Source: Rebecca billardiae RCC1528 (taxonomy: Eukaryota; Protista; Haptophyta). From it: a stretch of DNA of 64,000 bases. This document shows, piece by piece, positions 1-64,000 of the stretch. The notes under the pieces are model-generated. The model saw nothing but the letters and a program-made list of their open reading frames with translations, was not told the DNA's origin and did not search any database. A program made the translations under genes and the position numbers. The DNA lies in assembly GCA_965240325.2 (NCBI GenBank), contig OZ251223.1:4464001-4528000 (forward strand). The letters are read 5' to 3'. How positions within the stretch are numbered: position 1 is the first letter of the stretch; each line of letters opens with the position of its first letter.

Positions 1-2335
1 TGGATTGCGGCCGGAGCCCGCGCGAGCCCGGATTTCGTTACAAAACTCCACGGCGAGCACGATCCTGAGGCAATCCGACTATAGGATTTGGCGCACCAGG
101 GCTCGCGCGCAGGCCGCCGAGTGCACGTGTCGTGTAGGCTTGTCGTGGTGCTCGTGGCAGCACGCGCGCGCGCGTGGGCGCCCAACACGGCCTGAGAGTG
201 CGCCGAGCGCATCCGATGAGTACACCGCGTGCTTATGGGTCTCGTCGGCCTGCCCCGACGGGCGGTTGGCGGTGTTGAGCCCGCCCGTATCGATGTTGTG
301 CCCTCCGTCGTGGGACGACGCAAGCGAGCGCAGCCCCTCGGGAGCCTCAGCCATGCGGCTGCACTTAGCACAGCGCGCGATGAGTGCGGCGGCGCCTTCG
401 AGATACGCCGTACGGAGCTTGCCGCCATCCCGGATGACCTCTCGCTCGTGCTTGACGGTGGTGTTCGCCTGCTTGATCCACTTGTCGTCGCCGTTGACGG
501 CGTGCCGGCACTTCTCGGCCTCGGCCATCGACTCAGACACCTTGCGCTGGTCGTTGTCCATGTCGCGCGCGTCTGTGAGGTCTCTTCGGGTGCGCATGGT
601 CCTCACGCGCACCGCCTCGCGCGCGAGATCGCGGCATATCACGCCCAGGTCCTCCTTCGGCGCGTCCTTGCGCGTGCGCCGGGCGGCGGCGCCATGCTGT
701 TTGAACGGTTTGGTGGGCGGCGTCCGGATTCCCAGACGACAACCTTAAAATCGGTCCAGGACCGCCGCCCCACCCGCACCAGCCGCCGACGCCCACATCC
801 CACGCCGCCGCCAAGAGCGCGGCGGCTGCGGGCACGCCTCCCCGGGCTCCCACGCTCCGCCACACATCGTCAGGTGGCGGCCTGCCGCTTGGACTCGTGA
901 TCGGAGTGGGCTTGGGGTGAGCGCGTCGACTATGACGTGGACGTGGTAGCTCACGACGTAAGCTCGACCGCGTGCTCACGCTGGCCTACGTCGCACAGAC
1001 GGTGCGAAGAGGCTGCTGTGGACGGCGGCTGCCGGAGTCTGCGTGCTCGGCCGCAGCACCCCGTGCGCGCAGGTGATCTGCGAGGTGGGCACAGCGGCGA
1101 GCGCATCAACTGCGTGGCGCGCGAGCCCGATGAGCTCAAGAGCTCATCCAACCACGGCTCATGTCAAGACCAAAGCCGCTGCGCGGAGCCTCGGCGCAGC
1201 ATGCCGCCTTGCCGTCTGCGCGACGCCATGTGCGACTGCGCAACCTTGAACAGGCTGGCCGCCCGCCTGCAGCGGCTTTAGTGACGTGGTGGCGGGATCA
1301 TCCGTAATGCTCCGGCCCGTGTGTAGTCAGGCACATTATGCCCTGGCACCGGCAGCGGCACCGGCGGGGCGGACGGCGGTGGCCGCCTTGGCGCCTTCGT
1401 GACAGTGAGCGCGGGACTGAATGATGGCCACTGGAGTGACTAGACCCACGTGCCTGCCTTGCCCGACACCTCGTCGCGCGCTCGCGTGACTAACGCTCAA
1501 GTGGTGCATGCGCCGTATGGCATACGCCTCAGCGCCTGTCCACCACGGCGACGTGTTCCATGCCACCAGCCTAGCGTCCCCATCGGGCTTGCTTCGTGCA
1601 TGCACGCATCCGGCCAATCGACAGGCGGCGGCGGCGCGTTCCAGAGCATGCGCTGATGAGTGTTGATCCGTGACCTGCGCACTATCTGCGGACCGCTCGC
1701 TCCGGCAGCAGACTGTGCGCACGGACGAGGCCGAAGCCCTGCGGGCGCTAGAACGTGCCTTGCGCATGTCGACTACTCCGTACTCGCGCATTGGCGCCTG
1801 CCCAGCTGTTGGCGTAGTGCGCGGCGATCATCGCGCCGTCAGCCTCCCCGCCAGCCACGGCCACGAGCGGAAAGCCGAAAGCGCCGCCATCTTGGCCGTC
1901 GTTGGGACTTGGGAACTTGGGCGACAGTCTTGTCTCACACTGCAAGACTTGTCTCGCCTCGAGTGTCGAGTCCCGGTCCGACTCCAGAAGTCCAGAGATG
2001 ATTTTGCTTGATTTTGCCCTTTCTGGACGGCCTTTCAAAAGCGGAATCTCCGGAAAGCAAGACAGCTGGCACACAGCGAACCAAAAACTCCGAGAGGAAA
2101 CTCATGCTCCCGCAAAGCGATCACCGGGCGGCTGTTCAAGCCGCCCGTCCGCCAGCTGCTTTTGGCACATTCGTCTTTATTTATTGGATGGGATGACAAT
2201 CATCAGATTGAATTCTGTCTTGGTGAGCAGCGTCGCGGCATTGGTCGCGGGTGGGCAGCCCACTGATGACCGCTGATACTGTTCAGTACGGTCAGTGTGA
2301 TGATCGACCACTGGCACTAGGCACTACTACCGAGG

Positions 2336-5017
2336 CTACGACCCCGTGGGCCTCGCCATGCTCTGGCGCGCGAGGACGCGCACCTGCGCGAGGACAGACC
2401 TGCGGTCCACGACGGGCGGCGGCTCCTCGGGCCTCGGCGCAGCGGTGGCGCCCTTGGCGCCCCAGCCTGTGAGCAGCTGCGGCTGCCGCCACAGGGGGCC
2501 GTCCGCGCCCTCCAGCCGCATGGACATGGAGTGCCGCACCTTGCCCGTGCTCACGCTGAACGACGCGCCTGCCTCTAGGCTGCTCGCCGGGCGGCTGAAG
2601 CTCGGCCCCGCCAAGTGTGCCCCAGGGCCCAGCGAGTGCGCGGCCAACTGCGCGGCCTCGGCCTCGCCCGCTCTCCCCTCGCCCTCGCGCTCGCCGCGCT
2701 CGAAGAAGGCGCTCGCCTGCTGCGTGAGCGCTGCGTTGGCGTCGCGAGATGGCCGCCGCTCCATCGCCGAGGCGAGCTGGGCGCCCAGCCCGCTCGCGCT
2801 CTCGTCGGGCTCGCGTGGCGGCGCCTCGCGCCCCTCGCGCTCGGCGAGCCCCTCGGCCGGCGGCGCGGGCGCCGCCCCCGCGCCCCCGCTTCGCCTGGCG
2901 CCGTGCATCGCGCCGAGCATCGCGCTGGTGAGCGCGCGCTCCATGTGCTTGCGGTCGGCCGCATGCACTTTGGTCCGGTCGGTGAAGTCGTGCAGCTTGC
3001 GCGCCTGCGGGGCGGCGCGGGCGGCGCGGGCGGCGGGCGCTCGCTCAGCGAGGCGAGGCGCGCGGGCGCGGCGCGCGGGCGCGGCGCGCTCGCTCGGCGC
3101 GCGCACCGTCGCGAGTGAGTCGAGCAGCTGCGGCACGGCGGCGCACAGCTTGGGCGCGTGCTCCGCGTCCATGCGCAGCAGCCAGGAGGGCTCCCGCGCG
3201 GACACGCTCGCCGAGCGCGCGCCGCCGCCCTCGAGCACCGTCTCGCCGAGCATCGGCGCGTGCCCGTCGTGCCGCGGCTCGAGCGTCGCCACGAGCACCT
3301 CGCCCGCGTGCGCGCCCTTCACGCGCACGTCCAGGCTGCCCGCCACCAGCACGTACAGGGCGTCCGAGGGCTCGCCCTGCGCACACAGAGGCTGGCCCGC
3401 GCGCAGGCGGAGAGGATGGAAGAGCGGCGCGAGCGAGGCGCGCGCGGCGGCGCTGCGCAGCAGCGCGGCCTCGAGCTCGCGCGTGCGCTTGAGCAGCTCG
3501 ACCACCACCAGCCGCCTGCAGCCGGCGCGCGCAGCCTGCGGCAGCGCCTCTGCCGGGATCAGCATGAGCGCACACCCGTCCGAGGCGGCGCGCGCGGTCG
3601 CGAGGCGCGGCGTGAAGCCGCAGCCCTCGAGGCCGAAGAGCGGCGCGGCGGTGCTCTGCTGCACGCGCCGCTCGTACGTCTCCACCCGGCCGGAGTGGTC
3701 GCGCACCTCCAGCACGCCCGCCAGCAGCACGCCCACCGAGGGCGCGGGCGCGCCCTCCCTGAACACGACGTGGTGCCGCGCGTGCACGCTGTACCGTGCG
3801 CACGCGCACAGGCGCTCGAGCTCGGCGCGGCTGAGCGAGGCGAAGGGCGGCGTCACGCCGAGGATCGCGACGAAGCGCTCGACGTGCTCGCTCGCGTCGC
3901 CCTCGCCAAACGCCGACTCGTCCGCGTCCGGCTCGTCCGGCGCGCCCAGCGGCGCCAGCGGCCCGCCGCGGTCTGGCGCGTGCGCGGGCGACGTGCGCTG
4001 AGAGGCGGCCCCGGAGGCGCCGGAGGCGCCGCTCGGCGCGCCGGAGCCGACCAGGCTCACTCGGTACGGCGTGACCGGCTTGGGCGTGCCGCCGTCGCTC
4101 AGAGAGCTCTGCGAGGTCGAGCGCGGGATCGAGGCGCGGAACGACCCGCCGAGCGCCGCCGACGCCCCCGCGAGCTGCGCCGGGCGCAGCGCCTCCTCGA
4201 AGAGCGACCCCCGGATCGAGCCCAGGTCGTGGTGCGAGGACACGGAGCGGCGCAGCGACGCAGGCCGGAGCGCGGAGGCGGACTGCGGCGACATCGAGGG
4301 CGCGCGACTGAGCGACGGGCGCGAGGTGAAGGATGGCGTCGACCTGAGCACGCCCACGCCGTCCTCCCCCGGCAGCGCGACGGGCGGCGGGATGGCGAAG
4401 TCGTCGTCCGGTCCCTCGTCCAGCGCCCCGAGCCGATCGTCGAGCGACCGCGCCGGGCTCGGGGGCAGCGGCGGCGCGAGCGTCGGCTCGGAGGCGGAGG
4501 CCGGCAGCGGCGGCGCGGCGTCGGCGGGCGCGGACGGCGCGGCGCCGGCGGGAGACAGCGCGTGGCCCACACTCCACGACGCGCTCTGGCCCCGCTCGTC
4601 GTCCGGGGCGGCTGGCGTCGCCCCGGGCGGGAGCGGTCGGAGCGCGTGCGCGGTCGCGGCGCGCGAATGCAGCGGGCGCATCCGCGCGGACGCGCCCAGG
4701 GAGCGGCGGCTGGCGAAGAGCTGCCTGTGGTGGTCGACAAAGACACTGTCCCGATCGACCACGGGCTGCGGCCCCGACCGGCTCTTGGTCACCAGCGGCG
4801 GCAGCTGCTGAGTGCGCTGGCCGGCGTGCCGCCGCGGGCCCGCCGCCACCGAGCGCAGCGTGCGCGCCTCCGGCTCCGGCGTGGGCGGCGGCGCGCGGGC
4901 CGGCACGACGGCGAAGCGCGGCTTGGGAGCGGTGGACGCCTCCGCGTCCGATGGCGCGGGCGGGGCGCCCGCGCCGCTGCCCGCCACGTGCAGGAAGGCG
5001 CGCTGCGGCGCGATCAT
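2336..5017 (-). CDS. Protein with two cyclic-nucleotide-binding (cNMP/CAP) domains and long low-complexity termini; one in-frame intron 3005-3106
   Basis: Motifs 'PPFASLSRAELERL...VVFREGAPAPSVGVLLAGVLEV...FGLEG..PRLATARA' and 'LCAQGEPSDALYVLVAGSLDV...LGETVLEGGGARSASVSA'. The intron has GTGCGC...CTGAG...CAG and is 102 nt. Start is uncertain (ATG at 5017 or 5104). Confidence 0.8.
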   Translation of the reverse strand: MIAPQRAFLHVAGSGAGAPPAPSDAEASTAPKPRFAVVPARAPPPTPEPEARTLRSVAAGPRRHAGQRTQQLPPLVTKSRSGPQPVVDRDSVFVDHHRQLFASRRSLGASARMRPLHSRAATAHALRPLPPGATPAAPDDERGQSASWSVGHALSPAGAAPSAPADAAPPLPASASEPTLAPPLPPSPARSLDDRLGALDEGPDDDFAIPPPVALPGEDGVGVLRSTPSFTSRPSLSRAPSMSPQSASALRPASLRRSVSSHHDLGSIRGSLFEEALRPAQLAGASAALGGSFRASIPRSTSQSSLSDGGTPKPVTPYRVSLVGSGAPSGASGASGAASQRTSPAHAPDRGGPLAPLGAPDEPDADESAFGEGDASEHVERFVAILGVTPPFASLSRAELERLCACARYSVHARHHVVFREGAPAPSVGVLLAGVLEVRDHSGRVETYERRVQQSTAAPLFGLEGCGFTPRLATARAASDGCALMLIPAEALPQAARAGCRRLVVVELLKRTRELEAALLRSAAARASLAPLFHPLRLRAGQPLCAQGEPSDALYVLVAGSLDVRVKGAHAGEVLVATLEPRHDGHAPMLGETVLEGGGARSASVSAREPSWLLRMDAEHAPKLCAAVPQLLDSLATVRAPSERAAPARRARAPRLAERAPAARAARAAPQARKLHDFTDRTKVHAADRKHMERALTSAMLGAMHGARRSGGAGAAPAPPAEGLAEREGREAPPREPDESASGLGAQLASAMERRPSRDANAALTQQASAFFERGEREGEGRAGEAEAAQLAAHSLGPGAHLAGPSFSRPASSLEAGASFSVSTGKVRHSMSMRLEGADGPLWRQPQLLTGWGAKGATAAPRPEEPPPVVDRRSVLAQVRVLARQSMARPTGS

Positions 5018-5710
5018 GCGCAAAGGCGATCGCCGTGGCCGTGGGGGTGGGTGGGGCCGGCCCTCCGAGAGTCGATCTCGTATCACGTTCCCGTCCGCCT
5101 GCATCTGTAATACTTGTATCTCAGCCGCGGGATCAAGAATAGAGATGACTCGAGGCACGAATCAGGGAGCAGGGCGCGCGCGTTGAGCGCTCGACCCCGG
5201 CGTTCCTGATGACGGTCGGTGCACATTGCTGGCGAATGAGCGTTCTTGGTATTAATCTCGAGTTCAACGAGTTGTGGATCAGTTATTCAGTGTACTCATC
5301 CGTTCCAGTGTCCAAAGTGCATGATGAACCCACCTGAGAGGCTTGGATGCAGTGGCCCCAGAACGGGGCCTGGCCGTTTGAGTAACATATCCCTGCCGAT
5401 GCCCTCTATGGATCCGTCAATTAATGAGCGCTCACATACTGTACGCATCATGACATCGCGAAACATATACACGAGTACGGCCCTTGCACGAGTGACTAAT
5501 AGACCAAGGGAGATTTCCGTAAACGGCTATATCCCTTGATGAATACGCACACTTTTGCCGCCGGAACGGCTGAATCTCATCTTATGATCTCATTCAAGGG
5601 TTCAGAGGTGAAGGGGGACCGTGGAATTCTCAATTCGTCAGCCGTTGAGCGTGAAAAGAATTTGGACGAAATAAAGGGTAAAGAGGCACAAATGGCCGTT
5701 GGTTCCCACG

Positions 5711-7984
5711 ATGGCCGCCTGGCTCGCGACGGCGGAGCTGGAGCTGCGGCGGGCGTCGGCAGCGGCGCGCGCGCCGGCGGACGAGGCCGAGCTCGCGCGG
5801 CGCGCGGCGCGCGAGCGCATCGCCGCATACCGCGCGGCGCACCCGGCGGTCGACGAGGAGCGCCGCGTCGCGGAGGCGGAGGCGGTCTCCGAGCTGCGGC
5901 GCAGCGAGGCGGAGCGGCTGCGGCTGCAGCGCGCGCTCGCGCACGCGGACGAGCGCGCGCGCGCGCAGCGCGCGGTGGCGCAGCGGGTGCGCTCGCGAGA
6001 GGCCACCGAAGCGCGCGGCGCGCGACGCCTCGGCGCGGCGCTCGCGGCGTGGGCCGTGCGCGACGCGCGCGTGCGCCGCCCGCTCGAGCGCGCGCTCGGG
6101 CGCTGGCGCGGCGCCGCGGCCGCGATCGGCGTGGGCGCGCGCGCGCGCGCGCCGTCGGCGCTGCACCTCTGCCTCGCGTCCGCGCGCGGCACGCGCCTCG
6201 CCCGCGCGCTCAGCGTGTGGCGCGCGTGGGCGCACGCCCTCGGCCACGCGCACGGCCTCGCCCTCTCGCTCTCGCGCGCCGCGCTGGCCGCGGAGAGGGA
6301 CCACCACGCGCGCCGCGCGCTGCACGTGCTCGCGCCGCTCGAGGCGGACGCGGAGGCGCGCGGCGCGTGCGCGCGCGAGCTGCGCGGGCTTTCGCGCGCG
6401 CTCGAGGCCCTCGCCGCCGAGCTCGTCGCCGAGCTCCGCGCCGCCCGCTCGCTGGTCGACGCGTGCGGCGCGCACGCGCACGGCGCGCTCGCCACCGCCG
6501 CGGCCGCGCTGCTCGGCGCACAGCCGCCGGCCGAGGGGGCGGCGGAGGAGGGCGAGGCGGCGGGCGTGGGCGGCGCGCCGCTTGGCTGGCTGCCCGCGCC
6601 GCCGCGCGCCGCCGCCTCGCCGCCGGCGGGCTGGGCCCTCGCCACGCGCGGCGGCGGCGGCAACAGCGGCGCGCACCGTGCGCGCAGCCGGCCGGGCGGC
6701 GCCGCGGCAGCGCTGAGCGCGGCTGCGCTGCGCGCGCACACGCCCGCTCCGCGCCTCTCCGAGCTCGACGTGGGCGAGACGGCGGCGGCGCTCGAGCGGC
6801 TACGCGCGGTCATCGACGCGGGCGGCGAGGGGTACGGCGACGTGCGCGCCGCGGCGGCCGCGGGCCGCGCGCGCGCGCTCGGCGCGCTCGCGGCGTGCGC
6901 GCGCGCGGCCGCGCTCGGCGGCGCGCTCGGCGCGTGGCAGCGCGCGGCGTGCGCGCTGGGCGCGCGCGCGGAGGAGCGCGCGTGGGCGCACGCGTGCGGG
7001 GCGCTGCTGCTCGCGCACTGGAGCGCGAGCGCGCACGCGGCGGGCGTGCTCGCGCGCGCGCTCGGCCGCTGGCGCAGCGCCGCGGCCGCCCTCGCCGCGC
7101 GAACCGCCGGGCTGTCGCTGCCGCCGCCGCTGCCGCCGCCGCCGCTGCGCTCGGCGCCGCTCAAAGGCGCCGGGGGCGGAGCGCGGCCGGCGCGCGCGTG
7201 GGGCGAGGGGCCGCCCCGCGGCGCCGACGGCGCGGACACGCGCAGCGCGCTGCTCGACGCGCTCTCCCTCGCGCTCACGCGCGGGCGGCCGCTCCACCCG
7301 CTCAGGCCGGCGGCGGGGCGGCCGGCGGGCGAGGGAGGCGGCGGCGGCGGCGGCGGCGAGCGCGCCTCGCGCTGGCTGGCGTGGCGCGCGTGCGACGCGT
7401 GGCGCGCGCGCGCGGCGGCGGGCGTGGCCGCGCGCGGCCGCCGCCCGCCGCCGCTGCTCTTCCGACGCGCCGCGCCGGCGCGCGCGCGCCGCGCGCTGTG
7501 GGCGTGGAGGCTGCGCGCGGAGCGGCTGCGCGCGCGCGCGGCCGCGCGGCGGGCGCTCAGCACGCGCGCGGCCGCGCTTGGCGAGCGCGCGCGCACCGCG
7601 CTGGCACTCACGCGCGCGCTCGCGCGCTGGGCGGGCGTGTGCGCGCTGCTCGGCGCGCCGCGCGCCGGGGCGGGCGCTGCGCGCACGCCGCCGCGGCTGC
7701 GCGAGCGCATGCAGCTCGCGGAGCTCGGCGCGCTCGGCAGCCCGGGCGGGCGGGCAGGGCCCGCCGAGCCACGGCCCGAGGCGGCGGGTGGCGCGAGCGT
7801 CGCCGGCCCCTCTGGCGGCGCGCCCGCCCCGAGCGCCGCCCCCGGCGGCGCTCGCCCGTCCGGCGGGGGCGCGGCACCGGGCGGCGACGTGTCGCGCGCC
7901 GAGCTCGCGTGGCGGCGCAGGCTCGAGCACGCGTCCGTCGCGCGCGCGCCGGCGGTGGGCGCGAGCCGCGCGCTGCTCGGATGA
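5711..7984 (+). CDS. Hypothetical Ala/Arg-rich helical protein with periodic Trp (A/L-xxx-W-R/A), possibly Sfi1-like centrin-binding repeats
   Basis: Long ORF with genic codon usage; N-terminal coiled coil; repeated 'ALGRWR', 'ALSVWRAW', 'ALGAWQ', 'ALWAWR', 'ALARWA'. The product name is inference. Confidence 0.5.
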   Translation: MAAWLATAELELRRASAAARAPADEAELARRAARERIAAYRAAHPAVDEERRVAEAEAVSELRRSEAERLRLQRALAHADERARAQRAVAQRVRSREATEARGARRLGAALAAWAVRDARVRRPLERALGRWRGAAAAIGVGARARAPSALHLCLASARGTRLARALSVWRAWAHALGHAHGLALSLSRAALAAERDHHARRALHVLAPLEADAEARGACARELRGLSRALEALAAELVAELRAARSLVDACGAHAHGALATAAAALLGAQPPAEGAAEEGEAAGVGGAPLGWLPAPPRAAASPPAGWALATRGGGGNSGAHRARSRPGGAAAALSAAALRAHTPAPRLSELDVGETAAALERLRAVIDAGGEGYGDVRAAAAAGRARALGALAACARAAALGGALGAWQRAACALGARAEERAWAHACGALLLAHWSASAHAAGVLARALGRWRSAAAALAARTAGLSLPPPLPPPPLRSAPLKGAGGGARPARAWGEGPPRGADGADTRSALLDALSLALTRGRPLHPLRPAAGRPAGEGGGGGGGGERASRWLAWRACDAWRARAAAGVAARGRRPPPLLFRRAAPARARRALWAWRLRAERLRARAAARRALSTRAAALGERARTALALTRALARWAGVCALLGAPRAGAGAARTPPRLRERMQLAELGALGSPGGRAGPAEPRPEAAGGASVAGPSGGAPAPSAAPGGARPSGGGAAPGGDVSRAELAWRRRLEHASVARAPAVGASRALLG

Positions 7985-8104
7985 GCCTGGCGTGTTCATC
8001 AGTGTCACTGTGCGGCGCCGGGCGAAATCCGAATATTCAGAATCCGAGGGTTGGCGCGCCTTTCGGGAGGCGATCTCGTCTCCAGTCTTGACCGGCACTG
8101 GTAC

Positions 8105-8373
8105 CAAGGGGCTTACAAAATACCACTGGGGGCGAAAGCGCCAGTGCGGAGCCCCGTCGCGACCCCGGCTCCTCAAACGGAAAGTGTCCGGGAGCTGGTA
8201 TGAAAAAAAGGCCGGAATGCCTTGAAAGAATACGAGATGTGTCGACAGATTACCCGCTTCCCCGGATTCAAACTTCTCGCGCAGTGTTCTCCACTCACCG
8301 GACACATTCCGTCTGAGGAGCCGGGGTGGCGACGACTGTGTTTCGCCCCCAGTGGTATTTTGTAAGCCCCTTG
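8105..8373. mobile_element. 269-bp MITE with 33-bp perfect TIRs (CAAGGGGCTTACAAAATACCACTGGGGGCGAAA) and 7-bp TSD CTGGTAC; P-superfamily-like
   Basis: TIRs at 8105-8137 and 8341-8373; ctggtac at 8098-8104 and 8374-8380. CANRG termini with a 7-8 bp TSD are typical of P elements. Confidence 0.85.
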
Positions 8374-8385
8374 CTGGTACAGCCA

Positions 8386-10292
8386 AAGGAATCAAGGGGG
8401 GTAGGACGGAAACGAGCCTCCCGGACTCCCCCCGCCGCCGGGAGGCCGTGTCCCGATCCGGTAGGCGCCCACCTCGCGCCCCTCCCCGAACCGACCCCCG
8501 CCGCCCGGCGGCGTCCTGCTGGGCGCACGAGCGCGAGCTGGCCGCTGGCGTGAAGCCGAGGTGGAGCCAACTCGTCCTTCAGCTCGCAGGCGGCCCGGCT
8601 CCTGCGACCGACCGCCCTGCGCGCGCATCCGCCTGCCTGCTTTGGTGCGGAGGCAAACCCGCACGACCCAGCCCGCCGCCGCCACGCGGCAGCCAGTCGG
8701 GGTGTCGTGTCGCGATTTGCGGGTGCGCACCTCGCGGGGCAGGTGGCACTGCCCCGCCCGGTCGCTTCCGATCAACGAAATTCCCTCGCAAGCGCCCGCG
8801 AACGCTGATCCTCGCCGCGGGCTCGCCGGGGCCCATGTGCGCGCCCGGGTGCCCCGGTCGAGCCAGTCTGGTGCGAGCACCGAACGATGGTGCGGACCGG
8901 AAGGCGTGGTGCGCGACGTCACCGAGGCTGCGGGCCAGCTAGGCACCGCTTGCGCGCCTACCAGTAGCCTGTGGGCCGACCACGCGTTCAACCGTGCACC
9001 CGATGGCAGTCACGGTGCTCTACGGCTGGAGCGCGCTGTGCGCTCAGGCGTGAGCGGCCGCCAAGTTGCCGGGTAGACGCGGTGCGCACGCTATGGCAGC
9101 TGCGGATCAGCATCGCGCGAAGCTCTGCTGCCCCCACCTGAATGCTCGCAGCACCCACCACACGGCCAGCCGGCCGCGCGCGCCGCGCGGCCACATCACC
9201 CGACGACTGCGAGCCTTGGGATATTGTATTGTGTGCTCAACGTGAGACTCGAAGTCACGGCGCGAGAAAGCGCCGTAACATCTGCGCACTCTCGAGCTCT
9301 TTTTCATAGCCACACCACGTCCGGGAGACCGGAGAGGGAACGGACGAACAAGCTCAAGTCGATGATGATCTACCGCGCGCTAGAAGGCTACGTGTTGTCG
9401 GTTGTACGGCCGGCTGTGACGCCTCTGAATGAAGCTGATCCTGTGCGCGAATGAGGTGGCCGCGCGGCGCGCGCGGCCGGCTGGCCGTGTGGTGGGTGCT
9501 GCGAGCATTCAGGTGGGGGCAGCAGAGCTTCGCGCGATGCTGATCCGCAGCTGCCATAGCGTGCGCACCGCGTCTACCCGGCAACTTGGCGGCCGCTCGC
9601 GCCTGAGCGCACAGCGCGCTCCAGCCGCAGAGCACCGTGACTGCCATCGGGTGCACGGTTGAACGCGTGGTCGGCCCACAGGCTACTGGTAGGCGCGCAA
9701 GCGGTGCCTAGCTGGCCCGCAGCCTCGGTGACGTCGCGCACCACGCCTTCCGGCCCGCACCATCGTTCGGTGCTCGCACCAGACTGGCTCGACCGGGGCA
9801 CCCGGGCGCGCACATGGGCCCCGGCGAGCCCGCGGCGAGGATCAGCGTTCGCGGGCGCTTGCGAGGGAATTTCGTTGATCGGAAGCGACCGGGCGGGGCA
9901 GTGCCACCTGCCCCGCGGGGTGCGCACCCGCAAATCGCGACACGACACCCCGACTGGCTGCCGCGTGGCGGCGGCGGGCTGGGTCGTGCGGGTTTGCCTC
10001 CGCACCAAAGCAGGCAGGCGGATGCGCGCGCAGGGCGGTCGGTCGCAGGAGCCGGGCCGCCTGCGAGCTGAAGGACGAGTTGGCTCCACCTCGGCTTCAC
10101 GCCAGCGGCCAGCTCGCGCTCGTGCGCCCAGCAGGACGCCGCCGGGCGGCGGGGGTCGGTTCGGGGAGGGGCGCGAGGTGGGCGCCTTCGAGATGCCGGG
10201 CCCTCCAAACTCCGCACCGGATCGGGACACGGCCTCCCGGCGGCGGGGGGAGTCCGGGAGGCTCGTTTCCGTCCTACCCCCCTTGATTCCTT
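8386..10292. repeat. Large inverted repeat (foldback): ~810-840-bp arms at 8386-9198 and 9452-10292, ~250-bp spacer
   Basis: The arms are near-identical reverse complements; the ORF track gives the same peptides on opposite strands (8392..8991- and 9659..10312+). The right arm has a ~27-bp insertion near 10190-10216. Confidence 0.92.
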
Positions 10293-10295
10293 CCA

Positions 10296-10444
10296 CTCAT
10301 TCTATGATTTAACGACACAGGTAGGACGGCGCAGGTCTCCTGATTCGTCGTCGGCAGTGCCCGATCGTCGACACGAAGTCGGCGCTGGTGGCAGAGCATA
10401 GCCTGAACCGCGATCGAATGGCTTGAGCGCGGCCTTGAGCTGCT
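10296..10444 (-). repeat. ~150-bp dispersed repeat, reverse complement of 60220-60369
   Basis: actcattctatgatttaacgacacaggtaggacggcgcagg...ggccttgagctgct matches the reverse complement of agcagctcaaggcc...gtgtcgttaaatcatagaatgagt. Confidence 0.9.
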
Positions 10445-12285
10445 GGAGCGCGATCCACCTGCGCTGCGCGGCTCGCATGGACCTGCTGTGCCCCGAGCGA
10501 GGGCGAGGGTGCAGGTCCGGATGTCAGACGGCCGTCTCAGCCGCTGGGCCCTGGCGGGTGATCCGGCGGTGATGTAGTCGTCCCCGTGTGCCCTGCGCGG
10601 CCGCGTGCGCGCTTGCCGCTCTGCTCAGCTGGCTTGCTGGCGGCGGCTGGCGCTGCTGCGGCGTGCAGGGTACGCTTTGCCCCCGACTGCTGCGCATCCT
10701 CGTCGTCCGAGTCGTCGTCCATGGACGAGTCTCGGTCCGCGTGGGGGACAGCAACTGGGCGCAGGAATTTCGGGTGGGGATTTTCTTTTCCGAATATGTT
10801 GGTGATGCCGTCAGAGCACCACCAACCTCTGCCGCTGGCGGCTGCGCTGACAGCGCGCTGGGCGGCGCTGGAGGGGCGAGATGGGCGCCGACTGCGCGCC
10901 CTCCTGCGGTAGTTGCGTGCCCGCGAAGGCGGTGCGCGTGGTTGAGCGCGGCTGAAGAGCAGCCATTTGCGTCGTTCTACCGCTCGCCGTTCGGAATCAC
11001 TGCATCCGCCGCGCCTCAGGCCATCGCGTGCGCCGCACCAACAAGGAAGTTGTGTGCATTCCTCGGCTGACTGCACGCGTGCCGCGAGCAGCGGCGTCGG
11101 CGTCCGGCACTTGGTTGCACCGGGCAATGTCCAGGTAGTTTATGCACGCGGCATCGCTCGTCACAGTACGCTGCCTGGCATACGCATCTGCACGGGTCAC
11201 ACAGCCGTCAAAAGGCATGATCGAGCATCACGCAGCGGTTGGCATCGACCTACGGCGAGGGTCATGTGAGCATGCAAAGCACGGACATGCGCCCTTCTGG
11301 ATAGTGATGTAGTGAGCATATTCCCGCGTGAAAGGAGCGCGCGCCATTCAGGCACCGGAAGCGGCGTCGGGGCTGGATGCTCACGTCTTAGGCAGGCTGA
11401 TGCTGCCTTCCGGCTGCACGGGTGCGTCTATCAAGGCTGACCGTGTGTGCACGATGCGCACCGTCAAGTTCGACACGAACGTCCAGACGTGAGCTACTGC
11501 TTGACAAGGTAGTATACACACATTCATACACGCGCCGTGTCATCCGAGGAGGCACATACACGCAGGCCATCATGGGCCTCGTTCAGGTATATTCTGCATC
11601 AGCACGCATGCATGCACGTACTAGCTCGGGCCAAGATTGACGTCGGAGCACGAGTCAGGGAGTTCAATGCCGGGGCAGAGCTGGACAGCGGTCACGTGTG
11701 TGGCCACTCCGCGCGAGCGCACATGCTCCGCGTCACCGCATATCAGCATGGCGTGCGCTGCAACGTCATCGTCGGGCCAGAGCGCTTGTTCGACCAATCG
11801 GCTCGTATGAATGATGCAATCAGCACACCTGAACGCAGCTGTTCGGACCCGCGCTCATGCGCGGCGGCGCAAGGTAGCGCAGTGCGTACAGCGTAGGCCT
11901 CGCCGCGCGGAAGCGCATGCTCCGTGTGTGTCTCGCCTCGCATGGCGCACGCGGGCGAGGCTGGCCGTGTGGCGGTGTGCACAGACAAGTGCTGGCCCGA
12001 GGCAAGTACAGCCGAATGCGATGCGCGGCGCGAAGCGGCGAATGGCACTTCAGCACGACTGCCCAGCCTAGCTCGCCGGCTCTGCGCTCGCGGGATCGTC
12101 CACACGCACGGGAGCGCGGCGCCGTCGCCCGCTCGCCCGAGACGCGCGCGTCCGCCGCGCAGCGCGCGGCTGAATAAATGCAAGGCGGAAATAAAAAGCG
12201 CGCCGATTTTCTGATTTCTCCGACCCTGGGTGCCGTGTCCCCAGTGGGGTACAGCGGTCCTTGCTCCTCGGTAGTCCCGAAAGTC

Positions 12286-13251
12286 ATGGCGGCGGCGGCG
12301 CCCGACGATGTGCGCGTCAGCGTGGGCGGCGGCGGCGGCGAGAGGCGCGCGGCCGACCTGATCCTGGCGGTCGCGGGCAACGACCGCTGCGCCGACTGCC
12401 AGTCCACGCGCGAGCCCGTCTGGGCGTCGAGCAACCTCGGCGTCGTCTTCTGCATCGCGTGCTCGGGCGTGCACCGCTCGCTGGGCGCGCACCTCTCGGC
12501 CGTGCTCTCGCTCTACCTGGACGACTGGACGGAGGAGCAGGTGGCGCGCATGCGCGCGCTGGGCAACGCGCGCGTGAACGAGGAGCTCGAGGCGCGGCTG
12601 CCCGACGGCGTGCGCAAGCCCGCCGAGGCCGCCGAGCCGCACGAGCGCGAGGCGTTCATCCGCGCCAAGTACGAGCTGCGCTCCTTCACGCGCACGGGCA
12701 GCGGCAGGGTGCCGCTGATCTCGCGCGCGTCGGACTCGACGGCGGGGATGCTCGAGGCGATCGGCGTGCTCTTCGTCCGCGTGATCTCCGCCGCCAACCT
12801 CGTCTCGATGGACGCCGTCTCGCAGTCAGACCCGTACGTCGTGCTGTCGCTCGGCGGGCAGAGCATGCGCACGCGCGTCGTGCACAACGACAACGCGCCC
12901 ACGTGGGAGGAGACGGTGAGCCTCAACGTGCCCGACGCGCGCGGCGCGGCGGAGGCGCACGAGCTGCGCCTCGCCGTGTGGGACCACGACTCACTCGGCG
13001 AGGACAAGCTCATCGGCCGCGCGAGCGTGAGCGTGCGCGACGCGGTGCGCGCGCCCGGCGTGCCGACCGCGGTGGGCGCGAGCCTCGAGCTCTCGGCAGA
13101 GGCGGCGCGGCTCGCGCAGCGCGGCGGCAACTTCGCCGCGCGGTACCTGGCCTGCCTGCTGCCGAGCAAGGGGCGGCACAGCAGGGGCGCGCCGAGCACG
13201 ATCGCGCTCGAGCTCAACTTCTCCTCGCTCAGCGCGCCCAGCAAACGATAA
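12286..13251 (+). CDS. ArfGAP zinc finger + C2 domain protein (plant AGD11-13/ZAC-like architecture)
   Basis: 'NDRCADC...PVWASSNLGVVFCIACSGVHRSLGAHLSAVLSLYLDDW', 'EAFIRAKYE'; C2 domain 'LFVRVISAANLVSMD..SQSDPYVVL...NAPTWEE...VWDHDSLGEDKLIG'. Confidence 0.93.
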   Translation: MAAAAPDDVRVSVGGGGGERRAADLILAVAGNDRCADCQSTREPVWASSNLGVVFCIACSGVHRSLGAHLSAVLSLYLDDWTEEQVARMRALGNARVNEELEARLPDGVRKPAEAAEPHEREAFIRAKYELRSFTRTGSGRVPLISRASDSTAGMLEAIGVLFVRVISAANLVSMDAVSQSDPYVVLSLGGQSMRTRVVHNDNAPTWEETVSLNVPDARGAAEAHELRLAVWDHDSLGEDKLIGRASVSVRDAVRAPGVPTAVGASLELSAEAARLAQRGGNFAARYLACLLPSKGRHSRGAPSTIALELNFSSLSAPSKR

Positions 13252-14020
13252 GCCATGACGGCGTCGTGGCCGACCGGCCCGACCGCTGCTGCCTAGTGCC
13301 TGCGGCTGCTGGCTGCTGGCTGCTTCGCCCGCTGCGAGTGCGGCGCCTGCGGCTGAGCCGTCAATCACGTCACAGTGATGCCACTTATTTAGCCCCCCTG
13401 GACACGGTAGACGTGTTTCAAGTATTAGTATATATATACGGCTGCTCAGCAACTCTTCGCAGCACCGGCGGGCTGGTGACATGACAAGCAGCGCTGCGCT
13501 GTGCCGTGTGCGCGCGCGTCTCGGACACGTGAGTACTGAGTCACGCTGCCACTGTTCACGCCGGACCGCATTTCAGGAAGTCCGATGCAAAGACACCACA
13601 GGCTGCGCAGGAGCGCGACCATCGCGCAGCCGCAGCGACGTTGGTGGATGAGCGGCGCAACACCGACTCGGCACTCAGACAGCGCTGAGCCGCGGGGCGC
13701 CGCGCAGCGGCGGACACCGGCAAGAAGTGCCACGCAGCGCCACCAAAGGCAAAGTGCCAGCCGATGCGATCCGCGAGTCGGCTCTCGCGGTGCGTCGCCG
13801 TCGTCCGTGCTCGGCTGCTGTCGGGCTTCGGGCTCAGCCGGCGCACTGCAGCGCGCGGCAGCACTGCGAGTGGCTGCCGCGGCTGCACACCAGCCTGCGC
13901 CCGCGTGCGGTCGCGCGGCCCCGCTCCCCGCCCGACGCCACGGCGCGCTCTGCCAGCCCGCACCCGCTCGGCAGCGGCGGCCGCTCGCTCGCCTCCGGCC
14001 GTAGCGTGCGCGCACTGCGC

Positions 14021-14509
14021 TCAGAACTGGGACTCGCCCTTCTGGTACTCCCAGATGGCGATGTCAGCCATGCCCGGCACGAGCTCCTTAATGCTCCCCT
14101 GGAAGTCGTTGTACCCTGCGCGGCGCGCGGGTCCGACGCGGCGGTGGCGGCTCAGCGCAGCGCGCGGGGGCGCGGGGACTGCGCCACGCGCGCGCCGTGC
14201 CGCACCGTGCGAGCAGCAGTAGCCAATCTTGGCGTGCAGCGTGCCCTTGATGGCGAGCGAATTCTGCACCGGGATGCAGTACTGTAAGCAGTTGCCAGCT
14301 GCGGCAGCATCGGCCGCCCCGCCGCCGCCCGAGTCGCTGGGCGCAGGCTCGTCGTGGCCGTGGCGCCCGCGGCGCGCGCCGAGCGCGTTGGCCTTTGGCG
14401 CGGTGAAGCCGTACGCGGGGATGTTGTCCGTGCCGATCCCCGAGCACTGATACAGCGACTGCTGGCACGACACCGCGCCGAGCGAGTCCGTCGACTGCGT
14501 CGGGCCCAT
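14021..14509 (-). CDS. Small Cys-rich hypothetical protein; one in-frame intron 14116-14205
   Basis: ATG at 14509 (MGPTQSTDSLGAVSCQQSLYQC...CLQYCIP...GYCCSH|GYNDFQG...ESQF*); GTGCG donor, CTGAG branch site and CAG acceptor; genic codon usage. Confidence 0.6.
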   Translation of the reverse strand: MGPTQSTDSLGAVSCQQSLYQCSGIGTDNIPAYGFTAPKANALGARRGRHGHDEPAPSDSGGGGAADAAAAGNCLQYCIPVQNSLAIKGTLHAKIGYCCSHGAARRARGAVPAPPRAALSRHRRVGPARRAGYNDFQGSIKELVPGMADIAIWEYQKGESQF

Positions 14510-15231
14510 GGCGACTCGGTGAGCGGCGGCGCCGGCGAGTTCGCAGTCTCGCCGCAAAGCACGACTGGGAATTCTGAGATTTTGGGCTTTTTCGCCGCAA
14601 ATTACCGCCGCGTTTCCACGCGCACGATGGCTGCCGCGAGACGAGTTTTCAGTTTTGCGTGTGTTTATTGCCGCTAATTCGTCACGACATTTTCCCTTTT
14701 CGTTTTTTGTGGATTTTTCGAGGCAGGAGAGGAAGGTCACTCCGCCCCCGCAGTCGTGCGCGGCACGGCGCCGCCGTCGGCGGGCCGATGGCGGCGGACA
14801 CTGGGCCGTGACGACAGGTGAGGCGGTGGATGGACGGCGCGGGTCGTCCAGGGTGGTGGGAGCGCGAGAGCCAGTGCGCGTGTATCTTTTTTTGGTGAGG
14901 CGCGCGCGGCCTTGCCCGGCGCGGCGTGCGAGCGGCGTCAGCCGCACCGCCGCACGGCGCTGTGGGTGCATGGCGCACTGCAAGCCACGAGGTCGGGGCT
15001 GGATGGGAGTGGCTCTCGCCTCGCGCCGCGCACGCGCGCCCGATGCGCGCCATCGGGCGCGTGCGCGGCGCCCGCGCGGCCCGGCCGGCCGCGGCTGCCC
15101 CGGCCCGCGCCGCTGCGCCCGCCCGCCCGCCCGCCAGCGCTGCAGGCGCCGGGGGCGGGCGCGGGCGCGCGGCGCGGGGCGGCAGCGGCGGCGGCGGCGG
15201 CTGGGCCGTCGGCCTTCGTCCGGCAGCGGGG

Positions 15232-16198
15232 CTAGTTGACGAAGGCGATCTGGTGGATTGCGTGGAACCCCCCGAGCGCGGCCGCCGCGTGGAAGTGCTG
15301 CGACTGCGAGTGGTCCAGCACCGGCGCCGTCACGTCCCCGGGCGAGTCCGCGCCGGGCAGCGCCGCCGCGCCCGAGGGCGGGATGGCCACGGCCATGGGC
15401 ACGGCCATGGGCGTGGGCCCCTTCCACCGGATCTGCTCGTAGAGCGAGGCGCGGTAGCGCTCGTACTGCTCGGGGGAGACGTAGAGCGAGAAGGAGATCA
15501 TGCGGAGCAGCTCGATCTCCAGGTTGTTCACCTCCGCGTTCGAGATGCCCCCCACGCGCGCGTAGTACGCGTTGTTGTAGTAGAGGTCGTCGAAGAACTT
15601 GGAGGCGAGCATCACGCTGCGCGCGCACACACGCGCACACACGCACACACACGCACACGCACACGCGCACGGAGGGGGAGGTGAGCGAGGGGGCGGTGGG
15701 GCGGTGCTGCACGCGCTCTCGCGGCAGCGGGCAGCACGTCCACCCCATCACGCAGGAGGCATCGCGGCGGCCGGCACGCCGCGACCCCCACGGCCCCGCC
15801 CCGGTGCGCCCACGCCCGCCCGCCCGCCCGCCCGCCCGCACAAACGCACGCACGCACGCCCGCGCACGCTCGCACCAGGTGATGAGCAGGCGGTGGATGT
15901 TGAGCGAGGTGATGACGAACTCGGGGTTGTACTGCACGACGAGGTCCATGTAGATGAGCGCCAGGATCACCGTCTCCTCCGAGAGGCACGCGTACTTGAG
16001 GATCCGGTCGACGAGGTAGTTGCTGACGCTGATCGCCGGCGGCTTGGACGAGTGGAAGGCCGTCACGTGGGCGGGAGAGACAGGCAGCTGATCGTTTCGG
16101 TGCACGAGGTCCGTGAGGAGCTGCGCAATGACGTGGACGATGCCCTGCGGGCAGCACGGCTGGCTAGCGGACGACGTCGCCTGCGTAGCCGCACCCAT
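15232..16198 (-). CDS. PHO80/PREG-like (U/P-type) cyclin; intron 15617-15875
   Basis: 'FHSSKPPAISVSNYL..ILKYACLSEETVILALIYMD...NIHRLLIT|CVMLASKFFDDLYYNNAYYARVGGISNAEVNNLEIELL' is the cyclin-U signature. Confidence 0.93.
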
Positions 16199-16799
16199 GC
16201 TCTAGTTCTGCGCGGCAGCGCGCGAGCGCCGCGGCCGCGGCACGTCGGCTCCCGCGCACCGCGCGCGCGCCGCGCCGCTTCCCCGGGGCGGCGTGCAGCG
16301 TGCTGGCGGAGGGGGCCGCGGCCATGCTGCGCGGCACACCCCGCCCGGCCCCACGCCCCGCCGTGCACCACGCGCACGCCGCCCCCTCCTCGCGCGGCCC
16401 GCAGGCGCCGCGGGCCTCGCTTACCGTACTCGTCACCGGCGTCCCGTCCGTGTGTCCCAAAATGATCAACCGCCTGCGCTTACTCCCGCGCCTTACGCTC
16501 GTCGTCCGTCAGCTCCAGATCGTACAGCAACTCCTCGTCGTTCGCCGCTTCGTTCCTTCCCGCCTCGTGGATGGGCGGAGGCAGAGGCGGGAGGGCCCGC
16601 TGGGTGTGTGTTGGGGGGAGGTGGCAAGGAGCCTGCACTGGAGGATCGAGTGGCACGGGCAGCCGCCTGCCTCGGCGCTGGTCGACGCGCCCCAACAACG
16701 GGCCAGCCCGACGAAGCGCAGTGGCGCTTGGAGTCCGGGCGCGCGCGGGACCGGGGCACGTTCCAGACAGAGCGGCAAAGCCCGCCTGCGCCATCCGGC

Positions 16800-17074
16800 C
16801 GCGCGCTGATTGGCCCACTGATCTGCTCCCCGAATAGTACCCAGGCGACGTCGCTTACGAACCATTTGGGTCCAGACGTCGCGCGCCCAATCACAGGCGA
16901 TCTGGCAGCCGAATCCGGCGGGGTGGTCGGGGTGGAAACTTGGAACGCCGCCGCGTGATCAACTGATCATCAGACGACTCTCCGCCTTCCGCGCGAGGGC
17001 CCAGGACGATGGCTGCCGCCACGTGCCGCTCGTGACTTGTGAGCCACCTTGGGCACCACCGCAGCGCGAGCGCG
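16800..17074. promoter_or_regulatory. Probable bidirectional promoter between the cyclin and NOM1 genes, with opposed CCAAT boxes
   Basis: Divergent genes; GATTGG near 16808 and CCAATCA near 16887. Confidence 0.35.
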
Positions 17075-17924
17075 ATGCCGCCGGGCGCGCGGGGTGGCGC
17101 GGCTGGCACGGCGCCCACGTCGCGCAAGGCTCTGCGCAAGGCCGCACGCCTCGAGAAGAAGAGCCGCCGCGCCGCGCACGCGGCCGGCGCCGCGGCGGTT
17201 TCGCGGCCGGCCGCCACGCCGCCGCCCGCCGCGCCGCCGCTCGCCGCGGCCGGGCGCCGCGGCGCGCCCGCCGCCGCCGCCGCGCGCGGCGGCGCGCCCG
17301 ACCACGCCGCCGCCGCGCCGCCGCGCAAGCGCGCGCGCGCCGCCGCCTCGCCCTTCCACCAGCTGATTGCGCAGCAGGGGCTGGCGCGCGGCGCGGCCGC
17401 CGCCGCGCCGCCGCCCGCGCGCGAGGCGATCGACGAGGAGATCGAGCGGCTCGAGCGCAAGCTGGGGATGAAGCGTGGCGCGCCGGCGGGCGGCGACGCG
17501 CCCGCGCCGGGCAAGGACGCCGCCCGGGCGCGCGCGCGCGCACAGCGCGAGTTTGCAGCCGACGGGCTCGACTACGCCCTCGGCACCGGCGCACCCCTCG
17601 GCACTGGCGCACCCCTCGGCACCGGCGCACCCCTCGGCGCACCCCTCGGCCCACCGCCCGGCACCGGCGGCGGTGCGGGCGGGGCAGGCGGTGGGGCGAA
17701 GGGGGCGAAGCGCGCGGGGGCGCGCGGTGCTGCCGGCTCGGGCGCGGGCCCCGGCCCAGAGTCGGAGTCGGGGTCGGGGTCGGAGTCGGAGGAGGGGCTG
17801 CCCGCACACGGCGGCAGTGGCAGCAGCAGCAGTGGCAGCAGCAGTGCAGGCGAGGACGAGGAGGACGAGGGGGAGGAGGAGGTGGGAGGCGCGCTCGACG
17901 CGCTCGAGGCGGGCGGCAGCGGCA

Positions 17925-17976
<52 letters not shown>

Positions 17977-20005
17977 CAGCGGTGACGGCAGCGGCAGCGG
18001 CAGCGAGGCGGGGCGCGAGGCGCGCCCGGCCGCGCCGCCCCGCCGGCGCGCGGCGGAGGCCGACGCCGCGCCCGCCGCCCCTCCGGCGGGCGCGTACGTG
18101 CCCCCCGCGCTGCGCGGCCGCGCGCCCGCCGCCCCCGAGAGCGCGCACGCCCTCGGGCTGCGCCGGCTGTGCACGTCTGCGCTCAACCGGCTCTCCGAGC
18201 AGAGCGCCGGGCCGCTGGGTGCGCAGCTGGCGGCGCAGCTGGGCCGGGGCAGCCAGCGCGAGGGGGCGAAGGCGCTGGGCGACGCGCTCTTCGCCGCGTG
18301 CCTCTCCGAGACGCTGGTGCTCGGCCCGCTCGCCCTCTCCGCCGCCGGGCTGCTCGCCGCCGTGCACTGGCGCACGGGCGGCGCGCTGTGCGCGCACGTG
18401 CTCGAGGCGCTGGTGTGCGAGCTGCACGCGCGGCTGCACGGGGAGCGGGCGGCGCCGCCCGCGCGGGGCGCGGGGCCGCACGGCAAGGGGCTGGTGAACG
18501 GCTGCCTGCTGCTCGCGCAGCTGTACGCGCTCAAGGTGGTGGGGCCCGCGCTGCTGTACGACTGCGTGCGCGGCCTGCTCGCGCGGCTGCACGCGCCGGG
18601 CGCGGCCGAGGCGCTGCTGTGCACGCTGCGCACGGCGGGGCAGCAGCTGCGCTCGGACGACCCGGCCGCGCTCAAGGAGATCTTGCTCGCGGCGAAGGAG
18701 CGCGTCGGCGGCGCGGCGCAGCCCGGCGGCGCGGGCGCGGGCGGCGCCGACGCGGCGCTGGCGGAGGGCCGCACGCGCGAGCTGGTGCGCACGCTGCTCG
18801 AGCTCAAGAACAACAAGGGCCCGAACAAGGGCGGCGGCGCGCTGGCGGAGGGCGCGGAGCGGCTGCGCACGCAGCTGCTGCGCGACGCGCACGCGGCGAG
18901 GGCGGGCGGCGGCGGCAAGCGCGCGCGCGCGCGCGCGGCCGCGGAGAGCGGCGCTGCGCTCGCCGAGGCCGCGCAGCTGCGCGCGCGCTGGGACGACTAT
19001 GTGCACGCGGAGCAGCGGGGGCGCTGGTGGCTGGTGGGCAGCGCGTGGGCGGGGCCGCAGGCCGCGCACGCCGCCGCCGCCGCCGGCGGGCCGGCCGGCG
19101 CCGAGGGCGCCGAGGGCGGCGGCGGCGCCGAGCCGCGCGGCGCGGCGCTGCGCGGCGCCGAGCTCAGGTCTGCGGCCGAGGCCGGTGATGAGGCGGCCCT
19201 CGCCCTGCTCGCGCGGCGGCAGCGGATGAACACGGAGGTGCGGCGCTCCGTGTTCGTGGCGCTGATGGGCGCGTCCGACCACGTCGACGCCTTCGAGCGC
19301 TGCGCCCGCCTCAAGCTGGGCCGCGCGCAGGGCCGCGAGGTCGCGCGCGTGCTGCTCGAGTGCTGCGCGGCCGAGCGCGCGTACAACCCCTTCTACGCGG
19401 CGCTGGGGCGGCGGCTGTGCGCGGCCTCGGCCGACCACGGGTACACGCTGACGTACGCGCTGTGGGACGCGGCGAAAGAGGCGGAGGGCGCGCCGCCGCG
19501 CCGCTGCGCCAACGTGGGCGCGCTGTGGGGCCAGCTGCTGGGGTGTTGCGCGCTGCCCCTGCTCGCCCTGCGCGGAGTGCCGTGGGAGGAGGCCCACGCG
19601 CGGCCGCGGCTGCTGCTGCTGCTGCAGTGCGCGCTCGCCGCGCTGTGCGAGGCCGCCGACGCGGCCGCGCTCGCGCTCGCCTTTGAGCGGCTGCGCCGCG
19701 CGCCCGCGCCCGCGCGCGGCGCCGTGCTCGAGGGGCTGCTCCGGCTGTGCGGCCGCGGGCTGCACAGCGCGCTCGAGCGGCGCGCGGCGGCGCTCGCGCC
19801 GCGCGAGGCGGAGGCGCTGCGCGCGCGCGCGGCCGAGCTGCGCGCGCGCGCGCAGGCCGAGCTCGACGCGCTCGGCGAGGAGGAGCGCGGCACCCAGCCC
19901 CAGCGCGCGCTCGGCGCGCGCAGCGGCGCGCCGCACCCTGCGGCTGACGCCGACGCCGCGCCGCCCGGCGGCGCCAAGGCGAAGAAGCGGCGGCGCACCG
20001 GCTGA
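17075..20005 (+). CDS. NOM1: Nucleolar MIF4G + MA3 domain protein NOM1/Sgd1
   Basis: 'EEIERLERKLG', acidic tract, 'YVPPALR', 'LNRLSE', 'ELKNNK', 'RGRWWLVGSAW', 'LARRQRMNTEVRRSVFVALMGASDHVDAFER', 'ERAYNPFYA'. Confidence 0.93.
17926..17973 (+). repeat. (GAC)n microsatellite encoding poly-Asp within NOM1; an 18-bp LGTGAP repeat also lies at ~17578-17650
   Basis: Read directly from the sequence. Confidence 0.9.
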
Positions 20006-20350
20006 GCGGGCGCGAGCGCCGGGGCGGCGGCGCCGAGGGCTCGCGCCGCCGGATGCCAGCCGCGCCGCCAGTGCCAGGCCGTCATCTTAGCGTCAGTCCG
20101 AGGGCCCGTTTCGAGCGCCTCGCCAGGGCCGGCAGCCCAGCGTCGGGCCGCCATGCCTCGGCTGAGACTGGATAGTGCTGACTGCTGATCAAGACCACCG
20201 TTGCTGGGCGGTGAAGCCGGCCGCCGACGAAAGCCGCCATCAAAGTTGCGTCGCACACACGAGTCACGACGCCACGCTGGCGGCTGGCTGGCCGCGCGCA
20301 GCCGTCACAGACACCAGCCAGCCAGCCGCGGCTGCCGCGCAATCAGCACG

Positions 20351-21212
20351 ATGCTCGCGCTGACGGCCGTCGCGCTCCTCGGCGGGTGCGCGGCGCGGGC
20401 GGAGCGCGCGACGCGCGCGGGCGCGCTGGCGCGAGCCCTCCGCCCGGCCCACCCACCCCCTCGCGCCCTTGCGCCCTCCCCTCCTGCCCCTTTGCAGCCT
20501 CGGCCCGCTGCAGGGCAAGCTCGCGCTCTCGCTGCGCGACCAGTCCTCGCTCTCCTCGCCGGGCAACGAGGCGACGCTCGAGCTGCGCCGCGGGTTCAGC
20601 TTCGGCAGCGACAAGCTGAGCGCGCTGCTGATCAAGTACACGCCCAAGTTCGACCGCGACGCGCGCGACAAGGTCGAGGTCACCGCCTCCGCCGCGATGC
20701 GCACGGCAGACGACGTGGTGCTCTCGGCAGAGGCGACCGTCAAGACGCCGGACAGCCGGTTCGAGGCGAAGGGCGCGGTGAAGACGCGCGGGTACACGCT
20801 GTCGGTCGAGCACGACTCGGCCGACTCTTCGGCGCTCAGCCTCGTCGAGGCCTCCAAGGGCCTCACGCTCGCGGGCAAGCCGTGCCGGCTGAACGCGGGC
20901 GTGAGGCTGGCGGGCGAGCCGGTCGTGCTCGCCAAGCTGCAGGTGGCGCTGGACGACGACCTGAAGGTGACGCCGATCGTGTCGTGCCGCCCGTCGGACA
21001 TGAAGTACGCGCTGGTCAAGCTCGAGGCGAACGGCGTGGCCAAGGGCGGCAACCTCGGCTGGAAGGCCGACCTCGTGCCCGCGCGCGCCGAGGCCTCGCT
21101 CGAGCTCAAGGAGGCGGTCGAGCACGGCGTGTGGGTGGTCAAGGCGACCGTGCCGACCGACGGCTCGGTGGGCGCGACCAGCCTCGCGCTCAGGCGCGAG
21201 ATCATCTGGTGA
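20351..21212 (+). CDS. Signal-peptide-bearing, beta-strand-rich protein (candidate beta-barrel/pore); intron 20386-20497
   Basis: Spliced start MLALTAVALLGG|LGPLQGKLALSL; alternating hydrophobic strands (KVEVTASA, VLSAEATV, YTLSVEH, LGWKADL, WVVKATV); terminal aromatic residue (...RREIIW*). Confidence 0.7.
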
Positions 21213-21811
21213 GGACGCGCGGCGCCGCGCGGCGAGGGGCGCGCGGCCGGCGGGCCACGCCGCGCGGGCGCACGCCGCCGCCACGAGCGCTGCCGCGGTG
21301 CCGCCGCGTGGGGCCGTGGGAGCACTGGCGCCACTCTGCTCTGAAGTCTGAGAGCCCGCGGAGAAGGGAGCCTGGTTACCGGATGCCGATGCCATGCGCC
21401 CGTAGTCTAAGCGGAATGGACGGGCGCCGCCCGGCAGAAGTGGCCGCGCGGCGACGCGGCGGGCGTGCCCCGGGGCCCTGAGGCCTGAGCCGATCTTGCT
21501 GTCGTCGGGGCGGTGCACGCGTCTGTCCTGTTAGCAGAGGGGAGACTATGAGTATGGCGATCGAATCGTCGCGGCACGGCGAGAGGCGGGCGGCCCTTGA
21601 AAGACGCGACCGGTCATCGCTCCCGGTGAAAGTTCAGCACCGGACCCTTTTTTGAACTGGCTGCATCGGCAACTCGGCATGCGCATTGCGCCGCGAAGAC
21701 GGTTGGCCTCGACCCAGTAGCGAAAAGGCGAGTCGACGACGACGGGCGACCAACGTTCGCCCACTTCAACTTGCCCCGCGCACGCCGCCCCGCCGACGAG
21801 ACGAAGAGACG

Positions 21812-24800
21812 ATGGACTTTGCGCAGTTCGAGGAGGTGATCCGCAACGTGCTGCACCCGGACAACGCGGTGCGCCGCGCCGCGGAGCTCGAGTTCAACAA
21901 GACCAAGGCGCAGAGCCCCGCGCTCCTCGTGGCCGCGCTGCTCGAGCTGCTCTCCACGAGCGCGGACGAGCTGGTGAGACGCGCGCGCGCGCGCGGCACG
22001 CACACGGACGCGCGCGGCGGCCCGCGAGCCCGCGCGCGGGGCTGGGAGCGGCGGTGGCGCTGCGCTGACCCGCGCCCTCCGCCCCCCCGCGCGCGCGCCG
22101 CCCGTGGCGCAGGTGCGCACCTCGTGCGCGGTGCTCGCGCGCCGCCAGCTGAGTTCACTCTACCCCAAGCTGCCCGCCGACTCGCAGGCGGCGACGAAGG
22201 CGGCGCTGCTCGCGTGCCTGCAGCGCGAGCCGGTGGGCGCGGTGCGCCGCAAGGTGTGCGACGCCGTCGCGCTGCTCGGCGCCGAGCTCCTCGAGGCCGA
22301 CGCGAGCGCGTGGCCGCAGCTGAGCGAGCAGCTGCTGCTCGGCCGCACTGAGGCCCACGCGGGCGCGGAGGCGCTGCACGCGCGGCTGGTGGTGCTGGGC
22401 GAGCTCGCGTGGGCGCTGATCGTGCCGCGCGACGGCCTCGACCCCGCCGCCGCCGAGCACGCCCGCGGCCGCCTCCTCGAGCTGTGCGCGTGCGCGCTCG
22501 GGCCCGCGCAGCCCGCCGCCGTGCGCGCCGAGGGCCTGGCTGCGCTCGAGGCGGCGCTGCTCGCGGCGAGCGAGGGCGCGGAGGAGGACGAGGCGGCGCG
22601 GCCCGCGCTCACGGCGTTCGTCGCGCGCGCGCGCGAGCTCTTCCCCGCGGCGATGTCCGCCGTCGAGTCCCTCCTCGGCGGGTGCGACGAGTGCGCCGCC
22701 CTGCGCTCGCTCGAGGGGCTGGTGTCGGTGGCCACGTCCGCGCCCGCCTTCTTCGAGGGCGCGGCGCAGCAGCTCGTGCAGGTGAGGGGCGGGCGGCGCG
22801 CGCGCGGGGGGGAGGGCGCGCGCGCCGAGCGCGCGGCTGGGCTGCGCTCGCGCGGGCGGGCGGGCGGCGCGCGGCGCTGACGGCCCCCGTTGGCGCACGT
22901 GGGCTGCCGCCTGCCCTGCCCTGCCCTGCCCTGCCCCCGCCTGCCCTCCCCCCGCCCCTGCCCCTCGCTCCGTGTGGCTGCGTGGCTGCGTGGCTGCGTG
23001 TCTGCGTGCGCGCACAGGCGATGATGGCGGTGGTCGAGTCGTCGCAGCTGCCGAGCGCGGCGCGCCAGCTGGGCGTGGAGGCGGTCGTCTCGCTGTGCGA
23101 GGCCGGGCAGCACATCGTCGCGTCCGAGCTGGGCGCGGCGCCGCTCGCCGCCGCCATCGTGCCCCTGCTCGCGCGGCTGATGGTGCGCGCGCACGGCTGC
23201 GCGGACGTGGCGGAGTGGGCGGCGGCGCACGCGCAGGGCGGCGACGCGGACGAAGGCGAGGAGGCGGAGGCGGAGCTGGCGAGCGCGAGGGAGGCGGCGC
23301 ACCGGCTGGGCGAGGCGCTGGGCGGCGAGGCGCTCGCGCCCGCGCTGCTGCGCGCGCTCGCCGAGCTCGGCGCCTCCGCCGCCGCCTCCGACGGCGCGGA
23401 CGGCGCCGGCTGCCTGCACGCCGCGCTCACGCTGCTGGGCTGGTGCGCGGAGGCGTGCGCCGACCAGCTCGCGCCCACGCTGCCGCAGCTGCTCGCCCAG
23501 CTCGTCGGGCCGGGCGCGGCGCACGCGCACCCGCGCGTGCGCTGGGCCGCGCTGGACGCGCTCGGCCTGCTGTGCGACACGCCGCTGGGGCTGCCGCTGT
23601 GCGACGCGCGCGCGCACGGCGCGCAGTGCGTGGCGACGGTGGGCGGGCTGCTCGCGGACGCCGAGCCCGCCGTCGCGCGCCACGCCGCGCGCGTGCTGTG
23701 CGGCGTGTGCGTCGCGGCGGGCGTGGACGAGACCGGCTCGGTGCTGGACGAGGCGGCGGCGCGCAACGCGGCCGAGCTGCTCGCGCCCGCCGCCGCGCAG
23801 CTCGGCGCGCGCCTGCTGCCGCTGCTCGCGCCCGGCGCGCCGGCGGGCGTGGCGCACGCGGCGACCGACGCGGCGGGCCTGCTCGGCACCGCCGCGGGCG
23901 CGGACGCGCTCGGCGAGGCGCGCGGCGCGCTGCTGCGCGCGCTCAGCGAGCGCATCCACGCGCCGGCCGGCTCGGCGCGCGCCGCGGCGATCGAGGCGGC
24001 GGGCGCACTCTCCGCCACCTCCGCCGCGCTCGCCGCCACGGACGGCTGTGCGCTGCTGGGCGCGCTGCCGCCGCTGCTCGCGGAGGCGGAGGCGCGCGGC
24101 GCGGACGACCTCGCCGAGCTCCACGCCGCGGCGTACGCCGCGGCTGCGCACGTGGCGCGCGCGCTCGGCGCCTCCATCGAGCCATCGGTGCTGGGCGCGG
24201 CGCTCGGGCGCGCGCTGAGCGCGGCGGCCGCGCCGGTGGAGGTGCGCGTGGAGACGCTGAGCGAGGAGGAGGCGGCGGCGGCGGAGGAGGCGGAGGAGGG
24301 CGACGAGGAGGGCGCGGGCGCGCTGGGCGGCTGGACCTCCACCGTGCTCAAGTGCGGCGGTGGTGCGCGCGCGCTGCGCCCGAGCGCCGCACCTCCGCCC
24401 GTGTGCGCGCGCGCCCCCTCTCTCTCGCGCGGTGCGCGCGCCGCCCCGCGCCTCAGCCGCCCGCGCTCCGCCGCGGCCCTGCCGTCGCCCCTGCGCCGCG
24501 GCGCAGGCGTGTTCAAGCGCGTCTGCGTGAACGAGGCGGGCGCGGAGGCGAAGCAGGCCGCGCTGTGCGCGCTGCACACCCTCGCCGAGCACACGGGCGC
24601 GGCGTTCTGGCCGCACGCGGCGCGCGCGATGGCGGTGCTGATGGCGGACGAGGAGGGCTGCGCGCCCGGCTGCGGGCTGGCCGGGTACAAGCCGCTGCCC
24701 GCGGTGCGGCGCGACGCGGCGTTCGGCCACGCGGAGCTCAACAAGGCGGCCGCCGCCGCGCTCCGCGCCGGCGCCGCCTCCGCGGCCGAGGTTTGCGCGA

Positions 24801-26209
24801 TGGCGGAGGCGTCCGCGCGCACGCTGGGCGCGCAGCTCGCGCGCGAGCAGGACGACGGCGCCGCGTGCGCGCAGCTGTACGCGCTCAAGGTGCGGCGCGC
24901 GCGCCGCCCAGCGCGCAGCGCGCGCGCACCGCGGCCTCGCCCGCGCTCACGCCGCGCGCCTCCTGCCCCCTGCTGTGTGCGTGCGCAGGAGATCGTGCTG
25001 GGCGCGCACGGCTGCGGCGCGCACGGCGTGGGCCTGGGCGCGGCCACGCTCAACGGCTGCGTGCTCGAGCCCGCGCGCGCGGTGCTGCGGCGCAGCGCGG
25101 TGGTCCGGACGCTCGCCACCACCGCCAAGCAGCTCGGCGCCGCCGCCGCCGCCAAGGCCGCCGGCGCGTCCGCGTCCGCCGCCGCCGCGGCGGGCGCCTC
25201 CGCCGAGCTGCTCGGCGCGGAGGCGGAGGGCGCGGGCGCGCTGGACGAGGGCGCGCTCGGCGTGCTGGAGGAGGCCGCGGAGCTCGTGTGCGCGCTGCTG
25301 CGCTGCCACGGGCTGGACGGGCTGGCGTGCGCGGAGGGCGTGCTGCTGCCCGCGCTCGTCTCTCTGCTCTCCGCCGACGACGCCGCCGTGCGCGCGGACG
25401 GCGGCGCGGCGCGTCTGCGCGCGGTGGGCGCGTGCGTGGTGCGCGCGCTGCTCGAGGGCTGCGCGCCGCACCACGCGGCCCTTGGCGCGGCGCCGGCGCC
25501 GAGCGGCGCGGGCGCGGCGCCGCGCGCCGCGCCGCTCGGCGCGGAGCACGCCGCGTCCAAGTACGTGCACGCCGCGCTGCCCGCGCTGCTCGCGATGGCG
25601 GCGCCGCCCGAGCGCCACGCCGCCGCGGCGCACGCCGACGCCGCCGCCGCCGCGCTGCGCGCGCTGGGCGCGGCCGCGGAGCGCGGCGGCAAGCTGCTCA
25701 CCAACAAGGCGTGCGCGCAGGGCGCGGCGGCGGCGCTGGGCTGGCTGCAGCGGCCGGGCGCGTTCGACCGCACCTGCCACGCCGCGTGCTCCGCCGCGAC
25801 GCTCGCGCTCGGCTCGCTGCTCGCGTGCCGCGGCCGCGCGCTGCCCGAGAGCGGCGGCGCGCTGCTCGAGTTTGGGCGCGCGCTGCCGCAGCTGCGCGCG
25901 CTGGAGGACGTGCCGTGCGGCGCGCGGCTGCTGTGCGCGCTGGCGGAGGGCGAGGAGGCGGGGCGCGCGCTGGCGGGCGCGCTCGAGGCGCAGGGCGACG
26001 CGCTGCTGCCGTGCCTCCTCGCCGCGCTCGCGCGCACGCTCGGCGCGTGCGCGGCGGACGACGCGCCCCTGTGCGCGCGCGCGGGCGCGCTCGCCAAGCG
26101 GCTCGCCGACGGCGCGGGCTCGGAGCGGCTGGCCGCGCTCGCGGCCGCGGGCGCGCTCAGCGCCGAGCAGCAGCAGCTGCTCGCCACCGCCGTCGCCGCG
26201 GCCAACTGA
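21812..26209 (+). CDS. IPO5: Importin-beta family karyopherin (importin-5/Pse1-like HEAT-repeat protein); introns 21974-22112, 22782-23017, 24363-24506, 24890-24988
   Basis: IBN_N-like 'LHPDNAVRRAAELEFN...LVRTSCAVLARR', 'AVRRKVCDAVA', 'HPRVRWAALDALG', 'EAKQAALCAL'; canonical splice sites restore the frame. Confidence 0.8.
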
Positions 26210-26306
26210 GCGCCCGGGCCGGGGCGGCGGCCCGGAGCGCGCGAGCCGCCGACGCACCGACGCATGCAGGGGGGGAGCAGGGGGGGGCTGTAACGGGGAG
26301 GGCGCT

Positions 26307-26339
<33 letters not shown>

Positions 26340-27234
26340 AGCACGCGGCGACGCGCGGCGCGCAGGGCGGGCGGCGGGTGGCGAGAAGTGGCGGGGAGAG
26401 GGAGTGTGCACACCTCAGGGCGGGCAGGGGGGAGCTGGCGGGACACGGCCGCCTGGTCGCTCGTGGGCGGCGCAGGCGGTACCGCGCCCGCGCGGCCCGC
26501 ATGTTTCGGCGCTGCGAGCTCACGGGCCTAATCGTCGGACCCTCGGGCTTGGGCCGCTCGGGGCTCGGGCGGCAGCCGGCCAGTTGGCGAATTATAGTAC
26601 TACGACTACAGTCTACACTACGGACTCGTCACTCGTCACTCAGCAGTCTCAGCACGGGCGGTCGGACGACTGCCATTCCGCCCGCGCCGGGAGTGTGCGG
26701 GCCGGGCCCGGCCCCGTCGGCCCCGCGCCGGCCCCCGGGCCGGGCCGGGCCCGGGCGGCCCGGACGGACTCGGACGGGGCGGCCCGGGCCCCGGCGGCCC
26801 GCCGCCCCGCCGGGCCGCCGGCGCGGCCGGCGGCCGGCATCGTCATCGTGCTGATGCTGAGAGAGAGAGAGAGTAGAGAGAGAGATATGCAGCATCGTCA
26901 TCATCAGCATCGACTCGTCTGCATGCAGCATGGCGACCTCGTCGGACGATAGCGTCGTCGGCGGTAGCGCGCATCATGCATCAGCGCGCAGGCATATGCT
27001 TATTGGCGCGTCACATCCGCCGTGATCCGCCGACTCCGAGGGCGGCTTCCGACTCCGAGGTGCCCAGCCCCACCGCCACCACCACCCGCCACCGCCCACC
27101 GGGCCCGGCAGCCGGCGCCGCCGCGCCGCGGTCCGCCGAGTTCGTGCTCCACTGATGGGGAGAGGCGTGCGAGCGGCTTTGCCAGCCGCTAGCACTCCCT
27201 GCAGGCCTGCAGCCGCTCCTCACCGAGGGCCCAG

Positions 27235-28056
27235 TCACGAGGGCGGCGCTGAGGCGGGGGCTGAGCCGGGGGCGGGCTCGTCGTGCGCGGCGGCGGCGTC
27301 GGCGTCGTGGGCCGCTGTGGCGACGGGCGCGATGTACACGGCGATGCTTCGCCTCGGCGGCGCCGCCCGCGCCGTCTGCGCACCGAGCGCGCCCGTCGCG
27401 CGCGCTGCGGCGCGCGGCGTGGTGCGGTGCGCGCCCGTGTCCGAGCGCGCGGTCAGGCTGCCCGCGGGCGGCCGGCCCTCGACGCCCAGCTCCGCGGCGG
27501 TGGCGATCACGTGGTCGGAGCGCAGGAGGTCGATCGCGCTCCGCATGACGGCCTTTGCGTTGGACGCCGGCGACGTGGCGCGCGGCGGCGACGTCGGCGC
27601 CTGCCGCGGCGACGGTCTGCGCGCGCTGCTGCGCGGGTGTGCGGGCGAGACAAACACTCGCTGCTGCATCGGCCCTGGGGGGGCGCGCACGGCAGAGCCG
27701 GGGCGGAGGGGCTGGCGCGAGGCGCCCGGCTCGAGGCGGCGCGCTTGCAGGATGGCCAGGTCGCCACGCTGCATCGAGAGCCACGCCTGCCACTCGCTCA
27801 CGATCTCGTCCTCGACGAGCGACTCGGCCTCCGGCTCGTCCCGCTCGTCCCAGCCGCGCTCGGAGCGCTGGGAGCGCTGGGAGCGCGGGGTCGAGGGCGG
27901 CGGCGCGGCCGGCGTGCCGTGCGTTCTGCCCTCGCGGTGTACGTACGGGGAGACCCAGGCGCTGCCATCCCGCGGCGTGCGCGCGCGCGACGAGCCCCCC
28001 GCGCGCGGGGGCTGCGACGACGCCCAGCGCGCCTGCCGCGGCTGGGCGGAGGCCAT
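27235..28056 (-). CDS. Hypothetical protein
   Basis: ATG at 28056, divergent from SelT; ordered segments 'ESLVEDEIVSEWQAWLSMQRGDL' and 'MRSAIDLLRSDHVIATAAELGV'. Confidence 0.5.
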   Translation of the reverse strand: MASAQPRQARWASSQPPRAGGSSRARTPRDGSAWVSPYVHREGRTHGTPAAPPPSTPRSQRSQRSERGWDERDEPEAESLVEDEIVSEWQAWLSMQRGDLAILQARRLEPGASRQPLRPGSAVRAPPGPMQQRVFVSPAHPRSSARRPSPRQAPTSPPRATSPASNAKAVMRSAIDLLRSDHVIATAAELGVEGRPPAGSLTARSDTGAHRTTPRAAARATGALGAQTARAAPPRRSIAVYIAPVATAAHDADAAAAHDEPAPGSAPASAPPS

Positions 28057-28212
28057 GGCGCCCAGCCGGAGCCGTTGCTGCGCTCGAACCGAGCGACAGC
28101 TGATGAACAGGTCTGCAGTTCTCCGCACACGGCCGGGGAGCGCCCGGACTCGCAGATTTTCACTCATCCGATCGAGGGGGGCGGCCACCCCTTCGTCGCG
28201 GCCAGCGTGGCC

Positions 28213-28926
28213 ATGCCGTACGTGGACAAGCACGGGCGCGTGCAGCAGGGCGCGGCGGGCTCGTCGCGCCGCGGGCTGACGAGCCAGCAGCGCACCGCGC
28301 TGAGCATCTGCGCCGTGCTCGTGCTGCCCTCGCTCGCGCTGCGCTCCTTCAACGCGTGGCGGCGCGACGAGAAGGTCGACCTCTCGGCGTTTGCGGTGAG
28401 CGCGCAGCCCTTCGACACGCCCGCCATCGAGAAGGTGGACGGCACGGTGCGCATCGAGTTCTGCATGAGCTGACAGGTGAAGGGGCAGTTCGCTCGCGTC
28501 GCGAACGAGCTGCGCTCCGCGGCGCCGCAGGTGCCGCTCGCCGCCGCCGCGTACGTGCCGCCCGTGCGCGTGCAGGCGGCCGTCAAGGCCGTGCGCGCGG
28601 CGCAGGTGGTCGCGCTCACGGCGTACGTCTTCGGCGAGCAGCTGCTGCCCGCCACGCCGCGCGTGCACACGCTGCTCGCCACCGCGCGCGAGCAGCGCTT
28701 CCCCCTCGGCCTCGCCCTCTACGTCTCGCACCTGGGCTGCGAGCTCGCGTACTCGAGCTCCGCGTTCGAGGTCACGTGGAACGGGGCGGTGCTCTTCTCC
28801 AAGCTGAAGGAGGGGCGCTTCCCGAGGCCGGGGGAGATCGCGGAGAAGGTGGAGGCCGCCCTCGCCGCGCAGAAGGGCGCGCTCGTCGCGCTCGACGCGG
28901 GCGAGGACGACGCGGCCGCCGTGTAG
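28213..28926 (+). CDS. SELENOT: Selenoprotein T (Rdx/thioredoxin-like fold, CxxU motif); TGA 28471-28473 encodes Sec87
   Basis: 'VRIEFCMS-TGA-QVKGQF' stays in frame to the SelT C-terminus 'SSAFEVTWNGAVLFSKLKEGRFP'; central hydrophobic segment; SECIS in the 3' UTR. Confidence 0.93.
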
Positions 28927-29020
28927 GCCGCTGTAGGCCGCGCCACGCCCGCGGCGCACGCGCCGGGGCGTGGCGCGTGCGCTAGGCGCGCGGGGAGAGG
29001 GGAGCGGCGCGAGACACGTG

Positions 29021-29101
29021 AGCGCCCGCAGACATGACGGGCCCGCCGCAAAGCGCCGATACGCGCGCCAGGCGGATGCCCTGACCGCACGAGCGGTCGC
29101 T
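29021..29101 (+). promoter_or_regulatory. Eukaryotic SECIS element (type II) in the SelT 3' UTR
   Basis: ATGA (29034-37), stem GGGC-CCGCC, apical AAA (29050-52), ministem GCGC/GCGC, return strand GGCGG-AT-GCCC, TGAC (29082-85); lower helix AGCG-CCGC/GCGG-TCGCT. Confidence 0.88.
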
Positions 29102-29505
29102 GCAGGCGCGAGGCCCGGCCTCGGCGTGCGCGCGGCGGCTGCGCCGTCCCAGGGCCCGGAGCCCGCGGGGGCGGCGCACGCAGCCGCGCGCGCGCGCCAC
29201 GAGGCAGGGCCCCGCCAGCAGCACCGCGCGGGCCTCACGGGTTCGCCGCTCCCCGGCTGCTAGTGTTTGAGCCGAGCTCGGTCCTCCGGTGCTCGAGATA
29301 CGCCATTCGCAGGACTCCCATTGCCACCGAAGTTGAGACACGTACTACGTTCAGTGTACACTGAGTCGTACGTACCCGGTAATAGTGTGCTGAAACCGCC
29401 CGGACGGCGGCCGGTGGCGAGCGGCAGTCGGCACGTCCGCCGAGCCTCCGCGGGGTCTCACTTGGACCGCCAGCCTCTTGCGCCCGCGCCCGCGGCTGGA
29501 TCAGC

Positions 29506-30417
29506 ATGGCGGCGACGCGCTTCGTGCTTGTGACGGGCGGGAACAAGGGGATCGGCTATGCCATCTGCGAGCGGCTGCTGGCGGAGCACGCGGACACGCA
29601 CGTCTTCCTGGGCGCGCGCGATGCGGCGCGTGGGCAGGCGGCGGCCGACAAGCTCGGCGCGAGCGCGGCTGGGCGGGTGGCGTTCGTCCAGATCGACGTC
29701 GGGTCGGACGCGTCGGTGAGCGCGGCCGCGGAGGCGGTGAAGGCCAAGCTCGGCGGCGAGAAGCTGTACGGCATCGTGCACAACGCCGGGCTCTTCACCG
29801 GCTCGAAGCTGAGCGAGGTGCTCTCGGTGAACGTGCGCGGGCCGATGCGCGTCACGCGCGCGTTCGAGCCGCTCCTGCGCGCCGAGGGCGGGCGCGTGGT
29901 GGTCGTGTCCTCGGCGTCGGGGCCCAACTTCGTCGCCGCGAGCAAGGTGCCCGAGACGGTGGCGCGCCTCACCGACGCCAAGCTCAGCCTGGCGCAGGCG
30001 AGTGCGATGGCGGACGAGTGCGAGGCGCTGGCGGCCGCGGGCGCGGACGGCTCCGCCTTCCTCGCCAAGGGGTACGGCTCGGGCATGATGGGCGAGATGG
30101 AGGGGTACGGGCTGTCGAAGGCGCTCGTCAACGCGTACACGCTCGCCCTCGCGCACGAGCGCCCCGCCCTGCTCGTCTCCGCGTGCACGCCCGGCTTCAT
30201 CGAGACCGACCTCACGCGCGGCTTTGCGATCGCGCAGGGCCAGACGCCGCAGGAGATGGGGATGAAGAGCCCGCACGAGGGCGCGAGCGCGCCGCTGCAC
30301 TGCCTGATCGCCGAGCTGCCTGGCTCGGGGCTGTACTGGGGCTCCGACTGCAAGCGCTCCCCGCTGCACAAGTACCGCGGCCCGGGCGAGCCCGAGTACA
30401 CGGGCACCGACCAGTAA
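29506..30417 (+). CDS. Short-chain dehydrogenase/reductase, carbonyl-reductase-like
   Basis: 'VLVTGGNKGIG', 'VHNAG', 'VVVSSASG', catalytic 'YGLSK', 'CTPGFIETDL'. Confidence 0.93.
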   Translation: MAATRFVLVTGGNKGIGYAICERLLAEHADTHVFLGARDAARGQAAADKLGASAAGRVAFVQIDVGSDASVSAAAEAVKAKLGGEKLYGIVHNAGLFTGSKLSEVLSVNVRGPMRVTRAFEPLLRAEGGRVVVVSSASGPNFVAASKVPETVARLTDAKLSLAQASAMADECEALAAAGADGSAFLAKGYGSGMMGEMEGYGLSKALVNAYTLALAHERPALLVSACTPGFIETDLTRGFAIAQGQTPQEMGMKSPHEGASAPLHCLIAELPGSGLYWGSDCKRSPLHKYRGPGEPEYTGTDQ

Positions 30418-31122
30418 TTAGTGATGCGCGCGCGCGGACCGTCCCGAGACGCTCTGAGGACAACTGGACAATCGTCTAGGCTGCTACGGACACGGTGCAG
30501 CAGTGGTCAACGGGCACGGACGTAAAAGACGGCGGACCGTGTCGATTGCCGCGGCGGTGTCCGCCGCATCATGCAGCGGGTCCACGGGCACGGCCCGGCG
30601 TCGCGGCGGAGCCGGAGTGCATGACGGCAGGCGGTGATGCTGCGGATGGCGACCGACGGTGACGGCACGGCCGTGCTTGAAGTTAAAGTGATGCTGATGA
30701 TGATAATGATTACGTACTACGACTTGCTTACTGCGCGATTTACGACGCGAGGTCGCGAGCAGCTATAGCAGGCCGGCGTGATCCGCGGTGATCGACAATC
30801 AGACCGGCGCGGCGCGATACCGTGATGTATCTGGTCACGGCGCCGGCAGTCGGCGGCCCTGCTCGCGGCGCCGAGTGCTGGTGACCGCACAGGCGGCACC
30901 CTGCCGCAGCACAGCCGTCGTAGGCCGTAGCTGAGCAACCTCGTGCTCGCAGACGAACCAACCTCCGAGCGGCAGGCGGGCAGGGCGGCTGCGCCTGAGG
31001 CGGCATGATCCGGGTCCGCAGCCTGATCCGGGTACAGACACTCGTCAGCACGCGAGCCGTGCGTCGGGCAGCGCCAGCTGATCGCGCCCCGATGGCACCG
31101 GCGCCCCGCCGCTGGCGCGCGC

Positions 31123-31962
31123 TCAGCCCTTGAGCTGCTTGCACAGCCAGTCGAGCCCCTCGAAGAGCCCGTCGCCCGTGGCTGCGCTGCACGCCTGGAT
31201 GTGCCACGCGTGCCCCTGGATCTCCTCCAGCCCGAGCGCCTCGCAGATGGCGTACACGTCGGCCGCGCCCGCCATGTCCTGCTTGTTGGCGAGCACGAGC
31301 ACCGACGCCGCCTCCATCTCGGGAAGCGCGAGCATCTGCTGCAGCTCCGAGCCTGCGCGCCGCGCGATGCGCGCGCGAGCGGCGCCGCGTGAGGCGGGCG
31401 CGCGCTGGCCGAGCCCGGCGGCGCGCGGCGCGCACCAGCCTCCTCGAGGCGGTCCTTGTCGTTGGAGTCCACGACGAAGATGAGCGAGTCCGTGTTTCGG
31501 CAGTAGTGCCGCCACAGGGGGCGGATCTTCTCCTGGCCGCCCACGTCCCACACCGTCATCTCGAGGTTGCGGTACTTGAGGCTCTCCGCGTTGAAGCCGA
31601 TCGTGGGCGCGGTCGTGATGTACTTGTTGAGCTTCAGCCTGTAGAGCACTGCGCGGGGCGCGGCGGGGGAGGGGTCGAGTGGCCGCGGGCGTGTTGGCGC
31701 GCCGCGCAGCAGGCGTGCTCGCCGATGGGTCGCGCGCTCGACGTGCGCGCTGGCTCGCGCGCGCGCGGCGCGGGCGGGCGTGCGGACCGGTGGTCTTGCC
31801 CGAGCCGTCCAGGCCGAGCATGAGGATGCGCACGTTGCGGTTCAGGACGAGCGCGCCAAGGATCTTTGAGAACGCCGAGCCGCCCTCCGCCACGCCCGCC
31901 AACGTGGCGAGCGCGACGAACGTGGCGAGTATCAAGCGCCGCGCGACACGTGTCGTCGCCAT
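31123..31962 (-). CDS. ADP-ribosylation-factor (Arf) family GTPase with an N-terminal signal-peptide-like extension; introns 31649-31787 and 31353-31435
   Basis: '[13 protein letters not shown]|[62 protein letters not shown]'. Confidence 0.93.
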
Positions 31963-32277
31963 CGTCAATGACCGTCGTCGCGTGAACCACCGGACGCGTC
32001 ATCGGCGGCGGCGGGCGGCGGTGCCTAGAAATGCTTTTTCTGCCATCAACAAATCGAATTCTGGGCAGATTGTCGATTCTTCCGGAGATGACGATTTCCC
32101 AGATTCCCTCCCTCCCTGGCCAGCGCGCAAACACTGAAACGCGGTCCGCGAAGACCATGATTAGAGCGAATGAACGCTTTGCCGGCCAAAGTTCAGCGTG
32201 ACCCTTGTCATGAGGCGGTCCACTCCCTCGGCGACGCACGTCCTCCCAGGTCAAGGGGCTGCGTAGCGCACGCCCGG

Positions 32278-33744
32278 ATGCACGGCGGGCCGGATGACAT
32301 GCCGCCGCGGCGGAGGGCGTTGCTGCTCCTCGCGGCGGCCGTTTCGATCGTGGCGCTCTCGGGGGCCGTCTTCGGCTGGCCCGCCATGCGCCGCATCGCG
32401 CGGCGCGACGGGCTGCTCGTGGACACGTGCGACGCCGCGCACGACGCTGACACGGACGAGCCGTGCCCCGCGCAGGAGCTGGCGTTCGGCGTGATCTACA
32501 CGGTGGGCTCGTGGGCCAACCAGGCTGCCCGGCTGCCCGTCGGCGCGCTCCTCGACCGCGTCGGCCCGAGGCGCACGGTGCTGCTCGCCGCGCTCACGTT
32601 TGCGGCCGGCTCGGTCGTGTTTGGGTTTGACAGCTCGCTCGGCGGGCTGGCGCTCGGGTACGGGCTGATCGGGATGGGCGGCGCGGGGATCCAGCTCGCG
32701 GTGCAGTCGACGTCGGCCCTGTTCCCGCGCAACCGCTCCGCCGCGATGGCGACCCTCTCGGGCGCCTTCCAGTTCTCGTCGCTCGTGTACTTGCTGTTTG
32801 AGGGCGCGCACGGCGCGCTCGGCCTCAGCCGCGCGGCGCTCATGACGGGGCACGCGCTGGTGGCGACCGTCGTCGGGGGCGCGGGGCTGTGCCTGTGGCG
32901 CGACACGCCGTTCGGCCTGCGCGCGCCGCGCGCGGCCGCCGCGCCCGCCGCCGCCGCCGCGCCGAGCGCGAGCGCGGCGAGTGCGGCCCTGCTCGAGGCG
33001 GGCTCCTTCCGGCAGCAGGCGCTGTCCGCCGAGTACGCGCTGATGCTCGCCTTCTTCTGCCTGCACATGCTGCCGGCGCAGTTCACCGTGGGCACGATGG
33101 GCACGCAGCTCGAGCTCAAGGGCGACTCGGACGGCGCCGCCACGCGCGGGTACGCCACCATCTTCGCCGCGTCCGCGCTGATCACGCCGGGCGTCGGCCA
33201 CCTGATCGACCGGCTCGGCTTCCCCGCGATGATGGTGGCGGTCACGCTCGCGCTCGCGGGGAGCTACGCCATCCTGATCGCGCCGTCGCTCGAGGCGCAG
33301 TGGGCGGCGTTCGTGCTCTACGCGTGCGGCCGCGTCTCGCTGTGGGCCATCTTCTTCTCGTACGTCGGCGTGGCGTTTGGGTTCCGCCACTACGGCAAGC
33401 TGGCGGGCGGCGGTCTGTTTGTGGGCGCGTGCATCTCGCTGCTGCAGTACGCGGCGCTCACCGCGACGTTCGGCGAGAGCGGCGGCGACTTTGCGCCGGT
33501 GAACGCGGCGTGGTGCGCGCTCGCCCTGCTCTCGCTCGTGCCGGCCACGCTGCTCGGCCGGCGGATACATCGCGCCGCCGCGGCCGACCGTGCGAGCTCC
33601 GCACGGCAGCGGCCCGGCGCGGACAGCGAGCTCGCAGCCGGGCGGCAGCCCAGCGGCACGCAGCAGCCTGCCGACCTCGGCGGCGGCAGCGCGGACTGGG
33701 ATGCAGCGGCGCCCGATCGCGCGAAGGCCGACCCGCGCAGGTAG
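32278..33744 (+). CDS. MFS transporter, SLC43/LAT3-Fmp42-like
   Basis: About 12 hydrophobic segments; 'SGAVFGWPA', Cys-bounded loop 'C...C.AQE', 'GALLDRVGPR', 'GHLIDRLG', 'FGFRHYGKLAG'. Start is 32278 or 32299. Confidence 0.85.
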   Translation: MHGGPDDMPPRRRALLLLAAAVSIVALSGAVFGWPAMRRIARRDGLLVDTCDAAHDADTDEPCPAQELAFGVIYTVGSWANQAARLPVGALLDRVGPRRTVLLAALTFAAGSVVFGFDSSLGGLALGYGLIGMGGAGIQLAVQSTSALFPRNRSAAMATLSGAFQFSSLVYLLFEGAHGALGLSRAALMTGHALVATVVGGAGLCLWRDTPFGLRAPRAAAAPAAAAAPSASAASAALLEAGSFRQQALSAEYALMLAFFCLHMLPAQFTVGTMGTQLELKGDSDGAATRGYATIFAASALITPGVGHLIDRLGFPAMMVAVTLALAGSYAILIAPSLEAQWAAFVLYACGRVSLWAIFFSYVGVAFGFRHYGKLAGGGLFVGACISLLQYAALTATFGESGGDFAPVNAAWCALALLSLVPATLLGRRIHRAAAADRASSARQRPGADSELAAGRQPSGTQQPADLGGGSADWDAAAPDRAKADPRR

Positions 33745-34307
33745 CCGCGCGATCCGCGCGGCTGGCCGCCCGCCAGCCCCCGCCTGCTCCCGGATTCGTC
33801 GCTGGCACACTCCGGTGTGAGAGCGCTGGGGCCTGGGCGAATGACCGCGGGGTGACCGTGCCGCGGCGTACGACTCACATCTGCGCGACGGTCGGTGCGC
33901 CTGAGCCTGACGATGGACCCTGATGCATGATATGATGCGGCGACGACAACGGACGGTCCATGAAACTCATGAGCAAGGCCGTCGTTGCCGTCCGACACGA
34001 TCGCTGGCAGGCGACTCTGACAAAAACTAGTCAATAGGCCCTGCGGCATCAGTCGTCGCTCGGCACGGAGCCCAACCGCGGCAACCGTTCCGCCCCGGGC
34101 ATTCGCGAACCAACCTGCTGGTCCGGCAGAGAGATTCGACGACGACGTTCAGAAGCCTTGACGACGTTTCACCGCTCGAAGTAACGACGACGGCCGGCTT
34201 CGTGCCTATGATAAAAATCACATCACGCACGGTTTCGGATCGCTCCCCGCTTTTCTTGCTGATCGGTCGGGGGAACCAAGGAGTGCGGTGCAGCCGCAGG
34301 GCGGCCC

Positions 34308-36676
34308 ATGGCGAGCGAGCGCCAGGGCGTGATGGGCGTGCGCGACACGGACCCCGCGAGAGCGTCACTTCCGCCCATCAAGGCGCCGGCGGTGACGCCG
34401 CCGGGCTCAGTGCCGGGCTCCGCCCAGTTGCGTGCGACCGAGAGCGCGTTGAGCGTCGAGCCGCTCTCCCTCCGCAGCAGCATGGGTGCGGCCGAGCCGG
34501 GCGCCAAGCCGCCCGCGCGCTTCGAGCGCGGCTTCACGGTCGTGCGCACCACCGACGAGCCGGCCGAGCACGGCTCGGCCGACGGCAAGGCGCTGTCGGA
34601 GATGGACCGCAAGCGCGCGGCGCTGATGCTCAAGCGCAGCAAGGTGATCTCCGAGCTGGCCAACGTGGACCTGGCGGAGGTCGCCAAGCTGCTGCGCGCG
34701 ATCGACTTCGACTCGGGCACGGTGGTGGTGCGCGAGGGCGACTGGGGCAACTGCTGCTACATCGTCGACGTGGGCGAGCTCGACGTCTTCCTCGGCGCGG
34801 GCGCGGGCGCCACCAAGAACCCGACCGGCAAGATCTCGCCGGGCGAGCTGTTTGGCGAGCTGGGCGCGCTGTACGAGTGCAGGCGCACGGCGACCGTGGT
34901 GGCGCGCACCAAGGTGCGCGCGTGGAAGCTGCGCCACGCCGACCTCACGCGCGTGATCCGCGCGGACGCCGTGCTCAACCGGCGCGCCATCTTCGAGATG
35001 CTGCGCGAGGCGCCCTCCTTCCAGTCGCTCGACGAGAAGGCCGTCTCGAAGATTGCGGACGCGTGCGAGCACGCAAACTTCCCGTCGGGCGCCAACATCG
35101 TCGCCGAGGGGCAGGAGGGCGACGCGATGTACATCGTGAAGGCGGGGACCGTGCTCGTGACGCAGGACAAGGGCAAGGAGCAGAAGCCCGGCGTCGTCTC
35201 GGGCGCGCCCGTCTCGCGCGCGTCCAAGCGCTCGGTGCTGTGCCGCGTGATCGGCGCGGGCGGCTACTTTGGCGAGCGCGCGCTCATCACCAACGAGCCG
35301 CGCACCGCCACCGTGCAGGCGGCGAGCGACGTGGAGTGCCTGGTGATCAAGCGCGACCGCTTCCAGCAGATGCTCGGCCCGTACCACCGCTTCTTCAAGG
35401 AGCAGATGCACGCGATCGTCGAGGCGGACGCGGCCGCGGAGGCGGCGGAGGCGGGCGGCGGCCGCGGATCGGGCGGCGAGGCGGGGCTGTCGCGCGCGGC
35501 CGCGCTCGCCGCGCTCGCGCCGCCGTACAAGGAGCTCAAGGTGCTCAAGCCGCTCGGCGTGGGCACCTTCGCCGCGGTGGCGCTGGTCGAGCACGCGCGC
35601 ACGCAGCGGCTCTACGCGCTCAAGATGGTCTCGCGCGTCGCCGTCAAGAAGGGCGTGGACGAGCAGCGGCTGCTCAACGAGCGCGAGGCGATGCTGGCCG
35701 CGCAGCCGCACCCGTGCGTGCTCGGGCTGCACGGCACCTACCAGGACCCGCACACGTACTACCTGCTGCTCGAGCCGTGCATCGGCGGCGAGCTGTACTC
35801 GCTCATCCGCGAGGCGGGCGCGCTGCAGCCGCCGCACGCGCGCTTCTACGCCGCCGCCGCCGCGCTCGCGCTGCAGCGCGTGCACCAGTGCTCGCACGTG
35901 TTCCGCGACCTCAAGCCGGAGAACCTGATGCTGGACGCGCAGGGCTACCCGCGCCTGTGCGACTTTGGGCTGGCGAAGCGGCTGGACGGCGAGGCGCGCG
36001 CGTACTCGTCGGTGGGCACGCTCGAGTACATGGCGCCCGAGGTGAGCGCGCCCCGCCCCGCGCGCCGCGCCGCGCCGTGCCGCCGCTGACGCGCCCCGCC
36101 CCCGCCCCCCTCTCCTGTGTGTGTCTCCTGCGTGTGCGCTCGTTGGTGTGTGCGCTCGTTGGTGCGCAGGTGCTGCGCCGCACGGGGCACACGACGGCCG
36201 CAGACTGGTGGTCGTTCGGCGTGCTCATCTTCGAGATGCTCGTCGGGCGCACGCCCTTCGTCGCCAAGCCGGCGCAGCGCACCGAGAGCGAGGCGGACGC
36301 GATGGCGCTGATGACCGACATCCTCGCGGGCAACGTGCGCTGGCCCGAGCGCCACGAGCCGCAGCTCGACGGCAGCGCGCGCGACCTGGTGAGCCGGCTG
36401 CTGCGGCCAGACGTGACGGAGCGGCTCGGCCACGGCGGCGCGGGCGTGGCCGACATCATCGAGCACCCGTGGTTCGCGGGCTTCGACTTCCGCTCCATCC
36501 CGATGCGCACGAGCGTGCCGCCGTACCGGCCCGAGCTCTCCGGGCCGACCGACACGTCGTGGTTCAGCGTGGACGTCGCCGACTTTGCGCGCAAGATCAA
36601 GACAGACAAAGGCTCGCCGGAAGGGCGCGCGCGCCGCTCGTCGACGCTCAACTCGTCGCAGATCCGCCCGTGGTGA
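34308..36676 (+). CDS. cGMP-dependent protein kinase-like (2 cNMP domains + AGC kinase); intron 36042-36169
   Basis: Phosphate-binding cassettes 'FGELGALYECRRTATV' and 'FGERALITNEPRTATV' (Thr favours cGMP); kinase motifs 'LGVGTF', 'ALK', 'RDLKPEN', 'DFG', 'GTLEYMAPE|V', 'DWWSFG', AGC tail 'PPYRP....TDTSWF'. Confidence 0.92.
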
Positions 36677-37604
36677 CCGGCCGGCCGCGTGCCGCCGTCC
36701 TGGTGCTCGCCCACCGGCGCCGCAGCCCGCAGCATCACAGCATCCTTGTCGAGGCGCACCACTTTGATGACCGTGGTCCGTGCACGACGTGGTCACATAT
36801 GGCTTATTGGCGGCGGTGACCGGATCACGCCGCGCCTGCGCGCCGCCTGATTACGACTGCTGACGCCGCCTTAAGTTTGTCCCGTGTCGCATGCAATGTT
36901 GTTGAGCGCAGTGTATATATATATATAGTTATTGTTCGTCGACTACTCGTCTGCTATATCGATTATTATAATTCCGGGCGGATGCAGCGCGCAAAATGCA
37001 TATACACATATGCTGGGCATGCGCTGCCTGCGTGGCCAGGCCAAGATGCTCATCGCCCGCGCGCGCATGGCGCACGTGCGCCCGGGGGCACGCGCCCGCG
37101 GGGGCGCTGCATACGACGACTACTTCGAGACGACGGCTGACGACGCGTGGCACCGCGACCACCGCGGTGGCGCGTGCGCGTCGACGCCAGACGGTGCGTC
37201 GAGCTTCCGCTCGGCGATGGAGTGATGGGCGACTATGAGGGGGGGGGGACGACGGCGAGGAGCGCTGATCCTGGTGTTTGTCTCTGCTGCTCGATCTGCT
37301 GCTACAGCTTGCTGACTCTGACGCCTGCCCGTTGCATACCACGTCGTTAATGGCGGGCCGTAGGTCCGCCCCTTGTAGTGCCCGGGAAAAAGATAAGAAA
37401 AAGAAAAAGAAAAAAGAAAATCGCCTCGCAGAGAAAAGAAAATCGCCTCGCTCACTGCCAGGTCGCTTCGCTCACTACCGGGCGCCCTCGCAGCTCCCAC
37501 TGGGGACGCTCGGCCGAAAACCATCTGCGGCCTGGCGCGGAGCGCGTGGGCGGCGCGCGCCAAATCCAACGCTAGCGCGGACATCGTGAGGGGATTCCCG
37601 AACG

Positions 37605-39275
37605 GTGTTTTCGCCCGATTCGCGATTGCTGCCCTCGTCGTCTCGCGTGCAGGTCGAACGGGGGCTAAATCGACGCGTTGGAGCGGTACGCTCGGCGCGT
37701 CGACACGATCGTGCGACCTGGGGCGATCCTCGCCCGACGTGCACGTCGAGCGCTCGCACGGGCCATAGCATCATGCGCTGCGCAAGACAACCACCTCGCA
37801 CGATCCACCGTCGCGCGTCGGGCTCGGTGCGGAAACGCATTCATCACGAGGCGTCTCGCGGGCGGGAAGCGCCATCGCACGCGACGCAAGCTTTGGCGCG
37901 GCCTTCTGAACACCATAACCGGAATGCACACACCGGACTGTCGTCGCGTGACCCGGTTGGCAAGGTCGGGCGCATGCAAATCCGTTTGCTACGGTCGGTG
38001 GTGTTCCAGAGCGAGCGATCATCTTTCATCTTTCACGCTCGCGAGCTCGCGGCCAAGGATCGCTTGGCGCTCGAGGACCCACGTCCGGCCTGCATGGCGT
38101 CGACGGTGGCCAATGCGACGGAGGGGCAGCGCGAAGCGGCGTACGACGCGCACCGCACGCACCTGCCGGGTCTGCCGCCGTGGCAGGAACCGCGTCTTCG
38201 CGAGTCGGCGACTGAGGCGACAGCGCGCTATCACCGATCCCAGGGGCGCATTCGCGACGAGCTGAAACGTCGCGCGTGCAAGATCGCCGCACCATCCTTG
38301 CCCATGGCACGGGCGCTGCGGGACGAGGCCGACGTCGTGAAGCCAGTGGCACATGCGCTGCGCTTCGTGTGCCTGCTCGAGCAGCGCGTGCCCACCGTCG
38401 ATCGCGAGTGGCACACGCTCTCGCACTGCGCGCGCGTACACCGCCAACAGCTCCTGATACCGCCGCACGTGCGAGTGCCGGACCTGTCGCGCGGAGCGGC
38501 GAGCGCCGACGAGCGCTTGGACCTGGACGCGCTGTTGCGCAGCGTGGCGGCCGTGCACGACGCCGACGCGACCTTCGCCGAGCCCATCGTGCCCGGAGCG
38601 GACATTGGCATCCTGGCGACACACGATCTCAGCTGGCGACACGAGGAGATGCTCACGATCTCCTCTGGCGGATTCGTCGGCGGCGAGGCGCTCGACTACG
38701 TCATCGCGGTCGAGATGCGGCACATGCAGCGCGTACGCGAGCTCGCGCGAAGCCACGGGCTGCCCGTCCCGCCCCGCGTGCTGCACGTTCCCTCGTGGGT
38801 GTGGACCTTGCTCATGGGCGCGGGCGTGTACGCGTGGGAGAAGGTGGCCGACATCTTTGCGCTCTTCGACCTGAACGAGTACGACGTGCTCTCCTTCATC
38901 ATCAACCAGGACGGCAACCACTGGGCGCAGGGGGTCGTCGACTTGCGGCGCGAGATCATCGAGTACCGCGAGCCCCTGGGCGGAGGCGACATGATCGGCT
39001 TCGTTTCGAACGTGCAGCTGCTGCTCGCCGACGCGCAAGAGACAGAGAGACAGAAATCGGTAGGATGCACTGAACATCACACTCCGGCCGCCACAACTTG
39101 AACTGTTTTCGTGTTTAGCTCCAAGGACAAACCGTCACCGTCAGGCGCACACGGGCACGCCGCCGTCGCACGCCAATCAGTTGGCAGTGCGTGCGCGCAG
39201 TCGCCAAGGCTCGGCACGATGACGAGTAGCATCACAGTGGGTGCAGGAATACACGCGCAATCACACTGTCGCTGA
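37605..39275 (+). pseudogene. Ulp1/C48 SUMO-protease-like ORF in unit 1, interrupted by an in-frame TGA at 39099-39101
   Basis: 'GGFVGGEALDYVI', 'LSFIINQDGNHWAQGVVDLRREIIEYREPLG'; after the TGA the same frame reads 'TVFVF...ARQSVGSAC', matching Q-x5-C oxyanion/catalytic spacing. Confidence 0.65.
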
Positions 39276-39731
39276 GCTCGCACCAGAGTCATCTGTCGCG
39301 TTATTATTCGTCAGTGAGTCGGGTAGCTCACAATCATCTCGGTATGATGTCGCATTGTTATTCGTAGTCATCCTGCCCGTCAAACCGCTATAAATAAAAG
39401 GCGCGAACCCGCTGGGGAAATATTGCGACAGCACTGGCACGGCCCGCCGACCCCCCCGCCCGCCAGGGCTGAGTTTATGGCGGGCCGTAGGTCCGCCCCT
39501 TGTAGTGCCCGGGAAAAAGATAAGAAAAAGAAAAAGAAAAAAGAAAATCGCCTCGCAGAGAAAAGAAAATCGCCTCGCTCACTGCCAGGTCGCTTCGCTC
39601 ACTACCGGGCGCCCTCGCAGCTCCCACTGGGGACGCTCGGCCGAAAACCATCTGCGGCCTGGCGCGGAGCGCGTGGGCGGCGCGCGCCAAATCCAACGCT
39701 AGCGCGGACATCGTGAGGGGATTCCCGAACG

Positions 39732-41402
39732 GTGTTTTCGCCCGATTCGCGATTGCTGCCCTCGTCGTCTCGCGTGCAGGTCGAACGGGGGCTAAATCGA
39801 CGCGTTGGAGCGGTACGCTCGGCGCGTCGACACGATCGTGCGACCTGGGGCGATCCTCGCCCGACGTGCACGTCGAGCGCTCGCACGGGCCATAGCATCA
39901 TGCGCTGCGCAAGACAACCACCTCGCACGATCCACCGTCGCGCGTCGGGCTCGGTGCGGAAACGCATTCATCACGAGGCGTCTCGCGGGCGGGAAGCGCC
40001 ATCGCACGCGACGCAAGCTTTGGCGCGGCCTTCTGAACACCATAACCGGAATGCACACACCGGACTGTCGTCGCGTGACCCGGTTGGCAAGGTCGGGCGC
40101 ATGCAAATCCGTTTGCTACGGTCGGTGGTGTTCCAGAGCGAGCGATCATCTTTCATCTTTCACGCTCGCGAGCTCGCGGCCAAGGATCGCTTGGCGCTCG
40201 AGGACCCACGTCCGGCCTGCATGGCGTCGACGGTGGCCAATGCGACGGAGGGGCAGCGCGAAGCGGCGTACGACGCGCACCGCACGCACCTGCCGGGTCT
40301 GCCGCCGTGGCAGGAACCGCGTCTTCGCGAGTCGGCGACTGAGGCGACAGCGCGCTATCACCGATCCCAGGGGCGCATTCGCGACGAGCTGAAACGTCGC
40401 GCGTGCAAGATCGCCGCACCATCCTTGCCCATGGCACGGGCGCTGCGGGACGAGGCCGACGTCGTGAAGCCAGTGGCACATGCGCTGCGCTTCGTGTGCC
40501 TGCTCGAGCAGCGCGTGCCCACCGTCGATCGCGAGTGGCACACGCTCTCGCACTGCGCGCGCGTACACCGCCAACAGCTCCTGATACCGCCGCACGTGCG
40601 AGTGCCGGACCTGTCGCGCGGAGCGGCGAGCGCCGACGAGCGCTTGGACCTGGACGCGCTGTTGCGCAGCGTGGCGGCCGTGCACGACGCCGACGCGACC
40701 TTCGCCGAGCCCATCGTGCCCGGAGCGGACATTGGCATCCTGGCGACACACGATCTCAGCTGGCGACACGAGGAGATGCTCACGATCTCCTCTGGCGGAT
40801 TCGTCGGCGGCGAGGCGCTCGACTACGTCATCGCGGTCGAGATGCGGCACATGCAGCGCGTACGCGAGCTCGCGCGAAGCCACGGGCTGCCCGTCCCGCC
40901 CCGCGTGCTGCACGTTCCCTCGTGGGTGTGGACCTTGCTCATGGGCGCGGGCGTGTACGCGTGGGAGAAGGTGGCCGACATCTTTGCGCTCTTCGACCTG
41001 AACGAGTACGACGTGCTCTCCTTCATCATCAACCAGGACGGCAACCACTGGGCGCAGGGGGTCGTCGACTTGCGGCGCGAGATCATCGAGTACCGCGAGC
41101 CCCTGGGCGGAGGCGACATGATCGGCTTCGTTTCGAACGTGCAGCTGCTGCTCGCCGACGCGCAAGAGACAGAGAGACAGAAATCGGTAGGATGCACTGA
41201 ACATCACACTCCGGCCGCCACAACTTGAACTGTTTTCGTGTTTAGCTCCAAGGACAAACCGTCACCGTCAGGCGCACACGGGCACGCCGCCGTCGCACGC
41301 CAATCAGTTGGCAGTGCGTGCGCGCAGTCGCCAAGGCTCGGCACGATGACGAGTAGCATCACAGTGGGTGCAGGAATACACGCGCAATCACACTGTCGCT
41401 GA
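39732..41402 (+). pseudogene. Ulp1/C48 protease-like ORF, unit 2 (same translation as unit 1)
   Basis: Same sequence offset by 2127 bp. Confidence 0.65.
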
Positions 41403-41858
41403 GCTCGCACCAGAGTCATCTGTCGCGTTATTATTCGTCAGTGAGTCGGGTAGCTCACAATCATCTCGGTATGATGTCGCATTGTTATTCGTAGTCATCC
41501 TGCCCGTCAAACCGCTATAAATAAAAGGCGCGAACCCGCTGGGGAAATATTGCGACAGCACTGGCACGGCCCGCCGACCCCCCCGCCCGCCAGGGCTGAG
41601 TTTATGGCGGGCCGTAGGTCCGCCCCTTGTAGTGCCCGGGAAAAAGATAAGAAAAAGAAAAAGAAAAAAGAAAATCGCCTCGCAGAGAAAAGAAAATCGC
41701 CTCGCTCACTGCCAGGTCGCTTCGCTCACTACCGGGCGCCCTCGCAGCTCCCACTGGGGACGCTCGGCCGAAAACCATCTGCGGCCTGGCGCGGAGCGCG
41801 TGGGCGGCGCGCGCCAAATCCAACGCTAGCGCGGACATCGTGAGGGGATTCCCGAACG

Positions 41859-43529
41859 GTGTTTTCGCCCGATTCGCGATTGCTGCCCTCGTCGTCTCGC
41901 GTGCAGGTCGAACGGGGGCTAAATCGACGCGTTGGAGCGGTACGCTCGGCGCGTCGACACGATCGTGCGACCTGGGGCGATCCTCGCCCGACGTGCACGT
42001 CGAGCGCTCGCACGGGCCATAGCATCATGCGCTGCGCAAGACAACCACCTCGCACGATCCACCGTCGCGCGTCGGGCTCGGTGCGGAAACGCATTCATCA
42101 CGAGGCGTCTCGCGGGCGGGAAGCGCCATCGCACGCGACGCAAGCTTTGGCGCGGCCTTCTGAACACCATAACCGGAATGCACACACCGGACTGTCGTCG
42201 CGTGACCCGGTTGGCAAGGTCGGGCGCATGCAAATCCGTTTGCTACGGTCGGTGGTGTTCCAGAGCGAGCGATCATCTTTCATCTTTCACGCTCGCGAGC
42301 TCGCGGCCAAGGATCGCTTGGCGCTCGAGGACCCACGTCCGGCCTGCATGGCGTCGACGGTGGCCAATGCGACGGAGGGGCAGCGCGAAGCGGCGTACGA
42401 CGCGCACCGCACGCACCTGCCGGGTCTGCCGCCGTGGCAGGAACCGCGTCTTCGCGAGTCGGCGACTGAGGCGACAGCGCGCTATCACCGATCCCAGGGG
42501 CGCATTCGCGACGAGCTGAAACGTCGCGCGTGCAAGATCGCCGCACCATCCTTGCCCATGGCACGGGCGCTGCGGGACGAGGCCGACGTCGTGAAGCCAG
42601 TGGCACATGCGCTGCGCTTCGTGTGCCTGCTCGAGCAGCGCGTGCCCACCGTCGATCGCGAGTGGCACACGCTCTCGCACTGCGCGCGCGTACACCGCCA
42701 ACAGCTCCTGATACCGCCGCACGTGCGAGTGCCGGACCTGTCGCGCGGAGCGGCGAGCGCCGACGAGCGCTTGGACCTGGACGCGCTGTTGCGCAGCGTG
42801 GCGGCCGTGCACGACGCCGACGCGACCTTCGCCGAGCCCATCGTGCCCGGAGCGGACATTGGCATCCTGGCGACACACGATCTCAGCTGGCGACACGAGG
42901 AGATGCTCACGATCTCCTCTGGCGGATTCGTCGGCGGCGAGGCGCTCGACTACGTCATCGCGGTCGAGATGCGGCACATGCAGCGCGTACGCGAGCTCGC
43001 GCGAAGCCACGGGCTGCCCGTCCCGCCCCGCGTGCTGCACGTTCCCTCGTGGGTGTGGACCTTGCTCATGGGCGCGGGCGTGTACGCGTGGGAGAAGGTG
43101 GCCGACATCTTTGCGCTCTTCGACCTGAACGAGTACGACGTGCTCTCCTTCATCATCAACCAGGACGGCAACCACTGGGCGCAGGGGGTCGTCGACTTGC
43201 GGCGCGAGATCATCGAGTACCGCGAGCCCCTGGGCGGAGGCGACATGATCGGCTTCGTTTCGAACGTGCAGCTGCTGCTCGCCGACGCGCAAGAGACAGA
43301 GAGACAGAAATCGGTAGGATGCACTGAACATCACACTCCGGCCGCCACAACTTGAACTGTTTTCGTGTTTAGCTCCAAGGACAAACCGTCACCGTCAGGC
43401 GCACACGGGCACGCCGCCGTCGCACGCCAATCAGTTGGCAGTGCGTGCGCGCAGTCGCCAAGGCTCGGCACGATGACGAGTAGCATCACAGTGGGTGCAG
43501 GAATACACGCGCAATCACACTGTCGCTGA
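41859..43529 (+). pseudogene. Ulp1/C48 protease-like ORF, unit 3 (same translation as unit 1)
   Basis: Same sequence offset by 4254 bp. Confidence 0.65.
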
Positions 43530-43741
43530 GCTCGCACCAGAGTCATCTGTCGCGTTATTATTCGTCAGTGAGTCGGGTAGCTCACAATCATCTCGGTATG
43601 ATGTCGCATTGTTATTCGTAGTCATCCTGCCCGTCAAACCGCTATAAATAAAAGGCGCGAACCCGCTGGGGAAATATTGCGACAGCACTGGCACGGCCCG
43701 CCGACCCCCCCGCCCGCCAGGGCTGAGTTTATATATATGTG

Positions 43742-45703
43742 TAAACTTTTCTGAGGATAGCGCACCAGCAAAATCCCTTGACCGCCATCCGGATTTTACG
43801 GAGGCCGCGTTTGGACGCAGAAACGCGCGATGGCGAGGCCCGCCCTCGCACCACCGCTCTCGCGAGATCGCGACCGTGCGACCTGCGGCGTTGCGCTCGA
43901 CGCGCTCTTTCTGCTCGGAGGCCGCGAGGTCTCCCAGGTGCGCCAGATCGCGAGCGCGCACCTTCCTCCTCGCCGCGCTCGCCGAGCACGAGCCGATCTG
44001 CAGCAGATGTGCAAGGAGCCGCATTGGCCGTGCTCGCGCGCGCGCGGCACGGGCGACACAAAATTTGTTTAGCGGGACCTTTGCACGCATTCCATTCTTT
44101 GATGATGGTACCCTTGAGCCCCGGACTAGGTCCCGCTAAACGCTTTCGCTCCTCGCCGTTGCGTGCACGCGCAAAGGAGCACTGCAAAGGGTGCGACTGG
44201 GAGCATTCCTTCTCCCGGGCGGCCACCACGGCCTCGGAGGTGGTGAGGAACGCGTCGGCGACCACGGCGTGGACCACCTCCGTCGCGCCGGACACTCCGG
44301 TCGCCCCTCGCCGGACTCCATCCTCGCTGCGCGCTGACCGTTTGCCGAGCGGGCTGCCCCCGCCGCCTGCCCGGCGTGTGCCCGCGTGGTGACACAAGAT
44401 GGTCGAAGGCGTGGCAGCGCGGTGGTGCGTGCGATCGGGGGACCCCACCTGAGCTACGACACGGGCGCGCGCGCTCATCCGTGCTCATCACGGTGGTGCA
44501 CGCGCGCGTCGCGCGCTCGTCGGCTGTCGCGCGCTGACGGCTGGGCTGCTTTGGGGTGTCGGCGGCGGCCACAGCTCGCTGGTACGGGCGCGATGGTGGC
44601 TGCGAGTGGTACGCGGCGTTGCACCAGGTCCATGTGCGTCACGCACGACGCTCGGCCGGCTCGCCCTCGGACCATTGGCTGAGTTCTACTCGCCGCGCGC
44701 GCCGCGCGCGGGAGCCGCTCGGCAGCTGCTCGAGGCGCAAAGTGCGCCCCGCGCGCTGAACGTGGGCACGACGAGGTGGTGCGGCGAGCGTGCGCGGGTG
44801 TGTGTGCGTGATGGGCACCCCCATTGCGCTACTTGCCATGCACATCTGCCTCTCGCCAAGCCTTCGACACGATTGCTGCAAGCGCTGCTCGGAGGCGCGC
44901 TCGCGGGCTCGCGCGCGTTTGAATCTGGGCTCGGCGGCGATCGCGTAGACGAGGGGCAGTGCGGTGCACGGTGGCGGAGCGCGTGCGGAGCGCAGCCTAC
45001 ACCTCCTACACGCTCCATCCAGACACATCGCGCATGCTCGCGCGACCTCCTCGGTCCATCACGTGCGCGTGCGCGCGCGAGCAGGTGTGCATTCGCCGGG
45101 CGCGTTCACGGCGCGCCGCGTTGGCGCGCGCGCACCGATACCCGTGCGCAGCTCGACGAGCGAGCGCGGTGTGTTTCGATGCGTATGGGGAGGCTCGAAT
45201 TTACGCGCGCGCACGCGCCGGCCCTCGCCGCCCCTTCGCTCGCCCACGCCTCATCTGCGCGCTCGGCGTTTGCACGCAGCTGCTCATCCTTTCCAACACG
45301 TGCACAAACGAGCAGATGGCGCTGGGCGAGGTCGATTGGTGCGTCAGATATTCGGCAACGACCAGCCCCGCTCGTGTGCCGCCGCTCGTGCTACTCTCGA
45401 CGACCACCTCTGGCTCGGTCGCGCGCACGAGGCTGCTCGCGGCCCCAATCGTGCCGTGTACCGTCAAGCTGTACCGTGCGCAGCGAGGCGCACTCAGACG
45501 TCGGCATGGGCTCGCATGCGAGGGCCCGGCAGTGCGACGCGTCGATGGAGCATGCTCCGGATACGCTTCGGCGCACTTCCCGACGCGCACGAGCCGCTCG
45601 AAGGCGCGGAAGGGCGCCCAAACGGGGCAACCGCCATTTTGCGCCACTTCGGCCGGATGGCGGTCAAGGGAAATTGCTGGTGCGCTATCCTCAGAAAAGT
45701 TTA
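43742..45703. mobile_element. ~1.96-kb non-autonomous DNA transposon with 51-bp TIRs (2 mismatches), TA at both ends
   Basis: TAAACTTTTCTGAGGATAGCGCACCAGCAAAATCCCTTGACCGCCATCCGG (43742-43792) and its reverse complement at 45653-45703; AT-rich flanks; no recognisable transposase. Confidence 0.85.
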
Positions 45704-46655
45704 ATCATATATCGTCATCATATATATATTTAACGACGTGGCAGCATCGGACAAGCGTCAGGCTCAGAGTGCAACAGACACATATATATTATTTATATAG
45801 TTATATTAAATATTATTATTATACGAGTATATGATGCGCTGCCCATGCAGCATTAATATTATCCGCGATGATCGACTCACACGGTTCTGTGTCACATCAT
45901 CAAGCCTTCCTCATCATCATCGTCGATCGTCGCGGTGCGATATGATGCGCTGCTGCCATCATCACCGTGTGCGAGCCTTCCTCAACGGAATCAGTGCGAG
46001 CCTATCTCATCGTCAGACTGGTCCCGGACGGCAATCGCGTCACCGCAGCATGCTCGAGGCCACTGATTCCGCGTTGATGGGCGGCACCGCCGTTAGCCAA
46101 TTAGGCTCGCGTACTATAACTACTACTACTAGGCAGTCGTACCGGTACAGCGCATGCATGCGCACTACTAAAACTGCGCGGCCGCCCGCGGGCAATGCAC
46201 TAGGTCGTAGTAGTACGGCGGTATACATCATCATATATATATGTGCACGTTCCGGGCCTCGTCTGATCAGCCGTGCCGCGTCTGGCGGGGCTGAGTCGAC
46301 TTGTCGACGGACGTCGCGGACGAGTGTCGTTCATTCATACTAGCGTTGAAGCCGCCGACGCCTGACTGCGCATCATGCCTGACCATTGACCCAGCCCGTT
46401 CTCATGCTGACAGTACAGCTACAGTACAGAGAGCAAGGCAGCTCAGGCAGCAGGCAGCATTTAGGTTCGTCAGCATGACCGATGACGACTGACGAGCACA
46501 CCAGGTCCAGTCACGTCGAACCACTGCTTGCTGCCTTGCTCACCAGTCGGAGTGGCACCGCCGCACCTCTTCGTCAGTCGTCACTTCCGGGAATTCGTAG
46601 AGTACCGCAGCGCTCGCCTTGGCGTGGCCGCGGGCGCTTCCCCGCCTCCCGCGAG

Positions 46656-47432
46656 ATGGCTCGCGCGTCTTACAGCTGCCTGGAGGCTCTGCCGGCGGAC
46701 GTCAAGATGATGGTCCTCACCCGGCTGGCGCCGTCGGCCCTGGTCGCGCTCGGCTCGACGTGCCGCTCGTTCCGCCGGATCTCGTGCGCCGGCGCGCTCT
46801 GGCGGCCGCTCATCAAGCAGCACTGGGGCCGCGCGTACTCGGACGGCCCCGCGCCCCACCTGCGCGGGTGGAAGCAGGTGTTCCGGCAGTGCTGGCTGGA
46901 GAGCTGCTACACCGAGCTGTGGGAGCTCGACAAGCGCCGCGTCGAGGCCGCGCGCACCGCCGACCGCGTGCGCACGCTCGCGCTCAACCTGGAGCACCGC
47001 GCGCACGTGCTCTCCACGCACGAGCGCGGCGCGCACAGCGCGGCGAGCGACCTGCTCGCGACGCGCGCGCGGCTCGCGGCGGCCGAGCGCGAGCTGGCCC
47101 TCGCCAAGTCGCGGCTGCACAGCGTCAACGCGCGGATCGGCGCCGTGCGCGCGCGGATCGGGCTGCTGAGGGACAGCGGCGACGCGGCGCGCGCGCGGCA
47201 CCAGCCCGCGCACTGGGCGCGGCCGCCGAGCGCCGCCGGCCAGCCAGGGCACGTTCGGCGGCCGGGCATCGTCCAGCCGCCCGCTTCGTCGGCCCGGCCG
47301 TGGAGCACGAGCATGCTGCAGCCCACCGTGCGCCACGCGCCCTACTACGTGCGCACCGCCGATGGGCTGCTGATGGCGGCGGCGTCCCAGCAGCTGTCGC
47401 ACGGCGCGCGCCGCCGCCGGCTCACCCGGTGA
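46656..47432 (+). CDS. F-box protein with C-terminal coiled coil
   Basis: 'LEALPADVKMMVLTRLAPSALVALGSTCRSFRRIS...LWRPL...W...GWKQVF'. Confidence 0.85.
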   Translation: MARASYSCLEALPADVKMMVLTRLAPSALVALGSTCRSFRRISCAGALWRPLIKQHWGRAYSDGPAPHLRGWKQVFRQCWLESCYTELWELDKRRVEAARTADRVRTLALNLEHRAHVLSTHERGAHSAASDLLATRARLAAAERELALAKSRLHSVNARIGAVRARIGLLRDSGDAARARHQPAHWARPPSAAGQPGHVRRPGIVQPPASSARPWSTSMLQPTVRHAPYYVRTADGLLMAAASQQLSHGARRRRLTR

Positions 47433-48111
47433 CGCGCACTCAGTCGGAGAGATCGGCACCGAGGCTTGGACTCCGGGCTCGATCGGATGGCCGGGCCTGG
47501 CCGGCCGCGAGCGACCTCGAGTCTGCTGGGCCGGCGGACCGAACCGCATACACACTATCGTCTATCATCATCGTCGATCGTGTAACCGGCGTTGTCCGGT
47601 GACTCAGTCCGCCGGTCTCACGGTCTGTGTGACAGTCCGCGGCCTACCGGCCTAGCCTACCGCGATCTGACGGGCCGTGTCACCGACTGACTGCGACCGA
47701 CTCACGACAGCGGCGGTCAGTCACAGTCACACCATCGTGTTGTCACCCGGCCTGTAGTACTCATCATTACGTAGTGAAACTGCTGACGCGAGCCGAGTGA
47801 GCCTCGGCTCTGCACCAGTGCCAGCGCCGGCAGCTCGGAATCGGGGCGCCAGCGCTGAGCGCAGTGTGCAGCTTGAGCTGCAGGCACGCGCCCGGCATTT
47901 GTCGCGGTGAGCACGAGTGTGGAGCCACGCGGGCCAAGCCGGCGGCGAGACGAGGGCGAGAGCGCGCACGGCGACGCAGAGCTTGCTGCACCCGCCCCAT
48001 GCCTGTCAGCCCGACGGGCAGATGCGTCGGGATGCTCGCCGGCAGCTGCGCCCCCGGCCGCACGCGGCGGCGGTTGGCGCGCGATGCGCCGTCGGCGCGT
48101 CGGCCTGGGCC

Positions 48112-50919
48112 TCAGTCGCGGCGGCGGCGGTCGTAGCGGTCGTAGTCGTCGTCGTCGCGCCGGCGGCGATCGTAGCGGTCGTAGTCGTCGTCGTCACGCC
48201 GGCGGCGATCGTAGCGGTCGTAGTCGTCGTCGTCGCGCCGGCGGCGGTCGTAGCGGTCGTAGTCGTCGTCGTCGCGGCGGCGGTCATCACGGCGGTCATC
48301 GTAGCGGCGGTCGTCGTAGCGGCGGTCGTCGTAGCGGCGGTCGTCGTAGCGGCGGTCGTCGTACCTGCGGGGGCAGGGGCGCGGTGGGCGGCGCGGCGCG
48401 GCTCAGCGCGGCCACGCCTCGCGGCGGGCGCGCGGTGCGCGCGCGCTGCCGCGCACACCGGTCGTAGTGTGGCGGCGGCGGCGGGTGGCGGTCGCCGTAG
48501 CCGCCGCCGTGGCTGGGCGGGCCCCGGCGCTCGTTGAGCTTCTCGTCGACCAGGCCCTTGACGATGTGCTCCGCCTTGGCGCGGCCCGACTTGTCGTGGC
48601 CGAAGATGAGCAGCTGCTCGTCCGCGCCGCGGCCGCCGCCCTCGAGGAAGCAGAAGGTGCCGCTGTCCTCCTCCACCTGCCGCAGGCACGAGCCGCGGTT
48701 GCCGGTCACGTAGCCGACGCAGTCGGGCGGCACGCGCACCACGCTCACGTCGGTGCGCTCCTCCAGGCCGTCGACGCGCACCGGGCCTGCACGCGCGCGC
48801 GCGCGCGGCGGCGGCGGGCGTGAGCGCGAGCGCGCGCGGCGGCGGCGGCGGCGGCGGGTGCGCGGGTGCGCTGTGCGCCGCGCGGTGCGCGCGCACCTTG
48901 GCGCTGCTTGAGCAGCCACTTGAGATAGTCGCGCGCGCGCTCGCGCTCGGCGCGCGTGCCCGCGAGGTGCGCGATGTGGCCCACGTACTCGACGACGCAG
49001 TGCGAGGCGCGCGCGAGCTTCTTGCGCGTGCCGCCGTCCTTGCCGAGCGCGTACGAGAGCTCCTGGTCGGTGAGCGGGTACGTGTCGGTGCCCCACTCCT
49101 CGTCGCACACCGCCTTGCCCGCCTCCTTTGTGAAGTGGCCCGGGTTCTTGGTCTCGACCGCAGACATGACCTTGAGCTCGGCGCCGCGCCGCCCGCGCGT
49201 GGGGCCGAAGATGGCGAGCTTCTCCGTGCCGCCCGCCTCGCGCGCCGTCTCGCGCGCCTCCTTGCCGTCGCGCTGCATGCGCGTCTCCATGAAGAACATG
49301 AGCGTGCCTACGCGCGCACGCGGGGCGGGGCGAGGGCGGCGCGTGAGGCGAGCGCCGCGCGTGTCGGCGCGCGTGTCGGCGCGCGTGTGCGCGCCCGCAC
49401 CCCACTCCTCCTCGATGCGGCCGAGCGTCGCGCGGCGCGCGCCCGTCACGTAGCCGACCGTGTCGCGCGGCACCTCGACCACCGTGCAGTCGTCGCGGCC
49501 CTGGGCGGGCAGCGAGTGCGCGGAGCGAGTGCGCGGAGCGAGTGCGGGCGTGCGTGCGTGCACGCGTGCGTGCGTGCACGCGGCCGTGCCGGGGCGGTGC
49601 CGGGGCGTTGTGAGCGGGAGGGAGATGAGCGCGAGGTCAGCGGCAGGGACACGGACACCCAGCGGGAGGGACACCGGGACGGTCGGCAGCACGGACGCGA
49701 GAGGCCGTGCCGGGCGTGGACACGGGGCGGGGCCGTGCCCATGGCGTTGTACACACCTTGTAGTCCACGTACACCGGCCCCTTGAGCTGCTCAAACAGCC
49801 ACGAGAGGTACTGCCGGGCACGCGCGCGCTGCTCCGGCGAGCCGCACCTGCGCGCACGGGGGCAGCCGCGCGCGTGAGGCGCCGCCGCCGGCGCGCGCGC
49901 ACGCCGCGCCGCGCGGGGCCGCGTGGGCCCGCGCGCGGCCGCGCACGGGGCGCCTCGCTGCGTGCGCACATGTAGACCGTGTTGCCCACGTACTCGACGA
50001 TGCACTCAGACGAGGCGGCCAGCTTCTTGCGCGTGCCGCCCTTCTTGCCGAGCGCGTACGAGAGCTCGTTGTCCTCGAGGCGGCGCGTGTCCGTGCCGAA
50101 GGCCTCGTCGTCGTCGGGGAAGGTGATCACCTCGGCAAAGTGGTTGCGCACCTTCGTCTCCACCGCAGCGAGCACCTGCGGCGGCGCGCGCGCGTGCGGC
50201 GCGCGCGCGCAGAGCGCGCGTGAGCGCGCGCGCAGAGCACGCGTGAACGCGCGCGCAGAGGGCGGTGGAGCCGGCGCGCGGCGCACCTTGAGGTGCGCGC
50301 CGCGGCGCGAGCGGCGCGGCCCGAAGATGGCGAGCTTCTCCTCCGCGTTGCCCGCGCTCGGCCCGCGCCGCCCGCGGTACTCCGCAAAGAACATGAGCGT
50401 GCCCCACTCCTCCTCGATCGAGCGCAGGAAGTTGCCCTGGCTGCCGGTGACGAAGCCGACGGCCTCGTGCGGCACGAAGACGACGGTGAGGTCGTCGTCG
50501 CCATCGTCCTCGTCGATCGACACCGGGCCGACGCGCTGCGCCATCACCGCCTCGACGTACTTCTTGGCGCGCGAGCGCGCCTGCGGCGGCCCCATGATCT
50601 CGAGCGTGCGCGAGCGCTCAAGCAGCTCGATGCGCGCGCCGGACACGCGCGCGATCTTTTCCTTGGTGCGGCCCTGCTTCCCAAGGATGAAGGCCGCGTC
50701 GTCGTCCGAGATCTCCAGCACGATCTTGTTCTCGTACTCGCGCGCGCCGCCCGCGGGCGCGGGCGCGGCGTCGTCGCGCTCGCGCGTGCGGCCGCGCCCG
50801 CCCTCACGGCCGTCGTCGTCGTCGTCGTCGCCGCGCGGGCGCGCGTCCACCTGCCCGAGCTCCTCCTCGTCGTCGCGCGCCGCGCCGCCGTCCACCATCC
50901 CGACGTCCTCGTCCGCCAT
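48112..50919 (-). CDS. Multi-KH-domain RNA-binding protein with a C-terminal R/D/Y repeat; introns 50176-50286, 49848-49969, 49501-49756, 49308-49400, 48787-48896, 48365-48458
   Basis: Six KH-type loops (ILGKQG, VTGSQG, ALGKKG, VTGARR, ALGKDG, VTGNRG); all six introns are GT-AG and restore the frame; the last exon encodes (YDDRR)n/(DDDYDRYDRRR)n. Confidence 0.9.
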
Positions 50920-51170
50920 CGGCCGCGGGCCCGCTCGCACGGCGGAGTGACACCCGACCCCCTCGTGTGCTCGCGCCGAGGGCGAGCCCGCGACGAGGCC
51001 GAGGCGCACTGCCGTCAGCGGGGGCTGTCCGGGGTGGGGCAGCGGCGCTGCAGCCGCTGCGGCGCACACCGCCCGGATCGGACTCATCGAAGCCGCGTGG
51101 ATCCCGATGGACAACAGAATCCCCGTATCATTTAACGGCCCGCCATAATAAAGACTGCTGCGCATGCTAT

Positions 51171-52725
51171 TAAACTGTGCCCTGGCGGGCGGGGGGGTCG
51201 GCGGGCCGTGCCAGTGCTGTCGCAATGTATCCTCTGCGGGTTCGCGTCTTTCCACAGCATTCGCTCGTGGCCGTGGGTGACGGACAGTCCGAGGACCAGT
51301 GACACCTGTGACCTGAAGTTCCCCGGCCACGTGCACACGTGACAGTGTCGACGTGACACGTCTCGGTGCGCATCAGGCAAGGCCCGCACACCCACGAGGG
51401 AATGTGCAGCACGCGGGGCGGGGCGGGTAGCCCGTTGCTCCGCGCGAGCGCGGGTACGCGCTGTATGTGCCGCATCTCGACCGCGATGGCGTAATCGAGC
51501 GCCTCGCCGCCGACGAAGCCGCCAGAGTAGATCGTGTGCATGTCCTCCTGCCGCCAGCCGAGAGCGGTCGTCGCGAAGACGCTTGCCGATGTCCGCTCCG
51601 GGCATGATGGACTCGGCGCAGGTCGCGTTGACATCGTACACTGCCGCCACGCTGAGCACGAGCGCGTTGACGTTCACGCGGTCGTCGCTCTTCGCCTTTT
51701 CGACAGGTCTGGCGCCCGCGTGTTCGGGCGGCACGAGGAGCTGTTGGTTGTGCGCGCGCGCGCGCACAGCGACAGCGTGTGCCACTCGCGATCGAGAGTG
51801 GGCACGAGCTGCTCACGCAGGCACATGAATCGCAGCGCATCCGTCACCGGCGTGACGACTTCCGCCTCGTCCCGCAGCGCCTGCGCCATGGACGAGGATG
51901 GCGCGGCGATGTGGCATGCTCGACGTTTCATCTCTCTGCGGATGGCATCACGGGCTTGTCTGGGTCGCCAACTCGCGAAGACGCGGTTGCTGCCACGGCG
52001 ATAGACCCGGGAGGTGCGTCCGCTGCGCGTCGTACGCCGTTGGCGCTGCGCTTCCGTCGCATTGGTCACCGTCGACGCCATGCAGGCCGGACGTGGGCTT
52101 CGAGGGACCGCGAGCGACGACTGAGTCCGGTGCGCGGATTCCGGCGATCGAGTTCAGAAGGCCGCGCCAAATCTTGCCTCGCGTGCGATGGCGCTTCGAA
52201 CCCGCCCGCGAGACACCTCGTGATGAATGCGTTTCCGCACCGAGCCCGACGCGCGGCGGTGGATCGTGCGAGGCGGCCATCGTGCGCAGCGCTTGCTTCT
52301 ATGGCCCGTGCGAGCGCTCGCCGTGCAAGTCGGGCGAGGATCGTCCCAGGTCGCACGATCGTGTCGACGCGCCGAGCGTACCTCCAAACGCGTCGACTTT
52401 GGCCCCCGTTCGACCTGCACGCGAGACGACGAGGGCAGCAATCGCGAATCGGGCGAAAAAGCCGTTCGGGAATCCCCGCGCGATGTCCGCGCCGGCGTTG
52501 GATTTGGCGCGCGCGGCCCACGCGCTCCGCGCCAGGCCGCAGATGGTTTTCGGCCGAGCGTCCCCAGTGGGAGCTGCGAGGGCGCCCGGTAGTGAGCGAG
52601 GCGATTTTCTTTTCTTGGCGAGGCGATTTTCGTCTTTTTCCTTTTCTTTGTCTTATCTTTTTCCCGGGCACTACAAGGGGCGGACCTACGGCCCGCCATA
52701 CGGCCCGCCATATACGGCCCGCCAT
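51171..52725 (-). mobile_element. Diverged, internally deleted, inverted copy of the 2127-bp element
   Basis: Same 5' region (A-rich tract, ...RFRTEPDARRWIVRGG) and 3' end (gcactggcacggcccgccgacccccccgcccgccaggg) on the minus strand; frameshifted Ulp1 N-part 'SGGFVGGEALDYAIAVEMRH'. Confidence 0.85.
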
Positions 52726-52777
52726 ATATGCTGTAATAGCAACGGCCCGCCCGCGCGACGTGACGCCGCGCGTGCCG

Positions 52778-55700
52778 TCAGCCGCCAGCGGCACCCCGCC
52801 GCGGGCGCTCGCACACGTAGTGCTCGACGGCCGTGCTGCACGGGCGCGCGAGCCAGCCGCCGCCGTCCATCACAGCGCAGTACGCGTCCGCGCTGAACAC
52901 GGGGAACAGCACGCCGCCGCGCGTCTCGGGCTGGCCCGGCGCCCAGTGGGCGTACGCGCGCGCGCCGAGCGCGCGCGCCGGCTCGGCTGCCTGCCCCGCG
53001 TCGCCGAGCGCGTCCGCGCCGCGCAGCCACGCGCTCCCGTTGGCCGCGTCCACGCCCTGCGGCGCCACCAGGTCGATCCACACGCCGCGCATGGCGCGCG
53101 CGCCGACCAGGCAGCCCAGCCGCGCCTCCTGCGCGGCCGAGGCGGGCAGCGCCAGCCGCGCGCCCAGCCGCGCGCACGCGCTCGCCGCGTGCGCGTGGTG
53201 CACCGGCCCCAGCTGCCCCCCCGCCGCGTGGCCGCTGCCGCCTCTGCCGCTGCCGCCTCTGCCGCTGTGGCCTCTGCCGCTGTGGACGCTGTTGGAGAAG
53301 AGATACTCGGAGGGGCCCTCGGGCGGGGACAGCCAGCCGCCGCCCACGTGCGCCAGCTGCGCGTTCGACGCGGCGCACGCGTCGCACGCCGCGCGCGCGG
53401 GCTGCACGTGCTCGTGCCGCACGTAGAGCGCCACGGCTGCCAGCAGGCAGAGCCACGCGCACGCCCACGGGCCCCACGCGAGCAGCAGCGTGCGCAGCCC
53501 CACCAGCGCGCGCGCGCGCGGCGTGTCCGCGGTGCTCGCGCGCGCCAGCACGGCCGCGTCCGCACCGCGCCAGCCGGGGCTGCCGGGCGGGCGCGGCCGC
53601 GTGCTGCTGCTACTGGCTGGCGACTCGGCCGCGGCCGAGCGCTCGGCCAGCTCGACCGCGCCGCCGCCGCCGCCGCCGCCGAGCGCGTGCTGCCGCTGCG
53701 CGTGCTCGGCCGCCGTGTACTTTGCGCACCCCCTGAGCAGCGCGCGCACGCGGCGGTTGAAGTTGGGCAGGGTGCCGCACGCCGCCTCGACGCAGCCGAG
53801 CAGACGGTCGTAGTCGGTGCGCAGCCGGCACTGCGCGCGCACCGCGTCGAACTCCGCGAGCTCGGAGGGCTCGAGCCCGGGCAGCAGCATCATGCTCACA
53901 GACTCGAGCCCCAGCCCGCCCATCAGCGCGCGGTCCACGGTCGAGGGCATCGCGCCCCGGCCCAGCGCGGCGCGGGGCCGAGCGGACGAGGCGGCCAGGC
54001 TGGGCGGCGGCACAAACGGCGTGACGGGCGTCGGCTGCAGCCCCTCCGCGGCGGCCGCGACCGCGCGCTCGGCGGCGGGCGACTCGGTGGACGCGCGCCC
54101 CGTGGCGCCGCGCCGGCCTGCTCGCGCGCCGAGCACCGCGCTGGGCGGCTCCTCCGCCTCGTCCTCCTCCTCCTCCTCCTCCATCTCCACGGCCCCGCGC
54201 ATCTGCTCAAACGTGAAGAGCTCGACCACGCTGAGGGGGGGGAGCGCAGGGGCAGGGGCAGGGGCGCGGCCAGAGGCGCGCGTCTGAGCGCCGCATGCGT
54301 GGCGTGCGCGCGGCCCCGGCCCGGGGCGGGGTGCCCTGCACTGCCCTGCACGCAGCGCACGCAGCGCACACTGCAGCGCGCAGTGCAGTACGCACCACCA
54401 CAGCCGCTCGAGGTAGGTCGGCCCCGCGAGGATGAGCAGCTCCCGGCTGGCTGCCAGATAGAAGGGCAGCAGCGGCAGGTCCGTCTCGACGTCGCCCTGG
54501 TCGATGCACGCGCGGTCTGAGGCGCGCGCAAGGGGCGGCGGCGCGCGCCCAACGCGCGTGAGGTGGCCTCCCTCCGCGCGTGCGCGTGCGCGCGGCCGGC
54601 TGGGCCGCACCAATCCAGAGCAGCGGCTCTCGCGCCGAGTTGAGCGACTTGAAGCGGCGGCGCCACGCCTGCAGCGCCTCCCACTTGTGCTCGGGCGGGT
54701 CGTGCCACCTGCGCGGCGCGTGGCGAGCGCGCGAGGCGGGCGCGCGCATGAGCGCGGTCGGCGCGTGCCGCGCGGTCGCACGGCCGCGCGCGCTGCTGGG
54801 CGCGCGGCTGCGCGCGGCTGCGCGCACGAGTGCGAGACGAACGCGTCGATGTCGTCGACGTGCACGGGGACGGAGCGCTCGAACCACGCGTTCGCGCCCA
54901 CCGCGTCCGTCGCGTTCGTCTCGAAGAGCGCGCGCGTGAGCAGGTCGCACCGGATGGCGCGCAGCCGCTTGCGCCCGCTCGCGATCGCGCTCGCCGGGTC
55001 GGCGCCGCCCACGAGCGAGGCGATGCCCGCCGCGGTGGCGAGGCCGGTGCCGCCGGTGGCGAGGCGCTCGCGCGCGCGCAGCCGCACCGCGGGCGTGAGC
55101 ATGAGCACGCCCAGCGCCGCCCACACCACCCCCGTCGCCGCCATCAGCGGGAACACCGGGTCGGTGCCGAAGCCGACCGTGAGCGCGGCCGGCACAATGT
55201 CGACGCCGAGCGCGAGCGCCGCGCCGAGCACGTGCAGCCCGTGCGTGCGCCAGATGCGGTCGACGTGCCGGCGCGTGTCGAGCGGCTCGAGCCAGCGCGG
55301 CCCGGCCGCGCCCGCCGGCCCGCGCCGCGCGCCCACCACCCAGCGCGCCAGGCCGACGGCGAACGAGCTGCCGGTGACGAGCGCGATCGAGGCGGTCGCC
55401 AGGTTGCTCAGCGCGACGTACACGCGCGGCGAGCCGAGGCACGTGCCCGCGCCGCTCGCGCGCAGCTGCGCGACGGCGATGCGGACGAAGAGGCTGACGT
55501 ACACGCACTCGAACAGCGCAAAGATCGCCGCCGCCGCCGCCGCCGCGGGCCCGTTGGTCGTGGGCAGCGCAAACAGGATGAGCGGGTACGAGCCCACCGC
55601 CACGATCAGCCCGACCCAGTAGAGGCGGTCGGCGTCATCCCACGCGGACGCGGCGATGAGCGTGCCGGACGCGATGAGCACCAGCCCGCTCGCCAGCGGC

Positions 55701-55960
55701 AGCACCGTCGTGCGCATCGTGTACCGCCGGCCCTGGCGCCGCGCGGCCGCCAGCAGGCCCGTCACGCGCTCCGCCGACATCTGCCGCCGACGGCCGGCGA
55801 CGGAGCTCAGCCGCCGCCGGCTGGGCGTGTGGCCGGCGGCATGCAGCTCGGGCACGCGATCGGCCGCCCCGGCGTCCTCGTCGCCCAGGCGCTCGTGCGC
55901 GCCGTGCGGCGGTAAGCTGGGGTGGACGCGCGCAGCCCCCGCGCCTGGAGGGCGGGCCAT
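52778..55960 (-). CDS. Receptor-like protein: ~6 TM helices + TIR-like domain + TM + C-type lectin-like domain; introns 54709-54827, 54517-54610, 54231-54395
   Basis: Spliced TIR-like core 'DAFVSHS|WHD..HKWEAL..W...LWI|DRACIDQ...LPFYLAASRELLILAGPTYLERLW|CVVELFTF'; TM 'LLLAWGPWACAWLCLLAAVALYV'; CTLD 'ACARLGARLALP...VWIDL...YAHWAPGQP...YCAVM.GGWLARPC....YVCE'. Confidence 0.82.
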   Translation of the reverse strand: MARPPGAGAARVHPSLPPHGAHERLGDEDAGAADRVPELHAAGHTPSRRRLSSVAGRRRQMSAERVTGLLAAARRQGRRYTMRTTVLPLASGLVLIASGTLIAASAWDDADRLYWVGLIVAVGSYPLILFALPTTNGPAAAAAAAIFALFECVYVSLFVRIAVAQLRASGAGTCLGSPRVYVALSNLATASIALVTGSSFAVGLARWVVGARRGPAGAAGPRWLEPLDTRRHVDRIWRTHGLHVLGAALALGVDIVPAALTVGFGTDPVFPLMAATGVVWAALGVLMLTPAVRLRARERLATGGTGLATAAGIASLVGGADPASAIASGRKRLRAIRCDLLTRALFETNATDAVGANAWFERSVPVHVDDIDAFVSHSCAQPRAAARPAARAAVRPRGTRRPRSCARPPRALATRRAGGTTRPSTSGRRCRRGAAASSRSTRRESRCSGLVRPSRPRARARAEGGHLTRVGRAPPPLARASDRACIDQGDVETDLPLLPFYLAASRELLILAGPTYLERLWWCVLHCALQCALRALRAGQCRAPRPGPGPRARHACGAQTRASGRAPAPAPALPPLSVVELFTFEQMRGAVEMEEEEEEDEAEEPPSAVLGARAGRRGATGRASTESPAAERAVAAAAEGLQPTPVTPFVPPPSLAASSARPRAALGRGAMPSTVDRALMGGLGLESVSMMLLPGLEPSELAEFDAVRAQCRLRTDYDRLLGCVEAACGTLPNFNRRVRALLRGCAKYTAAEHAQRQHALGGGGGGGAVELAERSAAAESPASSSSTRPRPPGSPGWRGADAAVLARASTADTPRARALVGLRTLLLAWGPWACAWLCLLAAVALYVRHEHVQPARAACDACAASNAQLAHVGGGWLSPPEGPSEYLFSNSVHSGRGHSGRGGSGRGGSGHAAGGQLGPVHHAHAASACARLGARLALPASAAQEARLGCLVGARAMRGVWIDLVAPQGVDAANGSAWLRGADALGDAGQAAEPARALGARAYAHWAPGQPETRGGVLFPVFSADAYCAVMDGGGWLARPCSTAVEHYVCERPRRGAAGG

Positions 55961-56981
55961 CGCGCGAGGCTTGTGTGAGTGGCATGCGCTATGATTCTTC
56001 GCGCGGGTTCGGCGGGCTGCTCGCGCGCGCGTCTCTATTCATCACGCCCCGGGCCCCGACCCGGGCGTCGGTTGATCACTTACACTTTTCGTCAGCTGGC
56101 GCCAACCGATTTCAATAAACTTGTTGCCACTGATGGACGCTTAAAACATCTCGAGGCCATCTCGGCCCACGGAAAATACCGCCGAGGCCGTTCTTGCCTC
56201 TTGGCAGTGTCATCAAGGTATGCCAACCGGTCCAGACCTCAGGATTTGGGAAACTCGGAAATTCAAAACCCGCCGCGTGCGCCGCGTGCGCCGCCACAGC
56301 CATCCGCCGCGAGGCGCCGCCGGCTGCCGCGCCGCCGCGGTCGTAGACGTGCACGCGGCGATGGCGCACGCCGTCGGGCAGAGGCATAGAGCCTTTCTGC
56401 GCCGCCCTGCGCCGGGCGACTCGCGTCTGCCCATCTTCTCCGCGCCTTGAGCCCGCACGGACGTGTGCGCCGCCTCTCACTTCAGCCGTGCTGTCATCCC
56501 CGCAAAGTATGCGCGCGCTGAGAGCAACCCGAGGCGCGCATCCCAGGAAGGCGTGAGCCATGTTACAGTACGGTCGTAGGCGCGCGCCATGGTGCCCAGC
56601 GGCTTCCCGCGCGTGCGTGCCTCTCTGCTGCCTCGGCAGGCAAGGCGCCCATGTCTCTGGCTGCACGTGGCGGCGGCGCAAGCTCGCGCTCGCGCGGGCC
56701 TCAAGCTGACCTTCCAGGTGCGAGGGCGCGAAGCGCTGCGCCACGCGCAAGCTACAGTAGTTCACCGCCTCGCTACCGCCCCGCTGCGTCCCATCGGAAG
56801 CTCTACTGGACATCGCGCGGCCTCGCCCTGGCGGCGGTAGGCGCGAGCGAGGTGGCGGGCGGCGGCGGCGTTCAACTGAGTCCGGGAGCGCGGCGCCCAG
56901 ATTTCCACCCGGAAACCCACCTGGGGTGGGTTTTGGTTTTGGCTGGCAAATCCCGAGGCAAGGGAGTCGTTAAATCAAACA

Positions 56982-57030
56982 GCGGGGGCCTAGCGGCCTT
57001 GTCCCGGTGGGGCTGGTCGAACACAGCGCG
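56982..57030 (+). repeat. 49-bp direct repeat, copy 1 (copy 2 at 58428-58476)
   Basis: gcgggggcct(a/g)gcggccttgtcccggtggggctggtcgaacacagcgcg, one mismatch between copies. Confidence 0.9.
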
Positions 57031-58427
57031 GCGACGGGCGCCGATTGAGACTATTAGATTCTGCGCGCTGCTTAAAAAGTGCTATAATATGGCGTATTAA
57101 TCTTTAATATAATCTTATAATATATTCAGGGGGCGGCCGCAATGTGTTGTGTGAAGTTCCGATCGTCTTGTGGTAAGTTGTGGTACGACAGTTACGCGAG
57201 CCGGGCCGTGACTGACGATGAGGGGGTGGCATCGCACATCTGTGGCTAGCGGCTATTTCCTGCAACGGAGCCGCTGCGTCGCGGAATGCATACGTGCTGT
57301 GAAATATATGGATGCCGATATTCAGGATTTGCGCCATTATTTGTCGCCTGATGAGGAATGGGTGGCCTGTTTTATTTCTACCAGATTCCATTTACTATGT
57401 CACGGCGACAAACCCGTGCTCGCCAGTGGGAATCGGTGTCACGCTCCGTTGGGTGTACCTCTCACGGCCGATGGCGGCCCCCACGTGCGCAAGGAATGCG
57501 ATTCGTGCACTCCTCGGTGACCGGTGAGTGCACGAATCCAGTTGCGGCGCTCGTCCGCCTCGTCGTTGTCGCACACGAGGTACACCCAACACCATGGGTC
57601 GGATCCCAGAACTCTCCGCGCGCTCGCGCCTGCGCGGCACTGGCAGGCTTGTTCTCATCATCTTGGCCAAGACTGCAGCCTGAAAGATGCGCGAGGACGC
57701 GTGTGCACGCCTTTCCGCGCGTCATGGGTGCGCGTGGCACGCACCTTGTAATATTATACGCCGAGGAGGCCTGAGCATCCGGCCTACTAACCTTCCGCGA
57801 TCACGTTCAAATGCAGGCAGCAAGCTGCAAGCAAGCGCACGCCGAACGGAAGCATCTCAAGCTCGACAAGGTAGTGGCGGCGGAGCGTTTAGAGCTGGTG
57901 GCGATTGCAGTCCATCTGGCTGTGAACTGGTCGCTAACTGACACGGGTGCGACGCAGCAGCCAAGGCAGAGTGCTTGCAGCTTGCAGAGGGCCTCCAGCT
58001 GCAGCGCCGGTTTGCCGCCGCTCGCCGCCGCTGCATCGTGCACACTGCCGTGCACCGCGAGTGACCCCTGTGTCAAGGCGAAGCACCACGGCAAGGCGAA
58101 TCAGCATGTCTGACAACATCCTTCGCCACAGCGCAGCGCCTCAACACGAGAATGCGCGAATGACGTGCCATCACTTCTCCGGACTAGCTCCGGGGCCCGC
58201 ACCAGCGGGCAAGCCGCCATTGTACCGCGTTTTGGCGAATGTCGCCTTTGGGCTCTCGTAGAAATAAAACAGGCCGGGTTGGATGTGATGGGAGCGAGTG
58301 AGTGCGTATTCTGTGAGCGCCGCGACGGTGTGCCGGGGATCGGACGATCACATTGTCCCGGTGCGCCAATCTACAGCGACTGCATGCAGGCTGATGTGCG
58401 CCGTGCGTGTGCGTGCCGTCACACCGT

Positions 58428-58476
58428 GCGGGGGCCTGGCGGCCTTGTCCCGGTGGGGCTGGTCGAACACAGCGCG
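58428..58476 (+). repeat. 49-bp direct repeat, copy 2
   Basis: Matches 56982-57030. Confidence 0.9.
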
Positions 58477-58631
58477 TGTAGGACGCGACGGAGAAGCTGG
58501 TTAGGGCCGGCAGACCCGACGACGATGGGACGAGTTGGCCGTTCAGCGCTGACTATAACGGTATCATCCGGTGGCGCGCCGCAGGCGCGCGCGCGCGGCG
58601 CCACAGCACGGTACCGCACCGCCACCGCGGT

Positions 58632-59873
58632 TCATTGCACGCAGCCCACCGAGGCGCACGGCGAGGCGCGCGTCGATGCAGTCGTCGCTGCGCACGGCCG
58701 CTCGGGCACGACGGCGCGGCAACGGCACGCACAGCGGATGGCCCACCGGTCTCGGGTCTGCACGGGTGCGGGGCGAGCCGGCACGACGTGGTACGAGCGG
58801 CTCGCGTCGGTGTACATGTTGTGCAGCTCGCGCCGGCGCACGCGCACCTCCTCGTACCGCGGCTCGAGCGGCGGCGGCTGCGCGTCGTCGGACGGCGGCG
58901 GCGGCGCGCGCGGCGCGGGCGGCCGCTCGGCGAGCAGATGGATGTGCGGCAACGCGTCGAGGTCGGCGAGGCCCGCGGGGGTTATGACGAGCCAGTGCGA
59001 GTCGGGCAGGTCGGCGAGCGGCACGCTGCGCGTGTACGCGATCGTCGGGTCGCGAATGCCGCACGCGCCGCACACGTGCATCGTGACCGCGCCGTCCGCG
59101 CGCGCGAACGCCCCCGTGACGCGCGCCACGTCCGCGTCGGTGAGCTCGGCGCACGCGCGAATGTCCGCCTTGACCTCCACGACCGTGGCGGCGTGATCCG
59201 GCGCGTCGGGCGGGCGCGCGGCGAGGCGCATGCTGTTCGCCACGCGGAAGCCGCCCGTCGACGCGTGGTAGTCGTGCAGCAGCTGCAGCTCTGGCCGGCG
59301 CGTGGGGTTGCCCGCGCGTCGTGCGCGTTGCTGCCGCCGCGCGCCGTGTTGGCGCGCGACCGCGTCGGTCGCGGCGGGGTCGCGCGCCACGCGCGGGGCG
59401 GCTCGTTGCGCGCGGCGTGTGTCGCGACGCTCCGCGTTGCGCGCCTCGTCCACGTCGTTCAGCGTGCTCGCCAGCCGCGCGCGCAGCTGCGCGAGGCACG
59501 CGTCGAGCGCCGCCGGCGTCTCGCAGCTTGGGTGCGAGGCTGCGGGCGCGCGCGCGCCCGAACGCGTGGCGTCGTGCGGCTGCACGGCGAGACGCGCCAG
59601 CTCGACAAACGGCTCGTCGCGCAGTTCGGACGCGCGCAGCCCGGCGACGCGCTCGTCCCAGCGCGCGACGTGTTTGGACAGCGCGTCCGAAATGCGCGCG
59701 CCGCCCGCGTCGCCCACGCCGCGGTACCGGCGGATGAGAATGGCCAGGGCTGCACGCACGTTGGCGAACTGCGCGCACGCCGCCGCGCTCCGCTTCCTCA
59801 TCTGCACGACACACGCCGCGTACAGCACGAACAAATCGATCTCGTGCACGACATCGCCAGCCGACGCGGCCAT
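58632..59873 (-). pseudogene. Truncated N-terminal (Zn-finger) fragment of a Helitron-like RepHel protein
   Basis: 'LLHDYHASTGGFRVA', 'HVCGACGIRD', 'VPLADL', 'RSYHVVP' resemble, from memory, the CxxCG...YHLHP region upstream of Helitron Rep domains; no Rep or helicase motifs follow. Confidence 0.45.
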
Positions 59874-60314
59874 GTCGAGCACGGTCAAGACAACCCCTCG
59901 GCGCTTCTCGAGGCGGGAGTTTGGGGAAGGGCGTAAGGCGGTACCGGGTAAGGGGGTACCGGTAAGATCGCCACCAGATTTGTGGGAATCGCAACGACAT
60001 CCCTATAGCGCGCGCTCAAAAAGGTAACGACATGCGTTCTCGATTCCCGAGGCGTGCCTAATAAAAAAACGTTTGAGGCCCCATTGTTCGTATTCCTACT
60101 CCGGTATTACTTTGGACAGCAGTAGGTGACACCCAATTAAAGGGGGTCGGAGCTGGGTCTCCCAGGGCTTTGTCACGAATTAAAATTGTTTAAAGCTGTG
60201 TTCACCAGAATAGAATATGAGCAGCTCAAGGCCGCGCTCAAGCCATTCGATCGCGGTTCAGGCTATGCTCTGCCACCAGCGCCGACTTCGTGTCGACGAT
60301 CGGGCACTGCCGAC

Positions 60315-61543
60315 GACGAATCAGGAGACCTGCGCCGTCCTACCTGTGTCGTTAAATCATAGAATGAGTCAAGGGTGCCCGCGCCCCAGTGGCGCGCTCG
60401 GCGGATGTTGGGATACACCTTTTTGCCCGGCGCCCTGCGGCGGCGGCGGCGATGGCGTGCTCCGCTGGCGGGGCGAGCGCACGGGGCACGGCGCTGCGGG
60501 CGCGGATGTGCCCGCGAAGCCGGCGCGTGCGGACGGGCTGTTGCGGGAGAGTATCGGGCGCCCTCCTGCGACGCGCGACTTGCGCCACGCCTCTTTCGCC
60601 TCGGCTCAGAGCAGCGCGCACGCACGCGCCGCCTCAAGGCCAGCCTTGCCGCGCCGCAGCCGACCGCGCGCGCGCCGTGCGCGGCGTGGTCGGGAAGGAA
60701 CGGGCGCTGCTGCCGGGCGAGATGGCGACGTCATGGGCGCACGCCATGCCGCCCCGCGGCGCCGCGAAAGAGCACGAGAACGGATCCGCACAGCTGTTGA
60801 CGAGTGCTGATCTCTTGCCGTGCCTGAAGCCAGACCTGAGCTCGAAGAAGATGATGAAAGAGCATCAGCGCGAGGAAAGCGTCGCACCCAGCACTTCTAC
60901 ATGACCACGCGGTGATGAACATTCATGTAAGAGTAGCCCGCGTGCCCGTCTGGCACTGTTCTGTGTCTCAATGATCGTCCCGACAACGGTCACGACCGCG
61001 AGGCAGTGCACACCATTTGTGACAAGTCGAAAAGGCGTGCAAACGGACCGACGACACTCTCGTCAAGGCGTGGCGGGGCGGCATGGCGTGCGCCTATGAC
61101 GTCGCCATCTCGCCCGGCAGCAGCGCCCGTTCCTTCCCGACCACGCCGCGCACGGCGCGCGCGCGGTCGGCTGCGGCGCGGCAAGGCTGGCCTTGAGGCG
61201 GCGCGTGCGTGCGCGCTGCTCTGAGCCGAGGCGAAAGAGGCGTGGCGCAAGTCGCGCGGCGCAGGAGGGCGCCAGATGCTCTCCCGCAACAGCCCGTCCG
61301 CACGCGCCGGCTTCGCGGGCACATCCGCGCCCGCAGCGCCGTGCCCCGTGCGCTCGCCCCGCCAGCGGAGCACGCCATCGCCGCCGCCGCCGCAGGGCCG
61401 CGGGCAAAAAGGTGTATCCCAACATCCGCCGAGCGCGCCACTGGGGCGCGGGCACCCTTGACTCATATCTCCCTTGCCCGATGTCTGGACCAATTCTATG
61501 ATTTAAAGACACAGGCACGAGGGCGCAGCTCTCCTGATTCGTC
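60315..61543. repeat. Second foldback palindrome: ~395-bp inner arms at 60364-60757 and 61073-61466, plus ~50-bp diverged outer arms; ~315-bp spacer
   Basis: Mirror ORFs in the track (60217..60810+ vs 60990..61493-); outer motif gacgaatcaggag...gtcgttaaatcatagaat / attctatgatttaaagac...ctcctgattcgtc. Confidence 0.9.
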
Positions 61544-61835
61544 TGTACCATAGTGGTACTGGTCGAAGCTTGCAGCAGTTGCAGTGGTGTGAGCGCGTTG
61601 ATGTTGGTCCCCATGGCGGATGTCGTTGTTGTCGTCGTCCGGACGTCGTCAGGCCCACCAGGAAGTGCATGGGTACGAAATCAAAGGCGAGTGAGCATGT
61701 TGGCGTCGGCCAGGCCGTCCCCTACTTGGTCAGCAGCTGGTGCGGATGATGTCGTCGCCTACTTGGTCAGTGGCAGGTCATGGTGGACGATGGTGTAGCC
61801 TGTTCTTGGTCAGCAGCTGGTGGATGATGTTGTGG

Positions 61836-62110
61836 CCGAAGTTAGTAGTAGTTGGACTTGCCTGAGTTAGTAGTAGTTGGACTCGCCGAAGTTAGTGGTA
61901 GTTGGACTCTCCGAAGTTAGTAGTAGTTATTGGACTCGCCGAAGTTAATAGTAGTTGGACTCGCCGAGGTTAGTAGTAGTTGTTGGACTCGCCGAGGTTA
62001 GTAGAGTTGGACTCGCCGCAGTTAGTAGTAGTTGGACTCGCCTGAGTTAGTAGTAGTTGGGCTCGCCGAAGTTAGTAGTAGTTGGACTCGCCGAAGTTAG
62101 TAGTAGTTGA
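61836..62110 (+). repeat. 25-bp minisatellite (GCCGAAGTTAGTAGTAGTTGGACTC)n, array 1 (~11 units)
   Basis: Read directly from the sequence. Confidence 0.93.
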
Positions 62111-62157
62111 CCTGTTGCACGGGTGAGTGACCGTAGGGCGGTGAAAATGAAAAATAC

Positions 62158-62298
62158 GGTTTTGCAACTAGCGCTGGGCGATGGCGGCCGGGCGCGACGA
62201 ACCGAGCGGATTGGTGCACGGGGAATCCAATTCCCCGTGCACCAATCCAATCCGTTCGTCGCCAGGTGGTGCCGTTGCCGAGATCGAGCTGCAAAACC
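62158..62298 (+). other. ~140-nt imperfect hairpin with a perfect 19-bp apical stem (62208-62248)
   Basis: GGATTGGTGCACGGGGAAT-CCA-ATTCCCCGTGCACCAATCC, extended by GCGACGAAC/GTTCGTCGC, GGCGATGGC/GCCGTTGCC (G.U pairs) and GGTTTTGCA/TGCAAAACC. Confidence 0.8.
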
Positions 62299-62951
62299 CT
62301 CAGCAGGTGGTCAAGAGAAGCCAAACGGGGAGGGCTGTCACAACGCGCGCGCCGCGGTGGGAAGAGAGAAGGACTTGCCTCCCAACTGCAGCTTTGGCAG
62401 CGTTCCCTCTTGCGGCAGTGGAAGCCGACGACGAGGAGGATGACGACGCAACTGCTGACGACTGCTGCGAAGCAGCAGCGGTGACACTCTGCGGTGCACA
62501 GCTGCCACCGCGCGCGCCGCGCGACCGCGGACTCGGGTCGGATGGCGACAGCAGCACCGAGCAGTCCTCATGAAGACGATGAAGCTGCGTGCACGGGTTC
62601 GCGAGGTGGCAGGCGAAGCGCGCCGACGACACAGCACTTGACACGCCTGAGCGCACGCCCATGCTCGCTGAGCGCGAGCGCTGCAAGTGCAACTACAGTG
62701 CGCGCCGCGCTGCAAGTGGATGCAGGCTGTACTGCGGCGCTGCGTCCGCGGTCATCGTCTCTTCACTACTTGTCGACTGCTGCTGCGGCGGGCCGGGGGC
62801 ACTACCCGGCACGCGCGGCGTAGCGCGCTAAACGGAAGGTGATGGTAGACGCACTGTCACGCTCCCGCCGCCGCCGCCGCCGCCGGCAAGACTATCGGCA
62901 CTCTAGGCCGCAGAAGTGTCGTTTTTTCGGCGCTCACGCTTGCAACGGGTC

Positions 62952-63120
62952 AGTTGGACTCTCCGAAGTTAGTAGTAGTTATTTAGGACTCGCCGAAGTT
63001 AATAGTAGTTGGACTCGCCGAGGTTAGTAGTAGTTGGACTCGCCGAGGTTAGTAGTAGTTGGACTCGCCGAAGTTAGTAGTAGTTGGACTCGCCGAAGTT
63101 AGTAGTAGTTGGTCTCGCCG
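62952..63120 (+). repeat. 25-bp minisatellite, array 2 (~6-7 units)
   Basis: Same unit as array 1. Confidence 0.93.
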
Positions 63121-63294
63121 TCGGGGACTGGTTCCGGTACTTGTGGGGGATGGCCGCGTCTCTGCTGGGCCTGGTGGTGTTGAGCTCGTCCTCCTCCTCC
63201 CCCCCCCCCCCCCCCCCCGGCGCTTGGGCAGTTCCCCCACCCTCCCCAGCAGGGGCCTCTGGCCAGCCTGAGTTCTGCCTGCGGGCCAGTGGCC

Positions 63295-63999
63295 TCAGTG
63301 GGCCTGACCTGGCAGTGCCCTTGGGACTGTGGTCCTGTAATGGCCTCTCCAGTGAGAGATGACCCTGGTCTGTCCGAGTGCGCCCGCTGCCAGCCTGGTG
63401 GCCACTTGGGGCCAGGGTAGCACCTCAATGTGCAGCGGGTCATGCCGGTTGTACTGGGGGGAGCCTGGGCTGTGGAAGACCTGGACCATACGAAGAGGGG
63501 CGCCGGTGTGAGGGTCTCTGGTGACCAGGACGACTGTGGTGTTCGCCCCTGCTGCCACACAGGGGAGGAGTGCATCTGCCAACGGGGTGCCAGCCTCTCG
63601 AACCGTGCCCAGGGTGGCAGCCGCTGCTGCTGCCCTCTGTGCGCTCCCGTCGGGCTCGAGGTGGGCCGGCTGGGGGGCCACTGCGGCCGCCAGGACCCCC
63701 TGGTGCTGCGCGCTCAGGGACAGGGCGTGCTGTACGGTGGCTTGCCTCAGTGCCTGGGCGCTCCTGGTTGCCCCTGCTGGGTCTTCACGGGCCCCTGCTC
63801 GGGTGACGCCCAGTACCGCAAGGAACCCGCAGTTGGCACCAGTGCCATCGACGTCAGCATCCTGCAGTTCAGCTGCTGCAAAGTAGGCATTGAGGGCCTG
63901 TTGGCCAGGTTCCTGCTGGGCCAGTGGTTGGTTGTAAGCCCCTTGGTTTTTTTTTTTCCCCTTTATAACGGGCTCCGGGTGATCAGGCTGGCGGCCGAA
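63295..63999 (-). CDS. OTU-like cysteine protease domain ORF, 5'-partial (open to the window edge), probably TE-borne
   Basis: Manual translation: 'LQDADVDGTGANCGFLAVLG...AQALRQATVQHAL...ALLPCVA....TVVLV...VISHWRGHYRTT*', matching OTU D-G-x-x-x-N-C, LR-helix and G-H-Y motifs; composition differs from host genes. Confidence 0.6.
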   Translation of the reverse strand, partial: FGRQPDHPEPVIKGKKKNQGAYNQPLAQQEPGQQALNAYFAAAELQDADVDGTGANCGFLAVLGVTRAGAREDPAGATRSAQALRQATVQHALSLSAQHQGVLAAAVAPQPAHLEPDGSAQRAAAAAATLGTVREAGTPLADALLPCVAAGANTTVVLVTRDPHTGAPLRMVQVFHSPGSPQYNRHDPLHIEVLPWPQVATRLAAGALGQTRVISHWRGHYRTTVPRALPGQAH

Positions 64000-64000
64000 G

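Follow-up and report, generated by a model that had tools for sequence, protein, structure and literature searches.

A conserved N-terminal leader resembling a signal peptide on an Arf GTPase of pavlovophyte haptophytes

The window, a stretch of 64,000 nucleotides from a eukaryotic genome with a G+C content of ~70%, encodes an Arf GTPase in which the Met-Gly start of the family is replaced by a basic and hydrophobic leader of 27 residues. The leader keeps its layout among orthologues and is built like the leaders of lumenal proteins of the same genome, and we lean toward the view that it is an ER signal sequence, most likely a cleaved one. It is a defining trait of Arf GTPases that they act at the cytosolic membrane face by way of a myristoylated Gly2. 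If this protein enters the ER, it would be a conserved, strongly constrained Arf that breaks the cytosolic-face rule, and it could indicate trafficking machinery in the chloroplast-ER lumen or the periplastid space, where none is known.

The family and its unusual N-terminus were published in 2021. Vargová et al. (PMC8358228; Genome Biol Evol 13:evab157) named the group Arf1TM (Suppl. Fig. S17B, Table S6) and listed it from P. gyrans, Pavlovales sp. CCMP2436, D. lutheri, E. gayraliae and P. pinguis, with the P. pinguis orthologue entered as lacking Gly2 in their predictors. They interpreted the N-terminal segment as a transmembrane anchor by means of TMHMM, grouped Arf1TM with SRβ and Arl10, and mentioned neither signal peptides nor plastids. 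Our literature search found no later publication on the group. What is new here is the argument, made from conservation and from same-genome controls, that the supposed anchor is more probably a signal peptide of the cleavable kind, together with two candidate companions, an ArfGAP with a leader and a transmembrane (TM) segment and a second N-myristoyltransferase (NMT). Because the published account took the segment as an anchor and left signal peptides out of account, the two readings predict opposite membrane sides for the G-domain.

Gene structure and the N-terminal leader

The Arf1TM gene lies on the minus strand at 31962-31123 of the window and has three exons, with a coding sequence of 618 nt that specifies a protein of 205 amino acids. 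Its features are the following.

31999..32001, minus strand: in-frame TGA that shuts the frame 13 codons before the Arf1TM ATG
31962-31960, minus strand: start codon ATG, which opens exon 1
31788..31962, minus strand: exon 1, coding for leader, helix and P-loop (GLDGSGKTT), with a phase-1 end at a GT donor
31882..31962, minus strand: leader, codons 1-27, with three Arg in the n-region, a 16-residue uncharged h-region, and A-E-G before the candidate cleavage site
31834..31881, minus strand: Arf N-terminal amphipathic helix, the first Gly of which matches Gly2 of canonical Arf1 by alignment
31649..31787, minus strand: intron 1, 139 nt, GT..AG, phase 1
31436..31648, minus strand: exon 2, coding for switch I, the interswitch and switch II (Pfam Arf, E 1.5e-29)
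31353..31435, minus strand: intron 2, 83 nt, GT..AG, phase 1
31123..31352, minus strand: exon 3, coding for NKQD, CSA and the C-terminal helix, with the stop codon TGA at 31125-31123 (Pfam Arf, E 3.8e-19)

Each exon matches the Pfam Arf profile (PF00025) above its curated cut-off, exon 1 with an E-value of 1.7e-5 and exons 2 and 3 with the values listed, and the three jointly span profile positions 1-173 of 174, which places the product in the Arf family. The match begins at residue 31, and a Pfam SRPRB match ranks behind it. Both introns terminate in ..GCGCAG. The nucleotide-binding and switch motifs of the spliced protein are intact (P-loop GxxxxGKT, switch I Thr, DxxGQ, NKxD, SA), and alignment to the canonical Arf1 of the same genome shows unbroken G1-G5 motifs, an unbroken hydrophobic face of the helix, and near identity throughout switch I, the interswitch and switch II. 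The gene is real, and its earlier description is confirmed in every detail, including the statement that the only in-frame ATG before the G-domain yields the leader: no further ATG lies between the upstream in-frame TGA (32001-31999) and the start codon, and the next in-frame Met is already within the G-domain (RILMLGLD). A divergent MFS-type transporter gene (window 32296-33744, plus strand) begins ~330 bp upstream, measured between the two start codons, and so leaves little space for an extra 5' exon of Arf1TM. A short-chain dehydrogenase gene (window 29506-30417, plus strand) also flanks the locus.

The leader runs from MATTRVARR through a 16-residue uncharged run to E-G, and a leader of the same kind, basic and hydrophobic as the original prediction had it, is present in every orthologue seen. 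A normal Arf amphipathic helix had been claimed directly behind it, and alignment bears this out: the 12 residues after the leader pair one-to-one with MGLTFSKLFGRLF, the start of the canonical Arf1 of this genome, and because the alignment is ungapped, the Gly that follows E-G is the equivalent of Gly2. Arf1TM itself begins Met-Ala, with its Gly2 equivalent at residue 28, and thus does not have the canonical Met-Gly start. The original prediction had also proposed that cleavage would re-expose this Gly, and the conserved site x-E-G|G, with small residues at -3 and -1, would uncover it exactly. NMT substrates follow the pattern G-x-x-x-S, which the predicted product of this cut, G-S-A-F-S-K, fits. 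Also conserved is a second candidate cut that the original prediction had not considered, G-[SA]-A|F, which would leave Phe as the first residue; both sites conform to the -3/-1 rule in all orthologues. The 25 residues past the E-G|G cut contain three Lys or Arg, and their sole acidic residue is at the last position.

Inspection of the spliced protein showed that its C-terminus lacks an ER-retention signal, so a soluble, cleaved Arf1TM would be secreted unless held. Four Cys (mature residues 81, 139, 157 and 173) are invariant in all Arf1TM orthologues, and three of the four are missing in the MG-start relatives with which they were compared (canonical Arf1, P0036 and P0084). The extra Cys would suit an oxidising compartment, which is a weak hint; disulfides, palmitoylation and metal binding are possible alternative roles for the four.

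Orthologues and origin of the family

A complete transcript ORF, identical to the published P. gyrans entry, is the nearest database protein. It has 96% identity over the best aligned stretch, as measured with the intron-containing query, and 98% over the mature part, and its leader differs in sequence but is equivalent. Clustering at 90% puts annotated proteins from the D. lutheri and CCMP2436 genomes together with this ORF. The leader is expressed in these relatives, being present in transcript-derived proteins of Pavlova gyrans, P. pinguis, Diacronema lutheri, Exanthemachrysis gayraliae and Pavlovales sp. CCMP2436, and it is also found in the Arf1TM proteins of two environmental assemblies. 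The window gene is almost certainly an orthologue of the published group in a further pavlovophyte haptophyte, since its N-terminus is unlike those of all five published species.

The mature part of the window protein is 94-98% identical to those of P. gyrans, D. lutheri and CCMP2436, whereas the leaders of the orthologues share just 35-48% identity. What the leaders have in common is their layout, which we compared in six sequences, two of them from environmental assemblies, and hence in fewer than six named species. Leader length is 22-27 residues, with one to three Arg ahead of the h-region (an Arg within the first six residues, where there is one, is at position 5 or 6) and 13-16 residues in the uncharged run. 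All six have E-G-G, with Ala, Val or Ile at -3 and Gly at -1, and the window protein shares the longer motif E-G-G-[SA]-A-F-S-K with the published group. The E. gayraliae and P. pinguis leaders, taken from the supplement of the 2021 paper, have the same layout.

The D. lutheri Arf1TM locus is syntenic with the window, with D. lutheri counterparts of a kinase gene (34.6-35.8 kb), an Rdx-like gene (28.2-28.9 kb), a small cyclin-like gene (14.0-14.5 kb) and a gene for a protein with ArfGAP and C2 domains (12.7-13.2 kb). The latter, ArfGAP-C2, lies at window 12178-13251 on the plus strand, 19 kb from Arf1TM, and its D. lutheri orthologue is 2.5 kb from Arf1TM (L076 6222-6718). We considered this proximity as a sign of functional linkage and set it aside, as the wider conserved microsynteny probably accounts for it. 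Intron 1 is absent from D. lutheri and CCMP2436, where a single exon (L076 and L077, 3001-3240) covers leader, helix, P-loop and switch I; it was therefore gained or lost within the Pavlovophyceae.

The original prediction had proposed looking for the same extension in haptophytes, cryptophytes and ochrophytes; in the searches run the gene was confined to the Pavlovophyceae. A word-based search for Arf1TM outside this class, with the P. gyrans protein as query, returned only pavlovophyte-like sequences above 60% identity. Longer 'extended' database matches were rejected as orthologues because they are ordinary Arf1 proteins with a translated 5' UTR and an internal MG. The Arf1TM group also includes a metagenome gene model that has been automatically named SRβ.

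The genome examined (72 Mb in 41 contigs) encodes one Arf1TM, one canonical Arf1, three Arf1b-like proteins and many Arls. Canonical Arf1 (G000:C1, locus L002) begins MGLTFSK, with ATG-GGG as its first codons, and an MG start was found in every other Arf-family N-terminus recovered, at 9 of 14 paralogous loci, which marks the leader as a specific change and not as a habit of the gene caller. We built a maximum-likelihood tree of 36 rows, in which in-genome paralogues were joined from tblastn pieces with approximate exon junctions and red-algal sequences were not among the rows. The four Arf1TM sequences form a clade (support 100/99) that is nested (96/92) with the three Arf1b-like genes of the same genome and two MG-start sequences, and the signature ESLKY[RK]NL.MT is common to this larger clade. 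Sisterhood of Arf1TM to the Arf1b genes of its own genome is weak (85/17). Within this sampling, the tree gives no hint of a red-algal origin and places Arf1TM among host-type MG-start neighbours. It is nearly certain that Arf1TM is an intact, strongly constrained Arf GTPase descended from MG-start Arf1b-like paralogues. The simplest history, judged from these sequences, would be that an MG-start Arf1b-like gene acquired an upstream start, its ancestral Met1 codon became a Gly codon, and a leader of 22-27 residues was added in front.

Signal peptide, membrane anchor or plastid routing

We judged the leader by classical rules (positive-inside, -3/-1 and h-region length) and by same-genome controls. 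A Sec-type signal peptide has a basic n-region, an h-region of 7-16 residues, and small uncharged residues at -3 and -1, and by rule all six Arf1TM sequences have this layout. The controls were calreticulin, two ER-type Hsp70s, an Hsp70-like protein and two leader-bearing Cdc48 paralogues (sCdc48), the leaders of which consist of an Arg-containing n-region, an Ala/Leu/Val run of 14-16 residues, a small -3/-1 site and then an acidic residue. SRβ, the control for a membrane anchor, starts Met-Asp and has an uncharged run of 19 residues followed by Arg-Arg. The Arf1TM leader resembles those of calreticulin, ER Hsp70 and sCdc48; it is shorter than the SRβ segment and the mirror image of it in charge polarity. 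This likeness to leaders of lumenal proteins, with a polarity opposite to that of SRβ, is why we prefer the signal-peptide reading.

The positive-inside rule and a dependence on length govern the orientation of membrane anchors. Because charge and run length both predict insertion with the N-terminus inside, the G-domain would be translocated whether the leader is cut or not: SRP and Sec61 would insert the leader N-in and place the G-domain on the lumenal side of the ER/chloroplast-ER system. A cut by signal peptidase would follow, most likely at the conserved x-E-G|G, giving an N-terminus with the Gly2 equivalent and a normal amphipathic helix, or alternatively at G-[SA]-A|F, giving Phe as the first residue. 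ER entry and cleavage, and with them any final compartment and function, are what we infer from these features. Several properties of the protein speak against a lumenal G-domain: it lacks a retention signal, and its Arf1-like switch regions and preserved hydrophobic helix face would be easier to understand if it met cytosolic machinery. The exchange factors, GAPs and effectors of Arfs known to us are all cytosolic, and we know of no GTPase cycle in the ER lumen.

The leader could in principle be an artefact of the gene model, with the true mRNA splicing an upstream exon that ends in ATG to the AG before GGC-GGC and so encoding a canonical Met-Gly Arf. There is an AG dinucleotide in front of the Gly-Gly codons, but the sequence ahead of it is unlike the ..GCGCAG with which both real introns end, the short gap to the divergent MFS gene constrains the position of any such exon, and the ancestral Met codon has been lost. 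The original prediction had itself raised this alternative first exon as one thing that would overturn it, and two lines of evidence speak against it: the leader is in frame in complete transcript ORFs of five related species, and leader and helix are encoded contiguously in three genomes, with leader, helix and start of the G-domain in a single exon in D. lutheri and CCMP2436. A concealed Met-Gly exon is very unlikely, to the point of being nearly negligible. Much more deserving of consideration is the published reading, in which the hydrophobic segment stays uncleaved and substitutes for myristate, and the G-domain works in the cytosol on the surface of some organelle with ordinary GEFs and GAPs. 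It draws on the TMHMM-predicted TM region and the grouping with SRβ and Arl10 (Vargová et al. 2021, PMC8358228), on the closeness of switch I, switch II and the interswitch to those of Arf1, and on the 94-98% conservation of the mature part across genera, as expected of a protein with many cytosolic partners; the membrane-spanning ArfGAP described below, conserved in pavlovophytes with a GAP domain that is cytosolic by the positive-inside rule, would be a possible matched partner. The same ArfGAP architecture is present in more distant sequences, however, and so has no particular tie to Arf1TM. With 13-16 residues, the uncharged run is short for a bilayer-spanning helix, and the Arg before it and the invariant Glu after it predict an N-in/C-out orientation, the reverse of SRβ in the same genome. 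By the usual rule for a signal anchor, a run of ~19 residues or more with positive charges C-terminal to it, this SRβ qualifies and Arf1TM does not. TMHMM is known to label signal peptides as N-terminal TM helices, and the 2021 paper is silent on signal peptides. We regard a permanent anchor as possible but doubtful. Of the original interpretation of the leader as a signal peptide, then, the conservation and the cleavable-type construction stand, and the uncleaved anchor of the published reading stands opposed to it. If the anchor reading were true, Arf1TM would be a modest variation on SRβ and Arl10.

A signal peptide could also be the first half of a bipartite signal, with the Arf helix acting as a minimal transit-peptide-like part and the protein serving the periplastid vesicular network. 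Periplastid and plastid pre-sequences consist of a signal peptide and a transit-peptide-like stretch, in which F, Y, W or L at +1 directs a protein to the plastid (PMC12136025) and periplastid proteins have none of these at +1; coat or switch proteins of the periplastid vesicular network have not been identified (PMC5756292, PMC12136025). Arf1TM would have Gly or Phe at +1, according to the choice between its two rule-conforming sites, so that a cut at E-G|G would put it in the periplastid class and a cut at [SA]-A|F in the plastid class. The leader resembles a signal peptide, both cut sites follow the rule in all orthologues, and the helix has three basic residues and no acidic one for 24 positions; in chlorarachniophytes, an Arf1TM with a longer basic spacer past its hydrophobic run resembles a full bipartite signal. 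Against this, the residues after the pavlovophyte leader belong structurally to the Arf fold and a separate transit-peptide-like stretch is absent; the closest database relatives are only pavlovophyte-like sequences, though all haptophytes, ochrophytes and cryptophytes have the compartment; and the tree places the gene with host-type MG-start paralogues. The sCdc48 paralogues of the same genome, candidate periplastid proteins, have a leader followed by ~25 Arg-rich residues, and because Arf1TM has no distinct stretch of this kind, and is confined to pavlovophytes, the periplastid routing suggested in the original prediction finds no support here. We consider it unlikely. The two sCdc48 genes (L073, G000:C12:1390100-1393354; L074, G000:C5:3884348-3887590) are of interest in their own right: RLRGG[AD]DVA closes the Arg-rich stretch in both and may mark the transit-peptide processing site of this lineage.

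Candidate partners and related systems

The genome has seven Sec7 loci and 12 ArfGAP loci, one of which encodes a protein with a leader and a TM segment (L039, G000:C3:1027956-1031168; exon 1 at 1507-2352, minus strand). One exon of this ArfGAP gene encodes, in order, a leader, ~120 residues rich in Ser, Thr, Pro, Lys and Arg in which the motif HPTVPRSRL is conserved, a Gly-rich TM-like segment that hardly varies, and the GAP zinc finger. The layout is kept in D. lutheri, CCMP2436 and other assemblies (P0141-P0146), and a profile of the region preceding the GAP domain also finds more distant proteins of the same plan (P0151, P0153, P0155 and P0156). By its charge distribution the GAP domain should face the cytosol. 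We therefore rejected this protein as evidence for a lumenal Arf cycle, its architecture being present in distant sequences as well. To our knowledge, no membrane-spanning ArfGAP subfamily has been described.

Two NMT genes are present in the genome, the second of which is divergent (L071, G000:C23:1045278-1048721; ORF 1381-2688, plus strand). It is a single-exon gene for a protein of 435 amino acids with NMT and NMT_C domains, residues 30-416 of which align to solved NMTs, and a leader-like, Ala/Leu-rich start, MAAARLALAVALL...ASA|GF, replaces the usual N-terminal region. The protein is a singleton in 90% clusters, a metagenome scan found no relatives of it, and among its Atlas look-alikes NMT-like clusters of giant viruses predominate. 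With no orthologue retrieved and look-alikes of this kind, a connection between the second NMT and Arf1TM is only an idea. In its fullest form, the leader would be cut at E-G|G, the Arf would reside in the chloroplast-ER lumen or, with its own helix serving as a minimal transit peptide, in the periplastid compartment, and the exposed Gly would be post-translationally myristoylated by the second NMT. This is a long shot; if true, it would for the first time place an Arf switch, and N-myristoylation, beyond the cytosol-facing side of the endomembrane system, and would give a handle on the unidentified vesicle machinery of the periplastid compartment.

Three known proteins invite comparison with the pavlovophyte Arf1TM. 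The chlorarachniophyte Arf1TM is of independent origin (PMC8358228, Suppl. Fig. S17A). Like the pavlovophyte protein, it is an Arf1 paralogue with an N-terminal hydrophobic segment in an alga with a complex plastid; unlike it, it has a short hydrophobic run, then a basic spacer of ~25-45 residues, and then the helix, an arrangement with the look of a complete bipartite signal that is not discussed in PMC8358228. Canonical Arf1 shares with Arf1TM the fold family, G1-G5, the switch sequence, the hydrophobic positions of the amphipathic helix and 55-60% identity, but Arf1TM has a 27-residue leader in place of the Met-Gly start, has three extra invariant Cys, and belongs to a divergent Arf1b-like clade. 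SRβ, finally, also carries an Arf-family G-domain behind a hydrophobic N-terminal segment, but the SRβ of this genome has no amphipathic helix, whereas Arf1TM keeps the helix behind a shorter run of reversed polarity.

What the first reader, a model, noticed from the sequence alone, without database searches (positions are those of the whole stretch)
52778..55960. Candidate algal innate-immune receptor: multi-TM / TIR / TM / C-type lectin in one polypeptide
Seen: after removing three canonical introns, one frame encodes about six N-terminal TM helices, a TIR-like core (FVSHSW, WIDxxCIDQ, TYLERLWCVVEL), an acidic/low-complexity linker, a seventh TM and a C-terminal C-type lectin-like domain. 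Known: the W-C-x-x-E-L Glu is the catalytic residue of NAD+-cleaving TIR domains (SARM1, plant TNLs, Thoeris), and CTLDs are extracellular pattern-recognition modules in animals. Inference: an even number of TMs before the TIR and one after it puts the TIR in the cytosol and the lectin outside. That would be a glycan-sensing NADase receptor with inverted topology relative to Toll-like receptors; I do not know of this architecture being described. The lectin has QPE and WLA in place of EPN/QPD and WND, so its ligand may be non-canonical.
Basis: partly seen in the sequence, partly recalled or inferred. Interest (0 to 1): 0.85.

Follow-up and report, generated by a model that had tools for sequence, protein, structure and literature searches.

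The report
Algal multi-pass TIR–lectin receptor gene
An intact four-exon gene in a very GC-rich, probably haptophyte, alga encodes a seven-span membrane protein with a TIR-like signalling domain inside the cell and a C-type-lectin-like domain outside, and it belongs to a large, unstudied family of receptor-like proteins in marine protists that carry lectin or leucine-rich-repeat ectodomains.

Summary
On the minus strand of 52778-55960, three GT-AG introns (119, 94 and 165 nt) give a 934-aa protein. Its order is six TM helices, a TIR/HET-superfamily domain split by an acidic loop, a seventh TM, and a C-type lectin-like domain (CTLD). The splice junctions align without gaps to intron-less transcript contigs of relatives. 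The TIR C-terminal part, TM7 and the CTLD lie in one exon with GC3 of about 0.95, so this is one gene.

An AlphaFold model of the closest full-length homologue's central domain matches only TIR domains at the top of a PDB search. The window protein keeps all 11 invariant family residues, including the helix-C W446xxxE450 motif. A model of the window's own C-terminus matches 256 CTLD structures. Charge distribution puts the TIR in the cytosol and the CTLD outside.

The gene belongs to a family of hundreds of proteins from haptophytes and stramenopiles, built as a 6-TM module plus a TIR-like domain. Ectodomains vary: C-terminal CTLD in this clade, N-terminal CTLD, or N-terminal LRR.

NADase activity, an immune role and the ligand remain inferred. 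The canonical Ca2+/sugar site is missing, so glycan sensing is doubtful. This is a new variant of a known kind, with a partial precedent in G. huxleyi.

The parts
52778..55960 (-). Whole gene: ATG at 55960, TGA at 52780-52778, four exons, 934 codons
54828..55960 (-). Exon 1. Encodes the Arg-rich cytosolic N-tail, the six TM helices, the juxtamembrane helix and the start of the TIR-like domain (through ...DAFVSHS).
   Evidence: GC3 0.95-1.0. Aligns to homologues.
55085..55711 (-). Conserved 6-TM module (aa 84-292). No known relatives outside this family.
   Evidence: Hydropathy. Module HMM found in 76 of 152 representative hits, 64 of 80 metagenome loci and 103 of 110 proteins. No Pfam match and no meaningful PDB match.
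54709..54827 (-). Intron 1 (119 nt, GTGCGC...CAG)
   Evidence: Junction is gapless against transcript homologues.
54611..54708 (-). Exon 2 (W375 to I406 region). Lies in a different frame from the long ORF.
54517..54610 (-). Intron 2 (94 nt, GTGCGG...CAG)
54396..54516 (-). Exon 3 (DRACIDQ ... TYLERLW)
54231..54395 (-). Intron 3 (165 nt, GTGCGT...CAG)
52778..54230 (-). Exon 4. One continuous exon that carries the end of helix C, the acidic insert, the C-terminal half of the TIR-like domain, TM7, the CTLD and the stop.
   Evidence: GC3 0.88-1.0 throughout. This excludes a split into two genes by splicing.
53723..54868 (-). TIR/HET-superfamily domain, aa ~365-620. The range includes the three introns and the insert.
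   Evidence: Alignment A1, Pfam census, AF2 model of homologue, Foldseek, residue check.
54221..54223 (-). Codon GAG for E450, the invariant Glu of the helix-C W446-C-V-V-E450 motif and the putative catalytic residue
53903..54196 (-). Acidic, low-complexity insertion (aa 463-560) in the loop between helix C and strand D
   Evidence: Variable in length among homologues.
53420..53491 (-). Seventh TM helix (aa 698-721), oriented in to out
52808..53386 (-). C-type lectin-like domain (aa 733-925). Has four canonical Cys and the WIxL motif. QPE and WLA replace EPN/QPD and WND.
53231..53282 (-). 15-nt tandem repeat (3.5 copies) encoding a Gly/Ser/Arg-rich insert inside the CTLD
   Evidence: Window-specific insert in the alignment. 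pLDDT below 50 in the model.

Best explanation
Shown. This is an intact nuclear gene for a 934-aa, seven-span membrane protein. The N-tail, the 6-TM module ends and the TIR/HET-like domain face the cytosol. The seventh TM helix carries the chain out, so the C-terminal CTLD is exposed outside the cell or in a lumen, as in a type II lectin receptor. The gene belongs to a large protist family built as a 6-TM module plus a TIR-like domain, with interchangeable ectodomains.

Inferred. It works as a surface receptor. A ligand, probably not a classical Ca2+-bound sugar, binds the CTLD and clusters the receptor. Clustering brings the TIR-like domains together. Their W446xxxE450 site then cleaves NAD+, either producing a cyclic ADP-ribose-type signal or depleting NAD+. 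This starts a defence or cell-death response to viruses, bacteria or other non-self.
For: Gene model.

Family. 564 relatives were found. Full-length relatives P0002, P0005, P0006 and P0151 have the same domain order, with Lectin_C above Pfam's cut-off. They lie on 2-3 kb single-ORF contigs of transcript type.

TIR fold. The AF2 model of P0151:298-483 has pLDDT 93.7. That segment is 57-58% identical to the window domain. The top 43 PDB Foldseek hits are TIR domains only, including RUN1, RPS4, SNC1, RPP1, L6, AbTir, ThsB, SPARTA and TLR10. The top hit in the viral library is a TIR/WD40 protein. 31 of 81 family members hit Pfam TIR_2, the best at E 1.1e-6.

Catalytic motif. The Glu is invariant in 81 sequences and nearly invariant in 76 more. 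It is present in the window as E450, along with the other ten invariant residues. It lies on the helix after the third strand. It aligns to the WCxYEL motif of a TLR TIR. The literature describes the helix-C WxxxE Glu as the catalytic residue (bioRxiv 10.64898/2026.04.20.719644; 10.1101/2023.05.19.541320).

CTLD. The AF2 model of the window's own sequence has pLDDT 75.7. It gives 256 Foldseek hits at E<=1e-3, led by DC-SIGNR, LOX-1, CD23, ASGPR, Mincle and Dectin-1, with target-normalised TM-scores of 0.7-0.79.

Topology. K+R counts are 19 in the predicted inside loops and 6 in the outside loops. N-terminal-CTLD relatives carry a signal peptide and one extra TM before the same 6-TM module.

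Receptor logic. Lectin_C was the only partner domain at E<=1e-4 among 76 metagenome ORFs. The CTLD is N-terminal in the other half of the tree. P0141 has plant-type LRRs before the same module.

Precedent. Membrane TIR genes respond to virus in G. huxleyi (PMC12489294).
Against: - No enzymatic, expression or binding data exist for this gene or any family member.
- The domain passes neither the Pfam TIR nor the HET cut-off.
- Foldseek TM-scores are only 0.45-0.58, and the C-terminal half is more helical than a textbook TIR.
- The TIR model was built on a homologue, because the spliced window protein could not be submitted by reference.
- Many TLR-type TIRs also carry this Glu, and it is debated whether they are enzymes.
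- The CTLD lacks the canonical Ca2+/sugar ligands.
- The conserved 6-TM module has no role in this model.
- The neighbouring genes are ordinary, with no immune cluster.
- PADLOC defence models barely match.
Confidence: 0.5

Rival explanations
1. Same architecture, but the TIR-like domain is a non-catalytic scaffold, as classically assumed for TLR and IL-1R TIRs. Ligand-driven clustering would recruit unknown cytosolic adaptors through homotypic contacts, with no NAD+ chemistry.
For: The best sequence-level PDB match is a TLR TIR (E 0.11). TLRs share the WCxxE motif. Foldseek TM-scores to catalytic TIRs are moderate.
Against: The Glu and Trp are invariant across hundreds of divergent members. 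That is the pattern of a catalytic site rather than an interface. The nearest structural matches are catalytic plant and bacterial TIRs. No TIR adaptor candidate was seen.
Confidence: 0.15
2. A HET-like cell-death or self/non-self (allorecognition, mating or kin recognition) module rather than a pathogen sensor. The CTLD would recognise surfaces of the same species, and the HET/TIR-like domain would trigger incompatibility death, as in filamentous fungi.
For: 53 of 81 members give weak Pfam HET hits centred on the WIDxxCI(D/N)Q block. UniRef names the E. huxleyi member 'Heterokaryon incompa...'. HET is a TIR relative sufficient for cell death (PMC10197012, PMC9153377).
Against: HET hits stay below the cut-off and cover only about 19 of 146 profile positions. 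HET proteins are cytosolic and fungal. LRR and CTLD ectodomains are typical of microbe sensing. No polymorphism data were examined.
Confidence: 0.15
3. A non-immune membrane protein. The 6-TM module would be the working part (channel, transporter or trafficking receptor, for example for scale or cell-surface material or nutrient sensing). The CTLD and TIR-like domains would only regulate or localise it.
For: The 6-TM module is the most constant feature of the family and is unexplained. Some members carry EF-hands instead of an ectodomain. The CTLD lacks a sugar site. The genomic neighbours are housekeeping and signalling genes.
Against: The module has no similarity to any known channel or transporter. 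The invariant residues concentrate in the TIR-like domain. The ectodomain types are those of pattern-recognition receptors.
Confidence: 0.15
4. Annotation artefact. The long ORF would be a by-product of 75% GC content, or two adjacent genes (a TM-TIR gene and a TM-CTLD gene) wrongly read as one.
For: GC-rich DNA gives many long spurious ORFs on both strands here. No transcript data exist for this locus. The exact protein was not found in the protein collection.
Against: Frame-specific GC3 of 0.93-1.0 runs along the whole model and nowhere else. The TIR C-terminal half, TM7 and the CTLD share one exon. Independent transcript contigs of relatives encode the same order in one ORF. All invariant residues are intact.
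Confidence: 0.03

Closest known systems
Catalytic TIR domains of plant TNLs (RUN1, RPS4, RPP1, L6), bacterial AbTir, ThsB and SPARTA, and SARM1
   Same: Predicted fold: these are the top Foldseek hits. Shared features are the strand-A hydrophobic-Ser motif, helix-C WxxxE with an invariant Glu, and a likely need for self-association.
   Different: Below the Pfam TIR/TIR_2 cut-offs. Has a WIDxxCIDQ block typical of HET. The C-terminal half is more helical. A long insert follows helix C. The domain is tethered between membrane spans rather than being soluble or N-terminal to an NB-ARC.
Fungal HET domain (PF06985)
   Same: The three-block motif pattern: hydrophobic-S-x-x-W, WIDxxCI(D/N)Q, and R-x-W-x-x-E-L. 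Weak Pfam hits occur in 53 of 81 members. Both are remote TIR relatives with a conserved Glu.
   Different: Not fungal. Membrane-embedded. Scores below the cut-off and confined to one block. No NLR or allorecognition context.
Animal Toll-like receptors
   Same: The logic of an extracellular recognition domain plus a cytosolic TIR. Family member P0141 even has LRRs outside.
   Different: Seven membrane spans instead of one. The window protein has a CTLD, not LRRs. The domain order is reversed, with TIR before the ectodomain. There is no evidence of MyD88-type adaptors.
Animal type II C-type lectin receptors (Dectin-1, DC-SIGN, LOX-1, CD23, ASGPR)
   Same: The TM7-plus-CTLD half has their orientation: N-terminus inside, C-terminal CTLD outside. 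The CTLD fold matches them best.
   Different: The cytoplasmic 'tail' is a whole TIR-like domain plus a 6-TM module instead of an ITAM or internalisation motif. The Ca2+/sugar site is not conserved.
Virus-responsive membrane TIR genes of Gephyrocapsa (Emiliania) huxleyi (PMC12489294)
   Same: Haptophyte TIR proteins with an extracellular region or multiple N-terminal TM helices followed by a TIR with the conserved Glu. An E. huxleyi protein belongs to the present family.
   Different: That paper reports no added domains. I could not check whether its genes are the same family, because the supplement is not held. The C-terminal TM plus CTLD extension is not described there.

Membership tests
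TIR domain superfamily (Pfam TIR PF01582 / TIR_2 PF13676) | Profile match above Pfam's gathering score | tested here: not met
   The window ORF and exon pieces give no TIR hit at E<=10. Exons are short and the spliced protein could not be submitted. The closest full-length homologues give none. 31 of 81 family domains give sub- or near-threshold TIR_2 hits, the best at E 1.1e-6. P0131 scores 18.5 bits against a cut-off of 28.
TIR domain superfamily | Flavodoxin-like alpha/beta TIR fold | tested here: met
   AF2 model of homologue P0151:298-483, pLDDT 93.7. The PDB Foldseek top 43 are all TIR domains, with probability mostly 0.9-1.0 (three lower, down to 0.47) and TM-scores 0.45-0.58. The BFVD top hit is TIR/WD40. 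The model is of a 57-58% identical homologue, not the window protein itself.
Catalytic (NAD+-cleaving) TIRs | Conserved Glu on helix C, in a WxxxE motif | tested here: met
   W98 and E102 are invariant in A1. They correspond to window W446 and E450. They sit on the helix after strand 3. They align to a TLR WCQYEL motif.
Catalytic (NAD+-cleaving) TIRs | NAD+ hydrolase or cyclase activity that depends on that Glu | not testable with these tools
   Needs a biochemical assay.
Fungal HET domain (PF06985) | Profile match above the gathering score over the whole domain | tested here: not met
   The score shown is 17.2 bits (P0151; best E 0.0014 over all members) against a cut-off of 22.5; the two hits shown (P0003, P0151) cover profile positions 45-63 of 146.
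C-type lectin-like domain (PF00059) | Profile match above the gathering score | tested here: inconclusive
   The window piece scores 20.8 bits against a cut-off of 22.6, E 6.9e-4. Subfamily homologues pass: P0006 51.1, P0025 33.1, P0001 30.6, P0103 48.4 bits.
C-type lectin-like domain | CTLD fold with two canonical disulfides and a WIGL-type core | tested here: met
   AF2 of the window's own sequence. 256 Foldseek hits at E<=1e-3, the top of the list being CTLDs. Four canonical Cys and W of WIxL are invariant in A2.
Ca2+-dependent carbohydrate-binding C-type lectins | EPN or QPD motif plus WND (Ca2+ site 2 ligands) | tested here: not met
   QPE and WLA occupy the aligned positions. Only P0002 in the subfamily keeps QPD and WHD.
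Toll-like receptors | N-terminal LRR ectodomain, a single TM and a C-terminal TIR | tested here: not met
   The window protein has no LRR and seven TMs, and its TIR precedes the ectodomain. A family relative, P0141, does have LRRs followed by TM segments and the TIR-like domain.
6-TM + TIR-like protist family (defined here) | Conserved 6-TM module, juxtamembrane AAAGIA(A/S)L helix, and a TIR-like domain with 11 invariant residues | tested here: met
   The window groups with the ten members that have a TM after the TIR, SH-aLRT 83-93.

The most novel reading that the evidence does not exclude
Haptophytes and stramenopiles would possess their own class of cell-surface pattern-recognition receptors. 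A swappable ectodomain (CTLD at either end, or LRR) would be wired through a conserved six-span module directly to a catalytic TIR/HET-like domain. Ligand binding outside would then be converted, without adaptors, into NAD+-derived nucleotide signals or NAD+ collapse inside. The six-span module would be an integral transducer or effector, for example a channel. This would be a third, independent solution to TIR-based surface immunity alongside animal TLRs and plant TIR-NLRs. It would also be a living intermediate between TIR and fungal HET domains.
Probability: 0.3. Interest if true: 0.85.

Novelty: new variant of a known kind. Interest (0 to 1): 0.7.

Why it matters
Immunity in marine microalgae, which shapes bloom collapse by viruses, is almost unknown at the molecular level. 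This gene gives a concrete, testable receptor candidate. It has a recognisable sensing domain outside and a TIR-like domain with an intact catalytic motif inside, all in one polypeptide, so one protein could link recognition to NAD+-based signalling.

The family around it has hundreds of members, with lectin or LRR ectodomains at either end. This suggests modular receptor evolution parallel to animals and plants. Its domain sits between TIR and fungal HET, so it may help show what HET domains do.

If the function proves ordinary, for example adhesion or trafficking, the finding still defines an unannotated domain family and a conserved six-span module that current databases miss.

Tried and rejected
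- The word-indexed protein search with the unspliced ORF found nothing. Alanine-, glycine- and arginine-rich words probably swamped the candidates. The exhaustive HMMER search worked.
- The spliced protein has no reference, so it could not be sent to Pfam, PDB, AF2 or the remote searches. I used exon pieces, homologues with protein ids, and local phmmer, hmmsearch, blast and mafft on the spliced sequence.
- Rfam on the window found nothing.
- There are no paralogues in the window.
- The viral-contig scan found no relatives.
- PADLOC gave 3 weak hits among 81 members.
- The 6-TM module against PDB sequences gave only hydrophobic noise.
- I tried to name the organism by exact look-up of ten neighbouring ORFs. 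One was found and it had no name.
- The supplement of PMC12489294 is not held.
- Literature searches found no CTLD-TIR fusion.
- The two-gene reading and the opposite-strand ORFs (for example 51779-54520 +) are rejected on GC3 and homology.
- A possible in-frame intron at the 15-nt repeat inside the CTLD is not supported. There is no GTGCG-type donor and GC3 stays at 0.9 or above. It is not excluded either.
Full report
**What is in the sequence**

The window is 71% GC overall and 75-77% GC around the finding. The minus strand of 52778-55960 holds a 1060-codon stop-free ORF. In DNA this GC-rich that alone means little, because both strands carry many long ORFs.

Three features make it a gene.

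- Third-codon-position GC is 0.93-1.00 in this frame from about 55900 down to 54830, and again from 54230 to 52781. It switches to another frame over 54820-54640 and collapses in two short stretches.
- Those irregular stretches are bounded by GTGCG...CAG. Removing 54827-54709 (119 nt), 54610-54517 (94 nt) and 54395-54231 (165 nt) gives a 2805-nt reading frame of 934 codons. Introns 1 and 2 shift the frame by 2 and 1, which explains why exon 2 is in a different frame from the long ORF.
- The spliced protein aligns without gaps across all three junctions to uninterrupted homologues.

**One gene or two**

Exon 4 (54230-52778) is a single continuous exon with coding-type GC3 throughout. It carries the end of helix C, the acidic insert, the C-terminal half of the central domain, the seventh hydrophobic helix, the lectin-like domain and the stop. 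Splicing cannot separate the two halves.

Relatives P0002 (833 aa), P0006 (732 aa), P0151 (896 aa) and the N-terminally truncated P0005 encode the same order in single ORFs. They lie on 2-3 kb contigs with short untranslated ends and no introns, from JGI samples and MMETSP, and so are transcript assemblies. I give the two-gene or artefact reading about 3%.

**Membrane spans and topology**

Hydropathy shows six segments between aa 84 and 292 and one at aa 698-721. The same six are present in P0151, P0006 and P0003.

Lys+Arg counts in the flanks are 5, 0, 7 and 7 for the N-tail, loop 2-3, loop 4-5 and the two flanks of the segment between TM6 and TM7. They are 1, 3, 0 and 2 for loops 1-2, 3-4, 5-6 and the stretch after TM7. 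That is 19 inside against 6 outside. This places both ends of the 6-TM module and the central domain in the cytosol, and the C-terminal domain outside.

Relatives from metagenomes give independent support. L051 begins with a signal peptide and a lectin domain, then has one TM helix, a basic stretch, the same six-span module and the same central domain. That arrangement only works if the module starts and ends in the cytosol.

I had no dedicated topology predictor, so this remains an inference.

**The central domain**

Pfam does not recognise it in the window pieces or in the nearest homologues. The only signal is a weak HET hit on the WIDxxCI(D/N)Q block.

I aligned 81 complete domains (A1). 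Scanned one by one, 53 give weak HET hits, 31 give TIR_2 hits (best E 1.1e-6), 6 give TIR hits and 2 give ThsB_TIR hits.

An AlphaFold model of P0151:298-483 made with A1 has mean pLDDT 93.7. That segment is 57-58% identical to the window domain. Against the PDB, the top 43 Foldseek matches are all TIR domains. They include plant RUN1, RPS4, SNC1, RPP1, L6 and Roq1, bacterial AbTir, PdTIR, BtpA and ThsB, SPARTA TIR-APAZ, and human TLR10 and TRAM. Probabilities are mostly 0.9-1.0, falling below that for three PdTIR/BtpA chains, and TM-scores are 0.45-0.58. Against viral models, the best match is a TIR/WD40 protein.

So the fold is TIR-like but divergent. It lies between Pfam's TIR and HET families, which the literature treats as remote relatives (PMC10197012, PMC9153377).

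Eleven columns are invariant in A1, and the window protein keeps all of them: F370, W375, D377, W405, D407, L423, P424, G438, R444, W446 and E450. W446 and E450 lie on the helix after the third strand. They form the helix-C WxxxE motif. Its Glu is described as the defining catalytic residue of NAD+-processing TIRs. A profile search of PDB sequences aligned this block to the WCQYEL motif of a TLR TIR, at a non-significant E of 0.11.

It is followed by strand D and two conserved helices, containing the blocks MLLPG, FD and FN.

**The C-terminal domain**

In isolation the window piece scores 20.8 bits against Lectin_C, with a cut-off of 22.6. It gives weak hits to surfactant protein D and mannose-binding protein. 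These align WAPGQPE to WAPGEPN and GGGWLARPC to NGKWNDKAC.

The subfamily alignment A2 shows the four canonical cysteines, the WI(G/D)L core and the W of the WxxGxP block as invariant or nearly so. It also shows an N-terminal DCxxC pair and one further conserved Cys.

An AlphaFold model of the window's own aa 725-934 has pLDDT 75.7, low only in the window-specific inserts. It matches 256 PDB chains at E<=1e-3. The list is led by DC-SIGNR, LOX-1, CD23, ASGPR, Mincle and Dectin-1, with target-normalised TM-scores of 0.7-0.79.

The fold is therefore a CTLD. Because these positions also vary among close relatives (only P0002 keeps QPD and WHD), I consider classical Ca2+-dependent sugar binding unlikely. 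The ligand is open.

**The family**

An exhaustive phmmer search gave 564 proteins at E<=1e-3. A scan of JGI metagenomes gave 235 further coding stretches. A word search from P0108 gave 114 proteins at E<=1e-10.

Most long members end a few residues after the central domain and have the six-span module in front of it.

The few with database names are all 'hypothetical' in NCBI:

- Diacronema lutheri KFE25_002610
- Pavlovales sp. CCMP2436 KAJ1621306.1
- Emiliania huxleyi EMIHUDRAFT_241984, which UniRef names 'Heterokaryon incompa...'
- Triparma strigata TrST_g6224, which UniRef names 'TIR domain-containing protein'

The family therefore spans haptophytes and at least one stramenopile.

The D. 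lutheri locus has 73% GC and short introns like the window. A pavlovophyte origin of the window is plausible but not shown.

**Ectodomain swapping**

Ten members, including the window gene, have an extra TM helix after the central domain. They form one group in trees built from the central domain alone, with SH-aLRT 83 and 93 and 0 of 500 label shuffles as clustered. In this group the C-terminal extension is a CTLD, sometimes shortened or unrecognisable.

In the other half of the tree the CTLD is N-terminal, behind a signal peptide:

- L051, L069, L071, L075, L080 and P0108 score above Pfam's cut-off.
- L053, L066 and L044 score just below it.
- 15 of 110 proteins in the P0108 set have it.

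P0141 has a signal peptide and plant-type LRRs (LRR_14 54 bits, LRR_8 48.6 bits) before a TM helix, the module and the TIR-like domain. P0228 has LRRs too, and a few members have EF-hands.

Among 76 metagenome ORFs, Lectin_C was the only partner domain at E<=1e-4. The CTLD is thus joined to the same core in both domain orders. Each order places the lectin outside and the TIR-like domain inside. I consider this the strongest argument that the two domains work together as a receptor.

**Mechanism and rivals**

Shown:

- the gene structure
- the domain folds
- the conserved motif
- the recurrence of the architecture

Inferred:

- the topology
- ligand-induced clustering
- NAD+ cleavage by the W446/E450 site
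- a defence or death output

I put about 0.5 on this receptor-NADase reading. The main rivals are about 0.15 each:

- a non-catalytic scaffold TIR
- a HET-like self/non-self death module
- a non-immune role centred on the unexplained six-span module

The module's conservation across all ectodomain types is the main observation that no explanation accounts for. It has no Pfam match and no meaningful PDB sequence match.

**Comparison with what is known**

The protein works like a hybrid of a type II C-type lectin receptor (the TM7-CTLD half) and a TIR receptor. It is not a TLR: it has no LRR, it has seven spans, and the domain order is reversed. It does not pass the Pfam membership thresholds for either TIR or HET.

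The closest published precedent is in Gephyrocapsa huxleyi. [quoted passage not shown] Three literature searches found no CTLD-TIR fusion. These searches cover only the open-access library.

**Verdict**

This is a new architectural variant of a known kind, a TIR-domain surface receptor, within a large unannotated protist family. Interest is 0.7. It is a well-defined and directly testable candidate for algal surface immunity, with function still entirely inferred.

Noticed in passing
window 37350-43732 and 51172-52699: Three 100%-identical head-to-tail copies of a 2127-bp unit, GC 0.645, below the window mean. A fourth copy is reverse-oriented, 81-91% identical and partly deleted. It begins about 80 nt after the stop codon of the receptor gene. 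The unit's longest ORF (39732-41225 +) has a Ulp1/Peptidase_C48 hit just above Pfam's cut-off, so it may be transposon-derived.
   Followed up: partly
window 53231-53282: A 15-nt tandem repeat (3.5 copies) encodes a Gly/Ser/Arg-rich insert inside the CTLD that no homologue has. It is modelled with pLDDT below 50. It could be length-polymorphic. An unrecognised in-frame intron is less likely.
   Followed up: partly
window 52687-52728: A 14-nt tandem repeat (TACGGCCCGCCATA, about 3 copies) followed by an A-rich stretch lies directly 3' of the stop codon, at the edge of the diverged 2127-bp element.
   Followed up: no
P0141 (954 aa) and P0228, from public metagenome/transcriptome proteins: Family members with a signal peptide and plant-type leucine-rich repeats in front of a TM helix, the six-span module and the TIR-like domain. 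This is a TLR-like design built on the same core.
   Followed up: partly
L051:353-2908, L069:568-3648, L071, L075, L080, P0108: Relatives with the lectin domain at the N-terminus, in the order signal peptide-CTLD-TM-6TM-TIR-like. They lie in the other half of the family tree from the window gene. The CTLD has therefore been joined to this core in both orders.
   Followed up: yes
window 55085-55711 and homologues: The six-span module has conserved motifs: L(R/P)PT(D/N) after TM2, a Cys in loop 3-4, and R.LLD..W before TM5. A juxtamembrane AAAGIA(A/S)L helix follows it. None of this has a recognisable relative in Pfam or among PDB sequences.
   Followed up: partly
L003 (Diacronema lutheri JAGTXO010000010.1) 10001-12593: The D. 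lutheri paralogue KFE25_002610 has a single 412-nt intron inside the Trp codon of its IWLD block. That is four nucleotides from the position of intron 2 of the window gene (WI|D). The positions are near but not identical.
   Followed up: no
window 2339-5104 (-) and 34308-36086 (+): Two genes with cyclic-nucleotide-binding domains, one fused to a protein kinase. The other neighbours are ArfGAP-C2, importin, SDR, MFS, F-box and KH genes. There is no immune-gene cluster around the receptor.
   Followed up: no
window 6001-8000 and 18001-26000: Stretches with 82-86% GC, well above the window mean. Not examined.
   Followed up: no
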